A DNA stretch of 64,000 nt from Planctomycetota bacterium (GTDB taxonomy: Bacteria > Planctomycetota > PLA2 > JAEUHO01), in contig CBDCTJ010000007.1 in assembly GCA_965222115.1 (NCBI GenBank), positions 128,001 to 192,000 of the forward strand, written 5' to 3'. The translations under genes were made by a program, and so were the position numbers. Within the stretch, counting starts at the first letter, position 1. The number at the start of each line of letters is the position of its first letter. Under the pieces are notes generated by a model that saw only the letters and a list, made by a program, of their open reading frames with translations, was not told where the DNA came from and did not search any database. Of this stretch, positions 1 through 64,000 are shown in pieces.

Positions 1-20
1 CCATTACCCATTCATTCGCC

Positions 21-101
21 ACTGCGTCGCTCGGCCACCACGCTGCTTTCCCCGCGACCGGGTGGGGGGATAGGCCGGAACGTAAGTGGAGGCCGTAAGG
101 G
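21..101. repeat. ~80-bp direct repeat, copy 1 (copy 2 at 9617-9696)
   Basis: ACTGCGTCGCTCGGCCACCACGCT...CCCCGCGACCGGGTG...GATAGGCCG...TGGAGGCCGTAAGGG aligns with 9617-9696 with about 11 differences including one gap (manual alignment). Confidence 0.9.
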
Positions 102-120
102 GGGGTAGTCACTACCCCCC
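100..120. repeat. perfect 10-1-10 palindrome GGGGGGTAGT-C-ACTACCCCCC
   Basis: Seen directly, abutting repeat copy 1. Confidence 0.85.
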
Positions 121-203
121 TTGAAAATACGGGCGGGTTCTTCCGCGCGCCGCAACCGTATTCATCTCATAAGCAACGCTTCCTCCATTCTCCCAACTAC
201 CTC

Positions 204-233
204 GCGCGGGTTCGAATCCCGCCACTCCCGCTA
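204..233 (+). tRNA. tRNA 3'-end fragment (T-arm plus acceptor 3' strand); probable att-site remnant, not a full tRNA
   Basis: GCGGG-TTCGAAT-CCCGC T-arm, then a 7-nt acceptor strand CACTCCC and G; no matching 5' half (GGGAGTG) upstream. Confidence 0.6.
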
Positions 234-470
234 CACTTCATTGTGTGTGGCTGCCCCAAGTTGCTCCATGCCGAACACTTCGGGCGGACGACTTCAGTCT
301 GACGGCAATCCTTTACTTTCGGCAGCATGTCGCAACGACGGGCAAGGGCCGAGCAGGGGAATAGCCTAAAATCGGGGATGGTCACCAGCATCGTGCCGAT
401 CACGACTGCCCCCCGGCACTCTTCCCCCATCCCGCCATAGACTTGCCACCCTCTATTGTAGGAGCCTGAA

Positions 471-1517
471 ATGTGGGCGACAGAGCTTTCACACCTTGAG
501 TTCTGGGTAGGGAACGCTCTGCAGGCGGCCCACTACTACCGGCACGTCTTTGGGTTCGACATCGTCGCGCGAGCTAGTGACAAGATTCGCCGCCAAGGCA
601 GGGAGTCGTTCTTGATTCGGCAAGGCAGAGTAGCGCTTCTGTTGACCTCCGCGACGAGCACGACCGGCGCGGTACATCAGTACGTCTCTCGACACGGAGA
701 CTCTGTGCGAGAAATCGCTTTCCGTACCGAAGACATCGAGAAGTGGGTGCAACACGCGAACAGCACTCGGGACGCTTCAGGGCTAACGACAGGCTGCAAA
801 TGCGCCTCTGTCGCAGCGTTTGGAGAAACTCGGATCTCGTTCTCGGAAAGGAGCCTCTCGGACTCTATCCCCGAGGACTTTGATCACTTCGACGGCCCAG
901 GCGAGTCAGTCGGTATCACGGGGGTCGATCATGTAGTCGTGAACGTCGAGGACGGCCGACTTGCTCCTTCACAACGCTGGTGCGAGGAAGTTCTCGGCTC
1001 CGAGCCGATCCAATTTTTTGAAAGAGACGCGGTCTCAACTGAAAAGAGTGGACTGAGGAGCGTCGTATTGGCGACCACATCCGATCTAAAGGTCAACATC
1101 AACGAGCCTACCCCTGGAGTGTATCGAAGTCACATTCAAGAGTATCTCGATAGCCACGGCGGCCCGGGGGTTCAGCACATCGCGCTGGCAACTGGGGACG
1201 CAATAAGCACGGTTTCAGATCTAAGGAGCCGCGGTGTCACGTTTCACCGGCCAAGTAAGGCCTACTACGCGGAGTTGTGGGCGGAGCCCGTCCCGTCCCT
1301 CGGTCAGTCCCGTGCCGAGATTGAGCGGGCAGGTGTGCTCCTTGACTACGATGTGGACGGCTATCTGATCCAGCAGTTTTCCGAGCACGTGCAGCCGCGC
1401 CCCACCGTCTTCTTCGAGATCATCGAGCGAGTCGGGAGTCGCGGCTTTGGCGAGCGAACATTCAGGACGCACTTCAAGGAGATGGAAGATGCCGCACTTA
1501 GGAGAGGCTATGAGTGA
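471..1517 (+). CDS. 4-hydroxyphenylpyruvate dioxygenase-like VOC protein (divergent)
   Basis: HLEFWVGNA, HGDSVREIAF, DHVV, GGPGVQHIAL, FFEIIER, GFG motifs; His/His/Glu Fe ligands present. Confidence 0.85.
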   Translation: MWATELSHLEFWVGNALQAAHYYRHVFGFDIVARASDKIRRQGRESFLIRQGRVALLLTSATSTTGAVHQYVSRHGDSVREIAFRTEDIEKWVQHANSTRDASGLTTGCKCASVAAFGETRISFSERSLSDSIPEDFDHFDGPGESVGITGVDHVVVNVEDGRLAPSQRWCEEVLGSEPIQFFERDAVSTEKSGLRSVVLATTSDLKVNINEPTPGVYRSHIQEYLDSHGGPGVQHIALATGDAISTVSDLRSRGVTFHRPSKAYYAELWAEPVPSLGQSRAEIERAGVLLDYDVDGYLIQQFSEHVQPRPTVFFEIIERVGSRGFGERTFRTHFKEMEDAALRRGYE

Positions 1518-1547
1518 ACTGAGCACCGGGGAAGCGAAGGACGCTCG

Positions 1548-2135
1548 ATGAGTTCGTACAAGGCGTCTGCATTCATAAAGACAGGCACGATTCTGCGCTA
1601 TCTCATCGAAACCCGCAAGGGTGCCGCCGTCGGCAAGGCCTGGCCAGATAGCGGGCAAAGCGCGGATGCGTTCGTCAACTCGAGAGGGGAAAAGATCCAA
1701 GAGAGCGCCAACGTGCTGCACGCGATGTACGCGCTTGAGGAGCTTCTGAAGGAGATTGGGTTCGCTGACATACGGCCAAACGACTGGAAGTTCTTCAAGA
1801 GGACGCTGATACCGGCCGCGGATGCCCTGATGCGGGCAGACAAAGGGCGAGGGCGCCTGACGGATGACCTAGCCAAGCGGATCAATGCAAATGCGCGCGA
1901 GCTTCGAAAGGGCGTGCTGGCGAGGGCCGACAAGATCACTCTTCGCGACGGTGACGGCGGCTGGCCGACAGAGTGGGACTCCGACCTGATCTGGCCGGTT
2001 CCTTGGTGGCTCGTGCTGGCCTTCTTGGGCGCTTTCTCTCTCGGCCTGTTCGTCGCCAGAACGAAGTTATATGACAAGGCTAAGGATCTGCTTTCACCAG
2101 CAGAGTCCCAGGTTGCACCTTCAGACGAGGAGTAG
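1548..2135 (+). CDS. hypothetical protein with C-terminal TM helix
   Basis: 195-aa ORF, hydrophobic WPVPWWLVLAFLGAFSLGLFVA. Confidence 0.65.
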   Translation: MSSYKASAFIKTGTILRYLIETRKGAAVGKAWPDSGQSADAFVNSRGEKIQESANVLHAMYALEELLKEIGFADIRPNDWKFFKRTLIPAADALMRADKGRGRLTDDLAKRINANARELRKGVLARADKITLRDGDGGWPTEWDSDLIWPVPWWLVLAFLGAFSLGLFVARTKLYDKAKDLLSPAESQVAPSDEE

Positions 2136-2265
2136 GCCTCAGGGCAGGCTACCGATCACTTTCAAGTAATTGAGCGAACCTTAGAGCCACACACTGGCGG
2201 ACTAGGTCTGCGGCCACCCGACCCCTCTACGCTGACATGTCTGCAGTCAGATGACTTCAGGATAC

Positions 2266-2298
2266 GGATACCGAGCGGATACCGAGCGGATACCGAGC
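2266..2298. repeat. tandem repeat (GGATACCGAGC)x3
   Basis: Three exact 11-bp units. Confidence 0.9.
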
Positions 2299-2649
2299 CG
2301 CGTATCTTCCCACCAGCTACGTGACCAATGTCCTACCGCACGACCAGTGACTTGGACTACGAATCATGTCCGTGCAAGACCGCGCCGCCTTCATGCGTAC
2401 GGCCGACCTGCGGCGACAGCTAAGAGGTCAGGAGTTTGCACTACGTAGCCGGAGTAGTTCGGAATAGCTTCTGGTGGAGCGATTGCATTTGCTCGCGCAT
2501 TTTGACACGCAACGCGCCCCATGTTTACGCGCATAGAGCCGTGCAAATCAAAGGCATCTGCCTGCCTGAGTCGGACATTGTGAACTTGATGGGAAAATAC
2601 ACGGCTCGGTATCTCTCACTCGTCGCGGTGACATCACGCTCTGGCTCAG

Positions 2650-2858
2650 TGAAGAAGCTCGGAAGGCGAGCGCGGAAGAAGAAGAGCGGGTATCACAAAC
2701 AGGCCAGAGCAGAGAATGCGGTCTTCCGATACAAGACTATCCTCGGCGGGAAACTCAGGTCGCGCAGTAAAAGCGGCCGACGCGTTGAAGCGCGTCTCGC
2801 TTGCAGCATTCTCAATCGCATGACGGCACTTGGGCGGCCTGCGTCATACGCGATTTGA
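2650..2858 (+). pseudogene. IS5-family (IS903-like) transposase C-terminal remnant
   Basis: SGYHKQARAENAVFRYKTILGGKLRSR...EARLACSILNRMTALGRP is a typical IS5/IS903 C-terminus; N-terminus absent; left boundary approximate. Confidence 0.8.
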
Positions 2859-2897
2859 GCCTGAATTCCGGACATTGAGAACAATCGTCGGCAACTC

Positions 2898-2944
2898 GAT
2901 TCATGCACCAACGCCTACAGCGGATTTCGATTCATGCACCAACG
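2898..2944. mobile_element. two tandem copies of an IS903-like terminal IR (GATTCATGCACCAACG[CC])
   Basis: Copies at 2898-2915 and 2929-2944 downstream of the transposase remnant; third copy at 19221-19238. Confidence 0.75.
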
Positions 2945-2959
2945 AGGGCTTGCGCCCAA

Positions 2960-3280
2960 CTACGTATGATTCACTTGGACGTCGCCAGCCGAAGGTGGCT
3001 CAATGGCCCCAGGCGGCAATACCGCGGGATTGCACGCCGTAACCGAGTGTGTAAAACACGACCAACTGTCCGATTCAGGCGGAAGCGCAGGACTGTTGCC
3101 GATTCGTGGCGCGATCAACACGGCATAGTCAATCATCTCCTTGACGTGCCATTTCTGCTCCTGAATGAGTCCGCCGACGGCTCCCGCTTCGATTCTGCCA
3201 ACCACTTCCATGTTGCCGGCCTTCATGATCGTAAATTCACCCATTGCGAGCAATGGCATAGCAATTTCTCCTTGGCTCAT
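2960..3280 (-). CDS. small hypothetical protein, last gene of the ECF-kinase operon
   Basis: ATGA start/stop overlap with the kinase gene. Confidence 0.6.
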   Translation of the reverse strand: MSQGEIAMPLLAMGEFTIMKAGNMEVVGRIEAGAVGGLIQEQKWHVKEMIDYAVLIAPRIGNSPALPPESDSWSCFTHSVTACNPAVLPPGAIEPPSAGDVQVNHT

Positions 3281-6117
3281 GCGAGTATCCTCCGCAACGC
3301 CGCCTCAGCTTCGCCCAATGACAGGACTTCTCTTCGCATCGACAAATCGAACGAAGAATGTGCTTTGATGGCATCTAGTGCACGCTCATACATTGTTGAT
3401 GCTTGCGTCCCCGACAACGCGAGCAAGGCTGCTGACTGTACGTCCAACAACCACATAGGTCCTACGAATGCGCCAGTGCCTGCCAAAATGTCATGTACGT
3501 CGTACGGTGAAAACCCCACGACACACGCAAGAGCACCTGCTAACGCCGACGCGCGAGCTTGTCCAAGAAACGCCCAGATGCTCTGCGCGTCACTTGAGAG
3601 TTGAAGGCAAGCCTCCCGCTCACCCCCTCTCCACGCCACGGCCGCTTCCACAAGGAAGATCATTGCAGCTTGATTGACACGACCAAGTGTCTTTGTTGCG
3701 GACACCAACCCTGTATCAACCTTCAAGTTCTCCATCATTCTATAGCCGGATGCTCGGTAAATGTACTCGGCTCGAGCTTGCCGAAACACGTGCCCCGCAA
3801 GCTTCGCTTCGCGTAGCGCAAGCGTTGAAACGTGTCGCGCTCGCTCATGTTCACCTGCATCTAACCTCGCGTCGGCTTCATTAAGCAGACATGAAAGTCT
3901 AGCACTGGGCGTGAGCGCGAACTCCGCCGCTCGTTCGTGAAAGACAGCGGCCTCTCGTGGCCGTCCTTGTCGATATTCGTACCAGCCTCGTCCCTCCTGA
4001 TACTTACATTGCCCTCCTCGCACCGAATCGGCCACACGCTCACACGCACTGAGCACGTATTCTTGTTGTTTGAGTGGCAAACTCCATGCGGCCATCAACA
4101 AGATCGACATCCAAGGCAATTGAAGTACTGGATCTTCGGGAAGAGTATCGGGATCAACCAACGCACAAGCATGATGCCCTCGCGCTTGAAGTGCGAGCTT
4201 AGCCGAGCGACACATGCGGTAGAGATACTCCAACTCTCGACCCCCTGCGGCTCCAGATTCCAACTCGGCCAAGACGGGTTCAAATCGATTGCTAGAGGTT
4301 TCCGCAAGCGCACAAAGAAAGAGGCGCCGTAGCGACTCGTAGCGACTCGTAGCATCAGCCCCCCGCCTTGACCGCACGAGGGCCAACGCGAGGTCCATTG
4401 CCTCTCGTGTTCTACCTTGGACTATTGCATCATCGACATCCTCCGGATCCGGCTCGGCCGATGACACGGGGGAGCAGACCGGCTCCCTCGCTCGAATCAC
4501 TTGATTCACTGACGGTAGCACCTCGACAAATTCTCCACGATTGCATAGCCAACCTGAGAGCTTCCAAATGGTCATCTCCGCAACGACCGCTCGTGGATTG
4601 CCACGAGTGCTCCTGTACAGAAGCGTCGATGCTCGCTTTCGATGAGAAGTCCAACGATCATTCCCAGACAGCGAGTCATGAATGTCAAGTCTGCTCATTG
4701 CCTTGAGCGAAACCGACGCACTACACTTAAGAGGCGTGCGCGAGGCGTACAAAAGGAGCGAGTGAGGGAGAGATTCGCGTAGCGCCGACAGCGCCTGCGG
4801 AGGGACGCATTCCGCGTCATCAATCACAACTACATCACTGCACCCAATCCGTGGTGGTACGATCGAACGTCCAGACGAACAGTCGAGAACGTTGCCCGTT
4901 AGCTCTACACAGGTTCGACCGCAAGATCGAAGCTCACGGACGAGTCTCTGGAGTAGCCGCGACTTTCCGACACCGGATGGGCCAAGAACTTCCACATCAC
5001 CACAGCTATTCAGTATCTTGAGTGCCGCATCATGCGCGCTGTCCGCACTTGCATGGTGGAGACAGAATGCGGAGGACGCTTCCATTGTAGGTAACAACTG
5101 AGCTATGACATCGCGTGCGGAATTTGGTCTATTTCTTGGATCACCAGCCATGAGGTCCATTAACAACTCGCGCCCAGCTCGCGGGGTGTCCTTGTACTTG
5201 TTCGGAGCGAGATGAGGTGCCCCGGACTCTCGACGAGAAAGGAGTCCATCAAGTTCGACGGGGCGGTGCGGAATTTCTCCCGTAAGCGCTTCATAGAGCA
5301 TCACGCCGATTGAATAGAGATCTGAAGACACTGAGGGAGGATCTCCCCTTAATCGCTCAGGAGACATGTACGCGATGGTACCGGCGCACTCCAGGATAGT
5401 GCCGGAAGCCGCACAAACACCTTCGCCCGTGACGAGACCAAAATCGATCAACCGAACGTCATCGCCATCAACCAATACATTCGATGGCTTGATGTCTCCA
5501 TGCGCAATCCCACACGCATGCATATGGGAAACCGCGCAGAGTACGCGGAGGATTAGGTAGGACGCCCTGTCCCAGTTGCATCGCCCCTTGAAAGCAGGAA
5601 ACGGCTGCCCGTCCACGTAGTCAGTCACAATGCAGGGATACCCCAATGCGTCGCAGAGATCCCTGTGGCTTACAATGAGTGCCGAATGTACGCGTCGCAA
5701 CGCCGATGACTCGCGTCGAGCCGCCCATTGCGCGGGGTCATCAAGCCCCGTGAGAATTTTTAGCGCGACAAGTTCTCCACTCAACGTGTCGTAGCTCTTG
5801 AACACATCACCAAACGCGCCTGATCCGAGATGCCTCTTGACCTGATACCGCTCGTCAATTGTCAGACCAAGAAAAGTCGAAGGACTGGGGCGATCGTCGC
5901 GTACTAGAATTGCGGTCTTCGATCGAAGACCTGAATGCGCGGTCGGCCTCATGAAATCATCAAGAGACACGGCATGCTTGATCAATCGCAACGCGCGCGC
6001 TAGAAGCTCGGGCGCGTGAGAGAGACAGTTCGACAAGAACGCTTCTCGATGCGGAGGTTCAAGCTCAAGCGCATCGACAACAGCCTCTTCAAGTAGATTG
6101 TCAGTGGAGCTACTCAC
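3277..6117 (-). CDS. Hanks-type Ser/Thr kinase fused to a P-loop ATPase and TPR-like helical region
   Basis: LGSGAFG, VALK, HGDIKPSN, DFG, YMSPE; Walker A GPSGVGKS, Walker B VVVIDD; planctomycete-type N-terminus; GTGA overlap with the ECF stop. Confidence 0.9.
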   Translation of the reverse strand: MSSSTDNLLEEAVVDALELEPPHREAFLSNCLSHAPELLARALRLIKHAVSLDDFMRPTAHSGLRSKTAILVRDDRPSPSTFLGLTIDERYQVKRHLGSGAFGDVFKSYDTLSGELVALKILTGLDDPAQWAARRESSALRRVHSALIVSHRDLCDALGYPCIVTDYVDGQPFPAFKGRCNWDRASYLILRVLCAVSHMHACGIAHGDIKPSNVLVDGDDVRLIDFGLVTGEGVCAASGTILECAGTIAYMSPERLRGDPPSVSSDLYSIGVMLYEALTGEIPHRPVELDGLLSRRESGAPHLAPNKYKDTPRAGRELLMDLMAGDPRNRPNSARDVIAQLLPTMEASSAFCLHHASADSAHDAALKILNSCGDVEVLGPSGVGKSRLLQRLVRELRSCGRTCVELTGNVLDCSSGRSIVPPRIGCSDVVVIDDAECVPPQALSALRESLPHSLLLYASRTPLKCSASVSLKAMSRLDIHDSLSGNDRWTSHRKRASTLLYRSTRGNPRAVVAEMTIWKLSGWLCNRGEFVEVLPSVNQVIRAREPVCSPVSSAEPDPEDVDDAIVQGRTREAMDLALALVRSRRGADATSRYESLRRLFLCALAETSSNRFEPVLAELESGAAGGRELEYLYRMCRSAKLALQARGHHACALVDPDTLPEDPVLQLPWMSILLMAAWSLPLKQQEYVLSACERVADSVRGGQCKYQEGRGWYEYRQGRPREAAVFHERAAEFALTPSARLSCLLNEADARLDAGEHERARHVSTLALREAKLAGHVFRQARAEYIYRASGYRMMENLKVDTGLVSATKTLGRVNQAAMIFLVEAAVAWRGGEREACLQLSSDAQSIWAFLGQARASALAGALACVVGFSPYDVHDILAGTGAFVGPMWLLDVQSAALLALSGTQASTMYERALDAIKAHSSFDLSMRREVLSLGEAEAALRRILA

Positions 6118-6701
6118 TCAAGCGAGTCCTTGATTCTCAACTTTGCAAATTTGATCTTTCGATAGACACTTCGCTTGCTGATTCCCACCAACGGTCCGAT
6201 CGCCTCAGGGTCGAGCCCCAACCAATAGTGCAATCGAATCATGCTACACATTTGTGGATCATCCTGCGCGAGAGCGCGAAGCGCCGTGCCAAGCCGGTCG
6301 AGGGAACCGGAAGACTTCTCAAGTTTGTCTATGTGCTCATCCAACAATCCTAGCTCAGCCACGTCGGCCAGTCGTTCTCCTGAAGTCCTCTCACGGCCCC
6401 TTCGCGCGGCCCTGGCTCTAGCGCGATCAATCAACATTCGTTCCATTGCGAGGGCTGCCCAATTCATAAAATGTTTGCGACTGCTCCATGGCGAGTCCCT
6501 TCGAATGACTCGAGCGTACAACTCGTGCACGAGATCCGTCGGCTCCAAAGACGAGTCCCTCCCCTTTCGAAGCCGGACGGCGGAGGCCATGGCCCTGAGG
6601 CGTGAGTAGAGAGCACGAAAGACCTCGTCTTCTGCGCCCGAGACTCCCTCTTGCATACCGTGAAGGAGTTCGGTGATCGATGAATCGGAATATGTAGTCA
6701 C
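6114..6701 (-). CDS. ECF sigma factor, kinase-associated (TIGR02999-like)
   Basis: ITELL...LYSRLRAMA...LEPTDLVHE...HFMNWAALAMERMLIDRAR, sigma4 HTH; GTG start at 6701 inferred from GGAGG. Confidence 0.88.
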   Translation of the reverse strand: MTTYSDSSITELLHGMQEGVSGAEDEVFRALYSRLRAMASAVRLRKGRDSSLEPTDLVHELYARVIRRDSPWSSRKHFMNWAALAMERMLIDRARARAARRGRERTSGERLADVAELGLLDEHIDKLEKSSGSLDRLGTALRALAQDDPQMCSMIRLHYWLGLDPEAIGPLVGISKRSVYRKIKFAKLRIKDSLE

Positions 6702-6966
6702 TGCTAGCGAACCTCCACGCTGAGACACTTACGATACGGAGTGAGGCGCCGTCTGTGACAGAATTGGATGACATTACGGAGTATATCGAGGCCCCTCCTC
6801 TCCCCACTGGGTGCTTGAGACGCCTCAAAATCGTCTTGGCACTCAATTTCGTGCGCGCCGTAGTCATTGATGTGAGGCGAACAATCGCCTCGTGCCGCGC
6901 TCAATCCCTTTGAGCTTGAGCGGCTTTACGAACACGATGCACGAGTACGTGCTGAATTGGAGACAC

Positions 6967-7167
6967 ATGGGCTGGTTATCGAAAGTCAAACGCATTGCCA
7001 AGCGGCACACCAAGAAGGCGTACGATGCTGGAAAGCGAACTGTAAGGAAACATGGGCACAAGATCCTCAAGAAGGCGGTAGTCGCCGGAACAACCGCTGC
7101 TGCAGGGGTCTTTGGTGGCCCCGTAGCGGGAGCTGCGGCAGGAAAAGTAGCAAAGGAGATTGTTTGA
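6967..7167 (+). CDS. 66-aa cationic amphipathic peptide with Gly/Ala-zipper C-terminus
   Basis: GGAGA RBS; MGWLSKVKRIAKRHTKKAY...GVFGGPVAGAAAGKVAKEIV; 12 K + 4 R vs 2 acidic residues; TGATG overlap with the next gene. Confidence 0.75.
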   Translation: MGWLSKVKRIAKRHTKKAYDAGKRTVRKHGHKILKKAVVAGTTAAAGVFGGPVAGAAAGKVAKEIV

Positions 7168-7487
7168 TGACGACACTTACGAATGAAGAAGCAGACACGA
7201 TCATGAGCGAAATCGGGATGCGGCGCGCAAATGAAATCACGGGCCGACTGATCGATGACGACAAGATTGACGACGACCTTGCGGCCGCGTTGGTTGATGC
7301 CACGCAAGACCAACGTCTAGAAGTAGCAGATATCATGCTCGACATTCTCGGCCTCAATGCGATCTTCTCAAGCGCGATCAAGAGCGGTGACTCGCTGGAT
7401 CCAGATGAAGTGGACGAACTCCGGCAGTACGTCGGGGAACTCGAACGCGACTCGTCTGATATCATTGCGGCTCTAGTGAGTTCTTAG
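7167..7487 (+). CDS. 106-aa highly acidic protein (putative partner or immunity protein)
   Basis: AAGGAG RBS inside the upstream gene; ATG overlaps the upstream TGA; 26 D/E vs 8 K/R. Confidence 0.75.
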   Translation: MTTLTNEEADTIMSEIGMRRANEITGRLIDDDKIDDDLAAALVDATQDQRLEVADIMLDILGLNAIFSSAIKSGDSLDPDEVDELRQYVGELERDSSDIIAALVSS

Positions 7488-7509
7488 TTCGTGAAGTCTC
7501 ACAACTAAG

Positions 7510-7583
7510 AGACGCTCACATCATGAGCGTCTTCGCCTACAGCGCGCGGGTCGCGTGTCGCGGACTCCTTGATGCGACACGCG
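7510..7583 (+). terminator. two hairpins after the peptide operon
   Basis: AGACGCTCA-5-TGAGCGTCT (7510-7532) and CGCGTGTCGC-12-GCGACACGCG (7552-7583); no long U tract. Confidence 0.5.
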
Positions 7584-7689
7584 CCCCATTCCGTGGGCTC
7601 CTATTCCGCGCGGATTCTTCGTTCAGTTCCATCTGAATTACGCGCCTTGTACTGTGCCCCTCCTACTGGGCCCAAGCGGACGCCTAGGA

Positions 7690-7706
7690 TTAAGTCAAAG
7701 ACTTAA
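7690..7706. promoter_or_regulatory. perfect 7-3-7 palindrome TTAAGTC-AAA-GACTTAA, candidate operator
   Basis: AT-rich palindrome about 45 bp upstream of the hydrolase ATG. Confidence 0.4.
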
Positions 7707-7750
7707 CAATCGCCCAATTGGGTACACGCCACCTGATTCGTAGGAAGACT

Positions 7751-8641
7751 ATGACCAATCTAAGATCCGGTAGCCAAGGACGAGATGTGCGGCGCTTGCA
7801 GGAGCGGCTTGTGCAAGCAGAACTCCTGAATGGAGAAGTAGACGGAGTGTTCGGCGCAGCGACTGAATCCGCCGTACGGTCATTCCAGATGCAAAACGGC
7901 CTGACCGTCGACGGAACTGTAGGACCAAAAACAACGGCGTGGCTCGATGTTGTCGTTTCGGAATCGACAGTACTTGAAGAGGACAATCGGTTGCTGGCGA
8001 AACTAAGAGAGGTAGTGACGACCACCGCGCCGAGGCCAGCTCCTGCGCCCGTTGCAAGGGGTGATGCTCCGATGATCGGTCTAGAAAGCCGTGCTGCTGC
8101 GGTTGTTCTCGCGGCAACTTCTGAGTGGAATCAGATCGTGCATGAGCCGAAGGGAAATGGGTGGGAACGTATCGACGAGTACATTCGTGGACCAGAGGGA
8201 ATCGATTGGGGCTGGGAGAGTAGATATGTTGCAAACAGGCAATTTAAGTGGTGCGGCGCATTCGCTGCTTTCTGCTTTCACGCAGCAGGACTCAAACACG
8301 AGATTCGCAAGCGCGTCATGCCTTCCACGTATCGCATTCACAAGTGGGCGGCCGGTAGCACACGCATGATTCCACACCGAGACGTGTTGCCGGGCGACAT
8401 CGTGCTAGTCGGGCCAAATCAGGGCAAGATTTGGGGCAACCACATCACGATATGCAAATCCGTTGAATTGGCCACGGAATCCATCACCACGCTTGAGGGC
8501 AACGCAAAGGGCATGGGACCGGACGGTGCGTTCTACGAAGGAGTCATTTCGCGTGCGAGGCCCTTTGAGACTCCGAGCCTTCCTTCTCGCAAGTACCGAA
8601 TCAAGCACGTTGTGCGTCCTCTCCCCAGCGACTATGTGTAG
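7751..8641 (+). CDS. peptidoglycan-binding (PG_binding_1) plus CHAP-like cysteine amidase
   Basis: LRSGSQGRDVRRLQERL...VDGVFGAATESAVRSFQ...GLTVDGTVGPKT; WCGAF (Cys), PGDIV, NHIT (His), TLEGN; no signal peptide. Confidence 0.85.
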   Translation: MTNLRSGSQGRDVRRLQERLVQAELLNGEVDGVFGAATESAVRSFQMQNGLTVDGTVGPKTTAWLDVVVSESTVLEEDNRLLAKLREVVTTTAPRPAPAPVARGDAPMIGLESRAAAVVLAATSEWNQIVHEPKGNGWERIDEYIRGPEGIDWGWESRYVANRQFKWCGAFAAFCFHAAGLKHEIRKRVMPSTYRIHKWAAGSTRMIPHRDVLPGDIVLVGPNQGKIWGNHITICKSVELATESITTLEGNAKGMGPDGAFYEGVISRARPFETPSLPSRKYRIKHVVRPLPSDYV

Positions 8642-9616
8642 TTATGCATCGGGGGATATATACGAACTAGATATGTTCACCGAAACGAGTACGACCCGAA
8701 CTTGAATCGCAATCAAGCGTTCCAGAAATGCGAGCGCTGGAGATTCCAGCGATTGCCTTGCCGTGATGCGGCCCCCGAAAGGGCCAACGCGTCGACTCCA
8801 AATGATTTCGTCGTAAGGTGGGTCTCAAGTAGCACCCACTTTGGACGCCATAGAACTGTCCTCGGATCATGGAGAATGATTGGTATGTCTCGAGCAGCGA
8901 CACGCCTAGTCTTGGCTCTTGCTTCCGATTGCGGCGAGGAGAATCGGGTCGAATTGGACCTGCCCCCTACCCAATGCCTCCACTCATTTTCGAAGAACCA
9001 CTCTCAGCTGTCCGTTCCATACTTGTGATTCCGTTTCCTCAGGCGCACAGATGGAGGTCGATCTCAAGGAGCGGAACGGGATCGTGACTCCGAGTACAGG
9101 CCGCCGGGTGGGAACAACACCGTGCAGGGTCTAGTTGGAGGCATCGGACGTTGTACGGAGGATCGGCATTACGGTCATGTTGGCAATGCCGCACCACTTC
9201 AACTTCAATGCGGGCATCAGCGACGAGTTGAAGAAGTTCAACGCGGGAGGTGAGTACAAATTGTCACAGCGCCCCATCAACGTGAACCGAATCGAATAGT
9301 AGGCTGAACCGCAAGGCTCGAGATTCAAGCATGCTGATCAGCCAAGTCTGCTGCATGTTTCGTTCGAACACTCGTACGCCTGGATCGCTGAGAGAATCGC
9401 ACCACCCTCATAGTGTATTGCAACGAGATGCAGTGACGTGGAACGGCAACAGCCGATTCACGACATAGACGTGCTTCCCCGAAACCGCAACCTGCATCAA
9501 GTTCGACACTTGCGGCTTGCCCACACCGGCCTGCCAAACCGGAGGTCGCAAGTTTGAGCATGTTCTGAGCTTGTCGAATGGGTTTCGTCACTCCCGTCAT
9601 TCCCCCTCCGATAGCA

Positions 9617-9696
9617 ACTGCGTCGCCCGGCCACCACGCTACCTCCCCGCGACCGGGTGAGAGGATAGGCCGAAATGTTATTGGAGGCGGTAAGGG
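9617..9696. repeat. ~80-bp direct repeat, copy 2
   Basis: Aligns with 21-101. Confidence 0.9.
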
Positions 9697-9810
9697 AGTG
9701 GGTCAACATGGATCGTTGGTTCGATCTAAACTTGGGGTCGCGCTGCGCGAGGGGCGCAAAATCGTCGCGATTCGACGGCCGTTGACCTTGGCTGCGCAAC
9801 ACAAGGTGAT

Positions 9811-10308
9811 TTACGACGCAGGCATGTCCATCCCGCCCCAGCAGTTGGCTGTTCCGATGTCGGCGTTGCCAGCGGCCTTGGCGTGCAGAAAGAGTTGCAT
9901 GCGGTAGGCCACCAACGAGCCATACGCCAACATGAGTATTCCGCTCGCGAGGCTCGCGGATTGGCCCCACGGCAGATCCACTTCGCGTTCCGACAGATCC
10001 TTGTCGGTGAACTCCGAAAACACCGCTCTGAGAGCATCTGCTTGGCGCTTCATTGCCGCCGGGAACTCCTCTGAAGTAAGCGAGTCGGCGTCCTTAGCCA
10101 TTTCGTTATAGGCCTCGAACGACCCTTCAGCCAAGCCGCGCGTGGCGCCAACGCCCACATAAGAAAGATAGCGCATCAACTCAATCGTGCTTCGCTGGGC
10201 CGGCGTAAACCGAAAGTCGAGCCCCTCGGCGGGAACCTTGCTATGTAGGTGGACTACGATTTGGCATTCTCGCAGCATCATGTCCAAGAGTTCTTGCTTG
10301 CTGATCAT
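9811..10308 (-). CDS. DinB-like four-helix bundle protein
   Basis: LDFRFTPAQRSTIELMRYL...AYRMQLFL pattern. Confidence 0.7.
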   Translation of the reverse strand: MISKQELLDMMLRECQIVVHLHSKVPAEGLDFRFTPAQRSTIELMRYLSYVGVGATRGLAEGSFEAYNEMAKDADSLTSEEFPAAMKRQADALRAVFSEFTDKDLSEREVDLPWGQSASLASGILMLAYGSLVAYRMQLFLHAKAAGNADIGTANCWGGMDMPAS

Positions 10309-10637
10309 GGCGAATCCTCACGATGTGGTTCAAACGGACGAGTGTCGATGCGTCCGACGTCCAGTTCGGCCCGCGAAGACGTTCACGTGATTCGTAGGGT
10401 ACGAGAATAACAAGTATACGTCACAAGCGTACGTAAGGAGCGCACGGGTGGATTTCTTGCGAGCGCGACGAGGAGCCGTTTGTTCATCGCTTCATGAGTT
10501 CGACGGAGAATGGCACGCGCGAGCGAAGAACATTCCAGCGTACGGGCTTGATGGAGGCGCGTCTCGCCAATTGACAACGTATAGCGATGACAATGTATAG
10601 CGATGGCAGCGTGGTAGCTCACCATCGCGGTTCAGCG

Positions 10638-11201
10638 CTACTGCATGTGTACGGGCGGCCCTTGACTCCACCCAGGCGCAAACAGGTTAGAAGCAATGAT
10701 GGCCTGCGCCGCGCGAAACGCCGCCTCGTCTAAACAACTTTGCTCGCCCGTAATGGCGAATCCATCGTGATGCATCTCGCCGAGGCCCACGGCGACTTCA
10801 TGCGTGTCGATGGGCGGGCGCAATGGATCCCAGGGCAAGCCTTCAAAAATGCGCACACGCAATACACAACCAGTAGTAGGCGACCATTCAATCTCGTACG
10901 TAATGAAATAGCGAATGAGGCTTATGTCTTCTCCGTTTGAAAGATAGGCATTCCAATCGATCATAAAAGGGGAGTCGCGCGGTGTAGTTGCAGGGCCTCT
11001 CAACTCTTCACGTAGCGCGGACGTCGGCAGTGTTTCGTCGCTTGCGTTGAGCCTCCGATGGCTTAGGTAGGCGTCGATCGGAACAATGGCAATGGCGTTG
11101 TAATCACGTCCAATGAAGTCGAAACCCGAGCCTTGCCCGCCACTGCTTCCACCGCAACCACTCAGCGAAGCGATCGCAAGAATACAGAGGAGTCGGTGCA
11201 T
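10638..11201 (-). CDS. hypothetical lipoprotein
   Basis: MHRLLCILAIASLSG-C lipobox followed by a Gly/Ser linker; GGAG RBS. Confidence 0.7.
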   Translation of the reverse strand: MHRLLCILAIASLSGCGGSSGGQGSGFDFIGRDYNAIAIVPIDAYLSHRRLNASDETLPTSALREELRGPATTPRDSPFMIDWNAYLSNGEDISLIRYFITYEIEWSPTTGCVLRVRIFEGLPWDPLRPPIDTHEVAVGLGEMHHDGFAITGEQSCLDEAAFRAAQAIIASNLFAPGWSQGPPVHMQ

Positions 11202-11572
11202 GGGTATCTCCGAGCGGCATGATAGCACCATGCGTTACGGCGCCACAACCAGAGTCTCCTCAATGACGACCCGGAACGCTTCCCCGTCCAACTGTTTGAT
11301 CATGAACTCGGTGCAGCCAGCATTATGCAGCGTTCACGTTCCCTGGCCATGGCATGCGCCGTAAGTGCGACAAGCGGGATCTTCACGCCTTTCGCAGGCA
11401 CTCATCGATCTCAGTGCCGAGCGTGGGCCAGGCACCCATGACATGGCATCAACATTCGGAGTAATCGGGTAGGCAACGCAATCCGAGCGACGAGAATTTC
11501 TTCCCGTTTCATTGATGCAAAGTGAGAGACTCTGCTGATCCGGTTGTGAGGCGTTGCGAACTCGAAATGACG

Positions 11573-14122
11573 CTACTTTGCCTGAAGCTGAATCACAACC
11601 TCTGCAGGCTCTCCGCTAAGGAGTCGAACGTCTTGAGGTGGAATCGTCTCGTAGCCAGGGATAGGCCCTAGCACGAGCCTATAGTTGCCCGGCTTAGCCA
11701 TCGTTATCCCAAGGGAACTATCCCCGTAGTAGATCTCGCGAAGTTGCTCAACCGTAGTGCCATTTCGCTGGAGCTCCGCACGCCAATGCATGTTCCAGGG
11801 AATGTTCGTCGTGCCTTGCATCAGACGCACGCGGAGCGTCGCGGTAGGCCTCACTTCGAGCGTCGTTTCGACTCGTGACTCATGTAGGGAGATTCGCTCG
11901 GGACCACCAAAATGGGTGTATCCCAACGATCGAATCTCGTAGTCGCCAAAGGGTACGCGAACTCTGAACGGCTGCGTAGGCGCCTTGCGTTGAATCGCCT
12001 TCCACCCCCTACCACTGTCGATCGCCCGAAACCCCAACGTCGAAATGGGAGCGTCTTCGTCGCCCGAGGTATGAACATCGAGCGTTGCAGGGGGAGGAAT
12101 CGCAATGCGAATGAACGAATCGGTTGGCGCACTCATGTCAATACTCGTGGCGTACCCGAAGTGAGGGAAGCTCAACCCATAAGGCCCTCTAGGTAGCGAA
12201 CCTGCATTGAACTTAATGACGCGAGGCTCATCGGGATCTGAAGTGAGCCCCTTACCTAGAGACAGGGACCGGAGAACGTGAGGCCGCCCCATCCCCGGTG
12301 CAGGGGTTGTACCGTCCAATCGAGATAATGACCGTGAATCAGAGTTGGTCAATCGATAAGGGAAGTGTGGCGTCACATGCATCACGATGTGATCAATGGA
12401 CCAATCTTGGGGAACCACCAATTCGCCTGCAACGATGGCGTGCTCGCGTTTCCCAGGAGGTGAATATCTCACTTGAACATCGGTCGATTCACCAGGCGCT
12501 ATGAGAAATCGAGCTTCACCGATATTGACGGAACCGCCGATGTCCCCCGTTAGATGTAAGCGTGCCAAAAACGAACCCGGAGTCAAGCCTTCGATGTTCA
12601 CCGTGCCCGAAGACGAAATGGTCCGCCTCGCTGTCACGTGTCGTGTAGATTCCGGTGGACCATAGAGGTAGAGCGTGGCAGGCCATGGGAGCGTATCGCC
12701 AACGAGCTCAATCGACACCGTACCTGCGCGATGCAGTTCGACCGTTTGCTGATGCCCGTCAAAGACCTTTATCTGAACGTTGCTCCACGCGTAGCCCGGG
12801 GCGCCTACGCGGTAGTCAACCTCTTCCATACCAACTTCGAGGGTGGTGATTCGGTGCTCAATAGGATTCATAACGAGGTCCCCCAGTTTGGCTCCAGCGC
12901 GAGGCGTTCGCTCGTTGACTTCGTCGTTTGACTGACCAGTCAGACTAATCATGTGGACTTCGGGGATCAACAACCCCGTCTCGGCGTCCACAACACGAAG
13001 CCTCAGATTGGGCACAAGGCGCGCATGGATATCGACTTGATGACTGCCATGTAGCTCCAAGACTTCATCGGGCGACATGATCTGAGCAAGCGCCGATCCA
13101 ACCTCGATGTACGAAAACATGAGCTGTGAGTGAGACTTACGGACATCGCACGTATAGCGTCCTTGATCGATCTTCGCTGTAATGAGTTCTTCGGTGTTTC
13201 CGCCCATGGACACCAAATGGAGTTTCCCTAAGTCGGATGAAACGGAGTCACCCCGCATGTCCACCACAGACACGACGCCCTGCACGCGCGAAACCGCTGC
13301 TCGCGGCTTGACGTGAGTGGCGATGTCATGCGCAGGCCCGGACGCTCCCTCGTCGGCTTCCTTCCCCGACTTGGTTGGCCTCACGCCAACGAGCACGACG
13401 GGAGACGATGTAACCTCACTTGCGATTGCGGGCAATGTCACGGCATCTTGCTCGGAACGTGCCATGACAACATCCTGGCTCTTCGGTTGCAACACGCGAT
13501 GAACAGCCCACCCTGCTGCCAATAGCGAAACTAGAGCCGTGGCCACGATCACGACCGGAGAGATCGAAAGAGCCACTCCTGGTGTGCCTCGAGCAATACC
13601 ATTCATCGACACGAATGCCAGAGGCCACGCGCGTCCTTCGCGATCTTCCAACTCTCGTCGAAGATCGGCCATGGCACGCTTCAAGCGAGTCTTGATGGTC
13701 TCAACGGGTGCGTTCAATCGTGCGGCAATATGGCGTGGCGCAAGATCCTCGAAAAATCGAAGTTCAATCACCTCGCGCTTGGCGGGCGACAGCTTGCAAA
13801 TCGCCGAGACGACGGACTGGGCTTGTTCGATTCGTTCCATACGCAAGTCGGGCTGCTCTTCCACCGCACCGATACGACTCGACTTCTCACGTGCGCTTCG
13901 CCTTGCATCAGATCGCCACGACTTACGCACAACGTTGCGCATGACTTGCGAGAGCCAGGCACGCGTGGTGGAACCCCGGCGAGGCGGCGACTTGAGTGCT
14001 ACGAGCAGTGTCTCTTGGAGCGCGTCATCCGCGGCCGCCGCGTCGTGAACCAATGCACGGGCAAGACGTTTCAACGGCTCGATATGCTTGACGATCTCTG
14101 CGGGTGTAGTGAGGGGTGGCAT
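11573..14122 (-). CDS. ECF sigma factor with TM helix and large extracytoplasmic beta-sandwich (carboxypeptidase-regulatory-like) extension
   Basis: LARALV...ADDALQET...AWL; sigma4 REVIELRFFEDL...VETIKTRLKRA; TM about aa 185-205. Confidence 0.88.
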   Translation of the reverse strand: MPPLTTPAEIVKHIEPLKRLARALVHDAAAADDALQETLLVALKSPPRRGSTTRAWLSQVMRNVVRKSWRSDARRSAREKSSRIGAVEEQPDLRMERIEQAQSVVSAICKLSPAKREVIELRFFEDLAPRHIAARLNAPVETIKTRLKRAMADLRRELEDREGRAWPLAFVSMNGIARGTPGVALSISPVVIVATALVSLLAAGWAVHRVLQPKSQDVVMARSEQDAVTLPAIASEVTSSPVVLVGVRPTKSGKEADEGASGPAHDIATHVKPRAAVSRVQGVVSVVDMRGDSVSSDLGKLHLVSMGGNTEELITAKIDQGRYTCDVRKSHSQLMFSYIEVGSALAQIMSPDEVLELHGSHQVDIHARLVPNLRLRVVDAETGLLIPEVHMISLTGQSNDEVNERTPRAGAKLGDLVMNPIEHRITTLEVGMEEVDYRVGAPGYAWSNVQIKVFDGHQQTVELHRAGTVSIELVGDTLPWPATLYLYGPPESTRHVTARRTISSSGTVNIEGLTPGSFLARLHLTGDIGGSVNIGEARFLIAPGESTDVQVRYSPPGKREHAIVAGELVVPQDWSIDHIVMHVTPHFPYRLTNSDSRSLSRLDGTTPAPGMGRPHVLRSLSLGKGLTSDPDEPRVIKFNAGSLPRGPYGLSFPHFGYATSIDMSAPTDSFIRIAIPPPATLDVHTSGDEDAPISTLGFRAIDSGRGWKAIQRKAPTQPFRVRVPFGDYEIRSLGYTHFGGPERISLHESRVETTLEVRPTATLRVRLMQGTTNIPWNMHWRAELQRNGTTVEQLREIYYGDSSLGITMAKPGNYRLVLGPIPGYETIPPQDVRLLSGEPAEVVIQLQAK

Positions 14123-14612
14123 TACCTACTGTATCCCACGGCGGTACATTCGGGTTCAGAGTGCCTTTCGTCTGATTACTTGGACAAACGCATTCGCTCA
14201 ATTATCGGTGCAACCAGTATCCCGGTCGTCGTTTGGAATGTGCGATTACCAAAACGTGTACCTGCGTTGGGTTTTCAATGACGAAGACTTGAAAAGGAAA
14301 CCGCACTTTCTGCCTCGGGCGCAACCGAAACTCGCCGAGTCACTGTGACTAAAGCATCGCTAGAACTAGCGGCATCGAGTTTCCGACAAGACTCCCATGA
14401 GGCAAGATCGGATGCAGAGAGCCGCAGGGACGCGTTTCGGCAACAGCCGATTTGTGACATGAATGCCTCACCAGTAATCCATAAGCATCGTTGGTGTCGC
14501 CACTTAAGACCCACCCCCACCCGCATGTCGAGTGGGTCCCGTTACTCTGGGGCTGTCCAATAATTCTCATTTTGATTGAAATGAATTGGCGCCGAGTGGT
14601 TAGGTGGAGGTG

Positions 14613-16844
14613 ATGGGACGCATATCAACCAGCATGTGGTCCGCTTGGCTATCTACGCGTGACAATAGTGTGTTCGAGGGGCTCGTACGACCCGAGTTGC
14701 CAGCGCTCTACGACGCCGCACGTAGGACCGGGCTTGGTTCGCACGACGCGGAAGACATCGTGCAGGAAGCCCTGAGTGAGTTGGCGCGGGATCATAGCCA
14801 ACGACCGGGCCAAGTCGGCGTGGGCGCATGGTTGATGCGTTCGGTGCGCCTGAAGGCGCTGGGGCGAATTCGTTCGAAGCGGCGTCGGCGAAGGCATGAA
14901 AGGCGAAAGCCCGAGCGTGCCGCAGAACGCCAAGGCGATCGACTCGAGTTTCACGATGAGATTGAGCAAGCGTTGGAGAAGCTAGGTGCGGCGGACCGGC
15001 AAGTTCTGCTGTTCCGATTTCTGTATGACCTCGACTACCGTGAGATTAGCTACGTCTTAGGCGTCTCGGAAAACGCGTGCCGCATTCGCGTTCACCGCGC
15101 GTCCACACGAATGCGAGAGCATGTAGGTGCCCGCGCGCCAACGATGCTCGCGCTGATGCCGTTGTGTGATTTGCCCAACACTGCCAGCGTGCTCGCGACG
15201 GCAACCAAAGCAGCAGGAACTGCAGGCGGCGCATGGGCCGCGTGGACCGGAGGCGTTCTCATGGGTACGGGACTGAAAATGGCAAGCTCCGCGGCGATCG
15301 CCGCGGCCCTCACTGCAGGCGTGGTGTTGACAACAATGGATCAAGAGCAACCCGCTCTGGATCCCAACAGCGAACCAGTCATCGTGGCTGAGTCGACAAC
15401 GGAAACGGCAGAACCTAGCCTCACGGTTCGCGAACGTCAGGCGTTCGAAACGCTTAACCCGACGGAAGAGGAAATCGCTTGGCTAAAAGCTCGACTGAAA
15501 GAGGAACGTAATCGCCGAGCACAGGCGCACGTGCAACCGAGCGACTCGGGCATTGACATATTGCGACGCGCTATCGATCACGGTATGGATCCATGGCAGC
15601 TCATGGCCGACTTCGAGCGGTTTAGCAGCCACGTGCGAACGGGCGAAGGACGGCGAGAGACGTATGTGGCGTCTGGAGAAGAAACGACCAAAGTAAGTCT
15701 TGCCAAGGCCCTGAAGGAAGGCGTGTGCGTGATCGAGTTCGGGCCTGGCATTTTTGACGTGACAGGGCTGCATTACCTCAGTAGGACGAAACCGATCCAT
15801 AGTCTGGAGTTCATCGGCGCAGGAATGAACAAGACAACGCTCAACATGGCGCGTCACGAAGAGTTGCTCGTTACCGAGGAACTCAGCAACTTGCGATTCC
15901 GCGATTTGACACTGGACTACGGCACAGAATGTGAATTGCTGGACGTTCGGGATGCAACGGCCGCAATCTTGGAGCGCGTTCGGATTCGAAACTGGGGTAC
16001 AGGCGCCGGATACAGCGCAGCGATCGGTGTAGCCGGCATGGCGTACCTAGGGTGCACAGACTGTGAATTCGAACACACAGAGGGATGCGGAGGAGGATTC
16101 GCTGCAGACTTCCGGGGACCGGGTGTCGCCGTTTTCGAGCGCTGTGTGTTTCGCGACATACGCAGTACCGTACTCGGGGATCAAAACGCCAAAGGGAGCC
16201 AGGTGTTATTTAACGGCTGCACGTTTACTGACTCAGCGCTCACGGACAGTCGCATAGGCACGAGAGACGGTACATCCTCGCTTGAGATCCGCGTAAAGAG
16301 TTCGAGCGCTACCTATGGCGGTACCGAATGGACTCAGGAATATCGTCGAGAGCGCTGGGGCACACAGTTCGCCGCAGAAATTAGGGACACCACGATTGAG
16401 CCCAGTCAGAATTCGTGTACATCCGCGGATCTAGTCGCAGCGTTGCAGCTTCTTGACTTGCCAAGCAATGAAGTTGTGCACCACGTCAGCGTGATGCGGT
16501 TTATGGAGGGAGAGATTAGCGCACTCTCCCTTAACGCACACGTGTCCGGCAAGCGACAGACGAAGACGTATACCTGCCTGCTCAAGGACGGCGAGTGGAT
16601 TGTCCGTGTCAACCCAAGGGGCGGTGGGTATGGATATCATCTAGCCGATGAACACAACCCACAGGAACTGACCACCTTGTTGGCAGCGGTGCCACCGGAC
16701 TATCAAATTCGTAGCGCAGTCCTGCAAATGGTAGGTACTGCCAAAGAGCCAGTGCCTGGCCTCTATGTAAAAGATGATCACGGATCGAAAACGCTCCCCG
16801 TCATCATTCACGCAGAAACCGGCAAAGTTCTCACGCCACGCTAG
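14613..16844 (+). CDS. ECF sigma factor with TM helix and C-terminal parallel beta-helix-like domain
   Basis: DAEDIVQEA, LDYREISYVLGVSENACRIRVHRA; FGPGIFD, FIGAGMNKT and FxxCxF repeats. Confidence 0.85.
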   Translation: MGRISTSMWSAWLSTRDNSVFEGLVRPELPALYDAARRTGLGSHDAEDIVQEALSELARDHSQRPGQVGVGAWLMRSVRLKALGRIRSKRRRRRHERRKPERAAERQGDRLEFHDEIEQALEKLGAADRQVLLFRFLYDLDYREISYVLGVSENACRIRVHRASTRMREHVGARAPTMLALMPLCDLPNTASVLATATKAAGTAGGAWAAWTGGVLMGTGLKMASSAAIAAALTAGVVLTTMDQEQPALDPNSEPVIVAESTTETAEPSLTVRERQAFETLNPTEEEIAWLKARLKEERNRRAQAHVQPSDSGIDILRRAIDHGMDPWQLMADFERFSSHVRTGEGRRETYVASGEETTKVSLAKALKEGVCVIEFGPGIFDVTGLHYLSRTKPIHSLEFIGAGMNKTTLNMARHEELLVTEELSNLRFRDLTLDYGTECELLDVRDATAAILERVRIRNWGTGAGYSAAIGVAGMAYLGCTDCEFEHTEGCGGGFAADFRGPGVAVFERCVFRDIRSTVLGDQNAKGSQVLFNGCTFTDSALTDSRIGTRDGTSSLEIRVKSSSATYGGTEWTQEYRRERWGTQFAAEIRDTTIEPSQNSCTSADLVAALQLLDLPSNEVVHHVSVMRFMEGEISALSLNAHVSGKRQTKTYTCLLKDGEWIVRVNPRGGGYGYHLADEHNPQELTTLLAAVPPDYQIRSAVLQMVGTAKEPVPGLYVKDDHGSKTLPVIIHAETGKVLTPR

Positions 16845-17033
16845 CAGTTTCGAGGCGTTCCGTGAAATCCCCGAGGACATGACTGCAACTCGCAGATCGC
16901 CCTGTTTTCTTTGGGCGAGCAGGCCACGGTGAATGGATGGACTTCACCCTTCGCGATTTACGGGAATGTAGAGCACGGCCGCGAAACGGAGCAGATGTCT
17001 ATTGCCAAGAAGATGCGAGGACTTCATGCGAGT

Positions 17034-18845
17034 CTATTTAGGAAGCGGTGAATTCTGTTCCATATAATTCTTCGGTCGAATAATCAATGGGCGGATCACA
17101 CGCGGAGCAACGTTACCACTCGCCGTTGCCACCTTGACACCCCCAAGACTGACATCGAACGAGTAACTCCCTACAGGCAACGGCCCCAGTATGAGCCCAG
17201 GTCTTACTGCCACCACTTTTTCCACACGCTCCGGATAAGTGTCTTCAGGCAAATAGTCACTCGCGGGAATCAAGCCACCGTCGCTTGCTTGCAACGTCAT
17301 TTGCCCCAGACTCTGATTTGCAACCGTGGTCGGAACCACTACGAGGTATCCTCCGGGGGCCAGATCGAAGTGGAGCGATTCGATCGGGGACTGCAACGAT
17401 GAACGATGCACGAGCCAGGGACCAACCATTGCGTATGCGTGTGTTCCCTTACGGGCCATAAAGGGAAGCGACTGCTCTTCGAGACGATTCCACTGAGGCC
17501 CCAAAGACACGGTTTCGCTCTCTAACACCTCTTCGTCGGTCCCAGCTTCAAGACGCGACACGAACATATGTAGTTCCGCGTCGGCGCCAACCGCACCACC
17601 CAGATTGTACGTGAAGGCAAGAGGCTCACGTTGAACATGCGTGGCTATCGACTCTTCATCATCCCTCTCCCAAGTGAAACGACATTCCACATTCGCCACA
17701 CCGAGTTCGTTAACATCGAATGACGTCGGACTCGTGATCTTCCATGGAGTCGCGACAGACATGACCCACGTACCTAAGGGTAAGTGGGTTCGGATTCGGG
17801 AGCGTTTATGATGCCCGATGGCGAATGACACGCGGCGGAAACCACCCTCGATTGATTCGAGCATCACGCACATACGACCTCTGCAATGTTGAAATGAGTC
17901 ATCATCGACGTGAAAATTTAGCTGTACACGACCCATTGAAACTAAGCGCAAAGCCCTCGTTTCACCGGCTCGAACTGTTTGAGGACTGGCCACGAGTTGC
18001 GGCGAGACAATCTCATCTGAAAGAAACACGTCGTCTGAAAGTTGTTTCGCCGTGGGAGTATCCATCTGAATGAAGACGTGAAACTCTGTAGAAGGGGCCA
18101 CACCGGGAAAGAACACTTTACCTTCTACAAATTGCTGACGATCAAACCCACTTGAACGCTCTTGAGGTCCGGGATAGTCGACTAAGGGCAGATCAGATAC
18201 CTGCTGAATCGACGCACTCCCACTTCGGGTTTCGACATAGCGAAGCGCGTCCACGCCGATCGGCTCCAGCGTGATCGTTTGAAGCCGTGGAAGATTGAAG
18301 TGAACCACCCCTACACCGCCTTCGACCAAACGAACTGACTTGCCGCTGCTGCCTCCTACTCCGTACAAGATGCCCACATACCATTGTCCGGCTGTTGGAA
18401 GACTCAGCTCAACGGAACGCTCTCCTGCCCGGACATTCATGGATCTTTGGACAGCGGGCTCGCGGGGCATTGCATCGAGCTCTAGAAGGCTGCTTGTTCC
18501 ATCTCCGGGCCTAGCGTAGGCCGTTACGCCTCGGAGCGTTTCCGCGTCATCCTGCGTGTCGACGACAACGAGAACCCGCGCGCGCTCCCATGCGTCCTGA
18601 ACTTCGGCGTTAGGTTCCGCGACGCCGACTTTTGTGACCATGCGATGGATTTCAGGCATTGAGCGTGAAGGCGCCATAGTGCTTGAATTCCCAACCGCTG
18701 CTCCTTGAAGTGTGGGCACATGGCCAGGCTCCGAATAGCTCGGAATCTCATCCACACAAACATCGCAGGGATATGGTGCGAGCAGCAAGCCCAACCAGCC
18801 TCCTATTACGAGGCCGAACAAAAGCATGGGGAGGCGCGTCATCAT
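17034..18845 (-). CDS. hypothetical membrane-anchored beta-rich protein
   Basis: Long ORF with N-terminal hydrophobic segment; start approximate. Confidence 0.65.
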   Translation of the reverse strand: MMTRLPMLLFGLVIGGWLGLLLAPYPCDVCVDEIPSYSEPGHVPTLQGAAVGNSSTMAPSRSMPEIHRMVTKVGVAEPNAEVQDAWERARVLVVVDTQDDAETLRGVTAYARPGDGTSSLLELDAMPREPAVQRSMNVRAGERSVELSLPTAGQWYVGILYGVGGSSGKSVRLVEGGVGVVHFNLPRLQTITLEPIGVDALRYVETRSGSASIQQVSDLPLVDYPGPQERSSGFDRQQFVEGKVFFPGVAPSTEFHVFIQMDTPTAKQLSDDVFLSDEIVSPQLVASPQTVRAGETRALRLVSMGRVQLNFHVDDDSFQHCRGRMCVMLESIEGGFRRVSFAIGHHKRSRIRTHLPLGTWVMSVATPWKITSPTSFDVNELGVANVECRFTWERDDEESIATHVQREPLAFTYNLGGAVGADAELHMFVSRLEAGTDEEVLESETVSLGPQWNRLEEQSLPFMARKGTHAYAMVGPWLVHRSSLQSPIESLHFDLAPGGYLVVVPTTVANQSLGQMTLQASDGGLIPASDYLPEDTYPERVEKVVAVRPGLILGPLPVGSYSFDVSLGGVKVATASGNVAPRVIRPLIIRPKNYMEQNSPLPK

Positions 18846-19220
18846 GTCCCCACAATAACGCGATCCGCCTCGCACGATCTTAGCTCTGCCTTGGCACTGT
18901 CTCTACAGCGTTACACCATTCGCCAGCGTCCACTTGACGCCCAGCAGAGTGACTTCTGAGGGCTACACTCTGAAACTCTGACTAGAGCGCAGTCGGCGAC
19001 ATTAATCCACTTGTGTCGCTCTCTCATTGACAATCGCGTCGTCGATCGCCGCGACATGCCGGATCTCTCGTCTCAACGCTCATGCGCTAGCGCCCGAAGT
19101 TGTGCTTAATGGCGCGCTAGTACGGCAAGATGCAATGGCGTGGTACGTCAACAGCCGATTCACGACATGGACGTTTCACCAACGATTCGTAAGCATCGTC
19201 GGCGCATGAAGCCATGCGTC

Positions 19221-19238
19221 GATTCATGCACCAACGCC
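19221..19238. mobile_element. solo IS903-like terminal IR copy
   Basis: GATTCATGCACCAACGCC identical to 2898-2915; a degenerate inverted copy lies just upstream (~19197-19211). Confidence 0.7.
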
Positions 19239-19295
19239 GCTTCGCGCTGAACCCGATCGAATCTGCGCCGTTAGAAGTAGCTGGAGGGTCATATC

Positions 19296-20954
19296 ATGAC
19301 GACGCGATGGAACAGAATCTCTGGCTGTGTCTGTCTACTGCTTTTCGTATGCGCGGGCGATCTGATGCGAGCCGCCGCCAAGGAAGAAGCGACTCCGGCC
19401 ACGATGGCAGAGGCGGTGGACGCATACATCCAGCCCCTCGTGGACACGGGCCTCTTTAGCGGCTCGATCCTTCTCGCGCGGGATGGGAAGGTGCTTGTCC
19501 ACAGGGCCTTTGGGCATGCCGACATCGATAAGCGCGTGCGCAACTCAACGACGACGCGGCACAAGATCATGTCCACGACGAAATCGATCACCGCGGTGGT
19601 GATTATGCGCCTTGTGCAGTCTGGCAAACTCGGCCTCAACGATCTCGTATCAAAGCACCTCGCCGGATGGCCGGCAGGTTGGAACGGGGTCCTGGTGAAG
19701 CACTTGCTCGACCACACGTCCGGCCTGCCGAACTTGGAGAATGCATGGGCGATGACTGCGCGACAGGGCAAGAACCGCGGACTCGCACTCTGGAAGCAGA
19801 TAGCACCTCTGTGGGCGGACCAAAAACTGGTGACTCGCGTCGGTACGCAACATCGCTACTCGAATCTGAACTACGAATTGCTCGGCGCGATCGCGGAAGT
19901 CATTTGCAAACTCGACTACGCCGATGTTGTACGCGCACAAATATTTGAGCCCGCCGGCATGAAGGAGTCTGGCTTTGATGATGGAAGTGATTCCCCAGGC
20001 CTCGCGCTCGGCTACTTCCGCGGAAAGACGGGCAAACCCGAACCACGTGGCCAGGACATGTCTGTCATATTGGCAGCTGGCGGCATCTACTCGACGACCG
20101 GCGACCTCTATCGATTCGATCGCGCGTTAACGGACGACACGCTGCTCACTGCTGCCTCGCGCAAGCGCATGATGACCGCCGCGCCCCACACCTACGGTTA
20201 CGCCTTGGGCTGGAAGATGTTTCCGGTTCAAGAGCACGCGTGCGCGCGGCATTCGGGTGGTGCCAATGGCTATGTCGCCGATTTGCTGCGGTTCCCCGAA
20301 GACAACGCCTGCATCGTCCTATTATCGAATTTCGCGTTCGCACCGAGCCTCCTCATCGCGGATGGACTCGCCGCGTGCCTGTTCGGTCGTGACGGAGACA
20401 AGCCGGCACGCGTCAAGCCAAAAGTGCTGGACCGGTATCGGGGAGCCTACCGAGGACCCGAGTCAACAGTCGTCATACGTCGATCCGACGCTTGCCTGGC
20501 GATGTATGAACTGAAGGAGGGGCAGGATCGCATCGTTCCGACCTTGCTCCTTGCCCTCGGCGAGGATCGGTTCCGTCGCCAGTCTTGGCCGTCACGGATG
20601 CGCTTTGAGATGAAAAAACATGTCCCAACTCGACTGTACATGGCCGGCAATCAGACACTTGAGTTCGCGCCAGTGGAGGCCGCCAAGGTGTGGAAGAAGG
20701 CGGTCGGGCGCTACCAAACCAAGGCTGGTATCGACTACCACATCGCATACGCCAAGAACGCCTTCTATATGCGCCAGCCTGATGGGCGGAGCGGCGACCT
20801 GGAGATCATTCCAGCAACAGAGGACAGCGCGCTCACGCTCTATGGCGAGGACTTCGCAACCCCGCTCACTCTGAAGCGCGACGTCAAAGGCGTTGTTCGT
20901 TCGTTCCATTGGAAGCGCAACGACGGTCGAACAATCGAGTGCATCCGCCAGTAA
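19296..20954 (+). CDS. secreted serine hydrolase, beta-lactamase class C / AmpC family
   Basis: STTK (SxxK), LLDHTSG, YSN, HSG motifs; signal peptide. Confidence 0.9.
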   Translation: MTTRWNRISGCVCLLLFVCAGDLMRAAAKEEATPATMAEAVDAYIQPLVDTGLFSGSILLARDGKVLVHRAFGHADIDKRVRNSTTTRHKIMSTTKSITAVVIMRLVQSGKLGLNDLVSKHLAGWPAGWNGVLVKHLLDHTSGLPNLENAWAMTARQGKNRGLALWKQIAPLWADQKLVTRVGTQHRYSNLNYELLGAIAEVICKLDYADVVRAQIFEPAGMKESGFDDGSDSPGLALGYFRGKTGKPEPRGQDMSVILAAGGIYSTTGDLYRFDRALTDDTLLTAASRKRMMTAAPHTYGYALGWKMFPVQEHACARHSGGANGYVADLLRFPEDNACIVLLSNFAFAPSLLIADGLAACLFGRDGDKPARVKPKVLDRYRGAYRGPESTVVIRRSDACLAMYELKEGQDRIVPTLLLALGEDRFRRQSWPSRMRFEMKKHVPTRLYMAGNQTLEFAPVEAAKVWKKAVGRYQTKAGIDYHIAYAKNAFYMRQPDGRSGDLEIIPATEDSALTLYGEDFATPLTLKRDVKGVVRSFHWKRNDGRTIECIRQ

Positions 20955-21237
20955 GTGCACGCGGCGGAATTGTGTAGGCTGCGCCACGCGATGAAGCGAG
21001 ATTGCAGATTGCGGGGAACTGTGAGCAAGACTCCAAGCCCTGTCTTCCCCCGCCAACTAAGTAACCAAGGTCTTGCCACACAACATGCGGACTGGCCTAC
21101 GAAGCATGTTCGTAAACGTCCAAGCCGCATTCAAGCGTGCGAGTGACCCACTACGACATTAGAGAGTTTGTGTGCGCGCACGGCGCTGTCCGAACAATGT
21201 CTTAGGCGCGTGAGACTGTTGTGGATTCGTCAATAGA

Positions 21238-22164
21238 TCACTTGAGATATTTCGCCGCGGCGTATCCGACATACGCATGTCCGCTACTCATGTATCTGCA
21301 CTTGCACCACTCCTTGCCCTTCTCCAGCACTTGGACCACATGCCCCTTCGGCATTTTCACCACAACGTTCGAAGCTGAGGATGCACTCTCTCGAAGATTC
21401 AAATCGCTCCCTGCCGTATTCACTTTCTTGTTTGGAGTTGGAGCGATCTTCCACAGAGAGACGGACGACGAATCCCGGAGATCCTTCGTTCGCCCATAGA
21501 GGGACTTCTCAAGGAAATCAGAAATGAATTTGCCGCGAAACAGCCCCTTCCCGATTTCGGAGAAGTGGTGCATGCTCACCGACTGAGGCGCTGCACCCTT
21601 TTCAATGAGAATGAACCCTGTGTGAGAGTTACCGATCTCCCCCTTTTTGGGTAGCCGTCGATCCTTGCCCTTGCCGATGTAGTAGGCACGATTCTTGGCC
21701 TTCGCGTTTCTTAGGTCGAAGTAGAACGTTCCGGTGGGAAGAGTTCCTTTCTTAGCGCGACCAATGAAATCGGTAAGTGAGAGACCAGCGATCTCCTCTT
21801 GAAGGCCGAAATAGTCGGCAGTGTCGCCACCAAACCACTGATGCGCCCAACGGTAGTCCTTTCCGCCTCGCGTCCCGTCGCCCTTTAGAACGCGAAAGTC
21901 GCCCGCCAGAAGAAGTTCGGCAAGTACCGGAGCTGCGAAGGAATTGCACGCGAGACCTTTCTTGTCTCCGGCGAGATTCCCAAACGTGTCAACATACCCA
22001 CCCCATGTGTACTTGAGCTTCTTTCCGTTCGCCTGCGACTTCCATTTCGCGACGAGCTTATCGATTGACTTTACCAGCTTCTGGCCCGTGGATGGATCCT
22101 CCGAGCAAGCCGACAGCGACATGAGTGACGCTGCAAGGACGATCGAAATCGACAGGTGCTTCAT
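21238..22164 (-). CDS. lipoprotein with divergent NlpC/P60-like domain and C-terminal SH3b
   Basis: Lipobox LSAC; KYTWGG, GLACNSF, SHTGF, MHHFS; LNLRESASS...VV...KG..V.VLE...WCK...GY (SH3b). Confidence 0.7.
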   Translation of the reverse strand: MKHLSISIVLAASLMSLSACSEDPSTGQKLVKSIDKLVAKWKSQANGKKLKYTWGGYVDTFGNLAGDKKGLACNSFAAPVLAELLLAGDFRVLKGDGTRGGKDYRWAHQWFGGDTADYFGLQEEIAGLSLTDFIGRAKKGTLPTGTFYFDLRNAKAKNRAYYIGKGKDRRLPKKGEIGNSHTGFILIEKGAAPQSVSMHHFSEIGKGLFRGKFISDFLEKSLYGRTKDLRDSSSVSLWKIAPTPNKKVNTAGSDLNLRESASSASNVVVKMPKGHVVQVLEKGKEWCKCRYMSSGHAYVGYAAAKYLK

Positions 22165-22331
22165 CTCAACTCCCAAAGATGTTAGATCTCATGCTGAGCG
22201 TATCAGCCCCCATTGGGAGGTCATCGTCGATACGTAGCGGTCGTGGGCAGTGAAACGGCTATAGAGGCGATTTCGATCGGCATTCGTGCCTGCGGACTGA
22301 CTTGAGCACGGCACGGATTGAGCAATCGCCA

Positions 22332-22369
22332 AGGAACTCAGCAACTTGCGGTTCCGTGACTTGACGCTG
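22332..22369 (+). pseudogene. remnant paralogous to part of the 14613-16844 ECF extension
   Basis: 38 bp matching 15877-15914 with 4 differences, all at synonymous third positions (ELSNLRFRDLTL). Confidence 0.65.
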
Positions 22370-22651
22370 CATCCGTTCTTACCAGCCAAGTCACCAATGC
22401 CTCTCTTCGTTGCCCTCTACAACACGCTGAACGACGAAACGCTTGCAGACTGTCGCGGCGAAGCGTCGTGCCCCACTCAATTGCTTGCCGCGCGTCGGAC
22501 CCGTCACTAGACTCCCGCCCTCGTAAGGTCGCACCCGCATCCGAGCATCCCCTTGAATAGACCCTCGCCGAGTGGCACCAACACATCCTCTCCCAATCCG
22601 GACATGACGGGGCCAGCGGAAAGACTTACCCCCATCGATCCCAAACGGCGG

Positions 22652-23035
22652 ATGCGGGCGATTGCGGTGCCCATCATGCTCTTTGTGTCAAGCATGTTGA
22701 TGGCGGTCGCGTGGCTTGGGCATTTACGGTTTGAAGACGCGCCCTTTCTGCTGGCCCTCGCGATCTCCTGGCTGATTGTGTTTCCCGAGTACGTGCTCAA
22801 TGTGGCCGCGGTTCGATTGGGCAAGGGGATTTACAGCGGCGGCACCATGGCCTGCCTGAACCTCTCTTCCGGCGTGGTCTGCGTGATGCTGATGGCGCGC
22901 TTCGTTCTCGGCGAGGAAGTCAACAATCAGCAGTACTTAGGCTTCGCACTGATGCTGGTGGCCATGGTCCTTATCGGCTCCAGAGATCACAGTGCGCATC
23001 TACCCGAGATGGACGCCAAAGAGGAGCTGCCATGA
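22652..23035 (+). CDS. small 4-TM DMT-family protein (DUF486/DMT_6-like), paralog 1
   Basis: MAVAWLGHL, ISW..FPEY.LNV.A.R.G; start chosen by alignment with paralog 2 (alternative ATG at 22604). Confidence 0.8.
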   Translation: MRAIAVPIMLFVSSMLMAVAWLGHLRFEDAPFLLALAISWLIVFPEYVLNVAAVRLGKGIYSGGTMACLNLSSGVVCVMLMARFVLGEEVNNQQYLGFALMLVAMVLIGSRDHSAHLPEMDAKEELP

Positions 23036-23367
23036 AGTCGATCATCGTGCCGCTCATGCTCTTCACCTCGAGTGCATTTATGGCCATGGCCTGGATCGGA
23101 CATATCCGCTTTCGGCATAAGGGCTTCTGGGTTGCGCTCTTTGCCAGTTGGTTTCTTGTGTTGCCCGAATACATCCTCAACGTGAGCGCCATTCGATACG
23201 GGCACGACATCTTCTCCGGTGGGCAGATGGCAGCCATCAACCTATCGACCGGCGTCATTTGTGTAGCCCTGGTAGCTCGCTTCTTCCTGGGAGAACATCT
23301 CAGCCGCAAGCAGGTCTTTGGCTTCGTGCTTATGGCCGTGGGCGTTGGGTTGGTGGTCTACAAATAG
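23032..23367 (+). CDS. small 4-TM DMT-family protein, paralog 2
   Basis: FMAMAWIGHI, SW..LPEY; ATGA overlap. Confidence 0.82.
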   Translation: MKSIIVPLMLFTSSAFMAMAWIGHIRFRHKGFWVALFASWFLVLPEYILNVSAIRYGHDIFSGGQMAAINLSTGVICVALVARFFLGEHLSRKQVFGFVLMAVGVGLVVYK

Positions 23368-23479
23368 ATTCCATCGATATGGGGCGCCACGGCTGGAGTC
23401 GACCCAACCCCATGCGTCATGTCAACTGGATTTTGACGTACCATGGTCACATCGCGGAACGCAACCACGGAGGATTCGA

Positions 23480-26044
23480 GTGGCAGTTCAGTCGCGAAAG
23501 GTCTACGTCCTCTTTGTATCTGTGATCCTGATTCTCGCCGTGCTGCCTCAAGCCTCAATTGCTAAGGACTCCGTACTTTGGCAGCAGCCCTTCGATCAGG
23601 CTGAATCGATTCCTTCGGACGCGAGAGTTTTGGGAAACCGCAGCACGTCTCAGTCCATCAAGATTGTGCCAAAGGGGGCGACGCCCAAGGCGCGCAGCCT
23701 CGCGGTTTCTTTCGTGGCGGAGCATGGACGAAGTTGGTTCGTGCCTATTCCCTTAGACCTGAGGGTGGACCCAAATCGGCCCATCATGCTGACCGGACGA
23801 GCTAGGTACACTTGTGGCACACCCGCAAATGTCTACTTCACTCTCCACTACGACGTGTATGGAGACGCTGATCTCACCAAACGATATCGAAGCGCGCATA
23901 TCAAGATCAGCAAGGGACTCGCCCAGCGTGATATATGGGAAACCCTTATCGAAGAACCCCTTAGGCCGACGCAACGCGCACGGGAAGAAGGACGGATCGA
24001 GCCCTTCCTGAAACTGACGCGCTTGGATTTGAAAGTTCTTGACGTGCCTATTGGTGAGCAGATCACAATCTGGATCGATGAGCTCGCCTTAGAATACGGA
24101 ACCGACCGCCACACCCTCGCCTACGAGCAAAACATCAAGCTCGACCAGAAACCCTCGCCGTATCCAAGCCAGGTAGAGAATTTCTACTACGGATACTTCG
24201 GTCACATCAACAGCGGAGGATTCCACCGCTACCACAAACATCACAATTTGATTCCGGCGGAACTTCGGAGCCTCGTCAACATTGAGTTCCTAATACGCGG
24301 TAACTTCAACCATTTGGTTGGCGGCGTCGTGGATGCCACGCCGGAATCCCTCAAACTCGTTACGCAAAATATCGCTCTTGGTCATGCGTACGGCATTTAC
24401 ACCACACCGATCGTCCCGATTGGCCCCTACTACCCCCACCCGGGTCGCGCTCGCAAGGCGATGACCAAAACGGCGGCGGAGAAGCTCCTCAAACGAATCG
24501 TCACGCGGTTGGCAGAAACACCCGGTACCAATGGGTACCTGATGATCGACGAGCCGTTTCCAACGATCCGCAACAGGGATATTTGGCTCTGGGGTAAGCA
24601 ACTCTATCGCTCGCTAGATCCAAAACGCCCAGCAACTGGACCCATGAACACTCCGGACCGCGTTCGCCTATTTGGGCCAACCGAGCACACGCTCTGGATT
24701 GATGAATACCCGCTCTCGGGTCGTGCATTCGATCACTACGGGGCTCGCGCTGGAATGATCTTCAAGCTTGAGCAAATGAACCGTTTGGCATTTGAACGCG
24801 GTGCGAAACAAGTTTGGAACACCAATCAGGTGAACGGGCAGGTCCGATCACGTAGAAAACGCGGCACGGTGTCACGCCTCCCGTCCGCCGCAGAACATCG
24901 ACTTGGAAATTACATCAGCCTTGCGAATGGCGGGCGGTCACTCAACTACTACATGTTGTGCCCGACGATCCTTCTGACCCTTGGCAAGGGAGAGCGAGTT
25001 CGCATGGGGACCGTCACGGGATACGGCTTCGGCTCCAGCGTCGGAGCGTTCACGCACCCGGTCGGTCGAGAGATTGAGCGACAGGCGGATGTAGTGCCCG
25101 TACTCGGCCCTGCGCTGCTTGGTACGACGTGGGAGCATAAACGCACGTTGGTCGTTTCGTGCAACACGCTCGAATTTTCAGCGCCATTTTCCAAAGCTGC
25201 TCTGGGCGCGAGTTTCAACCGCGGCGACACGTACGACGTTGTGGTGGTCTACAACCGTGACGCCGCGGGGCCACAATCCGGCACGGTGGACCTCAATTCT
25301 GTGTTGGCTGGAAGGAACGTCTACGACCTCCAAGAGGGCATGCCAGCACACGTGACGGAAGGAATTCTTGACACGGGAACGCTGCGCGCCGGTGACGGAA
25401 AGTTCTTCGTACTGTCTCCGCCCGATGTCTTCGCTCGATTGCGATCGGATATCCATCTCCGTAGATACGACCTTCGAAAGCGAGCCTTTGACTTCGATTA
25501 CAGAGAGCAACGCCACAATGGCCTAAATCTTGGACCCTTCAAGGATGCCTTCGAACGGTCGCGTAAAACGGTCATGAAAGATCCTGAAGGGGCGTGGAAC
25601 GCGTTGCGATCGGCCCATGAAAAGTTGCTCGCTCGCAAGACGGGCGATTCGGCTTTCGCGGCTTCCCACGAACTACTCGCGGCTACGCAACGTGCACATG
25701 TAGATATTGTGGAAGGCCAAGCGCACCAACTCTCCCACAAAAAGCGCAGCACGCCACTCGACGCCATCTGCAGGCAACCGGGCTACCTGGATTGGGAGCG
25801 TGAGACGCGACAGCTCTCAGATACATACATACTGCTTCGAAACGCTCTCTACTTTGGCAAGGCGAAAAAAGTCTTACGACTGGCTAAGAAACTTGCGCCC
25901 ATGGCGCAGGAGATGGCCACGGCTGTAAGAGAAGGACAATTTTCTCCGGTGAATGCAAAAGCAGTTGCAGACCTGCATGCACGCGCTCTCGCGCTGAACA
26001 AGTTCGACCTCGTGAAGGCGTTGATGGAAAACGCCAAAGATTAG
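23480..26044 (+). CDS. large secreted protein, probable glycoside-hydrolase-like TIM barrel
   Basis: GGAGG RBS plus GTG, signal peptide; GYLMIDEP, RSLDPKRP, IDEYP motifs reminiscent of clan GH-A. Confidence 0.6.
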   Translation: MAVQSRKVYVLFVSVILILAVLPQASIAKDSVLWQQPFDQAESIPSDARVLGNRSTSQSIKIVPKGATPKARSLAVSFVAEHGRSWFVPIPLDLRVDPNRPIMLTGRARYTCGTPANVYFTLHYDVYGDADLTKRYRSAHIKISKGLAQRDIWETLIEEPLRPTQRAREEGRIEPFLKLTRLDLKVLDVPIGEQITIWIDELALEYGTDRHTLAYEQNIKLDQKPSPYPSQVENFYYGYFGHINSGGFHRYHKHHNLIPAELRSLVNIEFLIRGNFNHLVGGVVDATPESLKLVTQNIALGHAYGIYTTPIVPIGPYYPHPGRARKAMTKTAAEKLLKRIVTRLAETPGTNGYLMIDEPFPTIRNRDIWLWGKQLYRSLDPKRPATGPMNTPDRVRLFGPTEHTLWIDEYPLSGRAFDHYGARAGMIFKLEQMNRLAFERGAKQVWNTNQVNGQVRSRRKRGTVSRLPSAAEHRLGNYISLANGGRSLNYYMLCPTILLTLGKGERVRMGTVTGYGFGSSVGAFTHPVGREIERQADVVPVLGPALLGTTWEHKRTLVVSCNTLEFSAPFSKAALGASFNRGDTYDVVVVYNRDAAGPQSGTVDLNSVLAGRNVYDLQEGMPAHVTEGILDTGTLRAGDGKFFVLSPPDVFARLRSDIHLRRYDLRKRAFDFDYREQRHNGLNLGPFKDAFERSRKTVMKDPEGAWNALRSAHEKLLARKTGDSAFAASHELLAATQRAHVDIVEGQAHQLSHKKRSTPLDAICRQPGYLDWERETRQLSDTYILLRNALYFGKAKKVLRLAKKLAPMAQEMATAVREGQFSPVNAKAVADLHARALALNKFDLVKALMENAKD

Positions 26045-26081
26045 ATTGTGATACGACAGTTTCTAGGCTACCGATCCGCCT

Positions 26082-27269
26082 CTACGCCGACCGTCGAGCT
26101 TCGTAGGCGCGGTGCTTGCGCATGACTCGAATCGCGTTTAGAGCGACAAAGGCGAGACCCATCAAAAGGATGCTCTGCGTAGTCACCGCCAGCACGATCA
26201 CCACAGCGGCCAACAACAGTAACTCGATGCCCTTCAGCCCCTTCTTCTCAAGCAAGAAGTCGTGGCAAAGCCAAATGGAGATGAGGTAGGCGGCGATGGC
26301 GAACGCTAGGCCGAGCACAGCATGACCGGACGCAATCGACGCGTGGTCGGTGAGCACATCTACGTTGACGCTAATCAACGCGCCAACGGCGGCGGCACTG
26401 GCGTAGACGAAGTAATGACCGTAACCCCAGATGAATGCCTTTCGTTCGCTGGCAAGTGCTTGCCCCACACGGTCGTCAAAGTATAGCCACCACATGGAGA
26501 ACAAGAGTAGGAGCGTACCCGCCGCCATCATGGCTAAACTGGCCGTGAAGTGTGCGACAACGCTGCGAAACGCGTAGACGGAAGCCAGAATCGACTCGCC
26601 CAGCACGATGATGGTGAGCAGACCGAGGCGTTCTTCGATGTGATGGTAGTGGTATCTCGTGTTTCTGCCCCGATCCACGGCACGCTCGGCGATGTAGGGG
26701 ACCATCATTTCAAACAACAAAAGTACACCAAACACGTACCAGTTCTGGAAGAACAGTACGGCAAAACACCATCCAGTTTGCAAGAGGAAGACGCCGATGG
26801 CATAGCGCATGGCAACCGGTCGTGTTTGCGGATCGTCACGCGCAACTTTGATCCACAAGAGTACGTAGGGGATACGCATGATGACGTAGCCGATCATCAT
26901 CACGAGGAAGTCTTCTTTCTCGAACGCTGGCTTGACGCCAACGGCAATCAGAATGACCCCCACCATCTGGGCGAATGATGCGAGACGGAACTGCACGTCG
27001 TCGGTGTCGAACCCCGAGGCGAACCATGTGTACGTATTCCATGGCCACCAAATGGCCCAGAAGACCCAGAAATACATGAAGATCGAGTAGCCCACATGAT
27101 GCCAGCCCGATATGGCATGATGGAGTTCGACGGCCAAACTCGCAATGGCAACGACATAGATTAGGTCGTAGAAGAGTTCAAGAGGCGTAGCGGCACGATG
27201 ACCGTCATTGGCCTCACGAGCAACGATCGGATTAATGAGTACTGACTTGTCTCGTTCGCTAGAACCCAT
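26082..27269 (-). CDS. ltrA: low temperature requirement protein A family membrane protein
   Basis: ATPLELFYDL, HIEERLGLLTIIVLGES, WWLYF, WGYGH. Confidence 0.9.
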   Translation of the reverse strand: MGSSERDKSVLINPIVAREANDGHRAATPLELFYDLIYVVAIASLAVELHHAISGWHHVGYSIFMYFWVFWAIWWPWNTYTWFASGFDTDDVQFRLASFAQMVGVILIAVGVKPAFEKEDFLVMMIGYVIMRIPYVLLWIKVARDDPQTRPVAMRYAIGVFLLQTGWCFAVLFFQNWYVFGVLLLFEMMVPYIAERAVDRGRNTRYHYHHIEERLGLLTIIVLGESILASVYAFRSVVAHFTASLAMMAAGTLLLLFSMWWLYFDDRVGQALASERKAFIWGYGHYFVYASAAAVGALISVNVDVLTDHASIASGHAVLGLAFAIAAYLISIWLCHDFLLEKKGLKGIELLLLAAVVIVLAVTTQSILLMGLAFVALNAIRVMRKHRAYEARRSA

Positions 27270-27432
27270 GTTGTCGTTCGCCTCGTCTACTTGAAATCGC
27301 ACCTCGCGCGGTTACGCACCCTCCGGAGTGTATGCGAATCCGGACAGACCGATTCTGGCCGACGACACAGAGAGGCGCAACGCGCGTTTGGGTACTCGCC
27401 GCGTCACAGGATCAAAGGAAACGAGAAACCGC

Positions 27433-27813
27433 CTACGCCTTACAGGTCGCACACACCCCTCGCAACCAAACCTCGTGACCTTCCAGCGCGAAGCCCTTAG
27501 GAAGTCGCTGGCTAAGGGCTGCGGGCGAACGGGCGGCGCAACCGGGAATGTCGAATACCTGATCGCACGCGCGGCAGTGAAAGTGGTGGTGGTGCCCACG
27601 CTCAACTTCAAACCGGGCACGCCCATCGAGATCGGCAAGGCGATGCACGCGCCCGTCGTGCTCAAGACGTTTGAGGGTGCGGTACACGGTGGCCTGACCA
27701 AGGGAAGGGCAGGCGACTTGCGCGCGACTTAACACTTCCTCCGGAAGCAATGGGCCACTCGCTGAGTCGAGCGCGTCCCAGACGGCTTGCTGCTGTGTGG
27801 TGTTGCGAGGCAC
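27433..27813 (-). CDS. Fur-family regulator (Zur-like)
   Basis: RNTTQQQAV, ATVYRTL, HHHHFHCRAC, GVCATC; GTG start at 27813 inferred. Confidence 0.9.
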   Translation of the reverse strand: MPRNTTQQQAVWDALDSASGPLLPEEVLSRAQVACPSLGQATVYRTLKRLEHDGRVHRLADLDGRARFEVERGHHHHFHCRACDQVFDIPGCAARSPAALSQRLPKGFALEGHEVWLRGVCATCKA

Positions 27814-27844
27814 GCCAGAAAGGGTACACGAACTTTTCTTGTAC

Positions 27845-27866
27845 TGATAATGATAATCCATTATCA
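27845..27866. promoter_or_regulatory. Fur-box-like operator TGATAATG-ATAATC-CATTATCA
   Basis: Perfect 8-6-8 palindrome between the divergent fur and His-rich genes; equals the canonical GATAATGATAATCATTATC with a 1-bp insertion. Confidence 0.8.
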
Positions 27867-27885
27867 CTTCAGCAGGAGACCGCCC

Positions 27886-29016
27886 ATGCTCGCTCGATTC
27901 GCTCTCACGCTTTCCGCATCTGCCGCACTCGTTTTGATGGCAGGGTGCTCCTTGGGACTTGGTGCTCAAATCGCCCCAATGCATCTGGACCGCAGCGCAA
28001 GCAGCGGCTCGGCCTCGGATGTGAATGGCGAGCACCACGATCACGCCGGACACGATCACACTGGCCACGACCACAGCCAATCCAATCTCGGCCAACCCAG
28101 TTACCAACTCAGCCAGCCGGACTACGTAGCGGAACCCCATTTAGATCACTGGGCCGACGCGCATTATGGGGCGCTCCACGGCCACGAACACGGCGAACAC
28201 AGTCATACCCAACACAACCATGCCCACAACGATGGAGACGAACATCATCCGCCTCGGCGTTTGCTGCGACACAATCTTCGTTGCGGTTGGTGTGCTCCGG
28301 CCGAGCACGATCACACGAGTGCGTGCGGGACGCCCTATGTTCACGGATTTTTGACCGAGCCAGCGTTCTTGGGACGAGACTTTTTTCTAGACGTAACGCA
28401 AAGCGACGACGAGACGGAGATCGAAGCGGAACTCGAATGGTCACTGACCAAACGACTTGGCCTCATTGTTGAACTGCCCTACATCGACGCTGAGGAAACA
28501 GGCATTGGCGATGCCGCCCTAGGAATTCGCATACTGCTAGTTGAGGAGCAACGGTTTCTTCTTTCTGCAAGTACAGAAGTCGAACTCCCCACAGGCAGCG
28601 AATCCCGTGGCCTCGGGTCGGGCGCGTTCGCGGTCGGCGCCAGCTTGCACACGTGGACCGATCTCGGCGCGTGGGTAACGCTGCAAACGGTTACAGGGAT
28701 CGAGCACGTTCCCGATGAAGACGAGACCGAATTCAAATGGAGCCTAGCGCTAGCCAAGTCGTTTCGAGCTTGCCCGCTAATTAGCACTCGAACTAACGAT
28801 GAGCACCATCACGGACCAACTGCGTTCAGCGTGATCGCCGAAATTCAAGGAGTAACCGCACTCTCCGACGATGCGGGTGAAACAGAAGGCCGATGGCTTC
28901 TCGGTGCGTCGTTCCCGCTCGCACACAACTTAGATCTGCGCGGTGCCTTTTCACAGACGTTTGGTGGCGACGAGGACGAGGACGCATGGACTGTGGGCGT
29001 CATTGTCCACTTCTAG
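27886..29016 (+). CDS. His-rich lipoprotein / outer-membrane beta-barrel, probable metal uptake
   Basis: AGGAG RBS, MAG-C lipobox, HHDHAGHDH-type tracts, amphipathic beta strands, terminal aromatic (VHF). Confidence 0.75.
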   Translation: MLARFALTLSASAALVLMAGCSLGLGAQIAPMHLDRSASSGSASDVNGEHHDHAGHDHTGHDHSQSNLGQPSYQLSQPDYVAEPHLDHWADAHYGALHGHEHGEHSHTQHNHAHNDGDEHHPPRRLLRHNLRCGWCAPAEHDHTSACGTPYVHGFLTEPAFLGRDFFLDVTQSDDETEIEAELEWSLTKRLGLIVELPYIDAEETGIGDAALGIRILLVEEQRFLLSASTEVELPTGSESRGLGSGAFAVGASLHTWTDLGAWVTLQTVTGIEHVPDEDETEFKWSLALAKSFRACPLISTRTNDEHHHGPTAFSVIAEIQGVTALSDDAGETEGRWLLGASFPLAHNLDLRGAFSQTFGGDEDEDAWTVGVIVHF

Positions 29017-29063
29017 CGAGTTCACGACCCTCAGCACGTTGATTACGAATTTGGAGTTTTGCA

Positions 29064-29558
29064 ATGAATCACACCTCACAACCGTCCGTGCACCGGACGC
29101 TAGACCGCACGGGGGTCATCGCGTCGGTTGGATGCGCCATCCACTGCATGGTTGCACCTGCGTTGCTACTAATCGCGCCAACATTAGGGGGCTGGTGGGT
29201 TCACCCCGCAACACATCTCGCAATTGCGGCACTTGTCCTGCCCATTGCAGCGTCTGCTCTTTGGCGAGGCTATGGCGTTCATCGGCAGTGTTGGATCGTT
29301 GGTGTAGGGGCCCTTGGCATGATCCTCATCACAGTCGGTGTAGTGTTGCCTTGGCTGGCTCCATCGGACGTAAATGCCGTCACTGGATGTACGACGTGCC
29401 GCGATTGCTGCCCCACCATCGTCCGCGACGCGGTGACCGGCGCTTCATCGCTTCGAATTCCACCGGCAAGCATTGTCACGTTCCTTGGTGGCATGGCGCT
29501 CATCACGGCACATATAGGTAATCTGCGACGAGCGTGCGGGCATTGCCGTTCATCTTGA
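29064..29558 (+). CDS. MerC-domain membrane protein
   Basis: LDRTGVIASVGCAIHC, GYGVHR, AHIGN; extra CxxCxxCCP. Confidence 0.85.
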   Translation: MNHTSQPSVHRTLDRTGVIASVGCAIHCMVAPALLLIAPTLGGWWVHPATHLAIAALVLPIAASALWRGYGVHRQCWIVGVGALGMILITVGVVLPWLAPSDVNAVTGCTTCRDCCPTIVRDAVTGASSLRIPPASIVTFLGGMALITAHIGNLRRACGHCRSS

Positions 29559-29690
29559 CTTGGCGCTAGGCCGCGCGTACTTGACGTATGCACCACGACA
29601 ACGGCTCGAAGCTGCTTATGGATGGTCCACCTTGAGCTCAAGAACATCGAAGCGCCGCACAACGTGTCTCGGTAGGTGAATCAGACGGAC

Positions 29691-29981
29691 TTAGTTGACC
29701 ACGTCTTTGAGGATCTCAAGCGCTCCTTTGGCGGCAAACTTGCCAAGCGCTGCCTTGGGTCGGTGAAATACCATGCGGATTCGGGCGATGATCATAAACA
29801 CGCTGCCGACGCAGGCCAGTGCAATGGCTGGTAACATGGGTTCGGCATCCGTGCTTAGGGCGGCCTCGCCGTACTGTTCCAGAACGAGAAATCCTAGACC
29901 GGCGCCGGCCAGGATGATGAGAAAGCCAAGTAGTGCCTGGCGGCGAATCGCGCGCCCTTTGGGATCGTCGGATGTGGTCAT
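29691..29981 (-). CDS. small 2-TM hypothetical protein
   Basis: AGGAG RBS, two hydrophobic segments. Confidence 0.65.
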   Translation of the reverse strand: MTTSDDPKGRAIRRQALLGFLIILAGAGLGFLVLEQYGEAALSTDAEPMLPAIALACVGSVFMIIARIRMVFHRPKAALGKFAAKGALEILKDVVN

Positions 29982-30164
29982 GATGTACTCCTATGGGCGC
30001 AACGAATGCCGACCGCAGGAGATGTACGGAAGCGTGAGCGACCATCGCACGTCGTGGTTAGTTTTTGGCCACGAGCCTCGGCGCGGCCGGCCATTTACAA
30101 CCAATTGAATACCGGACCCATCTCCGCGTTAGGCTGCCAGCTCCAATCGCGAGACAACGAAAGC

Positions 30165-30569
30165 ATGCCTAGGCGCAAGATTCACAGAGCCGTATTTCTG
30201 GCGGCGGGTCTCTACAACATCGCGTGGGGTATCTACTCGGCAATTGACCCACAATGGTTCTTTCGCGTGGCGGGCATGGAACCCATCAATCACCCCCATA
30301 TATTCAGTTGTTTGGCGATGGTCATTGGGATTTACGGCATCCTTTATCTGGACGTTGCACGCATGCCGGAACAGGGCTGGACGATTGCTGCCGTGGGGTT
30401 GCTGGGCAAGATCCTCGGTCCGCTTGGCATGGGCTACTTGATCTTGCAGGGGACTTGGCCCGCAGAAGCGATGTGGCTGTGCGTAACCAATGACGTGATC
30501 TGGTGGATTCCCTTCGCACTCTATTTGCGCGACGCGTGGCCGTCGCTCATGGAAAGAAGGTGCGATTGA
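30165..30569 (+). CDS. 4-TM conserved hypothetical membrane protein
   Basis: AAGLYNIAWG, VGLLGKILGPLG, NDVIWWIPF. Confidence 0.75.
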   Translation: MPRRKIHRAVFLAAGLYNIAWGIYSAIDPQWFFRVAGMEPINHPHIFSCLAMVIGIYGILYLDVARMPEQGWTIAAVGLLGKILGPLGMGYLILQGTWPAEAMWLCVTNDVIWWIPFALYLRDAWPSLMERRCD

Positions 30570-30639
30570 ATGCGAAACGGTCAGCTATGACGTACGACCA
30601 ATCTGCGGCTTGAATTGGTTGTGCAATTGCGCCGATCGT

Positions 30640-31506
30640 CTACGAGCCTGCATCCATTGCGGCGATATCGATAGTGCCCTCTGATCGCACGTACACCAAG
30701 CAGCCCTCGGTGGCACCGCACGACATTTTGTGGTCCACGACCCCGTCTGAACCAAAGTAGCTACCGGGTTCCAGGGAATTCGTTTCGCCCTTCGCTTCCA
30801 CTTCGTGCGAGAGGCGCCCCTGAATGACGGCTGCGTGCACGGAGGCCCCACGAGACTTGATCGCGACGTGCGCCCCGGCGGCGAGCTTAACGAGCACGCG
30901 TTTGAGCGTTTCGTCGTGCGGATTGCCCGGCAACGTGGCAACTTGAACAGTACCGCTTGAATCGGTTGCCCCCGAGACGTTCGCCCAGGCCATGTCTGCG
31001 GGCTTCATCCAGACTGGCTGTTCGTCGCCCTCAAACGCCTCCTTGGACGGCAACACAAGGTAAGGCCCCTTCTCGATCTCAATGTAAGCAACGTTTGTCT
31101 CTCCCTTGGCGGCCGTAATGTGCACGTCGCCGGCAGGTTGTGTCCAAAACGTGCCCGACGGCAGCCACAACTTCTCGGCTTTGGGATCATCGTTGTGCAC
31201 CTCGCCGCTGATGACCACACCGCGGTACGTCACAGGATGGATGTGTGGCGGCGACGAAAATCCGTCAATAAACTTGACAAGAAATCCAGAGGGCACAGGG
31301 CCCTTTCTCTTTCCCCATAGGGTCCCCGCTTTGGGGCTTTTGTCTCCTCGTAGCGGATTGAGCGCCTCCCACTTGACATCCGACGCCTTGACAACGTGCA
31401 CGTTGCCGAGTGGCGGTTTGCGAGAAGAGAGAAAATTCATCGCCGCGAAGGCCGCAAGCAGCAACGCGAAAATGACGATCAACCAGAGTGCATTCTTGTT
31501 TTTCAT
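30640..31506 (-). CDS. DUF4437 cupin-fold protein
   Basis: [35 protein letters not shown]. Confidence 0.85.
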
Positions 31507-31558
31507 GGCGTCAGTCTCCTATGCCGTCACGCGCATGCCATGCAATCCCACAGACTTA

Positions 31559-32545
31559 CTAGTGCTCAATGACTACTTTGCCCATCGCCTGCCCTCCTTC
31601 CAGGCGAGCATGCGCGTCCCCAACTTCTGTGAGTGAAAACTGAGAAGCGTCTAATATGGGGCGCAATGCTCCGGACTCAACGATCGTTGCGAGATTGTGG
31701 AGGATTCGCCCGTGGTCTTCTCTACGATGATTGTGAAGCATGGGAATGAGCATGAAAACTACGTGAAGCGAAAGGCCCTTGAAGTGAGCCATGGTGAGGT
31801 CCAACTCACATAGGGACACTGTAGACGCAACTTGTCCATTGAGCGCCGCAGCTTCAAATGAGTTCGCCATGTTCGCGCCCCCAACCGAATCGTACACAAT
31901 GTCAAATCCGATGCCCCCCGTGTGCTTGGCTACATAGTCGGCTACCGCTTCGGTCTTGTAGTTGATGGGCGTCGCACCAAGCTCCTCGATCAACGCAAGT
32001 TGTTTGTCGCCGCCGCCGGTGGCGTACACATCAGCGCCGAAGTATTTCGCCAACTGCAGTGCCACGTGCCCAACGCCGCCGGAGCCACCGTGGACCAAAA
32101 CCCGCTGGCCCTTGTTGATGCCAGCACGGATCAGTCCTTCATACGCCGTGATCCCCACAAGCGGTAGCGCTGCCGCTTCACGCATGGAAAGGTTCTTTGG
32201 CTTGCGAGCAATGAGTCGGTAGTCGGCGGTCATGTAGTCTGCGAGCGTCCCGGGCAGATCGGCCAATCCACCGGCACAACCAAACACTTCGTCGCCTACC
32301 TCAAATCCCTGAACATCGTCACCCAAAGCCTCGATTGTGCCTGCGAAGTCCATTCCCAAAATTGCCGGCGTATCCGGCGAGAGCGGCAGCTCCTTGCCCA
32401 TCTTGCGAATCATGGTGTCCACCGTATTCACGCTGGACGCTTCTATCTTCACCAGTACGTGCCCCGACCTCGGGTGGGGCGCGGGTACCTCAGTAGCTAC
32501 GAATACGGCATCTTCACCGTATTCACGTATGACCATTGCTTTCAT
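31559..32545 (-). CDS. MDR-family NADPH:quinone oxidoreductase-like protein
   Basis: SSVNTVD, LGMDFAG, VLVHGGSGGVG, GKVVI. Confidence 0.92.
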   Translation of the reverse strand: MKAMVIREYGEDAVFVATEVPAPHPRSGHVLVKIEASSVNTVDTMIRKMGKELPLSPDTPAILGMDFAGTIEALGDDVQGFEVGDEVFGCAGGLADLPGTLADYMTADYRLIARKPKNLSMREAAALPLVGITAYEGLIRAGINKGQRVLVHGGSGGVGHVALQLAKYFGADVYATGGGDKQLALIEELGATPINYKTEAVADYVAKHTGGIGFDIVYDSVGGANMANSFEAAALNGQVASTVSLCELDLTMAHFKGLSLHVVFMLIPMLHNHRREDHGRILHNLATIVESGALRPILDASQFSLTEVGDAHARLEGGQAMGKVVIEH

Positions 32546-32667
32546 AGCAAATTTCCTTATTGCGATGTGCCGAAGGAGTCCCGCAACAGTGCGAATGCGC
32601 GCGCCACATCGGCCGCCGAAAACCGCTCAGAGCGCACGCACTGTCTCCTTCGTAGAGCCCTTCGCCA

Positions 32668-33513
32668 CTAGTTGATGTCCTGAACCTGCATGACAAGGTC
32701 GTTCCAGTTCCTCTGGTTCTCCAAGTTGTTTTGAAATCCACCCTCTTCGGCAACCTGAAAGCGCTTAACGGCAGGCGTCTTGCTCGTGGCTTGATAAAGC
32801 CAATACGCCTCCGCGCGCAGTGCATCCTCAATGGGCTTGTCGATTGACTCGTAAACAGCCTGTTTGCATGCATTGATCGACGCAGAAGGGAACTTGGCAA
32901 TGCGCTTCGCCAAGCGATCCACGTAGGGACCAATCTCGTCGGGATCGAGCGCCTTATTGATGGTGCCGTAGGCTTCGGCTTCATCGGCATCAAAATCGCG
33001 CGCACTCAAAATGATCTCAAGGGCTCGACCCAAACCGACTTGGCGCGCCATGCGTGACGCGCCGCCACCGCACGGAAGAATTCCCATGCCAACCTCCATC
33101 TGCATGAGCTTGAACTTTCCGCGAGCAGCGAAACGCATATCGCATGCAAGGGCGAATTCATGTCCGCCGCCGCGCGCAAACCCTTCAAGCTTGGCAATCG
33201 TTGCTTGCGGCACCTTGCTAATGCGCTCAAGAATCGCCTGCAGGTCAAGCAGTGTTGCCTCGTCGCGCGCTACTGGCTCCTTGGAGAGATACTGCAAGAG
33301 TTCGGTATCGTAGTGGCACACCCAAATCTCTGGATGGCTCGACTGAAACACAACGACCTTTGTGTCGCGATCTCGTTCGAGTCGCATCGCAAGTGTGTTT
33401 AGGTCGGCCAACATGGGCGCGCCCTGGACGTTCACCGGCTCGTAGTCGAATGTGACTGTGAGCACGCCCTCGCGTTGCTCGGCTTTGAATGTCTTGAATC
33501 CTTCGTAGTTCAT
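32668..33513 (-). CDS. enoyl-CoA hydratase/isomerase family protein
   Basis: ARGGGHEFALACDMR, QMEVGMGILPCGGG. Confidence 0.92.
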   Translation of the reverse strand: MNYEGFKTFKAEQREGVLTVTFDYEPVNVQGAPMLADLNTLAMRLERDRDTKVVVFQSSHPEIWVCHYDTELLQYLSKEPVARDEATLLDLQAILERISKVPQATIAKLEGFARGGGHEFALACDMRFAARGKFKLMQMEVGMGILPCGGGASRMARQVGLGRALEIILSARDFDADEAEAYGTINKALDPDEIGPYVDRLAKRIAKFPSASINACKQAVYESIDKPIEDALRAEAYWLYQATSKTPAVKRFQVAEEGGFQNNLENQRNWNDLVMQVQDIN

Positions 33514-33621
33514 CTTGCTCCTTCGTGCGTGCGGTTGGACGTGGATCGCCTCGCCGAGAAGGCGACGCGCAGAACCAGCTCGGGGAGCGGGGAGGATCTA
33601 CCATCCGGAATAAAATTCAAG

Positions 33622-33641
33622 TACCCACAATTTTGTAAGTA
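33622..33641. promoter_or_regulatory. candidate HxlR-family operator TACCCACAA-TT-TTGTAAGTA
   Basis: Imperfect (7/9) inverted repeat in the AT-rich divergent intergenic region. Confidence 0.5.
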
Positions 33642-33673
33642 ACCTACATATCTGTTTGTATTGGAGATCGCTG

Positions 33674-34027
33674 ATGGCGCGAAACTACTGCTGGAAGACC
33701 GGCTGCGATGTGGAAGCCACCCTGAGTGTGATCGGTGGCAGGTGGAAACCCGTAATCGTGTGCCACTTACTCGATGGGCGAAAGCGATTTGGCGAGTTGC
33801 GCCGCCTCATAGAGAACGCGACAGAGCGGATGATCACATTGCAACTTCGTGAACTCGAAGCAGACGGCGTCGTGAGCCGACACGTTTACGCCGAGGTGCC
33901 GCCCCGCGTGGAGTATGACGTAACCGATTTCGGACGAACACTTGAACCCATACTTACCGTAATGCAAGACTGGGGAAGCGCATTTAAGGCACGGCGCCTC
34001 GCAGCGCTTGAGGGCGAGGACGCGTGA
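33674..34027 (+). CDS. HxlR-family winged-helix regulator
   Basis: C.VE..L.VIGGRWK, RFGEL, QLRELE.DG, PPRVEY. Confidence 0.92.
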   Translation: MARNYCWKTGCDVEATLSVIGGRWKPVIVCHLLDGRKRFGELRRLIENATERMITLQLRELEADGVVSRHVYAEVPPRVEYDVTDFGRTLEPILTVMQDWGSAFKARRLAALEGEDA

Positions 34028-34155
34028 CGCCTACACGTAACGAGTCACTCACACACCTCGCAACCAAGATTCGTGATCTTCCAGCGCGAAGCCCTTTGGA
34101 AGTCACTGGTTAGGGCCGACGGTGAACGGTCGACGCGCTGCGAGGTATTGAAGGC
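34028..34155 (-). pseudogene. degenerate duplicate of the fur 3' end (27430-27558)
   Basis: CCTCGCAACCAA...CTTCCAGCGCGAAGCCCTT..GAAGTC shared; the copy has a 1-bp deletion and stop codons. Confidence 0.8.
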
Positions 34156-34525
34156 GCCATTAGGGGCATCTTGTTGATGTCCCTTTCGTTTCCCGGCAGA
34201 CTCATGGAAAGGCGTGAACGGCGCGTTCGTCCTCTTTGTGCTCCATGAACGGGGAAGAGGAAGACGTCTCGAAACTAGAAACGGGCATTCGGTCGCCAAA
34301 TTCCAAGTGAACTCATTGGCGGAAGATCCAATCGCAGCCCGTACTGCCGCCGAAAGTGCATACCGCGCTATGCACCTGAGATCCGACGCGGTGCTATTCG
34401 ACCTGTATGAAAACGGCGTGATGCACAGGTGGAAATCGGATCGTAGATCCGTCGGTTTGCCAACGTACAAAGATATAATGGCGTGTACAGCACTCGCACA
34501 TCGGGCGAGTGCATTCGGAGGACGC

Positions 34526-35029
34526 GTGACGCCCACACGCAAATCTCTCTTGGCCATCGCGCTTGGCATTCCCCTTGGCATCGGCATCTTTTCGTTTCAC
34601 TACGCCGGTGGCACGTCGTACCTAAGTAGCAACCCCACCGCCTGTGCCAATTGCCACATCATGGATCACCACTACGATTCGTGGCAGAAGGGGAGCCATC
34701 ATGGCGTTGCTACGTGCGTGGATTGCCACTTGCCCGCATCGGGCATCGAAAAGTACGTGGCCAAAGCCATCAACGGCTACAACCACTCCAAGGCCTTCAC
34801 GCTACAGAATTTTCATGAACCCATCATGATTGGCGAGGCCAACAGCAAGATCTTGCAGGAGAACTGCGTGCGCTGTCACGGCGATCTCTTGCACGAAACC
34901 ATGACGGGATCGTCCACACGCTACGAACCCGGTCGATGTGTCCATTGCCATCGTTCCGTTGGACACGGGCAATGGCTTGGCGTCGGCGGACCCGATCGCG
35001 GCGCTGCCAAGGAAAGTGAGGCTCGATAA
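34526..35029 (+). CDS. nrfH: cytochrome c nitrite reductase small subunit (NapC/NirT family)
   Basis: GGAGGA RBS plus GTG; N-terminal TM; four CXXCH (CANCH, CVDCH, CVRCH, CVHCH). Confidence 0.92.
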
Positions 35030-36471
35030 TGGAATCCGAGAAGGCGCACACCAACAAGCAGCGCGGAGGCGGCTGGTGGTGGTTGATTCTCCTTGCGACA
35101 ATGATTGTGACGGCGCTCGTTACGGCGTTGCTCGTCAACATCATGGAGCGCAAGCAAGAGGCGAAGACGCCCTTTGTGCGTGTGGTAGAGGTGGATGAAG
35201 ACACCACCGACGCTGCCGAATGGGGTAAGAACTGGCCGCGGCAATATGACGGCTACCTGCGCACCGCGCAGGCAACCCGCACGCGTTTTGGAGGTCATGG
35301 CGGCAGTGAGGCCATGCCCGAAGAGAAAATCGAGCGCGACCCGTGGCTCAAGCGCATGTTCTTAGGCTATGCGTTCTCGATTGACTACCGCGATCGACGA
35401 GGCCACGCCTATATGCTCCACGATCAGGAGCAAACCGAACGATTGACGAAACCTCAGTCAGGCTCATGCCTTCACTGCCACGCGTCCATCATGCCTGTGT
35501 ATCGCGAGCTTGGCGACGGCGATGCCGCAAAGGGCTTCGCCAAGACGTACTCGATGTCATACAAGGAACTCAATGCCAAGTTGCACGAGAGTGGACACGG
35601 CCATCCTGTGTCCTGCGTTGACTGCCACGATCCCAAAACGCTTGAGATTCGCGTGACCCGTCCGGGCTTCATTGAAGGCATTCAAGCGCTGGCGGCAGGC
35701 AACGCCCCGGTGCCCCATATTCCCTCCATCGAGCTCTGGCGCAAAGGGGACCGCAAGACGCCCTACGACCCGAACCGAGACGCGAGTCGCAATGAGATGC
35801 GCTCCTTTGTGTGTGGGCAGTGCCATGTGGAGTACTACTGCTCGAGCGACTTCAAGTTGACCTTTCCGTGGGGCGAAGGGCTCAGCGTAGAGCAGACCGA
35901 GAGTTTCTGGAACAACACCAAACTCTCGTCGGGCGAGCGCTTCTTTGATTACAAGCACAAGGAAACCGGTGCAGCGATTTTGAAAGCGCAACACCCCGAG
36001 TACGAACTCTGGAGTCAAGGTATTCACGCTCGCAGTGGCGTGTCGTGCGCCGACTGCCATATGCCCTACATGCGCGAGGGTGCGTCCAAGATATCCGATC
36101 ACTGGGTTCGAAGTCCCCTGCTCAACATCAATCGTGCGTGTCAGACTTGCCACCACGTTGCTGAATCTGAACTCAAAGCACGCGTCGACTCCATTCAGGA
36201 CAAGAATCGCGCGCTCATGTTACGTGCAGGCGCCGCACTCATGGACCAGCTCGACGCTATCGTGAAAGCGCGGAAGGAGGGCGCTACTGATGAGCAGTTG
36301 GCCGAGGCCCTGGAGTTTCAGCGCAAGGCACAGTGGCGCCTCGATTTCATTGCCGCAGAAAACTCGATGGGCTTTCACGCGCCACAAGAAGCGGCACGCA
36401 TCTTGGGCGAAGCCGCCCACATGGCGCGCGAAGGCCAGATCGCGGCCATGAAATGGAACGAGGCAAAATAG
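35029..36471 (+). CDS. nrfA: pentaheme ammonia-forming cytochrome c nitrite reductase (CXXCH-type first heme)
   Basis: GYAFS..Y...[51 protein letters not shown]. Confidence 0.93.
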
Positions 36472-36531
36472 ACCGCGGCGGAGCGCGGGGATTGAGTCGC
36501 TCGGCGGGCGACTGGCCATAGACTGCCCGCC

Positions 36532-36966
36532 ATGAAATCACTCCGCTCGCTCATCCTTGTTCCGACTCTTTCCATCTTGACGATTGCCTGCGGTGGCACC
36601 GACACCAAGTCAGCCACCAAAGAGGAACGAACCAAGGCCACTATCTTGAAGCTGCTCGAGCTCGCCAAGTCGGGCGACGCCAAGGCTGCTGCGCCACTTG
36701 TTGTTTACCGCGGAGGTGACAAGACCCGCAAGTGGAAAGATGTGATCAACCCGAACAACGAAGATGAACTCAAACGCCTGAAGATGAATCTGGGTGAGCT
36801 TAAGGAACTCGCCGGTGATGCCACCCCTGCCTTTGTCGAATTTACTACCAACAAGGAAAGCGAAGGGCAGTGGCTCGTTTGGAAAACGAAGATCGACGGC
36901 AAAGACATCATGTTCGCGTGCCTTGAGATTAATGGACAAATCGCACTGGCTGATCTCGACACGTAG
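36532..36966 (+). CDS. hypothetical lipoprotein
   Basis: LTIA-C lipobox. Confidence 0.75.
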   Translation: MKSLRSLILVPTLSILTIACGGTDTKSATKEERTKATILKLLELAKSGDAKAAAPLVVYRGGDKTRKWKDVINPNNEDELKRLKMNLGELKELAGDATPAFVEFTTNKESEGQWLVWKTKIDGKDIMFACLEINGQIALADLDT

Positions 36967-36992
36967 ATTCGCCAGTCGGCGTCCCGATGCGC

Positions 36993-38207
36993 TTACTTGC
37001 TCGTACCGTAGGTCGATGACGCAGTAACACTCGATGCCCATTGGCCGCCTAACGCATCGATGAGCTGTACGGCATCGATTTCATTCCAACCGGACGCGCG
37101 ATGGGTATCGAGCGTTAATCGAATCGTCCGCGTGAGTAGCCCTCGGTCGTTGAGTGCAAGATCGAGCCAGCGTATGGCGGCGCCATTTGAATCGACGTGC
37201 CCCTCCCACAGGAGTTCCCAATCGCCGCCCACACCCTTGCCTTCCACACGCACCACGGCTCCGGGATTGTATGTTTCGTGAATCCGAATGCGGGAGGGGT
37301 ACACCGCACGCTCAAACGTCATGTCTAGCGTCACGTTGCCCATATCGGCGTACTTGCTGGCCCATGCGGTTACATGATCGCCACCCTCAAACGTATCGGG
37401 CTCGCCTGTGGCTTGAACGGCACCCCAGTTGGCACCTTTTGCCCGTGCAAGCTTTGCAGTCAACGCTCTTCGCTCGCTAGGGGAAATGGCGTTGCCATGC
37501 GTCAGGGCCGTTCGACGCAGCGCAGTCAACTCGGTATCCTCAAAAGGAAGCCCGCGAAGTGCATCGATCGCTATAGGACGCTCATCGTCCGACTCGAGCA
37601 ATGCGCCGATCTCTTTGCGCGCCTCCGCCCCGCCGCCGATGCGATGCGCAAGTTGCAGCACACTCGAACGCGTGCTTCCCAGCGATCCACGATCTCGCGC
37701 CATCTCCACCAGCAAGGGGAGCGCAGCCGCGGGCATGCGAGCATCGGGCTGCTTCAAAATGTCGAACACGGCAATCAAGAGCTGGCCTTCGAGTTGGCCG
37801 CTCATGAGGAGTTCGCCTGCCATCTCTTGTGCGAGCAAGCGTTCGCGCAATGCAAGCGAACGAAGCGCCGCCGCACGTTCCGCCAGCGATTTGCTCGTGT
37901 CGCGCACGATGGAGTAATCCGAAGCGCCGCGCGTGCGTCTCGCTTGCTCTACGTTCGAAAACGCAGGATGTTCATCGCCTGAACGCTTATCACTACGACT
38001 TTGGGTTTCGAGGTTGTCTCCCTGGAGCTGCTGTTGGGGCGGTTGTAAACCAGGACTTCCCCGAGCCCCATGATCTCGCGATGGGAGCACCAACATCGAT
38101 GAGTCGCTAGCTACAAGTCGCGGTGCGGGGGTACTGGGTTCAAGGAGCACCATAAGCGTGGCACCGAGAGCAAGTCCCAACAAGAATGACCACCAATGTC
38201 GATTCAT
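36993..38207 (-). CDS. membrane-anchored protein: HEAT-like helices plus C-terminal galactose-binding/discoidin-like domain
   Basis: N-terminal TM; QATGEPDT, TAWAS, IHETYNPGAV, WNEIDAV. Confidence 0.7.
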   Translation of the reverse strand: MNRHWWSFLLGLALGATLMVLLEPSTPAPRLVASDSSMLVLPSRDHGARGSPGLQPPQQQLQGDNLETQSRSDKRSGDEHPAFSNVEQARRTRGASDYSIVRDTSKSLAERAAALRSLALRERLLAQEMAGELLMSGQLEGQLLIAVFDILKQPDARMPAAALPLLVEMARDRGSLGSTRSSVLQLAHRIGGGAEARKEIGALLESDDERPIAIDALRGLPFEDTELTALRRTALTHGNAISPSERRALTAKLARAKGANWGAVQATGEPDTFEGGDHVTAWASKYADMGNVTLDMTFERAVYPSRIRIHETYNPGAVVRVEGKGVGGDWELLWEGHVDSNGAAIRWLDLALNDRGLLTRTIRLTLDTHRASGWNEIDAVQLIDALGGQWASSVTASSTYGTSK

Positions 38208-38328
38208 GATTGCCTAGCTTGCCTCTTCGACGTGTCCCTTCGAGGGACGCGCGGATGCACATCATAGCCCAAATCGATAGGCCGGAAATGGTGCTGCCCA
38301 CGGGCGATGTGTAATCGAACAAAGCCCC

Positions 38329-38673
38329 TTACCGCATGTTCGTCGCGTCGTAAAATGATGTTATCGCCGCAATTTTTCCGTCGCGCACATGCACCCAATC
38401 GCAGCACGGCACTTCGCCGCTGGGAAGCGTGAGGTCGTACCACACGACCGCTTCATCTTCGCCGCCCAGAACTTTGACGATCTTCATGGGGGGTGAGCCG
38501 CGCTCAAGCATCGGCTTCATCCACTCGAAGTACGTATCGCGACCTTCGATGGTCCCGAACGGGCTCGAATGCGTAAATGACTCGGCCAGTGGTAGCTTAT
38601 GAGGTGTTCCGGCAATCCACGCCTCGATCCATTCACGGGCAAGGGCGGCTGCTCCCTGACTTGCGGTACTCAT
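38329..38673 (-). CDS. SnoaL-like / NTF2-fold protein
   Basis: SPFGTIEGRD, DWVHVRDGKI..I..FYD; AGGAGG RBS. Confidence 0.85.
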   Translation of the reverse strand: MSTASQGAAALAREWIEAWIAGTPHKLPLAESFTHSSPFGTIEGRDTYFEWMKPMLERGSPPMKIVKVLGGEDEAVVWYDLTLPSGEVPCCDWVHVRDGKIAAITSFYDATNMR

Positions 38674-38786
38674 AGTGCCTCCTGTCGATGTCAAGTGCAC
38701 GCGCAGAGTCTAACGTGCTCCATACGGAATGCGGGGTCGGCGTACGGACTGAGGAATCGAAGGAGCAAAACGGACGACGCGGGAGG

Positions 38787-39599
38787 CTACATCTCGTCAA
38801 TCACCTCCCGCCAGAGGTCACGCGCGACGGTTGCCGCGTCGGCAACTACGCCTTGGCGCACAAAGTAGTTGGTGAGCCGCGTGACATCGCGCACGAACAG
38901 TTCAAAGCCCTGCGGATGTTTGAGCGCGTCCACCGCCTGCGGGAAGTCGATCAGAATGCCTTCGCCTTGCCAGTAGAGCACATTGAAGGGTGACAAGTCG
39001 CCGTGCACAACATACTCGCTGAGCATGGTGCGTACGTCGGCCATGGTTGAATCAAACAATCGATACGCCTCATCGCGATCCAGCCGTACGGCGTGCAACG
39101 TGGGCGCGCCCTGCACCTCGTCGCCCAGAAACTCCATGAGGATCGCATTGCTTGAGTTGGTGAGTACCCGCGGGACACGCACGCCCACGCGATGCATATG
39201 CTCCAACATACTCACTTCATACTTGCACCACGCTCCGGCATCGAGCGCCCGGCCGTAGCGCGACCGTTTCTTTAGGGCTCGCGTGGTGCGCGAGTCGGGA
39301 TAGTTACCTTCCCCGGATCGAATAAGCCGCCCCGTCTTATAGAGCGAGTCATTCTTCATGGCGCGAAACATGCGCGGACGAAACACCTTCGCCGCAATGA
39401 ACTCGTGCCCGGTTGCCGGATGGGCTTTGCAACAGTAAACCGTTGCCTCCTTGCCTCCTTTCACACGAAAGAGCACGTCGGTAAACCACTCATCCATGTA
39501 GAAGCCGCCAAGCGACTTCAGTATCCACTTCATTTCCTGACGCCCACCGTTGAACGACGGATGGAACGCACTTGATAGATCATGCTTTTGCTGACTCAA
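38787..39599 (-). CDS. RIO1-family atypical kinase
   Basis: GGKEATVY, AAKVFR, LMEFLG, VHGDLSPFNVL, IDFPQAVD; TTG start after GGAG inferred. Confidence 0.9.
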   Translation of the reverse strand: MSQQKHDLSSAFHPSFNGGRQEMKWILKSLGGFYMDEWFTDVLFRVKGGKEATVYCCKAHPATGHEFIAAKVFRPRMFRAMKNDSLYKTGRLIRSGEGNYPDSRTTRALKKRSRYGRALDAGAWCKYEVSMLEHMHRVGVRVPRVLTNSSNAILMEFLGDEVQGAPTLHAVRLDRDEAYRLFDSTMADVRTMLSEYVVHGDLSPFNVLYWQGEGILIDFPQAVDALKHPQGFELFVRDVTRLTNYFVRQGVVADAATVARDLWREVIDEM

Positions 39600-39775
39600 T
39601 GCCAAACTCCAAGAGGGTTGCGCGAGAGACCGATCCCATGAACTCGCTATCAACGGCAGCGTTGGCTGCCGAAGGGCGAAACGCAATACGAGACGACGTA
39701 GTGCAATGTGGACAGGGCACCTCGCTCACAACCCAAAAGGCAGCGAAAGCAGCTAGCGCGCGCGCCGCGCGCTAA

Positions 39776-39813
39776 GCGACGGGTGACACGCGACGGGTGA
39801 CACGCGACGGGTG
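39776..39813. repeat. 14-bp tandem repeat (GCGACGGGTGACAC)x2.7 next to the hairpin at 39754-39774
   Basis: Seen directly. Confidence 0.85.
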
Positions 39814-39819
39814 GACGCG

Positions 39820-39894
39820 CTAGATGGCGATCCCAGCAGCGCGAGGCGCCTGATTCGTATCTGTATTTGAATTCGTATTCGTGTTGACTTTCAT
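39820..39894 (-). CDS. 24-aa putative leader peptide MKVNTNTNSNTDTNQAPRAAGIAI
   Basis: Strong RBS AGAAAGGAGG just upstream of the ATG; same strand as, and upstream of, the RIO kinase gene. Confidence 0.5.
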   Translation of the reverse strand: MKVNTNTNSNTDTNQAPRAAGIAI

Positions 39895-40156
39895 TGGACG
39901 CCTCCTTTCTGCGCTGGGGCAATGGGTGTTGATCTGTTGTGTGCAAGCTTACACCGACGCAACGCGACGGGAACTAGAAAATTCACGCGCCGTGGACGAT
40001 CCCATGCGTCGCGAAGACGACACGCTTGGCCTGAAACGACGCTCTTGGACGAAGTCGAAAAACACAGCTCGGTAGAAGCCCACTTGAACATTCGGGGAAC
40101 ATTCGCTGACGGAAGTCGGCGCCATTGGGCCCAGGCGCTTCAAATCAACCGACGAG

Positions 40157-40588
40157 CTACTTGGCTGACTTCTCCTTGCTGTCATCGTCATCATCATCAT
40201 CGTCATCATCTTCACCATCGTCATCATCTTCACCATCGTCGTCCTCGTCCTCGACGATGATCTTGCCTGACTTGGCGTCGATCTCGATTTCACGGAGCTC
40301 GGGCTTCTTGCCTGGGATCAAGACTACGATCTCATACACCAGCTTGCCATCATCTACTTCGAATTCACCACGTACGGCCGAGCCTTTGCTCGCCGCCTCA
40401 GCGATAGCCAGTGCATTGCAAAGCGTTACGCGCGCTTGCTTAACAAGCTTGGCCATGGTCTGCGCCTTGGTCTCGGGCGTCTTGGCCTTCGGCGCTGCCT
40501 TGTCCGCGTGCGCAGGCATCGAAATGGCGAAGGCCGCAACCAGAATGGCGAGCGCGAATATCGTCCAGCGTGAAAGAAAGTTCTTCAT
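40157..40588 (-). CDS. secreted PepSY-domain protein with poly-Asp tail
   Basis: Signal peptide; VTL.NAL.IA, EVDDGKLVYEI, EIDAKSGKI. Confidence 0.85.
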   Translation of the reverse strand: MKNFLSRWTIFALAILVAAFAISMPAHADKAAPKAKTPETKAQTMAKLVKQARVTLCNALAIAEAASKGSAVRGEFEVDDGKLVYEIVVLIPGKKPELREIEIDAKSGKIIVEDEDDDGEDDDDGEDDDDDDDDDDSKEKSAK

Positions 40589-40682
40589 GGCGTTCTCCTC
40601 GTCCTCAGTGTATCGCGATACGAGCAACTGCGTACATTGGACTGAGCCGGACTTAGGAACGACTTACGATCTTCGATACGGA

Positions 40683-42389
40683 CTAGTGATCGACATACTT
40701 CTTCTCAAGCGTCGATCGCCCCACGTCGATCACATCGTCGCGCGAAGCACCCGAGCCAAAGTTCACGCGAACCCGGTAGCGCCCGGGCACGAGATAGCCA
40801 AGCCACTGGTGTGGGTTCTCTCGATCGTCTAGGCTGCGCCACCGCGACTGCCCCATCATCAGGCGTTCATGGTTCGTCACCGAGATCGTCGCGTTGGCGT
40901 CACTCCTCTTGCCATCGACGAGCGCATGAAGCGTGACGGCGGTTCGGGGCACGACCCCTTCAAAGCGAATGGCCGCCGGCGTATCAGCAACCAACGTCAC
41001 GGTCTTGGTCATGGGTGGGCCGTATCGGTTGTACGTAAGTGTATCGCCCTCACGAACGTCTTCGAGTGAAGCAGCGACTTCACCCAAGAGAACACCGTCA
41101 AAGATAAGTGGCGACCTGATGTGCCCACCCTTTGACGGCGGCAGCCTGCCGTGGAATGTGCGACCTGTCGTAGTATGACGAATTGCAGGCCGACCCACGC
41201 GACTAAAGTGAATCTCCTTGCCCGATACGTTGAGCAACGTCACAGACACGCGGGTAGCGGGGTCCAACGCAAACTGGAGCTCCCGGTGCAGCGCGCTTGA
41301 AGAAAGTTCAAAGGTCTGAGACAACGAATCAGCGAATCCCTTGGCGGTCACAAACGCTGAGAGCCGCGCCAAGGGAAGATCGAAGAACGAAACCCGGCCC
41401 AACGCATCCGTGGTCTTGGAGGCCGGCTCACCGTCGCGCCCACGAGACTTCAAGTCGATGATTACGCGCGCGTTCTTGACGACTGCGTCGTTGTCACGCC
41501 TTCGGACGATGCACGTCACCGACGATCCAGCAAGTATCAGGTCCTTGGTTACCTTGTGAGATCCCGCACCGATAGCAACAACGTGTTTAAGCGCAGCGGG
41601 CCCACTTCCCCCTTTTTGCCACCACGTGTAGTTCCATCGCCCCCCTCGGAAATCGCATGGCGCGCCGTCCACCCTCAACGTGTACTCGCCGGGCGTCAGC
41701 ACCGCCTGATAGCGCCCCTCCGCGGATGTCGTTACACTGAACCAGCTTCGCGGAGTAGATCGCGCGAGACCTGTGCCTGTGACGCGGCGATTCGCAACGG
41801 GGGCACCATTTCGCAGCACGCGGCCCGTGAGCCAAACGAGTCCCACTGGACTTCGCAACGTCACCACGTTGTGCTGGCGGGGCAGGACATCAACTACCTT
41901 CGATACGGACATATGCGAGAATCCGACCTCGCAATACACCCTTCCGGGCTTTAGCTCGTTCACGTGAACTTCGCCATCTGCGTCGGTCACGGATTTGGCG
42001 AGCGAATCATTCGTGGGTTGATCGCCATGCATGGCCCGCACGCGCGTACCAAATCCGGGGAGCGGAGTACCGTCGGGCATCAAGACGCGAATCAATAGTT
42101 CGCACGTGCCCTGTTCTTCGCCAGATGAGACCCGCGCAGACACATCCCCTTGCGGATCACGTTGCGGAGCTCCGATCAACATCGGCTGCTCTACAGCGCC
42201 CTTCCGTTCATCTTCGTCGCCTTGAACGTCTGGCAACGAGTTGCTTTGATCTAAATGGTAGAGCGCAACCGCAAGCAGGCCGGCAAGACAGCACGCAATC
42301 GGAAGCAACCAGCGAGTCGTAGTTGAATTTCGTCGCGCGCGTTTATCGCCGGCCAAACGACGCTCCGCCTTGTATGGACTGAATCGCAT
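40683..42389 (-). CDS. membrane-anchored carboxypeptidase-regulatory-like repeat protein
   Basis: N-terminal TM; TDADG, GRVLRNGAPV, TTDALGR repeats. Confidence 0.75.
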   Translation of the reverse strand: MRFSPYKAERRLAGDKRARRNSTTTRWLLPIACCLAGLLAVALYHLDQSNSLPDVQGDEDERKGAVEQPMLIGAPQRDPQGDVSARVSSGEEQGTCELLIRVLMPDGTPLPGFGTRVRAMHGDQPTNDSLAKSVTDADGEVHVNELKPGRVYCEVGFSHMSVSKVVDVLPRQHNVVTLRSPVGLVWLTGRVLRNGAPVANRRVTGTGLARSTPRSWFSVTTSAEGRYQAVLTPGEYTLRVDGAPCDFRGGRWNYTWWQKGGSGPAALKHVVAIGAGSHKVTKDLILAGSSVTCIVRRRDNDAVVKNARVIIDLKSRGRDGEPASKTTDALGRVSFFDLPLARLSAFVTAKGFADSLSQTFELSSSALHRELQFALDPATRVSVTLLNVSGKEIHFSRVGRPAIRHTTTGRTFHGRLPPSKGGHIRSPLIFDGVLLGEVAASLEDVREGDTLTYNRYGPPMTKTVTLVADTPAAIRFEGVVPRTAVTLHALVDGKRSDANATISVTNHERLMMGQSRWRSLDDRENPHQWLGYLVPGRYRVRVNFGSGASRDDVIDVGRSTLEKKYVDH

Positions 42390-43308
42390 TCGAGGCCGCT
42401 TCCTTTACATGCTGCGACGTTTCGGACTGAAGTGACTGCTCCAAGTCTTCAATGACGGCCTTTCGCTTCGTGTGGCCCAGCCCCCTCGCTGCTGCGGCTC
42501 GTGCACGCGCCAGCTTGTCGCTGAACAGCGCGTCTTTGAGACGCTCCACGGCGTCGTCGGTATTGAGATAGCCAATCGCTTCCAACGATGCCGAACGAAT
42601 ACTGTCCTTCTTGTGGCGGGAGTACTTCATCAACGTCTTGATGACGGCCTTACGTGTAGGCGCGCACTTCGCCACCGCCAAGGCGCACTCAGACACCACT
42701 TCGGCCTTGGTACGCTTGGAGGTCATGACGTCGAGTAACGGTATGGCAGCATCCCATGACTTAGTACGCCCTAGCGCTTGAGCGGCGGAATGCGCAATTA
42801 AAAACGCCTTGTGCTTCAGCGCATCCTTACCGCACAGGAATTGAACAGCGGCAAGATTGCCGATCTCCGCCAGCGCATCAAACGCATGCTTGACGTATTC
42901 ATGATTCTTATTCTTGGTGGCAAATTTTATAAGCGCGTCGCGTTCGGCACGCTTTCCGGATGTACCCATACGGCGGATCTTGCGCTCGACCTCCACGCGG
43001 CTCTTGGTCTTGTGGAGGTCCTTGACGAGCACCTTGACTTCGCGCTTGTGCGCTTTGAGTGCATCTCCTTTGAGTTCAGGCTCGGGCTTCTCGTCGGCCT
43101 TCTTCTTTGACGACTCCCCATCGTTTCCGGCACCCACCGAAGGATCATCGGCAAAGGGATCCTTCTCGTCTTCGTTTTCAGGCGCGCTCTTGGGCGTGTC
43201 GGTCTTTTCATCGGGCATCGCGTACGAAGTACCCCACCACGCAAAGAGCATGGCGATCGTCAACATCCATAACGCCGGGCAACAGATCCGATTGTGGTCG
43301 TGACTCAT
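42343..43308 (-). CDS. secreted HEAT/PBS-repeat protein
   Basis: Signal peptide; R.AA..ALG-type repeats. Confidence 0.8.
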   Translation of the reverse strand: MSHDHNRICCPALWMLTIAMLFAWWGTSYAMPDEKTDTPKSAPENEDEKDPFADDPSVGAGNDGESSKKKADEKPEPELKGDALKAHKREVKVLVKDLHKTKSRVEVERKIRRMGTSGKRAERDALIKFATKNKNHEYVKHAFDALAEIGNLAAVQFLCGKDALKHKAFLIAHSAAQALGRTKSWDAAIPLLDVMTSKRTKAEVVSECALAVAKCAPTRKAVIKTLMKYSRHKKDSIRSASLEAIGYLNTDDAVERLKDALFSDKLARARAAAARGLGHTKRKAVIEDLEQSLQSETSQHVKEAASNAIQSIQGGASFGRR

Positions 43309-43411
43309 CGTTTGCTCCCTTTCAGCGAGGTCTCGCGGACGCCCTAACGATAGTCTGGAATCGAACGGCCCACCGACGGCAGTCAATGGGGGCTGAGACG
43401 AAGAACGAGCG

Positions 43412-45019
43412 CTACGTACCGCTTGCTTCCGGATGTTCGTCGCTGTCGGACGTCGTCGCTTCCGCCTCACCGCCATCATCGGGAATCGTTCCGAGCACTG
43501 CGGGCAAGTCCACGCCTGCTTGTTTGGCAAGCTGGTGGACCGGCGGGAGCGAGCCAATCAAACCGCGCAGAAATCCGGCGGTCGCGCCGTTCTCGCCATT
43601 GCCTGCACCGGAGTCCCAGACGGTAACCTTGTCGATCTGAAGATTTTGCACGGCCTTAACTTGTTCGGCCACCAGTTGGGGCAGCACTTCCACCATCAGC
43701 AACGTGGGCGCCATGTCGGGGCGCTCGCCACAAATCTTCAAGAGGTCTTCGTACCCCTTCGCCTTTGCTTCGAGCACGCGCTGGCGGCCTTCCGCCTCGG
43801 CGTTGTACTTGGCAAGAATCGAGTCGGCTTCACCCTTGGCGATGCGGCGGATCTTCTCTGCCTCGGCTTCCGCCTCGATCTCAATCATCTCGCGTTCGAT
43901 CTGTTTCTGAACGATTTCTTCCTTTTGTAGTCTGGCGAGTTCTTGTTCACGCTCCGCCATGAGTACATCGCGCCGCGCGTTGGCTAACGCCACTTCACCG
44001 CGACGCCGCGCATCTGCCTGTCGCTCTTCCAACGTCGCGGTGTAGTCGGCGATTTGAGCCTTGGATGTGTTCTCCCCCTCTACAGCACTGGCTTCCAACG
44101 TTGCAATTTCGATACGCTGCTTCGCTTCGGCCGCCTTGGCACCCTGAATAGCAAGCGCCTTTTGCTCCGCAACCGACACATCCTGCTCACGACTCGCCTC
44201 GGCCTCGCCCGCAATACCCTCGGCCTCCAGGGCGGAAACGCGCACACGTTGATCGCGCTCCGCTTCTTTACGACCCATCGCCGCCTGCGCAAGCTGTTCT
44301 GCAACCTTGACCTCTTGATCGCGCTTGGCCGTGGCTTCACCAATAGCGCCTTCGCGCAACGCTTCGGCCACTTCGATCTTCGCTTTGTTGATGGCGTCGG
44401 CAGCGGCCTTCTTACCAATCGCGTCGATGTAGCCGGAGTCATCCGTGATGTCACGGATGTTTACGTTGATGACGTCGAGCCCAATTTTGTTGAGCTCAAT
44501 GCCGACGTTCTTGTTCACGAGGTCGAGGAAAGTCTCACGGTCTTGGTTGATCTGCTCAATGGTGAGCGTGGCGATGACGAGGCGCATCTGACCAAGAATG
44601 ATGTCTCGCGCCTGGGCTGCGATGTCGCGCGTTTCGAGTCCCAACAGACGCTCGGCGGCATTGGCCATGATGTTTGGACTCGTCGATACACCAATCGTAA
44701 ACGTGGACGGCACATCCACACGAATGTTCTTCTTGGAGAGCGCGCCCGTGAGCTCAATGTCAATGGTCAGCGGTTCAAGCGATATGTAGGCGTAATCCTG
44801 AATGACCGGCCACACCATCACGCCGCCACCGTGGATACAGCGTGCCGCCTGATTGTCGCCCACCTTGCCATACACCACCAACACGCGGTTGGAAGGGCAG
44901 CGCTTGTAGCGTTTGACAAAGAAGATGATCAGAAACAGGACCAGCAGAAAAACAATACCGATCAGAATCGGTCCCAAGCTGCTGTCCGGCATCTCAAGGG
45001 CTAATGGAAGCTGCGTCAT
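43412..45019 (-). CDS. flotillin / SPFH-domain protein
   Basis: YKRCPSNRVLVVYG, VNIRDITD, EAEAEAE coiled coil, IDKVTVWD. Confidence 0.92.
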   Translation of the reverse strand: MTQLPLALEMPDSSLGPILIGIVFLLVLFLIIFFVKRYKRCPSNRVLVVYGKVGDNQAARCIHGGGVMVWPVIQDYAYISLEPLTIDIELTGALSKKNIRVDVPSTFTIGVSTSPNIMANAAERLLGLETRDIAAQARDIILGQMRLVIATLTIEQINQDRETFLDLVNKNVGIELNKIGLDVINVNIRDITDDSGYIDAIGKKAAADAINKAKIEVAEALREGAIGEATAKRDQEVKVAEQLAQAAMGRKEAERDQRVRVSALEAEGIAGEAEASREQDVSVAEQKALAIQGAKAAEAKQRIEIATLEASAVEGENTSKAQIADYTATLEERQADARRRGEVALANARRDVLMAEREQELARLQKEEIVQKQIEREMIEIEAEAEAEKIRRIAKGEADSILAKYNAEAEGRQRVLEAKAKGYEDLLKICGERPDMAPTLLMVEVLPQLVAEQVKAVQNLQIDKVTVWDSGAGNGENGATAGFLRGLIGSLPPVHQLAKQAGVDLPAVLGTIPDDGGEAEATTSDSDEHPEASGT

Positions 45020-45091
45020 CACGCTCTCCTCGTTGCTCTGTAGTCCAAATGCGGACAAAGCGCGCGGCCTTGCCAGCGTAAGAAACGTCCG

Positions 45092-45751
45092 CTACGCGGG
45101 TTCAACTATTAGCGTTTCGCCTTCAAGCACATCCACGACTTTGACGGCAGTAAACGAATCGATAGGACCCGACGTACTCACTGCCGGCAGGACCTTTTGA
45201 TTGCCGTCGATGTCTACTTGGATCTGCCCCTCGCCCTTTCCGCGTTCCGGGATGCGAAGATAGACGCGCGCAATCTTGCCGATGGCGTTTTTGGGATTGT
45301 AACCCCCTGCGACATTCATGCGACGCATCTGGAACAGACCAAATGAAGAGATGAACATAAGAAACGTCCCGAAGACAAACGCCGCGAAGAAGGCGGCCAC
45401 GCTACTCATGCCCCATTCGGCCCGGCAGGCAAGCCCCATCCACCCTGCGCCCATCAGAAACGAAATGACGGAGAGGATTGAGAACATGGAGAAGTCGCCG
45501 GTATGTGCCTCTAACCCGCCGTCCATATCGGCGTCGAAATCGGCGTCGGCGTCAATGCCCACAAACAGTGTGAGCAAAAGCTTGACCACGAAGATCGCCG
45601 TTCCAAATACGGCCATCACCCCATAGATTGTGATGTCGGAAAACTTCGTGAAATCGAGCACATCGGTCCACGAGAAAGCCAACGGAGTAATGAGCGAGCC
45701 AATCCCCGCGATCTGGGTTTCTATCAGCACCGTCGCTGCCATCATTTCCAA
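45092..45751 (-). CDS. NfeD-like membrane protein (flotillin partner)
   Basis: Several TMs plus C-terminal OB fold (G...VYL.IP...G.G.IQV); start uncertain. Confidence 0.85.
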   Translation of the reverse strand: MEMMAATVLIETQIAGIGSLITPLAFSWTDVLDFTKFSDITIYGVMAVFGTAIFVVKLLLTLFVGIDADADFDADMDGGLEAHTGDFSMFSILSVISFLMGAGWMGLACRAEWGMSSVAAFFAAFVFGTFLMFISSFGLFQMRRMNVAGGYNPKNAIGKIARVYLRIPERGKGEGQIQVDIDGNQKVLPAVSTSGPIDSFTAVKVVDVLEGETLIVEPA

Positions 45752-45941
45752 CCTCGTACTCCGCAGATTGGCGACGCTGCCTCCTGCGTTGATAGACTTT
45801 ACTCGACCGTCACGGGTACGTCATGCTCGTGCTGCCCGCCATTCTGCTCGGCCGACACGCCATAACTCGCTTTCGAGTTGCGGTCGGTTCGAGATGGAGC
45901 CGCGTGTTCAATCCGCAAACGAACATGACTCGTGAGCCACT

Positions 45942-46787
45942 CTAGCTGACAGGATCAAACCAGATCTCAATCTCATCCGTCAGCGGTCGATACCCAATCG
46001 CGGGATAAATCTTGTTGGTGGTCTTGTTGGCGAGATCGGTATATAGCGTCGTAAACGACTTTCCGCTATCCAACATTCGCGCGGTAAGCGCTGCCGTCAC
46101 GTTGGACGCATAGCCCCGTCCGCGATGCCTCGGTGGGGTGTACACAAGTGAAACCGAGGCGCCGCGCGGCGTTTTGCGTGACGTCATGGCGGTGCTCACG
46201 GGTTCACCGTCTACGTCCCAGAGAATCATGGCGCCGACACTGAGGGCGCGGTCTACATACGCCTCTACGTTGGTGGGCGCCTCGGACGCAACGTCCACCA
46301 TGAACGCCCGACACCAATCAATCAACAACAGACGGTCGTCAACTGTCGCTGGACGCATCGCGCCGTGAGTCGGCTGTGGTTCGATGACTTTATGACACAC
46401 GTAGATGCGCTGTGCCCGGCCTTCGCGCATGGTCACGGATCGCGAGCCTGACCACAACGCCGCGAACGCACGTGCGCGCGTGAGCTCGCCCTGAACGCCA
46501 GGAACCGCGTCGAGTCGCTCTGCAATGGAATGCGCGAGCGGAGCGATGGCGTCCATGGGGAGATCCGACAACAAGACCTTATGCCCGGGTGTGCGCATGG
46601 TGACGCCAACGATGTCGTCGGCTTCTTGCACGGTGGCGAATACAAACTCTTCGCCCTGGGCCTGTTCGCCCGCAAAACGCCTCGCAAGGCCGAGCAGTAG
46701 ACCATAGCGCTCTTCATCGGCTTCAAGAAACGGTGCAACGTGTCTAAGGAACGACGCGGCATCCTCATGGTGATGGACGGAGATCAT
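45942..46787 (-). CDS. GNAT acetyltransferase
   Basis: VYTPPRHRGRGYAS, LYTDLAN..N.IY..IGY. Confidence 0.9.
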   Translation of the reverse strand: MISVHHHEDAASFLRHVAPFLEADEERYGLLLGLARRFAGEQAQGEEFVFATVQEADDIVGVTMRTPGHKVLLSDLPMDAIAPLAHSIAERLDAVPGVQGELTRARAFAALWSGSRSVTMREGRAQRIYVCHKVIEPQPTHGAMRPATVDDRLLLIDWCRAFMVDVASEAPTNVEAYVDRALSVGAMILWDVDGEPVSTAMTSRKTPRGASVSLVYTPPRHRGRGYASNVTAALTARMLDSGKSFTTLYTDLANKTTNKIYPAIGYRPLTDEIEIWFDPVS

Positions 46788-47491
46788 GCGTAGAGATCGT
46801 GGTGCTTGACCCACGCCATCGAGAATGGCAAGCCGGCCTCGTCACGTCCATTGGGCACTAGGTCGAGCAAGTTGTAGATGCCGAGAATGTTCTCTAGCCC
46901 ACGAGCATAGGCGGAGTACGTGTGGTACACGGCATCGTCTTCACCCTTGGCAAACGCACTAATACCCGGCGCTTCCTCACCCATCGTTGCACGGCCTTGC
47001 TTGTAGTTGTAATAGACCTGCCCGGCGCGAACGTCTTCATCAGCAAACGACACATGGAAGTCCTGATTAAACGTGGTCTTGAGGGATGAAAACCACGGGA
47101 AGGACCACCCCATACGTTTCTTGAACGTCTCAAGCGCATGAACCGGCGCACGAGAAATCGTCACCATGGACACGTCTCGCTGCGCCAAGTGTTGCACAAG
47201 CGGGTTGTAGTGATCGGCACACATCGAACAAATCTTGCACCCCGATGGCCAGTCAGGCGCGAACATGAAGTGGTACACCAGCAACTGCGAATGTTGCCCG
47301 AACAACTCCGAGAGGCGCACATCGCCGCCGGGACCTTGAAACACATAGTCCTCTTCGACTCGCACCCAGGGCAACGCCTGCCGCGCCGCCGTCAGCGCCT
47401 CACGGGCCTTCGAAAACGCCTTCTCCTTGGCCAGCAACTCCTTGCGCGCTTCCGTCCACGCTTCACGGGTCACAACGGTGGGTTGATTCAT
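46784..47491 (-). CDS. DUF899 thioredoxin-like protein
   Basis: ARKELLAKEK, YHFMF, CKICS, YHTYS.YARG. Confidence 0.92.
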   Translation of the reverse strand: MNQPTVVTREAWTEARKELLAKEKAFSKAREALTAARQALPWVRVEEDYVFQGPGGDVRLSELFGQHSQLLVYHFMFAPDWPSGCKICSMCADHYNPLVQHLAQRDVSMVTISRAPVHALETFKKRMGWSFPWFSSLKTTFNQDFHVSFADEDVRAGQVYYNYKQGRATMGEEAPGISAFAKGEDDAVYHTYSAYARGLENILGIYNLLDLVPNGRDEAGLPFSMAWVKHHDLYA

Positions 47492-47616
47492 GGCGGGCCT
47501 TTCGTTGAACGTCCGCCGAGAAATCTACCGCCTCCATTGCGCCGGGCCTGCTTTCGCAGGGACCGCAAAAGAGCAATCCGGCTTGGCGTGTCGCCGTTGA
47601 TGGCATTCGCGAAGCT

Positions 47617-49347
47617 CTAATCACCAAGTCCCATGGATCGAATGAATGGATTGGCCAAGGCCCATCGCGCCTCTGCGCTAGGCAACCACTGCCTGCGGGC
47701 AATGAGCCACTGCTTGTGTCCAAGCCCCAATCGAGCCTTGGCCCGCTCGTTATTCCACGCATACATTTTGCCAGGGTGAATCGCATGATCAATGTCACTG
47801 GCGTGGAGTGCGTCCCACCACGCGTCGTAGAATCTCTGCATACGACTGCAGTTGATTCCATCGACCTCAAAAACGCACGTGATGGGAAATCGTGTACACC
47901 CAGCATAGGCGCTTCCCCCTTTTACGAAGCGCATAGCCATGGCACCCGGAATCGGCCGTTCGTCCGTCAGGGCACGAAGGGCAAGATCCAGAACGGCGAC
48001 GGAATCCTTCGCCGCGACCGCAACAGCGGAGCTCGCAATCTTTCCTTTGGTGTCTGTCGGACCAAAAATGCAGGCAGGCGTGCCAATGCTTGTGTGGTTG
48101 GGCGGGAATCGTTCCTTTAGGAGTCGCGTAATCAGCTCGGGAATCGCGGCGTCCCAAAACTTTCGTTTGACCCAACCTCGGTCCAACGAATCAAACCGGC
48201 ATGTGAGTTCTACAAGGAGATCATTGGCATCTGGAACGTCAGGAAGCAACCCCGCGTTTTCGAGTTTCTTCATTGCCGCCTGAGTACTGAGTGACTGAAG
48301 GCAACCTGCCGCCTCCGCGCCTTGATCGCCTCCCCACGACTTGAGCATACGTGCCAAGGTCCGACTTACTTGAACCAATGGCGTAATGTGATCCTTCGTT
48401 GTGCATGTGGGCGAGGCACCCGATGTGTCCTCGTGCATCAACGTCACAAGTGTCTGATCATCGGCGCCGGGCGCGTAGGGGTTAATTAGAACTTCGAAGT
48501 GATACGGCGTCTTACCTGCATTAGGGTGACTCAATCCGGAGGGTTCACCCGCGCGCATGGCCTGCCTCATTGATTCATCTAACGGTAATGGATGACGGCG
48601 AACGGAAAGCAAGTACGGATCGCGAACTTTGATCATGACCGCCAAAATCACGCCGAATGAACCCAGTGAAACACGTGCGGCGTCGAAGTGGTCGGCCCGT
48701 TTAATGCGTTCAGCGCCTCCCAGCTCTCTCAACAGAGCATCGGTTGCAACCGGTCTATGCTCGGACTCAAGCCACCTTGTCTTGCCCGATCCGGTGGCGA
48801 TGTGAAGCCCCACGACGTAATCCTGCATGGATCCATCGTGAAGCGCCGCGCCATGAACACCGGTTGAGATCGCGCCCGCGATACTCTGACCGTCGCTAGC
48901 CCCTGAAACAACTAGGCTAGCCTTGCGTTTCGGGTCGGCTGCCAAGATCGAATTAATCGTGTTTACGGTTGTGCCGGCACGAAACAAGCGAAGGTGTGGG
49001 TCATGTACACCTACGTTCGTAAGGGGCAACTCGCCCGAGAAATCGTTATCTATTAACTGAATACCCGGCACCGCGGCAACCTTTGAGAACGACCACGTGC
49101 TTCCAATTGTGCGAAACTCAGTTCCCTGGGCAACCGCATCGGCAAGGAATTTCTGGATTCGAGCCGCGCCTACGCGGTGACGCTCGTATGCATCGCCATG
49201 CGCAGCGTCTACGAGCGTGAGCTTCGCCGAGCACACCTGTTTAAACGTTTTACAGTAGTTCCACCAACTTGTAGGACTGTCTGAGTTGCAATCGCTAGAC
49301 TGCGCATTCGGCTTAGATTGCGTATTCGGCTTGTCTTCGACAGTCAT
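47617..49347 (-). CDS. FAD-binding oxidoreductase (VAO/ALO-like)
   Basis: IGSTWSFS, QSIAGAISTGVHG, SLGSFGVI, HPGK. Confidence 0.82.
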   Translation of the reverse strand: MTVEDKPNTQSKPNAQSSDCNSDSPTSWWNYCKTFKQVCSAKLTLVDAAHGDAYERHRVGAARIQKFLADAVAQGTEFRTIGSTWSFSKVAAVPGIQLIDNDFSGELPLTNVGVHDPHLRLFRAGTTVNTINSILAADPKRKASLVVSGASDGQSIAGAISTGVHGAALHDGSMQDYVVGLHIATGSGKTRWLESEHRPVATDALLRELGGAERIKRADHFDAARVSLGSFGVILAVMIKVRDPYLLSVRRHPLPLDESMRQAMRAGEPSGLSHPNAGKTPYHFEVLINPYAPGADDQTLVTLMHEDTSGASPTCTTKDHITPLVQVSRTLARMLKSWGGDQGAEAAGCLQSLSTQAAMKKLENAGLLPDVPDANDLLVELTCRFDSLDRGWVKRKFWDAAIPELITRLLKERFPPNHTSIGTPACIFGPTDTKGKIASSAVAVAAKDSVAVLDLALRALTDERPIPGAMAMRFVKGGSAYAGCTRFPITCVFEVDGINCSRMQRFYDAWWDALHASDIDHAIHPGKMYAWNNERAKARLGLGHKQWLIARRQWLPSAEARWALANPFIRSMGLGD

Positions 49348-49477
49348 TGCGTCCTCCTCTCACCATGCTTGCATTCACGTTAAGGTGTACGCGATGTATC
49401 GAATTTCCACAACCAGAATGCGCACAGTCCGACCAAATTTCGAAGGCTACAGGACCTTGCCGGCCCAAGATGGGGGC

Positions 49478-49840
49478 ATGATGAACTCCGGTAACCGCCC
49501 ATGGACCGACAAGCACTGCGTTCCCGCCAAGACATTGAAAGCGCCCATGGCCGCCGACGCCATTGCAACCGCGCTTGGCGACATTCACGAGGCGTGGCAA
49601 CTCTCAAGCGACGGGACGTGGATCTCGCGTCGTTATAGGTTTCGCAACTACTACGAGACCGTCTCGTTCGTCAACGCGGTGGCCTGGATTGCCCACACCG
49701 AAGATCACCACCCCGATATCGAATTTGGCTATCGCACGTGCACGATTCGCTATACGACGCACGCAGTGGATGGCATTACGGAGAATGACGTCACTTGCGC
49801 CGCAAAGATTGATGCGCTGATAACGCGCGACGAGGGATAA
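49478..49840 (+). CDS. phhB: pterin-4-alpha-carbinolamine dehydratase
   Basis: FRNYYET..FVNAVAWIAH.EDHHPD, TTHAVDGITEND..CAAKID. Confidence 0.9.
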   Translation: MMNSGNRPWTDKHCVPAKTLKAPMAADAIATALGDIHEAWQLSSDGTWISRRYRFRNYYETVSFVNAVAWIAHTEDHHPDIEFGYRTCTIRYTTHAVDGITENDVTCAAKIDALITRDEG

Positions 49841-49845
49841 CCGGA

Positions 49846-51162
49846 TCACGGAGGCGTGGGCTGTGTCGCGGCGTCCAAGTCGAGGCGCCCGTGCCCGAGC
49901 AAACCCTCGTACTCCGGGTTGAGGAACAACATGAACTCGTCGGCGCCCTGCTGTATCGCCTGGACAACTTCTGATTGCCCACCGGGCCCCGAGGCCAGTT
50001 CCAACTCGCGCACGAGGGCATAGCACCCGGTAACAATCGCCGCGCTAAAGGACGTTCCCGACCACTTGCACGCTTTATCGTCTTCGACCGGGTAAGCACC
50101 GAGTAGCTCAAAGCCCGGCGCTGCTACGTCTACGCTCTCGCCATAGCTAGCAAAATCGCACTTGATGTCGCCTGGATCACCGGACGTGACCGACAGCGCA
50201 ATGCCGATTGTTGCGGGAAACGTAATTTCCTGATTGCCGGTGTTGCCCGCCGACGCGATCACAAGCACGGCATTGTCACGCGCATAGGCAATCGCTTGGC
50301 CAACAACGTAGGCTTGGTGCTCCATGCCGAGCGAGAGATTGATCACGTCTACACCGGCATCGGTCGCGCGCGTAATGGCTTCGGCCACGTGACTTGTGAG
50401 CCCCACATTGTCTGAGTTGAGAACGCGATAGGGAAGAATCTGCGCATTGGGCGCTAGGGCGAGAATCAAGCTGCTGACGAATGTGCCGTGGCCAAATCCC
50501 TCGTCGATGTATCCATCGTTGTCGTCGTCTACACCATTCATGACGTCGCTGGGATCGTCGTCATCGTCCACAAAGTCCCAACCGCCGGGCTCAATCTTTC
50601 CCTGCATGGCCACATGCGTCATCACCACGCCGGAGTCAATTACGGCCACGCGCACACCTGCGCCCGTTGCTCGCGAGCGCGCCTCCATGGCACCGATGCG
50701 AAGCAGTTCGGGTTGATCTTGAACGACCGCAAAGTCAAACAACTCCTCTCCGGCCGGTAACGTGGCGCCACCACCTTCCGGTGCCGACACAATGCGATCC
50801 AATTCACGATCCAAAACTCGGGTATCGCCTTCGATCTGATCGATGAAATCGTTTGCGGTGTCACTATCAGGAAATTCAACGACGAAGAAGTTGGTCTTGG
50901 GCACTTCTTTGATGGCCGTACTGCCGGTGCCATCGGCAATCTCCGTAACATCTTCGCCCGCCGCAGGCCGCACCAGCACGCGTGTGGGCTCTACGTTGGT
51001 ATCAAATGCACCGCCCCCGGTCGTGGGTTGAGGGTTGTTGCCACCGCCGCAAGCACCGAGGGTCATGCTCATCGCCAGCACACCCATGGCCAGCACACCC
51101 ATGGACACTGTCGTACCAGCGAACCAAAGCTTGCCCATCCGAACCAGTCGCACCGGGTTCAT
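49846..51162 (-). CDS. S8 subtilisin-like serine protease, lipoprotein
   Basis: LGA-C lipobox; VIDSG, GHGT, ASAGN, SGTSF triad; DDDNDGYIDE Ca-binding loop; ATGA overlap with the CHAT gene. Confidence 0.92.
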   Translation of the reverse strand: MNPVRLVRMGKLWFAGTTVSMGVLAMGVLAMSMTLGACGGGNNPQPTTGGGAFDTNVEPTRVLVRPAAGEDVTEIADGTGSTAIKEVPKTNFFVVEFPDSDTANDFIDQIEGDTRVLDRELDRIVSAPEGGGATLPAGEELFDFAVVQDQPELLRIGAMEARSRATGAGVRVAVIDSGVVMTHVAMQGKIEPGGWDFVDDDDDPSDVMNGVDDDNDGYIDEGFGHGTFVSSLILALAPNAQILPYRVLNSDNVGLTSHVAEAITRATDAGVDVINLSLGMEHQAYVVGQAIAYARDNAVLVIASAGNTGNQEITFPATIGIALSVTSGDPGDIKCDFASYGESVDVAAPGFELLGAYPVEDDKACKWSGTSFSAAIVTGCYALVRELELASGPGGQSEVVQAIQQGADEFMLFLNPEYEGLLGHGRLDLDAATQPTPP

Positions 51163-53957
51163 GGCATTCCTCCAGACAAGCGAAACGGCAATAGCCGCGC
51201 CGCCGTACGTTGATCATCCGCAACCATCGATAGTGCGTGCCCAAACGCACCCGGCACGTCCATTGTACCGGGCTCTGCATCGTCAAATTGTGCCGTACCC
51301 AGGCGGGCATAAAGCGCGGCCATAAGATCGGCGGTACTTTCATCATCGACGTCGCCCGAAGTCCACAGCACCCATCGAACGCCCGCTCGCAATAGTGTTC
51401 TCGGAAGCGCCCCCCAAGCCTCGGCCGCTGGCCCTGGCGGTGCGCCGGTTTGACAAGCCGCCAGACAAACGAGTTGTGTCGAGAGCCGCGCGGGCACATC
51501 GGCCGATGTAAGCCACCCATCGTGCAAGCGCACACCACCTAACGCGGGCGCGTCGGTTGATGCAACACCGTGCATAGCAAAGTGAACTGCATCTCGCTCG
51601 CCCAGCGCGCGAACGGCGGCGTCGAGCGTGGCGCCACGACCGGTGAACACATCACCATAGGCTCGCAGTGCGCGCGCTTCACGACGCGCCCCGTCGAGCC
51701 CCGCTTCACCCGCCACAATCGCCGCCAGACCACGGCCCACCTTGGTACGCGTTGAACGGGTGCGCGTTGAACGGCGCGGCAATCGCAGCGCTGGAACGCG
51801 GGCAACCGCTCGCGACGCCGCGAGGAGTCGGCCACCCACAGGCAGTAGTTCCCACGGCAAATCACCGAGCCGTTCATCGAGCACAAAGTAAAGATCTGCA
51901 CGAGGCGTGTCATGTCCCAGCGCTTCACGCCGCACGATCGGTGCGATCAATGAATCGCCAAGACGTGTCATTGCTCGCGCAAACGCACGCGCACCGGACG
52001 CCGAATCGGATACGCGTACGCGGTGGGCGTGAAACCGGAGCTCGCGTGCCGCTTTGTGGAGCGCGGGAAGCGAAATCAACGTGCCTACATCGACGATTTC
52101 GTGCTGCGTGCGCGTGAGGCAGCGCACGTCGTGACCTTGAACCCACACGTGAACATAGGTCTGATTGCCGACGGGATTACGAGTTGGCGCGTCGGTCGTA
52201 TGCGCGTGCGCGGGGCGCTTACGACGGCGTTCGTCCCGTCGCCACGATTCGGCAACAGCTTGCTCGACGGCACGAATTTCATCGATGAGTGCCATGCGTT
52301 GCGCAGGATTGAGACTGCGCGTGGATCCGCCTTGATCGGCCAGGGCGTCGTAGAGCACCGCAAGGCGTTTGCGTAATGCCGCCATGCGACCCGTTCCTGT
52401 ACGTGGCGACTTACCCGCCATAAAGCGCTTTAGCGCAAGGCCGTCAAGGATGCGCTCCGCCTCCTCACGGTCCGGTGTACGTCCGCGCTGCAACAGGGCA
52501 TCGATCAACAGCAGGTACGGATCCAGTTGCTCCAGCAAGAACTTGGTTCGGAGCCAAGGCCCCGGCAAGTCGCCACGCATGCTTTCGATTCGTGCCGTGA
52601 GCGTTCGCAGACGACGAATGGCGCGTGCGCGTTCGCCGTCCGAGAGTTCCAAACGGGCGCGCGCGGTTTCAGCGGCCACGGCGATCCATGGGTGCCCGGC
52701 CGATGCGCGTGGCAAATCGCTGAGCAGTGCGCGTGCCCGCGCGAGCTGTTGGATTTCAATCGCCACCACGATGCGCAACAGTTGCGTACGCCACACAACT
52801 TCCGATACGCCCGCCGTCTTCGCTCGCCGCCACAAGCGCGCCAAGCGACTGGCGTCGGGCAACGTTCCACTGAGCATATGAAGCTGTTCAAGCATCAGCA
52901 TGCCGCGGAGCACATACTCGGTACGCCCGAGTTCGGTGGCATCGTGAATCGCGCGCTCGAGTTGCGTTCGCGCGCGCTCAAGATCGGTATGAACGAGGCT
53001 TGCGCCTACGAGCCAGCGCGTTTCCACACTTTCCACCCGAGCATCAATGCGCTCAAATGTCTTGAGCGCTGCGCGAGCCTGCTTGACGGCGGAACCGTTG
53101 TCGCCCACGCGCCGCAACGCATCGGCCAAGTCCATCCGACACAAGGCTTCAAGACGCGCACGACCGTGTGACTTCGCGTCGGCAGCAATTTGCTCCAACG
53201 CGACGATGCCCGTGCCCGGTTCGCCCGCACGCACGCGCAGGCATGCCATGTTGTATTGCGCATGAAGTTTGCGAACCGCTTGCCCCGCGTCGCCGAACGT
53301 CTCTTCGGCATGCTCGAATCGTCGTTTCGCGCGCTGAAGGTGACCGGCATACATGAGCGCCACACCCGCATTCATCTTTGCAAGTGCCGCGGATGGCTCT
53401 TGGCCCAGGCGTCGAAATGCGCGCGCGGCCTTATCGCTTTCGTCGGCGGCTTCCTCCAAACGTCCAGCAAGTCGAAGCACGTTGGCGCGATTTGTGCGAA
53501 GAATGGCCCGATACAACGGTGCGCGTTTGCCTCGAATGCGAGACGCAGCGCGCGCGGCACAACGAAGCGCTTCGTCAATTTCGCCGGCCTGCCCCAGCGC
53601 GTCCACCGCCAACAACAGGGACTGCATCGCATGATCATGCTCGCCGTGGGCCGTGAGATCGACCTCGGCTTCCAACATGAGTTTCGATGCGTCGCTAAGC
53701 GAACCGCAGTGACGCAGTGCCATGCCACGCATCAATCGAAGACGGGCAACACCCAATGCATCGTGATTGCGTCGTGAGGCGACTTCCAGCGCATGCACGG
53801 CGCGCTCGCCCTGCTGCGGTTCACGTAACAAGATCTCACTAAAACGCTTGCGCAGTTCGGGCCACGGTACACCACGCTCTACAATTGCGCGCGCGAGCGA
53901 AGCGCGGTCAGCGGCGCTCGCTTTGAGGAGTCGATCGATTGTGGACACCGCCGTCAT
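51159..53957 (-). CDS. TPR plus CHAT (caspase-HetF) protease
   Basis: TPR array; LPWELL, HFAMHG (His), LAACQTG (Cys), VDDEST..LM..LY; ATGA overlap with the upstream gene. Confidence 0.9.
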   Translation of the reverse strand: MTAVSTIDRLLKASAADRASLARAIVERGVPWPELRKRFSEILLREPQQGERAVHALEVASRRNHDALGVARLRLMRGMALRHCGSLSDASKLMLEAEVDLTAHGEHDHAMQSLLLAVDALGQAGEIDEALRCAARAASRIRGKRAPLYRAILRTNRANVLRLAGRLEEAADESDKAARAFRRLGQEPSAALAKMNAGVALMYAGHLQRAKRRFEHAEETFGDAGQAVRKLHAQYNMACLRVRAGEPGTGIVALEQIAADAKSHGRARLEALCRMDLADALRRVGDNGSAVKQARAALKTFERIDARVESVETRWLVGASLVHTDLERARTQLERAIHDATELGRTEYVLRGMLMLEQLHMLSGTLPDASRLARLWRRAKTAGVSEVVWRTQLLRIVVAIEIQQLARARALLSDLPRASAGHPWIAVAAETARARLELSDGERARAIRRLRTLTARIESMRGDLPGPWLRTKFLLEQLDPYLLLIDALLQRGRTPDREEAERILDGLALKRFMAGKSPRTGTGRMAALRKRLAVLYDALADQGGSTRSLNPAQRMALIDEIRAVEQAVAESWRRDERRRKRPAHAHTTDAPTRNPVGNQTYVHVWVQGHDVRCLTRTQHEIVDVGTLISLPALHKAARELRFHAHRVRVSDSASGARAFARAMTRLGDSLIAPIVRREALGHDTPRADLYFVLDERLGDLPWELLPVGGRLLAASRAVARVPALRLPRRSTRTRSTRTKVGRGLAAIVAGEAGLDGARREARALRAYGDVFTGRGATLDAAVRALGERDAVHFAMHGVASTDAPALGGVRLHDGWLTSADVPARLSTQLVCLAACQTGAPPGPAAEAWGALPRTLLRAGVRWVLWTSGDVDDESTADLMAALYARLGTAQFDDAEPGTMDVPGAFGHALSMVADDQRTAARLLPFRLSGGMP

Positions 53958-54565
53958 CCGGAATGAATCTCCAGCGGCGGCGTGCGCCAGGCTTCGCCAA
54001 GCTCGTCGACAACTGCGATCACCAAGGGCTCGTTGGCATCAAGTTCTATCGGTACACTTCCGGTTCCCTCATCGTCTAGCTCAACGTCGATCACTTGAGG
54101 GCCATGAAGGACACGCACCGTTTGAGTAAGTCGCTCACCTAAACTCTGTTCGCTTTCGACTTGTTCACTTTCACGTACGTCGAGGGCAAGTACGAGCGTT
54201 ACGCGGTTGCTTGACGAAGCTTCTTGAACAGCATCCGGTGTGACTTCAACATCGAGCGATCCAAGCGCGTGCTCGAAACGAAAGAGGCGTGCTAGTCCCG
54301 TGCTGCGCGCCGCGGGCGCTAGCGAACCCCACGAATCGAACACGAGTCGCGCCACCGTCTCGAAGATGCTCTCCGGTTGTTGCGCGAAGATGGCTTGGGC
54401 TTTGCGCTTGGCGCGCGAAGGGCACCGTTCATCGTTGTCGTGAGCCGCCATCAGTTCGTGGGCCAGTCCTTCTTCGATTGACAAGTCCGCACGCGCGCGT
54501 CCCGATGCGCTATGCGCCAGGAAGGCAGCGAGCAGTGAATCGATGTTGAGGTTCGGCACGATCAA
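53954..54565 (-). CDS. putative anti-sigma/adaptor protein of the ECF-CHAT-S8 module
   Basis: Lies between the ECF and CHAT genes; ARLVFDSW motif then a beta-rich domain; no TM. Confidence 0.65.
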   Translation of the reverse strand: MIVPNLNIDSLLAAFLAHSASGRARADLSIEEGLAHELMAAHDNDERCPSRAKRKAQAIFAQQPESIFETVARLVFDSWGSLAPAARSTGLARLFRFEHALGSLDVEVTPDAVQEASSSNRVTLVLALDVRESEQVESEQSLGERLTQTVRVLHGPQVIDVELDDEGTGSVPIELDANEPLVIAVVDELGEAWRTPPLEIHSG

Positions 54566-54642
54566 ACACCCTTACAACGCACGACGAAGTCCTTGGATTC
54601 GTCGCCCTTGCCTCAATTGCCTGCCGTGCCTTGCCCATGACG

Positions 54643-54671
54643 GGTTAGACCGACTGGCTGGTTAGACCGAC
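54643..54671. repeat. direct repeat GGTTAGACCGAC x2
   Basis: Copies at 54643-54654 and 54660-54671 in the ECF/anti-sigma intergenic gap. Confidence 0.8.
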
Positions 54672-54691
54672 CGGAGCGGGCGGGTAGCAAC

Positions 54692-55486
54692 TTAGCGCGT
54701 GGAACGAACGGACTTCATCGTGCTAGAGGCGTCTCCGCGACCGCCTGATACATTTCGCCCGGATTTTCGATCCTGGACATCTTGCTTTGAAACAGTGAGT
54801 CTTGATGCAGGATCGAGTCTTGATGCGGGCTCGTCGAAGGGGAAGTTGAGCGCCGCCAACTCCCCCACCATTTTCTCAAGGCAGCGCTTGCGGGTGGGTC
54901 CGATCGAGCCGACCGGCATACCTAACTCCACGCTGAGCGCGCGGTAGTCCTGACTCTCCCTCAAGAAGAGAGCCTCAAGGATACGCCTACACTTTGAGGC
55001 CAACGCGCGCATGGCGCGATGCACCAAATGATGCCGTTCTTCCTGCACCAAGAGGTCTTCTGGAAGCGGCGATGGGCGCCGAAGCGTGTTCTCGCTCGCC
55101 TGTTCGTCGCGTTCGCGGACCGTGCGAATGCGACGTGCTACGCGCCATGATTCACGCCGTGCCGTCATTGCGATCCACCCGCGAACGCGTTCACCGTCTC
55201 GGAGTCGCCGAAGATTTCGAAACAGACGCAGGAACACGTCTTGCACAACGTCTTCTGCCGATGCGCCATCTAGACCTGAGCGCCGTGCAATAGCATGAAT
55301 GAGATCGGCATAGCGCTCGACCAGAGCGTCCCACGCCCCTTGCTCGCGCCCTAAACAACGACGAACCAGCTCGGCATCGTCATGGCGCACGCTGGATGGA
55401 CGATCGCCAATCTTGCTGCGATTCGATTCTCTGCGCTTCGCCTTGCTGCGATTCGAGTGATAGCCGTTGGATGCAGGTGACGTCAT
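54692..55486 (-). CDS. ECF sigma factor
   Basis: DDAELVRRC...AW..LV.RY, AEDVVQDVF, GWI.MTARR, LGMPVGSIGPTRKRCLEK. Confidence 0.92.
   Translation of the reverse strand: MTSPASNGYHSNRSKAKRRESNRSKIGDRPSSVRHDDAELVRRCLGREQGAWDALVERYADLIHAIARRSGLDGASAEDVVQDVFLRLFRNLRRLRDGERVRGWIAMTARRESWRVARRIRTVRERDEQASENTLRRPSPLPEDLLVQEERHHLVHRAMRALASKCRRILEALFLRESQDYRALSVELGMPVGSIGPTRKRCLEKMVGELAALNFPFDEPASRLDPASRLTVSKQDVQDRKSGRNVSGGRGDASSTMKSVRSTR
54724..54752 (-). promoter_or_regulatory. candidate ECF promoter TGTATCAG-N15-CCTCTA
   Basis: In the 3' end of the sigma gene, pointing at the anti-sigma-CHAT-S8 genes; motif shared with 55647-55674. Confidence 0.6.
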
Positions 55487-55646
55487 TGCTCTCTCTTCTA
55501 TAGCGCCATTTGCACGCCTGTGGGACAGGGATTTCCAATTCATACGACGCAAACTGATACACGGCACCTCGGTCGAGGTTTCGAATCGAGAGCAACGGCC
55601 GGGAAGGCGAACCCGCGCCGAAATCGACTGCCCGCGTCACGCGCGA

Positions 55647-55674
55647 TGTATCAGTGCGCGGCGAGCGGCCTCTA
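55647..55674 (+). promoter_or_regulatory. candidate ECF promoter TGTATCAG-N14-CCTCTA
   Basis: Ends 37 bp before the ATG at 55711; motif shared with 54724-54752. Confidence 0.65.
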
Positions 55675-55710
55675 TGCAAGTGGCCAATGGTGGCCCAGGA
55701 GGTCTCCCTG

Positions 55711-57036
55711 ATGAGACAAATCACACGATGGGTCACCCTCTTGCTGCCCACCGCACTGTTGATCGGTTGCGGCGGTGGCGGTGGTGGTGCCCCCAGCGGG
55801 TTGGACGTACTGAATCAATCGGCCAGCCTCGAAGGCGTTGTACTGGATGTGGACGGCGAGTCCGCGCAAGCCGGTGGCGTAGCGTTCACAGTGGAAGAGA
55901 CGGGCGAACAGGCGCTAACAGGCGTTGACGGCGCGTTCTACTTTGACGAACTGCCAGAAGGCGAAGTCAATCTTGTGCTCGATACCGCCAATTCGCTGGC
56001 CCTAAAACCCGATTTGAGCGATGCGTCGGATGATCTCGACGATGCAGATGACGAAAAGGATGAAGAAGAGGCCGACGACGATGACTCGAGTGATGACGAA
56101 GACGAAGCGGCAGACGACAGCGAGCGCGACGATCGTCGCATTCGCATTCGTCGCGTGCGTCGCGGCGAAGTCATCATTATCTACATTCGTATTGTGAATC
56201 GTCGCATTGTTGACATTCGCATCGTTCGCCCCGCGGATGACGACGGCGACGGTTGTGAAATCCATGAGCGCGAACTCGAACTCGAGATGCGCCGCACCGA
56301 TGCCAACACCGATCCCGACATGGAAGGCGAAGTGGAACTCTCCATTGAGTCCAACTGCGATCAGGAGTTTGAAGTCGAAGTTGAAGATGCCACCGTCGGT
56401 GACATTCTCGAGGCCGTCGTCATCAATCCCGAAGACGAAGAAGAGTCATTGGGCTTCCGCGTCGTAGAACTCGATGGCGACGCCGAATGGAAGATCGACA
56501 CCGGCGACGGACAAGCCCTGCCGTTCGGTAAAACACGTATCACTGGGCTCGGTCGGCACCGGGTTGTGGTTCGAGATGCCGAAGGCGTGGATCTCCTGCG
56601 CACGCGCATTCCTCCCTTTGGTGACGGCGATCCCAACTGCTTCTTCCTCTACGGCCGCAATCGCTTGATTCCGCAGGTCGATGACGTTGCCGGTTGGGTT
56701 GGCATCGCCGCCCGCGGGTGCGTACCCAACGATCGCGACCGTCTTGTGCAGCAGCTCTTCCGGGTGTATGGCGAAGGCCTTATCCCTGGGCGCGCCTACA
56801 ACATCTTCCTGGAAGATCCGGATGATCCCGGCACGTTGGTGGAGATTCGTTCGATGACCGCCAATCGCGATGGCGAAGTGGACTTGGCCTACAACACGGC
56901 TGAAGGTGACCGACTTCCGCTTGGCGCAGGCACCATTCGCGTGCTTGTGGGCAAGGAAGTCCAGATTCGCGCCGCGGCCACCGATCGCGTCATCCTGCGC
57001 GGCAAGGTCCCCATGCTCATGGGTGGTGATAGCTAA
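55711..57036 (+). CDS. acidic lipoprotein with carboxypeptidase-regulatory-like N-domain and two repeated beta domains
   Basis: AGGAGG RBS, LIG-C lipobox plus poly-Gly; Asp/Glu tract; internal repeat GQALPFG / GDRLPLG. Confidence 0.82.
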   Translation: MRQITRWVTLLLPTALLIGCGGGGGGAPSGLDVLNQSASLEGVVLDVDGESAQAGGVAFTVEETGEQALTGVDGAFYFDELPEGEVNLVLDTANSLALKPDLSDASDDLDDADDEKDEEEADDDDSSDDEDEAADDSERDDRRIRIRRVRRGEVIIIYIRIVNRRIVDIRIVRPADDDGDGCEIHERELELEMRRTDANTDPDMEGEVELSIESNCDQEFEVEVEDATVGDILEAVVINPEDEEESLGFRVVELDGDAEWKIDTGDGQALPFGKTRITGLGRHRVVVRDAEGVDLLRTRIPPFGDGDPNCFFLYGRNRLIPQVDDVAGWVGIAARGCVPNDRDRLVQQLFRVYGEGLIPGRAYNIFLEDPDDPGTLVEIRSMTANRDGEVDLAYNTAEGDRLPLGAGTIRVLVGKEVQIRAAATDRVILRGKVPMLMGGDS

Positions 57037-57066
57037 CTCGCACTCGGCTACTTCCCCATGAACCCC

Positions 57067-57105
57067 TGCACACCGACACACCTCGTGTCGGTGTGCATCT
57101 TTTTT
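57067..57105 (+). terminator. intrinsic terminator
   Basis: 13-bp perfect stem TGCACACCGACAC/GTGTCGGTGTGCA, 5-nt loop, then T6. Confidence 0.88.
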
Positions 57106-57106
57106 G

Positions 57107-58529
57107 GAGTCTCCTGCTCTTCATGTGGGTCATGGCAACTTCGGATGGAGTTCGATGCCGCCGTTGCACAGGAACAACATAGAGATCAGCGCCTTGGCGC
57201 TGTGAAATCCGTATGCTCGTCGAGCCACCATGCGGAGCCGATTGTTGATGCCTTCCACGATGCCGTTGGTCATGCGGCAACTGATGTAGGCGATGATGCC
57301 ATCGAAGTGCTCCCGAAGCGTTTTGGCCAATCGCACGAACTGTTTGAGTTTGGATCGCGACGCCCAAGCCAGCCACTCACGAAGGGCGCGCCGAGCTCGC
57401 TTCGGTTGAAGGTAATCCAGTGCCGCACCAAGCGACTCCTTTAGGAGATAAGCGCGATACAGCTTCTTGTTCGTCCGCTCGATCTCGCTGAGCTTGGTCC
57501 GCTGCTTCGAATCGAGGTCACAGTAGTTCTTTAGGATTGCGTAACGCGAGTAGAAAATGAACCGACCTTGATCAGTGCCTCGAAGTTCTCGTAGCTGTTC
57601 GCGGCGTACTTCATCGAGTGCCACGCCTGCTAGCTTCTGGATGTGAAAGCGATCGAATACAACTTGGGCTTGAGGGATGTGTGTCGCAATGGCTTTGCGG
57701 TTCCATCCCGCCAGATCCGTCGTTACACCTTCGATCTTGGCAGCGTCCTCCGGCGATATCTCTTCGAAAAACTTGCGTAGCGTCGCTGAATCCTTCCCTT
57801 CGGCTGCCCACACCACGCGGCGACGATCGTGATCGACAACCAACGTAATGAAGTTGTGTCCGCGAAGATGGCTGAACTCATCCATGCCAATCCAGCGCAG
57901 ATTCGAGAGTCGGTCGGGATCCTGGCGTTTCGCGACGACACGCGTGACGATGGAACCAACCGTTCGCCACGTCACGCCCATTTGGACTGAGACCTGCGTC
58001 TTGTCCGTCGTTCGAACTAAGTACGCCACCATTTCCTCGAAATCCTTTGTGAATCGGCTCTGAGCCTCAGCCCACGGCACTTGCTCGGCTCGCACGCCGC
58101 AACGGGAGCAGTTCACGCGACGCGGTGAGTATCTGAACCACACTCGCGTAGAACCGATCCCCAGGTGGCGCCAAAACCTAGATCTCAGCCGATCGTAGCC
58201 CGGGGCCCTTTCCCCACACCCACTGCAACGAGGCAGGCGATGGCGCGGAGACACCGTGGCGATCACGCCACGCAGCGAAAAATCTACCGATCGGACGTAC
58301 ATCCCCGGGACATCGATCATCCGATGCAATAACGTGGTGGCGCGCATGGGGCTCCTCTGTTGATTTGTCGATTTCGTAACCAACAAAGAAACATGAGTCC
58401 CGTGGGCACCTCTAGGTTGTGACAGCCTGTTCTAACAAACATCATTTCTTTTCCTGCCGTCCGCGCCCTCTTAGGGGCGGCAGGACAAGAAATCGCAAAT
58501 GTACGACCCACACAAAGAGCAGTAGAGCC
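57107..58529 (-). mobile_element. complete ISL3-family insertion sequence
   Basis: Imperfect 25-bp IRs (GAGTCTCCTGCTCTTCATGTGGGTC / GGCTCTACTGCTCTTTGTGTGGGTC); 8-bp TSD CTTTTTTG at 57099-57106 and 58530-58537. Confidence 0.92.
57130..58347 (-). CDS. ISL3 transposase
   Basis: Zn ribbon CSGC/CSRC, IGMDE, TTDL, DRFH, TNGIVEGINN..RRAYGF. Confidence 0.93.
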   Translation of the reverse strand: MRATTLLHRMIDVPGMYVRSVDFSLRGVIATVSPRHRLPRCSGCGERAPGYDRLRSRFWRHLGIGSTRVWFRYSPRRVNCSRCGVRAEQVPWAEAQSRFTKDFEEMVAYLVRTTDKTQVSVQMGVTWRTVGSIVTRVVAKRQDPDRLSNLRWIGMDEFSHLRGHNFITLVVDHDRRRVVWAAEGKDSATLRKFFEEISPEDAAKIEGVTTDLAGWNRKAIATHIPQAQVVFDRFHIQKLAGVALDEVRREQLRELRGTDQGRFIFYSRYAILKNYCDLDSKQRTKLSEIERTNKKLYRAYLLKESLGAALDYLQPKRARRALREWLAWASRSKLKQFVRLAKTLREHFDGIIAYISCRMTNGIVEGINNRLRMVARRAYGFHSAKALISMLFLCNGGIELHPKLP

Positions 58530-58608
58530 CTTTTTTGGCTCGACGTTGATCCGACGCGAAGCGCCCGGCGCCATACGCTGGTAGCGTGACGCGTGTCGGA
58601 GAGCACGC

Positions 58609-59451
58609 ATGACCGATGTCCTTATCTTCGGCCGCGGCTGGATGGGCCACCAGCTTGCGGATCGAACCCCACAGTCCAAGCTCGTTGCCACGGACATCGC
58701 CGATGAAACGGCGGTGGCGAGCGTCCTCGATGCATACCGCCCAAACCGCGTGATTAACTGCGCAGGCAAGGCAGGCCGCCCGACCGTAGACAGTTGCGAA
58801 GACGATCCCGATGCCACCTACCGATCCAATGTGGTGGGTCCTATTGTGCTCGCGAGCGCATGCAGGCAGCGCGACATTCACTTCACACATTTGGGAAGCG
58901 GCTGTGTGTACGAGGGCGACAACGGCGGTCAGGGATACGCCGAGTCCGATCCGCCCAACTTCTTTGGAAGCCTTTATTCGCGCACGAAGATCCTTTCGGA
59001 AGCTGCGCTGCGCGATGTGGGCGCGCTACAACTTCGTATCCGCATGCCCATTTCGAGTACGCCGCATCCACGCAACCTGCTCACCAAACTCCTGGGCTAT
59101 CGCCACATCGTGAGCGTGCCCAACTCGGTGACCATTCTCGACGACTTCTGGGACGTTGCGACCGAGCTCATGACGCGTCGTGAAACCGGTGTCTGGAACG
59201 TTGTCAGTGATGGCGTGGAGTTGCATGAGACGCTGCTGACGCTGTATCGCGAAACTGTGAATCCGGAACACCGCTTTGAACTTGTGTCCGAACACACGCT
59301 TTCGGAGAGGCTCCGGGCGCGGCGCTCCAACTGTGTACTCAGCACGGCCAAACTACGCGCAGCAGGACTGGCCATGCCCTCGGTCGATGAACGGCTTCCG
59401 CAAATCGTTCGCGCCTATGGCAAACACGTTCAGCCTACTCAAGCCCGCTGA
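58609..59451 (+). CDS. NRS/ER-like nucleotide-rhamnose 3,5-epimerase/4-reductase (RmlD substrate-binding family)
   Basis: [52 protein letters not shown] match plant/viral NRS/ER motifs. Confidence 0.8.
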
Positions 59452-60308
59452 ACGAGTTGGTGAAGGTAGGCGCCGTACGACGAGCTTTGATACCGCGCCG
59501 CTTGGGCGGCAAGTTGTTCGCAATCAATCCATCCGTTTCGGAATGCAATTTCTTCCAAGCACCCAACCGATATGCGTTGCCGCTGTTCGATAGCATGTAT
59601 GAAGGAACTTGCTTGCAACATGGATTCGTGTGTACCTGTATCCATCCAAGCAATGCCACGTCCTAGCTGGGCCACCGTCAGCGTGCCTGCACCTAGGTAG
59701 GCACGATTGATGTCGGTAATCTCGAGTTCGCCTCGCGCAGACGGCGTGAGGGAGGAAGCAAGCTCAAGCACGCGATTGTCATACACGTAGAGGCCCGTGA
59801 CGGCCCATGGCGAACGCGGCTGCGAGGGCTTTTCCTCAATGGCGAGCGCACACCCCTGCGCGTCCAGGGTTACAACGCCATACCGCTCGGGATCATGCAC
59901 TTGGCAGACGAAAATGGTGGCGCCCGTCTCGCGCGCCGTGGCCGCAAGCAGATGGTCTTCGAGACCCGCACCAAAGAACAGGTTGTCGCCAAGGACAAGC
60001 GCCACGGCGTCGTTCCCGATAAACGCACGGCCGAGAACGAACGCCTGGGCAATGCCTTCGGGGCGTGGCTGCACCGCGTACGAATAGGCAACGCCAAACT
60101 GTGATCCGTCGCCCAACACGTCTTGGATACGCGGCATGTCCTTTGGGGTGCCAATCACCAAAATGTCGCGAATTCCGGCTTGTAGTAGCACACTCAGCGA
60201 GTAATAAATCAACGGCTTGTTGTAGATCGGCAAGAGTTGCTTGCAAACCGCATCGGTGACCGGCGCAAGTCGCGTCCCCGTGCCTCCCGCAAGTACAATC
60301 CCCTTCAT
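59439..60308 (-). CDS. rmlA: glucose-1-phosphate thymidylyltransferase
   Basis: [45 protein letters not shown]. Confidence 0.95.
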
Positions 60309-60424
60309 GGGAGGATGCTCCATCGACGGACTTAGATTACGCTTGAGGCGCCGAGCGGAGCCGATCCGCTGCGGGGGTCGAATGCTAACGCTAGTAGCAA
60401 TCATCAACGTGAAAGAAGCGAGCG

Positions 60425-61462
60425 ATGACGTCCGTGACACCGCGCGATGAGACCATCGTTGTAACGGGCGGCGCTGGCTTTGTTGGCAGTGCTCTAGTGC
60501 GGCGGCTCTTGCGGCGCGACACCGCGCCGACCGTGATTTCGTTTGATGCACTTTCCTATGCGGGCCACCGCGAGAATTTGAGCGACCTCGACGACCCTTC
60601 GCGGCACACGCTTGTCGTGGGTGATATTGCAAATGCACGAGATGTTCAGCACTTGTTTGACGATACGAAGCCGACGGCACTCATCAATGTGGCTGCCGAA
60701 ACGCATGTCGATCGTAGCAACGTAAGCGCCATCGACTTCGTGCGCACCAACGTTCTGGGCACGCAGACGCTACTCGAGGCGGCTCGGCACGCAGGGATTC
60801 CCATGGTGCACGTTTCGACGGACGAAGTCTATGGGAGTCTGCGTGCGCCCGATCGTGCACGTCCTACATGTCCGCTACGCCCTACAAATCCGTATGCAGC
60901 CAGCAAAGCCGCGGGCGATCTCATGGCGCTCGCCGCACTCAAGACGCATGGCCAAGACGTCCGGATCACACGCTGCACGAACAACTACGGGCCACGCCAG
61001 ATGCCCGAAAAACTGATTCCACTCATGACGTTGCGGGCGCTCGCCGGGCAACCGATGCCGCTCTACGGCGATGGCCTTCACACGCGCGATTGGATTCACG
61101 TGGATGATCATGCCTCGGGCATTGTGGCCGCGCTTGACCGTGGCACGCCAGGCGCGATTTATCACTTCACAGCCAACTGCCCACGCACGAATCTCGACAT
61201 TGTTCGTGAGGTTACGAAGTACACCGGTGCGAGCGAATTGCTGATTCGACACGTCGACGATCGACCCGCACACGACCGGCGATACGCACTGGACGACGAG
61301 TCCACGCGCAGCGAGCTTGGCTGGGCACCCGTTGTTCCCTTTGCCTCAGGTCTTGAAGAGACCGTTCGGTGGTTTGGCGATCACCTCGACTGGTGCCGCG
61401 CCACCGGCTCCGAAAACATGCGCTCGTTTCTAAGAGCAAACTACGAAGCGCGCGGCACCTAA
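60425..61462 (+). CDS. rmlB: dTDP-glucose 4,6-dehydratase
   Basis: [43 protein letters not shown]. Confidence 0.95.
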
Positions 61463-61481
61463 CCACCGACTGGGACCGATC

Positions 61482-62114
61482 ATGGCGTACGACGAGCGGC
61501 TAGCTATTGCTGACATCACAGATGCCCTCGCAGGCATCGACATCTACGTGCTGGATCAGATCATGCGCGGTCGGTTGACGGCCAACCAGCGAGTGTTGGA
61601 TGTCGGGTGTGGCGCGGGAAGGAACGTGTCGCTCTTGATGGCGGCAGGTGCTGATGTGCATGGTGTGGATACGTCGGAGAGCACGATCGACGCGATTCGT
61701 AGGCGTGCGTTGCAGTTCGGCCTGGGCGACGTGGAAGAACGATTTAGGACGGCGGACGCGGCGGACTTGCCCCATGAAGACAACAGCTTTGATGCGGTCA
61801 TCTGCTGCGCGGTGCTTCACTTTGCGAGGGACGAGCTTCACTTTGACAACATGATCACGTCGTTGCGACGGGTATTGAAACCAGGAGGACTCCTTGTTGC
61901 GCGCCTCGCCTCGTCAATCGGCATCAAACAACTTGTTCAGCCTTTAGGAAAGGGGCAGTTTCGTATCCCGGACGGCTCAACGCGCTACCTCGTGAGTGAA
62001 GAGGACCTGCTACACCAGACTGAGCGTATCGGTGGCGAGCTACTCGATCCGATTAAGACCACCAATGTCCAGAATCTGCGCTGCATGACCACGTGGTGTG
62101 TGCGGTTGATGTAA
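61482..62114 (+). CDS. class I SAM-dependent methyltransferase
   Basis: VLDVGCGAGRN, FDAVIC.AVLHF, LKPGG. Confidence 0.9.
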   Translation: MAYDERLAIADITDALAGIDIYVLDQIMRGRLTANQRVLDVGCGAGRNVSLLMAAGADVHGVDTSESTIDAIRRRALQFGLGDVEERFRTADAADLPHEDNSFDAVICCAVLHFARDELHFDNMITSLRRVLKPGGLLVARLASSIGIKQLVQPLGKGQFRIPDGSTRYLVSEEDLLHQTERIGGELLDPIKTTNVQNLRCMTTWCVRLM

Positions 62115-62255
62115 CCGCCATGCGCGGCAGAAGGGCAGCGAATAGCTTCTTGCGCCCAATTGATGTTGGATCGATGACTTCTTCCTGTGCCCACGGCTCT
62201 ACGTGTACACTCCCGGACTTCAACATCGAATTTGATTCAGCACTAAGGAGCTGTT

Positions 62256-62744
62256 ATGCGGACTTTTCTGACTTTGAGCGTGATGGTCGCGGGGCTCACG
62301 CTCGCGAGCTGCGGTGGAACGGCCACGGCGACAGGACCGGTTGGGTCTTGGGTCGTCGATCGCTCACAGACGCAACCACAAATCGAGAAGATGATGGCCG
62401 AGAAGGCGGGCATGCCGGGCGCAACCATGGACGACCTCTACGCAAAAATGCCTGAGGCCGCGCGAGACATGGTCAAAGAGCAGGTCGACAATATGTGGAA
62501 GATGATCGGAAGCGTAAAGGCGAAGCTGGACGCAGACAACACATACGAAATGCGATTCACGGAAGAAGATGGCAAGGCAAAGGTTCGCACTGGCAAGTGG
62601 TCGATCAATGGTGAGAACGTCACATTCACGCCCGACGACAAGGATCATACAGGCGATGTCCCTGACAGCGTCTTGTTTCGTAACGGCATGCTGGAGCTCA
62701 GCGGCAAAGGAATGCCCATTACGGTATTCATGACGCGCGGCTAA
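62256..62744 (+). CDS. lipoprotein, lipocalin-like barrel with helical insertion (paralog 1)
   Basis: LAS-C lipobox, GP.G.W motif, G.W near the C-terminus. Confidence 0.75.
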   Translation: MRTFLTLSVMVAGLTLASCGGTATATGPVGSWVVDRSQTQPQIEKMMAEKAGMPGATMDDLYAKMPEAARDMVKEQVDNMWKMIGSVKAKLDADNTYEMRFTEEDGKAKVRTGKWSINGENVTFTPDDKDHTGDVPDSVLFRNGMLELSGKGMPITVFMTRG

Positions 62745-62907
62745 CCTATGGCCAAGCGTTCAGTGAACTTTCGCTGACCAAATAGTACATTCGCCGACGC
62801 GCCGCGCGCCCCTGCCACTCCCTGTGACTCGAGATACCTGAGTACGACGGACTGGCGTGTGACGGGTTCGCGGCGCGCGGTCGTTTTGGCGACAGGAAGG
62901 AGCAACC

Positions 62908-63450
62908 ATGCGTACGTTCGCGATGCTGGGTGCAATGGCGCTATCAATATCGCTTACAGCGTGTGGCAGAGATACAACTACGCTAGCTGGACCCGATGGA
63001 GTGTGGGTCCTCAACGTCGCGAGTACCGAGAGAGAGTTCGTTGAGAACCGGGTTGAGATCGCGATGGAACTGATGAAGGAGCAATTTAAAGAAATGCTCG
63101 AAGACATTCCAGAAGCCAATCGGCCAATGGCAGCTGCCAAACTTAGAGAGAAACTTGCGAGTCCCGAATCCGGCGCGCGATTGGAAAAGACACTGAGGCC
63201 CGTACTTGATCGGCTTTCTAACTGTAGGATCGAGCTCAAGCCCGGTGGCGCGTATCGGGCATCGCTCATCAACATGGATGGCATCCCTAGAGAGGATGAG
63301 GGCCAGTGGCGGCTGCGTGGCAACCGGGTCGAATTCAAGTCAGATCAATCAGACGCCTACGAAGGAGAGGTCGACGTCACTTTTGCAAACAATGCGTTGC
63401 GCCTAACCATTAGCAGATTTCCCTTTTCCGTGCACATGCGGCGCAAATAG
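62908..63450 (+). CDS. lipoprotein (paralog 2)
   Basis: LTA-C lipobox, GPDGVW; same layout as paralog 1. Confidence 0.75.
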   Translation: MRTFAMLGAMALSISLTACGRDTTTLAGPDGVWVLNVASTEREFVENRVEIAMELMKEQFKEMLEDIPEANRPMAAAKLREKLASPESGARLEKTLRPVLDRLSNCRIELKPGGAYRASLINMDGIPREDEGQWRLRGNRVEFKSDQSDAYEGEVDVTFANNALRLTISRFPFSVHMRRK

Positions 63451-63497
63451 GAAGGCCGTCTAAATGGTCGGGGGCGTCTCGCGCCTGGTCAACCACT

Positions 63498-64000
63498 TTA
63501 CTTCCCAGAATCCGGTTCGTTGGCCTGCCCGCTTCGAGATGGCTCCGCGTCACGCGACTTACTAAGCGCACCTACCAATGCCTTCTCTAGTTTCGCAACA
63601 TCGAAACCACGCGGCCCTCGATCGCCACGAAACGCAACCGTGCCAGCCGGTGCCAAGAGGAAGAGGCGATCCGGATCCGCGGCGTAGGCCTTCGACACCG
63701 TGTCGTTCATGTCGTCCACAAGCACCGGAATGGTGAGTCCGAGGTCCTTGGCGCATTTGCCCGCAACCTTGGAACGCGCTTCAAACGTCTTGGGGTCTTC
63801 CAACTTGATGTGTGATGCGGGGCGGCGCCATCCATCCGTGGGATGCGCTTCGCGTATATAGATCAAATGAAAGTCGGCTTGAGTCTTGTACTTGTTGTAG
63901 AGCGCTTCCAGGCGACCTGCCTGGCGTGTAAAGGGCCCTCAAGTGTGAGAGCCAAAGATCAAGACCGTAAAGCGCGTCGGACGACCGAGATCGATCACTT
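63498..64000 (-). CDS. iodothyronine deiodinase-like selenoprotein (5' end outside the window)
   Basis: Frame reads VLIFGSHT-U(TGA at 63939-63941)-GPF...IYIREAHPTDGW...VDDM...Y.A.PDRL. Confidence 0.88.
63908..63924 (-). promoter_or_regulatory. bacterial SECIS-like hairpin CCAGGC-AGGUC-GCCUGG
   Basis: Begins 14 nt 3' of the in-frame UGA; apical GCAGGUC resembles the E. coli fdhF SECIS loop. Confidence 0.75.

Follow-up and report, generated by a model that had tools for sequence, protein, structure and literature searches.

Two overlapping genes in a stretch of planctomycetotal DNA encode a 66-residue protein of net charge +14 and a 106-residue protein of net charge -18, and this pair is tentatively read here as a coupled module in which a membrane-active peptide is accompanied by its cytoplasmic keeper, the favoured use being the export of a neighbouring endolysin-like hydrolase. 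A first-pass annotation had drawn attention to the two genes, their sizes and opposite charges and the TGATG that joins them, all of which translation and composition confirm. The acidic partner belongs to a conserved acidic family of very few known members, and neither protein matches a named family. The window referred to throughout is the whole 64-kb stretch of DNA that was analysed.

Gene boundaries and coding evidence

The stop codon of the peptide gene and the start codon of the partner gene overlap by one base within TGATG, and each gene has the ribosome-binding site of its own that had been claimed for it (Table 1). Among the 2166 ATG triplets of the whole window, GGAG or GAGG is found at -16..-4 of 7.9 % and AGGAG at the same distance of 1.3 %. 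The mechanical ORF list places the starts elsewhere, at GTG 6892 (91 residues) and at TTG 6957 (176 residues, out of frame where it covers the peptide), and the view that these are miscalls is borne out by a public protein collection in which the 66- and 106-residue proteins are both present with exactly the starts of Table 1, at 100 % identity and coverage. Gene callers thus side with the shorter forms, and the description of the peptide as hidden is true only of the naive ORF track. A longer peptide beginning at GTG 6892 or ATG 6937 was rejected, neither codon being preceded by a Shine-Dalgarno motif and the extension having a coding score of 0.024.

Both genes look coding. Measured against 66-codon windows of 22 reference genes (0.238 +/- 0.121 in frame, -0.332 +/- 0.130 off frame), the peptide scores 0.183 and the acidic partner 0.374 per codon, the remaining five frames of each region scoring below the coding frame. 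Among the 473 mechanical ORFs of at least 50 residues in the window, the lysine fraction peaks in the ORF that contains the peptide; the positive charge density of this ORF is equalled or exceeded in 13, these being Arg-rich, and the acidity per residue of the partner is matched in none. The pattern GxxxGxxxGxxxG occurs four times in the 127,996 residues of the six-frame translation of the window, one of these occurrences being that of the peptide. Paralogues of the peptide or the partner were not found in the window, and Rfam and tRNA scans of it gave no match.

Table 1. Position and character of the features at the locus (window coordinates)
Feature	Position	Strand	Description
Ser/Thr kinase-NTPase protein	3277-6117	-	946 aa; operon with ECF sigma gene, upstream of the pair on the opposite strand
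ECF sigma factor	6114..6728	-	PF07638, TIGR02999-like; 4-nt overlap with kinase-NTPase gene
Shine-Dalgarno-like GGAG of peptide	6958..6961	+	5 nt 5' of ATG 6967
Basic peptide gene (P0003)	6967..7167	+	ATG 6967, stop TGA 7165-7167, 66 aa
Peptide residues 1-36	6967..7074	+	Lys-rich, net +13, predicted amphipathic helix
Peptide residues 37-59	7075..7143	+	uncharged Ala/Gly/Val tail, 23 residues
Glycine zipper G47xxxG51xxxG55xxxG59	7105-7143	+	broken by G50-G51-P52
Shine-Dalgarno AGGAG of partner	7154..7158	+	within 3' end of peptide gene, 8 nt before ATG 7167
Acidic partner gene (P0001)	7167..7487	+	ATG 7167, stop TAG 7485-7487, 106 aa
Three stem-loops	7482-7510, 7510-7532, 7548-7587	+	straddle, then follow, partner stop; none of three with a T-run
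Peptidoglycan hydrolase-like protein (P0002)	7751..8641	+	PG_binding_1 N-terminal, endolysin/TIGR02594-like C-terminal domain

The basic peptide

The peptide contains 12 Lys and 4 Arg against 1 Asp and 1 Glu, and 18-residue windows starting at residues 1-20 have hydrophobic moments of 0.51-0.72. A single-sequence structure model of modest confidence (pLDDT 69) predicts helices at residues 3-29, 31-49 and 51-65, the helix break falling at G50-G51-P52, and the last seven residues include two Lys and one Glu. The tail had been described as a hydrophobic Gly/Ala zipper, of which the zipper itself stands, G47, G51, G55 and G59 being correctly spaced, but it is interrupted by P52 and its hydrophobicity is weak, with a KD-19 maximum of 1.34. 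The KD-19 threshold for a membrane span is usually taken as 1.6. In characterised toxins and channels, the glycine zipper drives oligomerisation in membranes. The earlier statement that the peptide has neither signal nor leader agrees with the absence of any N-terminal hydrophobic stretch, all KD-19 windows starting at residues 1-27 being negative; a double-glycine leader was likewise rejected, no G[G/A/S] lying ahead of the zipper.

Searches with the peptide led to no named family. Only PF20721 and PF08461 were listed in a Pfam scan at E <= 1, the PF20721 match (a score of 18.4 bits where the cut-off is 30, peptide residues 22-61 against profile positions 31-71) being below threshold and probably compositional, and no cecropin, bacteriocin or holin model of Pfam or NCBIfam was matched at E <= 1. 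The best ESM Atlas match scored 0.88, to unnamed clusters, where 0.9 marks more than a lead, and the ESM 'recognition' value of the peptide is low. A 24-residue stretch of the peptide was not found in the literature searched. The peptide found only itself in a word-indexed homologue search of a large protein collection, a blank that says little, since the same type of search missed every relative of the partner.

The acidic partner and its family

The partner contains 17 Asp and 9 Glu against 2 Lys and 6 Arg, and its AlphaFold2 model consists of four helices with a pLDDT of 92.5. Transmembrane segments are absent, since even the 19-residue window of highest hydrophobicity contains two Asp. Seven relatives of 104-112 residues, 31-46 % identical in alignment and derived from metagenome or environmental assemblies, were drawn from 1.84 billion representatives and a 5.8-billion-cluster collection, which makes the family a very rare one; one of these relatives is recorded on 21 contigs, of up to 171,990 nt. 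All six relatives whose charge was computed have a net charge of -13 to -26, and acidity is therefore a trait of the family. Nine alignment columns are invariant, among them N22, G26 and Q49-R50, hinting that the partner has a specific site and is more than a polyanion. Judged by this alignment, the partner is a member of a real but rare family, unnamed and uncharacterised.

No match to the partner was obtained from Pfam, NCBIfam, PHROG, PADLOC, the PDB or viral structures. Pfam searches of seven members of the family gave one weak match in one member (E = 0.014), sequence searches of the PDB returned nothing under E = 0.3, and Foldseek comparison of the partner model with the PDB and BFVD returned no match at E <= 0.001. 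The top Foldseek matches, all above that value, were generic helical hairpins and designed bundles. A word-indexed search with the partner returned only the partner itself and missed its true relatives, the ESM Atlas gave no usable match, and two genome-collection scans gave 385 and 38 pattern matches of which none was confirmed as a relative. Complex prediction for the partner family with the peptide gave scores of 0.00 and 0.01, the mark being 0.32; coming from control-free runs, they weigh neither for nor against binding.

Genomic setting

The hairpins reported to follow the pair are present; three stem-loops were found and the fold z-score of positions 7480-7720 is -5.67. They are possible terminators or mRNA-stabilising structures, and no terminator-like site is listed on the plus strand at 7482-7587. 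On the plus strand the pair is followed, after 263 nt, by the gene for the hydrolase-like protein, which matches PG_binding_1 at 2.5e-18 and, over residues 172-281, PHROG endolysin families at 9.7e-8 and 6.4e-7. Its mechanical ORF starts at TTG 7718, and the probable start is ATG 7751, after AGGA. The first 60 residues have a KD-19 maximum of 0.67, so that the protein shows no hydrophobic N-terminus or signal peptide. Only its PG-binding domain matches phage records, and coverage reaches at least 80 % in none of 554 of these.

The setting is chromosomal rather than that of a phage, no phage structural or replication domain having been found in the 64-kb window. The first-pass annotation had also considered phage virion proteins and homologues confined to phage capsid modules; tblastn of the peptide and the partner against phages and plasmids gave no match at E <= 1, and searches of both proteins at E <= 0.1 gave no match in PADLOC and no holin or antiholin match in PHROGs. 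ABC, HlyD, type I and other secretion domains did not turn up, at the thresholds applied, in the 53 window ORFs scanned, several of which have no match of any kind.

Interpretation

Under the preferred reading, itself rather less likely than not, the first gene would give a protein whose first 36 residues form an amphipathic helix of charge +13 and whose last 30 carry an uncharged glycine-zipper helix-break-helix, and the second a soluble, all-helical protein of charge -18. Given the translational coupling, the partner is presumably made in amounts equal to the peptide; it would bind the peptide in the cytoplasm and hold it soluble or inactive until needed, following the toxin-and-antidote logic of self-protection. 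The peptide might then control membrane permeabilisation for the signal-less hydrolase in a holin/antiholin-like or 'type 10 secretion'-like manner, possibly under the control of the ECF sigma/kinase operon upstream on the other strand. The charge-complementary, coupled anatomy had been rightly described. A toxin with a keeper is a reasonable inference, and within it a holin/antiholin-like role is slightly favoured over a secreted bacteriocin. The Shine-Dalgarno motifs, the one-base overlap, the extreme opposite charges and the conserved acidity of the partner family count in favour of this module, as do the glycine zipper of the peptide, the confident all-helical model of the partner, an endolysin-like hydrolase without a hydrophobic N-terminus as the next gene on the strand, and the precedents, compared below, of EsxX, of the T4 antiholin and of non-phage holin/hydrolase modules. 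Against it count the lack of any match to a holin, toxin, antitoxin, immunity or bacteriocin model, the weak hydrophobicity of the tail, P52 within the zipper and the N-terminal position of the charged domain, together with the lack of known peptide relatives, and so of any sign that the two genes are inherited jointly, and the invariant N22, G26 and Q49-R50 of the partner. The absence of phage genes from the window and the limited resemblance of the hydrolase to phage records weigh on the same side, and the pair and the hydrolase need not share one transcript, given the three strong hairpins and the 263 nt between them. The boldest form of the proposal, a non-phage lysis or export switch in which a 66-residue zipper pore-former, founding a new bacterial class of cecropin-like peptides, is held by a dedicated, all-helical polyanionic keeper of a new family and released for the signal-less hydrolase on a trigger from the ECF sigma factor and Ser/Thr kinase, is improbable.

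The module as preferred competes with three other accounts, of which a non-toxic role is the least doubtful, being unlikely rather than remote. The basic protein would then serve a housekeeping or regulatory function on nucleic acid, polyphosphate or an anionic membrane surface or as a membrane anchor, with the acidic protein as its chaperone, mimic or regulator, and this is consistent with a tail whose hydrophobicity may fall short of a classical membrane span, the modest single-sequence model of the peptide, the specific non-acidic invariant residues of the partner, the chromosomal setting among regulatory genes and the lack of matches to defence, toxin and phage models. Yet matches to nucleic-acid-binding or other families are likewise absent from Pfam and NCBIfam, a family with seven known relatives is unlike a housekeeping function, and the extended zipper, rare in the six-frame translation, is associated with activity in membranes or aggregates in the parts of the zipper literature covered (PMC12744356, PMC5380434).

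A self-contained antimicrobial, the reading of the first-pass annotation, in which a leaderless bacteriocin or toxin directed against other cells, or a toxin of the toxin-antitoxin kind, is paired with a charge-complementary immunity protein or antitoxin, is considered quite unlikely, although the results neither support nor contradict it directly. It would account for a cationic amphipathic helix-hinge-tail peptide without a leader and for the coupling of two oppositely charged products, and parallels exist in the accounts covered of glycine-zipper bacteriocins of 84-86 residues in Caulobacter (PMC5380434) and of a zipper toxin of S. aureus neutralised by soluble cytoplasmic immunity proteins (PMC12744356). 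However, no bacteriocin, cecropin, toxin-antitoxin or PADLOC model is matched, and the exporter domains missing from the window are of the ABC-type and type I kinds that leaderless and Cdz systems use as far as those sources were covered (PMC6131525, PMC5380434). A charge of +14 also lies beyond the range of leaderless bacteriocins in the table rows covered (+2 to +8; PMC6131525), two of the four Cdz-like features, the leader and the uninterrupted zipper, are wanting (PMC5380434), and the known neutraliser ExiB is, in the portions covered, an alpha/beta DUF5085 protein rather than an all-helical one (PMC12744356), no DUF5085 match being listed for the seven family members. That the acidic gene alone is real and the 66-codon frame an untranslated leader, open by chance, is very unlikely. 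The score of the peptide is below the in-frame mean, its ESM value is low, and no relative was found in the word-indexed collection, the ESM Atlas, phages or plasmids, but that score sits comfortably among in-frame values and clears the off-frame ones by a wide margin, with the other five frames lower. GGAG at its proper distance, the exact stop/start overlap and a gene caller's prediction of precisely this protein also argue for translation, the peptide is rich in Lys where the spurious ORFs in this GC-rich DNA are rich in Arg, and the blank search is of a type blind to the partner's relatives too.

If the keeper module is real, it would represent a new, sequence-unrelated answer to the problem of making a membrane-damaging peptide harmlessly in the cell's own cytoplasm, would give a function to a rare acidic family that environmental assemblies alone have yielded to date and would make a very short, highly cationic glycine-zipper peptide a candidate pore-former. 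If it serves the hydrolase, the pair would count as a holin/antiholin-like system of unusually small size that belongs to no phage. If none of this holds, it is an ordinary pair of lineage-restricted small genes.

Comparison with known systems

Cecropins, which animals secrete and synthesise with a signal peptide, have a Trp near the N-terminus and a cationic amphipathic helix that a Gly-Pro hinge links to a C-terminal helix of lower polarity. The cecropin-type architecture proposed earlier holds for the layout, the peptide beginning with a cationic amphipathic helix headed by Trp and continuing through a hinge into a tail of small residues, albeit in a helix model of modest confidence, but there is no match to PF00272 at E <= 1 and no signal peptide. 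With the C19orf12-like glycine-zipper membrane proteins (PF20721), the peptide shares an Ala/Gly-rich zipper region, although that profile spans 163 positions and the peptide 66 residues.

The charged domain of typical holins is C-terminal, whereas that of the peptide is N-terminal. Holin/antiholin/endolysin cassettes, as described in the sources covered, offer a likeness in that a small protein directed to the membrane and its soluble partner in the cytoplasm are encoded beside a signal-less cell-wall hydrolase. A cytoplasmic antiholin is on record for phage T4 (T-RIII; PMC8385771, in the part covered), and non-phage holin/hydrolase secretion modules have been described under the name 'type 10 secretion' in partly covered accounts. 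The present locus differs in its weak hydrophobic segment, in the lack of a holin or antiholin family match and of phage genes nearby, and in the hairpins and intergenic distance that separate the pair from the hydrolase start.

Leaderless bacteriocins have the absence of a leader in common with the peptide, but those in the table rows covered (Table 2, PMC6131525) carry a net charge of +2 to +8, against +14 on 66 residues here. Characterised cases in the portion of that review covered use ABC-type transporters, although it finds no consensus on transporter and immunity neighbours (PMC6131525), and no ABC transporter lies near the peptide. CdzC and CdzD of Caulobacter crescentus are contact-dependent glycine-zipper bacteriocins of 84-86 residues with a type I exporter (PMC5380434). 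Within the part of that report covered, Cdz-like proteins are 60-151 residues long and combine an extended glycine zipper with a short C-terminal end that carries charge, a description into which the peptide fits; a leader ending in G[G/A/S] is absent, however, its only G-G and G-A pairs (50-51 and 55-56) lying inside the zipper, and the zipper of the peptide is not merely flanked but interrupted by proline, P52 standing between G51 and G55 where Cdz-like zippers are uninterrupted by Pro or charged residues (PMC5380434). Cdz clusters also include genes for type I secretion and for an immunity protein that is small and transmembrane (PMC5380434); neither is present here, the partner being soluble and acidic.

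By analogy, the closest precedent for the proposed mechanism is EsxX of the S. aureus type VII secretion system (T7SS), a depolarising glycine-zipper toxin that is neutralised in the producer cytoplasm by the soluble proteins ExiA and ExiB, according to the sections covered (PMC12744356). The zipper is defined there as (G/A/S)xxxGxxxG or GxxxGxxx(G/S/T), a definition that G47-G51-G55-G59 satisfies (PMC12744356). The likeness extends, as far as EsxX is described in that part of the report, to a membrane-acting zipper on the C-terminal side and to a soluble cytoplasmic protector that is encoded beside the toxin and acts before export. EsxX is, on the same partial description, a large LXG-domain substrate of the T7SS, whereas the peptide here has 66 residues with neither LXG domain nor T7SS, and no LXG or DUF5085 Pfam match was found for the peptide, the partner or the seven members of its family. 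The alpha/beta DUF5085 proteins ExiA and ExiB bind the zipper through a hydrophobic groove in the account covered; the partner described here is all-helical and very acidic, and its putative binding might involve the cationic N-terminus of the peptide instead of the zipper.

An overlapping gene pair of opposite charge

The 66-aa basic peptide (P0003) and its 106-aa acidic partner (P0001) are encoded by genes that share one base, the A of the peptide TGA being the A of the partner ATG at 7167. The peptide contains 12 Lys and 4 Arg against 1 Asp and 1 Glu, the partner 17 Asp and 9 Glu against 2 Lys and 6 Arg, giving net charges of +14 and -18, exactly the figures of the first-pass annotation. 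That annotation also held that the naive ORF track uses other starts, which it does (GTG 6892, 91 aa; TTG 6957, 176 aa), and that each gene has its own ribosome-binding site, found as GGAG 5 nt upstream of the peptide ATG and AGGAG 8 nt upstream of the partner ATG. GGAG or GAGG lies at -16 to -4 of 7.9 % of the 2166 ATG triplets in the window and AGGAG of 1.3 %; similar Shine-Dalgarno motifs precede many well-supported window genes, and the alternative starts 6892 and 6937 have no such motif upstream. The genes are hidden from the naive ORF track only, since letter-identical 66-aa and 106-aa proteins are already on record in a large public collection, from a contig of 3,070,730 nt. The pair is compositionally striking, and the earlier description of its sequence is real and accurate.

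By a codon log-odds score trained on 22 window genes with Pfam domains, the peptide frame reaches 0.183 and the partner frame 0.374 per codon, compared with 0.238 +/- 0.121 for in-frame and -0.332 +/- 0.130 for off-frame reference windows of 66 codons, every other frame of both regions scoring below the coding frame. Among 473 mechanically listed ORFs of at least 50 aa, Lys makes up the largest share of residues in the one containing the peptide; 13 others equal or exceed it in positive charge density, all of them Arg-rich, as expected of spurious frames in 57 % GC DNA, and none equals the partner in per-residue acidity. That the peptide frame, with a score below the in-frame mean and well above the off-frame one, is not translated is very unlikely, and the partner, judged by the existence of relatives, is certainly a real gene.

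The acidic partner family

Searched exhaustively with phmmer, 1.84 billion representatives yield six relatives of the partner besides the query (E 6.6e-18 to 7.5e-7, 33-47 % identity, 104-112 aa), and a profile search of a 5.8-billion-cluster collection returns four of these again together with one new member, P0010, without re-finding P0004 and P0005. A word-indexed search with the same protein returned the query alone, so that blanks from this method do not amount to orphan status for short proteins. The relatives come from assembly and metagenome collections (labels lgn, ena, jgi and ncbi), on contigs spanning 861 to 171,990 nt, one relative being present on 21 contigs. Two scans of a species-representative genome collection gave 385 and 38 pattern matches and no confirmed relative, the first scan missing the window's own gene though the first of its search patterns fits P0001.

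Acidity is conserved across the family, with net charges of -13 to -26 in the six relatives for which it was computed (all but P0010). In the alignment of eight sequences the relatives match P0001 at 31-46 % of positions, and nine columns do not vary (N22, G26, L42, A45, Q49, R50, D55, D78 and E81). The AlphaFold2 model of P0001, built from a seven-row alignment, is confident (mean pLDDT 92.5, pTM 0.78) and has four helices (6-25, 34-43, 47-72 and 79-105). P0001 has no significant match in Pfam, NCBIfam, PHROGs or PADLOC, Pfam gives a single weak match in one of all seven family members, a PDB sequence-profile search finds nothing below E = 0.5, and Foldseek of the model against the PDB and viral models gives no match at E <= 0.001. 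The partner defines a rare family without a name.

The basic peptide

Residues 1-36 of the peptide carry +13 of its net charge, and their helical hydrophobic moment is high (0.51-0.72 in 18-residue windows starting at residues 1-20). Residues 37-59 are uncharged, made up of Ala, Gly, Val and Thr, and include a glycine zipper, G47-x3-G51-x3-G55-x3-G59, with G50-G51-P52 in its middle, while the final seven residues are polar or charged. The window's six-frame translation, 127,996 residues long, contains the four-glycine pattern just four times. Single-sequence AlphaFold2 predicts helices at 3-29, 31-49 and 51-65 with modest confidence (pLDDT 69). A Kyte-Doolittle value of 1.6 over 19 residues is usually required for a membrane span, and the weakly hydrophobic tail reaches a lower maximum of 1.34. 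As had been claimed, there is no signal peptide, since the N-terminus lacks a hydrophobic stretch. The zipper conforms to the definition quoted in PMC12744356.

The sole profile match is to the glycine-zipper family PF20721, which the Ala/Gly region reaches with a sub-threshold 18.4 bits, the cut-off being 30; NCBIfam gives nothing above noise, and PHROGs and PADLOC give nothing. No relative is found by word-indexed search, in the ESM Atlas, or by tblastn against phage and plasmid records. Because the word-indexed method missed all partner relatives and the exhaustive phmmer search was made with the partner alone, the lack of a known peptide relative carries little weight.

Genomic surroundings

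The window is ordinary chromosome, containing metabolic genes, several sigma factors and an ISL3 transposase; its 64 kb include no genes for phage structure or replication. Upstream of the pair, two inverted repeats could be operator or leader structures. The hairpins said to follow the pair are there, the 241-nt stretch that holds them folding far better than shuffles (z = -5.67). The cell-wall hydrolase-like protein P0002 beyond them has PG_binding_1 at residues 21-76 (2.5e-18) and matches to two PHROG endolysin families at residues 172-281 (9.7e-8 and 6.4e-7), with TIGR02594 below cut-off and no Pfam family at E <= 1 for the C-terminal domain. It has neither a hydrophobic N-terminus nor an export signal, and its matches in phage genomes are limited to the PG-binding domain (554 records, none covering at least 80 % of the query).

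Features of the window around and beyond the gene pair
Feature	Coordinates	Strand	Details
Ser/Thr kinase gene	within 3277-6728	-	946 aa; NTPase-like middle (weak P-loop/STAND-like matches, ~residues 360-413), long C-terminal part; PADLOC matches (mad6, PD-T4-6, MkoA) confined to kinase domain; overlaps ECF sigma gene by 4 nt
ECF sigma factor gene	within 3277-6728	-	204 aa; PF07638 (3e-25)/TIGR02999-like, by profile match; 238 nt upstream of peptide gene
Inverted repeats	6874-6891; 6898-6922	+	perfect, 7-nt arms; between ECF sigma and peptide genes
Peptide gene (P0003)	ATG 6967, stop TGA 7165-7167	+	66 codons; sequence and translation
Partner gene (P0001)	ATG 7167, stop TAG 7485-7487	+	106 codons; sequence and translation
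Three stem-loops	7482-7510; 7510-7532; 7548-7587	+	directly after partner stop; none with T-run
Hydrolase-like gene (P0002)	7751-8641	+	ATG 7751 preceded by AGGA; domain matches
Stretch 3' of hydrolase gene	8642-9800		~1.1 kb; no ORF with family match; only short frames that overlap and whose coding value is doubtful
Sigma-70 genes facing apart	11573-14122; 14604-16844	-; +	849 and 746 aa; each with N-terminal regions 2 and 4 and a very long C-terminal extension without known domain
SH3_3 protein gene	21238-22176	-	312 aa; Lys-rich (11.5 % K); SH3_3 at C-terminus; near N-terminus (nt 22111) one of three further GxxxGxxxGxxxG matches in the window
Cytochrome genes	34214-36471	+	NapC/NirT-type tetrahaem cytochrome, then directly cytochrome c552 (7.3e-122); looks like an NrfH/NrfA nitrite-reductase pair
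Four-gene row	49846-55567	-	sigma-70 region 2 protein (291 aa), matchless protein (203 aa), CHAT-domain protein (932 aa), S8 subtilase (438 aa); window GC maximum (0.61-0.63)
Transposase gene	57130-58386	-	ISL3 family (DDE_Tnp_ISL3, 9.8e-69); sole mobile-element gene seen in the window

Proposed role and alternatives

Gene coupling, the extreme opposite charges, the family-wide acidity, the cationic amphipathic helix with its glycine zipper, and the adjacent signal-less hydrolase together suggest that the peptide may be a membrane-active small protein which the partner would bind in the cytoplasm and keep harmless, the likeliest of the readings compared, though one we hold tentatively. Its favoured but unproven sub-case links the pair to the hydrolase, whose lack of an export signal makes a holin/antiholin-like role attractive; against such a role stand the weak hydrophobic segment of the peptide, the N-terminal rather than C-terminal position of its charged domain, the hairpins between the pair and the hydrolase gene, and the lack of a match to any holin. 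Alternatively, the basic protein may be non-toxic and the acidic one its chaperone or regulator, a reading only slightly less likely than the first.

An exported bacteriocin or a classical toxin-antitoxin, close to the toxin/immunity pair first proposed, is improbable. Of the cecropin architecture invoked for it, the peptide shares the layout; a match to the cecropin profile and a signal peptide are both lacking, and the peptide is twice as long as a cecropin and carries roughly double the charge. Leaderless bacteriocins carry +2 to +8 in the consulted rows of a review table, against +14 here, and those characterised depend on transporters of the ABC type both to be secreted and to confer immunity (PMC6131525, in part); no transporter domain is found among 53 window ORFs scanned. 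With the Cdz-like glycine-zipper bacteriocins, as described in part of PMC5380434, the peptide shares two of four sequence criteria, length and a short charged C-terminus, but it differs in the other two, having no leader with G[G/A/S] at its end and a zipper that Pro interrupts, and neither type I secretion genes nor a membrane immunity protein of the Cdz type, as that portion describes them, is found in the window. Membership in any of these three groups cannot be claimed.

Comparison with known systems

For a holin/antiholin-like role, precedents described include the cytoplasmic antiholin of phage T4 (PMC8385771) and non-phage holin/hydrolase "type 10" secretion modules. No description of the pair was found in the part of the literature searched (peptide string; glycine zipper with holin or immunity). 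Among the literature compared, the closest experimentally established mechanism appears to be that of S. aureus EsxX, whose C-terminal glycine-zipper toxin depolarises membranes from the cytoplasmic side; in the producer, two soluble proteins, ExiA and ExiB, neutralise it, and a groove of ExiB sequesters the zipper (PMC12744356, in part). Unlike the pair described here, ExiA and ExiB belong in that account to the DUF5085 proteins, with an alpha/beta fold, and EsxX is secreted as a large LXG substrate, so that the likeness is one of logic and not of family. The proposed mechanism would follow a logic of a kind already known, carried by sequences that are new and unrelated.

What the first reader, a model, noticed from the sequence alone, without database searches (positions are those of the whole stretch)
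49846..55486. ECF sigma / soluble anti-sigma-like / TPR-CHAT protease / S8 lipoprotein: candidate protease-gated signalling system
Seen: four co-oriented genes, the last three ATGA-coupled; the CHAT His-Cys dyad and S8 Asp-His-Ser triad are intact. Established: in type III-E CRISPR the TPR-CHAT Csx29 cleaves Csx30 to free an ECF-like sigma. No CRISPR genes are present here. Inference: a CRISPR-independent circuit in which the TPR senses a trigger, CHAT cleaves the 203-aa protein, and the sigma induces itself-linked genes and surface proteins. Similar gene clusters may already be catalogued, but I know of no worked-out mechanism.
Basis: partly seen in the sequence, partly recalled or inferred. 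Interest (0 to 1): 0.8.

Follow-up and report, generated by a model that had tools for sequence, protein, structure and literature searches.

The report
Sigma factor switch with caspase-like protease
A self-contained five-gene bacterial module pairs an alternative sigma factor with a predicted soluble inhibitor and a separase/craspase-like protease, and it appears to switch on two cell-surface lipoproteins; the gene cluster type is already catalogued, but its mechanism is untested.

Summary
Four minus-strand genes lie at 49846-55486: an ECF sigma, a 201/203-aa protein, a TPR-CHAT protein and an S8 lipoprotein. Both ATGA overlaps are present and the catalytic residues are intact.

A divergent lipoprotein gene (55711-57036) belongs to it. 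Two GTATCAG-N15/16-CTCTA promoter-like sites sit before the small-protein operon and before the lipoprotein gene. Both recur at the same places in a Planctomycetota MAG locus that shares only these five genes.

The cluster type is already catalogued as the neighbourhood of ECF group ECF54 (Actinobacteria), with the same predicted promoter. That group has no assigned anti-sigma and no experiment.

New here:
- The small protein belongs to a family unknown to Pfam (32 representatives).
- It is predicted to clamp sigma regions 2 and 4 (ipSAE 0.80, best control 0.00).
- A Chloroflexota member carries an HxxxCxxC motif.
- The family's most conserved motif lies in a flexible linker outside the predicted sigma interface.

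The TPR-CHAT model resembles Csx29, separase and DdvA, but it is cytoplasmic and unfused.

Cleavage of the small protein by CHAT is inferred, not shown. I rate this a new variant of a known kind, of moderate to high interest.

The parts
54692..55486 (-). ECF-type sigma factor, 264 aa. It has a roughly 30-aa N-terminal extension and a roughly 57-aa C-terminal tail that do not align with the L001 orthologue.
   Evidence: Sigma70_r2 3.9e-13; TIGR02937 74.4 bits against a cut-off of 42.9. Matches PDB ECF sigmas at 4e-8. 58% identical to the L001 sigma over residues 29-207.
53954..54565 (-). Predicted soluble anti-sigma, 203 aa from TTG 54565 and more likely 201 aa from GTG 54559. Four N-terminal helices, a flexible conserved linker, and a C-terminal 8-strand beta-sandwich.
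   Evidence: No Pfam or NCBIfam match. Family of 32 representatives at E<=1e-3. AF2 model pLDDT 80.4. Predicted complex with the sigma: ipSAE 0.80, best control 0.00.
54305..54340 (-). Codons for F76-R87 (FDSWGSLAPAAR). This is the family's most conserved motif. It lies at the end of helix 4 and in the low-confidence linker, outside the predicted sigma interface. Candidate CHAT recognition or cleavage site (inference).
   Evidence: D77 and S78 are invariant and R87 nearly invariant in 33 sequences. pLDDT is below 50 at residues 81-86. Interface residues listed are 6-16, 37-70, 101 and 189-192 only. The motif is kept in the L002 member although its N-terminus differs.
51159..53957 (-). Cytoplasmic TPR-CHAT cysteine protease, 932 aa. 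TPR-like solenoid about residues 3-578; CHAT domain about 599-929; His796/Cys835 dyad.
   Evidence: CHAT 6.4e-28. H796 and C835 invariant in 18 of 18. AF2 pLDDT 84.6, pTM 0.80. Foldseek: Csx29 6e-13, separase about 1e-12, DdvA 3e-9. No TM-like segment.
49846..51162 (-). S8 subtilase lipoprotein, 438 aa. Signal peptide ends in LGAC; D176/H225/S371 triad.
   Evidence: Peptidase_S8 3.6e-38. Best NCBIfam match is mycosin TIGR03921, 141.9 bits, below its cut-off of 278.75. Triad invariant in 4 of 4. 51% identical to the L001 S8.
55711..57036 (+). Divergently transcribed lipoprotein, 441 aa, lipobox LLIGC, 22.9% Asp+Glu. Weak CarboxypepD_reg-like N-terminal domain, a polyacidic run, then an Arg/Ile-rich segment. 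Fifth member of the module.
   Evidence: 50% identical to the divergent gene of L001. The start and a GGAGG ribosome-binding site were read. Pfam CarbopepD_reg_2 gives E 0.013 here and 6.3e-5 for the L001 orthologue. Composition.
54724..54751 (-). Promoter-like site GTATCAG-N16-CTCTA, inside the 3' tail of the sigma gene and upstream of the small-protein/CHAT/S8 operon.
   Evidence: The same motif sits at the same place in L001 (7909, + strand). In the window the bipartite pattern occurs 2 times against 0.035 expected (200 shuffles, maximum 1).
55648..55674 (+). Promoter-like site GTATCAG-N15-CTCTA, 37 bp upstream of the lipoprotein ATG.
   Evidence: The same motif sits upstream of the L001 lipoprotein gene (7254, - strand).
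55554..55560 (-). Lone GTATCAG 68 bp upstream of the sigma ATG, with no CTCT at the -10 distance. Function unclear.
57067..57097 (+). Intrinsic-terminator-like hairpin (13 pairs plus a T-run) closing the lipoprotein transcription unit.

Best explanation
This is a free-standing, ECF54-type sigma module in a probable planctomycete.

**Resting state.** The ECF sigma is held by the soluble 201-aa protein. The protein's four N-terminal helices are predicted to sit between sigma regions 2 and 4.

**Trigger (inferred).** The translationally coupled cytoplasmic TPR-CHAT protein has the separase/Csx29/DdvA architecture and an intact His-Cys dyad. It is the proposed gate. An unknown cytoplasmic cue, read by its ~580-residue TPR solenoid, activates it. 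It then cuts the anti-sigma in the conserved flexible linker (FDSW-x3-APAxR) between the sigma-binding helices and the beta-sandwich. The remnant would then be lost, as happens with RseA or Csx30.

**Output (predicted).** Free sigma transcribes from GTATCAG-N15/16-CTCTA promoters. One drives the anti-sigma/CHAT/S8 operon, which gives feedback and a secreted S8 lipoprotein. The other drives a divergent, very acidic lipoprotein. The output is therefore envelope-directed.

**Status of each step.**
- Shown by computation: gene order, domains, catalytic residues, co-conservation, and promoter-motif conservation.
- Predicted: binding of the sigma by the small protein.
- Inferred: the cleavage, the trigger, and the biological role of the two lipoproteins.
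For: **1. Co-conservation.**
- L001 (Planctomycetota MAG) has the same five genes in the same order, at 39-58% identity. Nothing else of the window's flanks is shared apart from one weak DUF899-like match.
- L002 (Chloroflexota) reads CHAT, S8, sigma, family member, TPR protein, and is cut by the contig end.
- L005 (Nonomuraea, Actinomycetota) has TPR-CHAT, S8, sigma and a family member with HMM E 2e-6.
- Seven contig lengths are shared between the lists of CHAT and sigma homologues.

**2. Anti-sigma role.**
- Complex prediction gave ipSAE 0.80, 0.80 and 0.68; the best of 3 controls was 0.00. The mark was reached by 116 of 157 solved complexes and 2 of 215 mismatched pairs. These counts hold only roughly because my own alignments were used.
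- The runs share at least 71% of contacts, and the partner's pLDDT is at least 75.
- The interface joins sigma residues 44-104 and 151-207 to partner residues 6-16 and 37-70.
- The L002 member has ADHVGACVPC, an HxxxCxxC motif.

**3. Link between anti-sigma domains and TPR-CHAT.**
- The small gene and the CHAT gene overlap by ATGA.
- Fused forms exist: DdvA, and P0054 with zf-HC2, a TM segment, TPR and CHAT.
- Csx29 cleaves the sigma inhibitor Csx30.
- The CHAT model's best PDB match is Csx29, at 6e-13.

**4. Free conserved motif.** The family's invariant motif lies outside the predicted sigma interface, in a low-pLDDT linker.

**5. Promoters.** The bipartite motif occurs 2 times against 0.035 expected in the window. 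It sits at orthologous positions in L001 and before the S8-sigma operon of L005. It equals the published ECF54 prediction of GTATCAG / CTCC.
Against:
- The sigma/anti-sigma pass may partly reflect likeness to solved sigma/anti-sigma complexes, so it does not show that this copy binds.
- The small protein has no detectable sequence or fold similarity to known anti-sigma domains. The PDB profile search gave a best E of 0.059, to a designed Ig domain. Foldseek gave 0 matches at E<=0.001. Pfam hits zf-HC2 or CarboxypepD_reg in 0 of 33 family members.
- Because CHAT and S8 lie behind a sigma-type promoter, they could be outputs only.
- L002 shows no GTATCAG motif.
- Genomic context is known for only 3 relatives.
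- The CHAT and S8 proteins of L005 are too diverged to match the window's by tblastn at 1e-3.
Confidence: 0.45

Rival explanations
1. **CHAT and S8 are outputs, not the gate.** The small protein is an ordinary soluble anti-sigma. It would be inactivated by some other cue, such as redox chemistry at a zinc/thiol site or general proteolysis by Clp or Lon. The sigma then induces the TPR-CHAT protease, the S8 lipoprotein and the acidic lipoprotein as effectors.
For: - The conserved sigma-type promoter lies directly upstream of the anti-sigma/CHAT/S8 operon and of the lipoprotein gene, so all of them are predicted regulon members.
- The L002 member carries HxxxCxxC.
- In L005 and L002 the CHAT gene is not adjacent to the small gene: it is divergent or upstream.
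Against: - The window family has lost the HxxxCxxC motif and keeps only C48.
- The invariant linker motif outside the predicted sigma interface needs a partner.
- Fusions of anti-sigma domains to TPR-CHAT and the Csx29-Csx30 precedent point to a regulatory role for CHAT.
Confidence: 0.3
2. **The proteases act on the sigma itself.** CHAT would degrade or process the sigma, for example its N- or C-terminal extension, keeping the system off or maturing it. The ECF review proposes this for ECF54, which lacks an assigned anti-sigma.
For: - The review states that proteolytic control of the sigma was proposed for ECF54 because carboxypeptidase-like, subtilase and CHAT proteins are conserved nearby.
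- The window sigma has unaligned N- and C-terminal extensions.
Against: - The extensions are not conserved in L001.
- A predicted anti-sigma is present, which removes the premise of the proposal.
- S8 is an exported lipoprotein and cannot meet a cytoplasmic sigma.
Confidence: 0.1
3. **A phage-defence or abortive-infection module.** The TPR solenoid recognises a phage protein, and CHAT cleaves host targets or the anti-sigma to launch an envelope-directed defence. This parallels DdvA/DdvS and Craspase.
For: - Both characterised relatives at fold level, Csx29 and DdvA, act in defence.
- The module sits in different genomic contexts in the window and in L001.
- It lies next to an ISL3 transposase.
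Against: - PADLOC gives no match for the sigma, small protein, CHAT protein or lipoprotein. It gives only a generic subtilase model for S8, at 3.3e-17.
- The neighbouring genes are housekeeping-type: pterin dehydratase, FAD enzyme, sugar-nucleotide enzymes.
- No CRISPR, CBASS or other defence genes were seen in the 64-kb window.
Confidence: 0.12

Closest known systems
ECF54 group of ECF sigma factors and its conserved neighbourhood (Huang et al. 2015, as described in the supplement of Casas-Pastor et al. 2021, PMC7826278)
   Same: - A sigma with a small beta-sandwich protein at +1, TPR and CHAT proteins, and a subtilase.
- Predicted promoter of -35 GTATCAG and -10 CTCC; here GTATCAG-N15/16-CTCT.
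- No experimentally studied member.
- The actinobacterial locus L005 has the published arrangement (CHAT at -2, S8 at -1, small protein at +1). Its +1 protein matches the window's small-protein family.
   Different: - ECF54 is described as 100% Actinobacteria and as lacking an anti-sigma. This copy and its closest relatives are from Planctomycetota-type MAGs.
- The gene order is sigma, small protein, CHAT, S8.
- A divergent lipoprotein gene is part of the unit.
- The +1 protein is here predicted to be the anti-sigma.
- Placement of this sigma in the ECF54 clade could not be tested.
Type III-E CRISPR Craspase: Cas7-11 with the TPR-CHAT protein Csx29, Csx30, Csx31 and CASP-sigma (PMC10028731)
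   Same: - A TPR-CHAT protease of the same overall fold; it is the best PDB match, 8eey_B at 6e-13.
- It is encoded with an ECF-like sigma and a soluble sigma-binding inhibitor. Cleavage of that inhibitor relieves inhibition (passages read).
   Different: - No Cas7-11, CRISPR array or Csx31 is present here.
- The small protein has no detectable similarity to Csx30: the PDB profile search found nothing of that kind.
- The activating signal cannot be guide-RNA/target pairing.
DdvA/DdvS of Myxococcus xanthus (PMC11506125)
   Same: - An ECF sigma controlled by a protein system that combines an anti-sigma domain with a TPR-CHAT module. Foldseek to 8rw5 gives 3e-9 with TMq 0.40.
- CHAT-mediated proteolysis is proposed, not shown, as the releasing step.
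   Different: - DdvA is one polypeptide: an N-terminal zinc anti-sigma domain, a TM helix, and a periplasmic TPR-CHAT.
- Here the two parts are separate, soluble and cytoplasmic.
- No RseP-type step is implied.
- The output here is two lipoproteins, not CBASS/CRISPR genes.
Classical protease-gated sigma-E/RseA (DegS, RseP, ClpXP). Recalled; also cited.
   Same: [quoted passage not shown]
   Different: RseA is membrane-spanning, and the site-1 protease is periplasmic. Here the S8 protease is extracytoplasmic but the anti-sigma is soluble, so S8 cannot be the site-1 protease.

Membership tests
ECF (group IV) sigma-70 factors | Regions 2 and 4 only; matches the ECF superfamily model above its cut-off. 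| tested here: met
   TIGR02937 scores 74.4 bits against a cut-off of 42.9, covering model positions 2-162 of 165. Sigma70_r2 3.9e-13. PDB ECF sigmas match at 4e-8.
ECF54 group | Conserved neighbourhood: a small beta-sandwich (CarboxypepD_reg-like) protein at +1, TPR/CHAT protein(s), and a subtilase. | tested here: met
   Window order is sigma, small protein (beta-sandwich C-terminus), TPR-CHAT, S8. The description was read. Caveat: Pfam CarboxypepD_reg hits 0 of 33 family members.
ECF54 group | Predicted target promoter: -35 GTATCAG, -10 CTCC. | tested here: met
   GTATCAG-N15/16-CTCT(A) occurs twice at the module against 0.035 expected. The sites are conserved in L001, and one is present in L005. 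The -10 differs by one base.
ECF54 group | Placement in the ECF54 clade or HMM of the ECF Hub classification. | not testable with these tools
   No ECF group models are available. The nearest named relatives are Planctomycetota and Phycisphaerales MAG proteins. One Acidothermaceae (Actinomycetota) sigma is 42% identical.
ECF54 group | Taxonomic range: Actinobacteria (100% of members in the 2021 classification). | tested here: not met
   The closest loci and named homologues are Planctomycetota. The window also carries a PF07638-type ECF sigma plus kinase pair.
Class I anti-sigma factors (anti-sigma domain, ASD) | Encoded next to the sigma; an N-terminal helical bundle that binds both sigma region 2 and region 4. 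| tested here: inconclusive
   Adjacent gene. The AF2 model has four N-terminal helices. The predicted complex contacts region 2 (residues 44-104) and region 4 (151-207) with ipSAE 0.80 against 0.00 for controls. This is a prediction only, and solved sigma/anti-sigma complexes may bias it.
Zinc-binding anti-sigma factors (ZAS, zf-HC2) | HxxxCxxC motif (definition recalled) or a Pfam zf-HC2 match. | tested here: not met
   The window protein has H42-x5-C48 only. No zf-HC2 hit in 33 of 33 members. The L002 member does show HVGACVPC, but it too gets no Pfam hit.
Type III-E Craspase system | The TPR-CHAT protein is associated with Cas7-11/gRAMP and a CRISPR array, with Csx30 as substrate. | tested here: not met
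   No array. No cas families among the 51 ORFs scanned. The small-protein profile finds no Csx30 chain in the PDB. Only the TPR-CHAT fold is shared.
DdvA-type anti-sigma | A single chain: N-terminal zinc anti-sigma domain, TM helix, periplasmic TPR-CHAT. | tested here: not met
   The CHAT protein has no anti-sigma domain and no TM-like segment. The fused type does exist among distant homologues, such as P0054.
CHAT / clan CD cysteine proteases | CHAT domain with the catalytic His-Cys dyad. | tested here: met
   PF12770 6.4e-28. H796 and C835 are invariant in 18 of 18. Activity not tested.
S8 subtilases | Asp-His-Ser triad with the oxyanion Asn. | tested here: met
   PF00082 3.6e-38. D176, H225, N307 and S371 are invariant in 4 of 4. 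It is not a mycosin equivalog: 141.9 bits against a cut-off of 278.75.
Catalogued anti-phage defence systems (PADLOC 2.0) | A match to a system-specific model. | tested here: not met
   Only a generic subtilase model matches S8, at 3.3e-17. The other four proteins match nothing.

The most novel reading that the evidence does not exclude
This is a CRISPR-independent, fully cytoplasmic separase/craspase-like switch. A free-standing TPR-CHAT sensor-protease cuts a previously unrecognised family of soluble anti-sigma factors at an invariant FDSW-APAxR linker, and this releases an ECF54-type sigma. The same split module would underlie the whole ECF54 group, which is listed as having no anti-sigma. 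It would span Actinomycetota, Chloroflexota and Planctomycetota. It would also represent the unfused form of what is fused in DdvA and has been recruited by type III-E CRISPR.
Probability: 0.3. Interest if true: 0.75.

Novelty: new variant of a known kind. Interest (0 to 1): 0.6.

Why it matters
ECF54 is one of the 16 ECF groups that the 2021 classification lists as not linked to any of its known regulator types. No member has been studied experimentally.

If the small protein is the missing anti-sigma and TPR-CHAT is its protease, one stroke assigns a mechanism to a whole sigma group. It would also show that CHAT-gated release of a sigma factor is a general bacterial signalling design. At present it looks like a speciality of type III-E CRISPR (Csx29/Csx30) or of DdvA in Myxococcus.

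The module is compact. It has five genes, two short defined promoters and soluble parts, so it can be tested directly in a heterologous host. A TPR-gated, site-specific protease coupled to an orthogonal sigma and promoter would also be a useful synthetic-biology part.

Tried and rejected
**Searches that led nowhere.**
- Sequence and fold searches for the small protein. The PDB profile search gave a best E of 0.059, to a designed Ig domain. Foldseek against the PDB gave 0 matches at E<=0.001, only generic beta-sandwiches. The ESM Atlas returned only unnamed clusters, with recognition below the reliable range. Pfam on all 33 family members gave no zf-HC2 or CarboxypepD_reg hit.
- The Atlas search for the lipoprotein gave scores below 0.8 and was uninformative.
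The 6-sequence alignment used the only genome scan and returned 2 loci from 361 pattern matches. A broad neighbourhood survey was therefore not possible.

**Plasmid-collection searches.**
- The small protein found no match.
- CHAT found 2 weak partial matches, neither in a sigma cluster.
- The sigma found 4 records at 30-38% identity, and I examined all four. Only the best, Nonomuraea L005, has the full set. Miltoncostaea L007 has a sigma, S8 and GAF. Streptomyces L006 and L008 have none.
- The L005 small protein found only itself.

**Ideas rejected or left open.**
- S8 as the site-1 protease of the anti-sigma is rejected on topology. S8 is a lipoprotein, and the anti-sigma has no signal peptide or TM segment.
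- Sigma autoregulation from the GTATCAG at 55560 is unsupported, because no CTCT lies at the -10 distance.
- L002 has no GTATCAG-type site. A GTATCCA with a 19-nt spacer did not convince.
- No sigma-70-like promoter was found in 49200-57300.

**Literature limits.**
- Huang et al. 2015 is not held, so ECF54 is known to me only through the Casas-Pastor supplement and the 2022 review.
- That supplement was cut when stored, so later ECF groups with CHAT in their context could have been missed.
Full report
**1. The observation**

Four genes lie head to tail on the minus strand:
- a sigma gene, 54692-55486 (264 aa);
- a small gene, 53954-54565 (203 aa from TTG). The start is more likely GTG 54559 (201 aa), because the database copy and the nearest homologue start there;
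- a 932-aa gene, 51159-53957;
- a 438-aa gene, 49846-51162.

ATGA stop/start overlaps join the second to the third gene and the third to the fourth. A 126-bp gap separates the sigma gene from the small gene.

Family assignments come:
- The first protein is an ECF sigma: Sigma70_r2 3.9e-13, and TIGR02937 at 74.4 bits against a cut-off of 42.9.
- The third protein has a CHAT domain (6.4e-28, residues 662-888) behind weak TPR matches.
- The fourth protein is an S8 peptidase (3.6e-38). Its best NCBIfam match is mycosin, well below that model's cut-off.
- The small protein matches nothing.

The catalytic residues are intact. CHAT H796 and C835 are invariant in 18 of 18 orthologues. S8 D176, H225, N307 and S371 are invariant in 4 of 4 aligned S8 proteins.

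S8 begins with a hydrophobic signal ending in LGAC. The sigma, small protein and CHAT protein have no TM-like segment.

The window has no CRISPR-like array. No cas family appears among the 51 ORFs I scanned.

**2.

*A fifth gene.* A gene at 55711-57036 (+) is transcribed divergently from the sigma gene. It has an ATG preceded by GGAGG and a lipobox, LLIGC. It encodes a 441-aa lipoprotein with 22.9% Asp+Glu, a weak CarboxypepD_reg-like N-terminal domain and a polyacidic run. A strong terminator-like hairpin follows at 57067-57097.

*Promoter-like sites.* The heptamer GTATCAG occurs 9 times in the window against 3.8 expected, and three copies lie at this locus. Two of these have CTCTA 15 or 16 nt downstream:
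- 54751-54724 (-), inside the 3' tail of the sigma gene and upstream of the small gene;
- 55648-55674 (+), 37 bp before the lipoprotein ATG.

The bipartite pattern GTATCAG-N15/16-CTCT occurs twice in the window. Two hundred shuffles gave 0.035 on average and never more than 1. The third GTATCAG, 68 bp upstream of the sigma ATG, has no such -10.

**3. Relatives**

*The small-protein family.*
- The word-indexed search of 5.8 billion proteins found only one homologue (55% identity).
- An exhaustive HMMER search of 1.84 billion cluster representatives found 32 proteins at E<=1e-3, nine of them at E<=1e-10. All are 176-201 aa long.
- The 33-sequence alignment has invariant P49, D77, S78 and R93, and nearly invariant C48, R55, R87, R96 and D105. 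These form the motifs CPxxxxRR, LVFDSW, APAxRG and RxLRF.

*The genome scan.* Only a 6-sequence alignment was accepted for the single genome scan. It gave 2 loci from 361 pattern matches.

*L001, a Planctomycetota MAG.*
- It has the same five genes in the same arrangement: divergent lipoprotein, sigma, small protein, TPR-CHAT, S8.
- Identities to the window are 50, 58, 39, 50 and 51%.
- No other window gene from 42343 to 61462 is shared, apart from one weak DUF899-like match. The five genes therefore form a unit in an otherwise different context.
- Both promoter-like sites recur at the same places: GTATCAG-N16-CTCTAG in the sigma 3' tail, and GTATCAG-N15-CTCTAG before the lipoprotein gene. The sigma tails do not align as protein, so coding constraint does not explain this.

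*L002, a Chloroflexota MAG.*
- The contig reads CHAT (5' cut), S8, sigma, family member, TPR protein (3' cut).
- In the correct frame (4232-4867), the family member keeps IVFDSWGSLAP...RG...R.
- Its N-terminus is different and contains ADHVGACVPC, an HxxxCxxC motif. By my recollection this motif is the hallmark of zinc-binding anti-sigma domains. Pfam gives no hit for this protein.

*L005, the Nonomuraea gerenzanensis record.* A tblastn of the sigma against the plasmid collection found four records at 30-38% identity. The best is an 11.85-Mb, unannotated Nonomuraea gerenzanensis record.
- It carries a divergent TPR-CHAT, then S8, sigma and a 153-aa protein that matches the family HMM at E 2e-6.
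- GTATCAG-N14/16-CTCT lies 70 bp before the S8 gene.
- A one-mismatch copy lies before a neighbouring haem-peroxidase gene.

*The other three records.* One has a sigma, S8 and GAF only. Two have only a sigma.

*Contig lengths.* Seven contig lengths are shared between the CHAT-homologue and sigma-homologue lists. One of them (345,381 bp) also holds the small-protein homologue.

All three related loci whose context I could see, from three phyla, combine the four gene types.

**4. Comparison with what is catalogued**

I read passages of the supplement of Casas-Pastor et al. 2021. It describes ECF54 as follows:
- The group is 100% Actinobacteria.
- A carboxypeptidase-regulatory-like domain protein is always at +1.
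- A subtilase is at +2 or -1, CHAT at +3 or -2, and TPR proteins at +2 or -2.
- The predicted promoter is GTATCAG (-35) and CTCC (-10).
- No putative anti-sigma is assigned.

A 2022 review (passages) says that proteolytic control of the sigma itself was proposed for ECF54 on this basis.

Searches for 'ECF54', 'ECF54' with 'CHAT' and 'CHAT domain' with 'ECF' and 'Planctomycetes' (0 papers) found no experimental work.

The window's module therefore matches a catalogued neighbourhood and its predicted promoter, but it lies outside the stated taxon range. L005 shows the published arrangement, and its +1 protein belongs to the window's small-protein family. I could not test whether the window's sigma falls in the ECF54 clade.

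Two limits apply. The original paper (Huang et al. 2015) is not held. The supplement file was cut when stored.

**5. The small protein as an anti-sigma**

AlphaFold2 with the family alignment gives a mean pLDDT of 80.4. The model has:
- four helices (8-17, 30-43, 50-61, 67-81);
- a low-confidence linker (pLDDT below 50 at residues 81-86);
- an eight-strand beta-sandwich (93-194).

Complex prediction was run on sigma residues 30-215 (43-row alignment) with the small protein (33-row alignment).
- ipSAE was 0.80, 0.80 and 0.68. The best of three controls was 0.00.
- The mark was reached by 116 of 157 solved complexes and 2 of 215 mismatched pairs. These counts hold only roughly because my own alignments were used.
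- The runs share at least 71% of contacts, and the partner's pLDDT is at least 75.
- The interface joins sigma region 2 (residues 44-104) and region 4 (151-207) to partner residues 6-16 and 37-70. This is the clamp geometry of class I anti-sigma domains.

Sigma/anti-sigma complexes have been solved, so the pass may partly reflect likeness. It supports binding but does not show it.

The HxxxCxxC motif of the L002 member is independent support. Against this reading, no sequence or fold search links the protein to known anti-sigma domains.

**6. The TPR-CHAT protein**

The AlphaFold2 model (pLDDT 84.6, pTM 0.80) is a long helical-repeat solenoid (residues 3-578) followed by the CHAT fold (599-929).

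Foldseek against the PDB ranks:
- Csx29 of the type III-E Craspase first (8eey_B, 6e-13);
- separases at about 1e-12;
- the anti-sigma DdvA at 3e-9 (TMq 0.40).

The global TM-scores are low (0.26-0.40), so this is a likeness of architecture. Sequence search of the PDB found nothing at E<=0.1.

The precedents are as follows:
- DdvA fuses a zinc anti-sigma domain, a TM helix and a periplasmic TPR-CHAT. [quoted passage not shown]
- A distant homologue of the window's CHAT protein, P0054, has the same fused, membrane-spanning design.
- In type III-E systems, Csx29 cleaves Csx30, whose N-terminal domain binds and inhibits an ECF-like sigma.

**7. Mechanism**

I propose the following sequence:
1. 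The soluble anti-sigma holds the sigma.
2. The cytoplasmic TPR-CHAT protease is activated by an unknown ligand or protein bound by its solenoid.
3. It cuts the anti-sigma in the conserved linker.
4. The freed sigma transcribes the anti-sigma/CHAT/S8 operon and the acidic lipoprotein gene from GTATCAG-N15/16-CTCTA promoters.
5. The result is an envelope-directed output, with anti-sigma feedback.

The strongest indirect argument for the cleavage step is the linker motif, F76-R87, with D77 and S78 invariant and R87 nearly invariant.
- It is the family's most conserved motif.
- It lies outside the predicted sigma interface, in a flexible linker.
- It is retained in the Chloroflexota member, whose sigma-binding end is of a different type.

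Something other than the sigma must therefore read this motif, and the conserved cytoplasmic partner is CHAT. This is inference.

The main rival is that CHAT and S8 are simply regulon outputs. The promoter position fits this equally well, and so does the non-adjacent placement of CHAT in L002 and L005.

S8 cannot act on the anti-sigma, for reasons of topology. A defence role is possible by analogy, but PADLOC matches only a generic subtilase model and the neighbouring genes are housekeeping-type.

**8. Verdict**

- The finding is real.
- The cluster type and its promoter were already catalogued as ECF54, without a mechanism.
- New here: the extension to Planctomycetota and Chloroflexota, the fifth gene, the two conserved promoter sites, the identification of the +1 protein family as a predicted soluble anti-sigma with a conserved free linker motif, and the structural tie to Csx29 and DdvA.

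I rate it a new variant of a known kind, with interest 0.6.

Noticed in passing
window 3277-6728 (-): An ECF sigma of the PF07638 type (204 aa, 3e-25) overlaps by 4 bp a 946-aa Ser/Thr protein kinase that has weak STAND-NTPase-like matches. This is an ECF-plus-kinase pair of the kind described for planctomycetes.
   Followed up: no
window 11573-14122 (-) and 14604-16844 (+): Two divergently oriented long proteins (849 and 746 aa). Each has an N-terminal 170 residues made of sigma-70 regions 2 and 4. The 600-700-aa C-terminal extensions have no Pfam match. These look like ECF sigmas with large fused regulatory extensions.
   Followed up: no
window 57130-58386 (-): A complete-looking ISL3 transposase (DDE_Tnp_ISL3 9.8e-69) lies immediately beyond the terminator of the lipoprotein gene, at the edge of the module.
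   Followed up: no
window 51070-51104 and 55412-55456: Short in-frame tandem duplications of 15-bp units. One lies inside the S8 signal peptide (MGVLAMGVLAM). The other lies in the N-terminal extension of the sigma (the SNRSK motif repeated).
   Followed up: no
window 55711-57036 (+), residues about 100-190: The lipoprotein has a ~50-residue run that is almost pure Asp/Glu/Ser/Ala. An Arg/Ile-rich alternating segment follows directly (RRIRIRRVRRGEVIIIYIRIVNRRIVDIRIVR). The arrangement is conserved in the L001 orthologue and is unexplained.
   Followed up: partly
L005 4670-7502 (-): In the Nonomuraea record the TPR part (5559-7502) and the CHAT part (4670-6484) are two overlapping ORFs in different frames of the same strand. 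This could be a frameshift, a sequencing error, or over-extended ORFs in GC-rich DNA.
   Followed up: no
L005 about 4663 (-): GTATCAA-N15-CTCT lies about 50 bp upstream of a gene with an animal-haem-peroxidase domain (2847-4595, -). This suggests that the actinobacterial sigma has a different extra target.
   Followed up: no
L002 3030-3160: The S8-sigma intergenic region holds two near-identical copies of a GC-rich hairpin-forming element (...CCCTCCCC...GCGGCGGGAGAGGGGCTT...). This was seen by eye; it may be a terminator or a REP-like repeat.
   Followed up: no
window 34214-36471 (+): A NapC/NirT-type cytochrome is followed by a cytochrome c552 (7.3e-122), which looks like a NrfHA-like nitrite reductase pair.
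   Followed up: no
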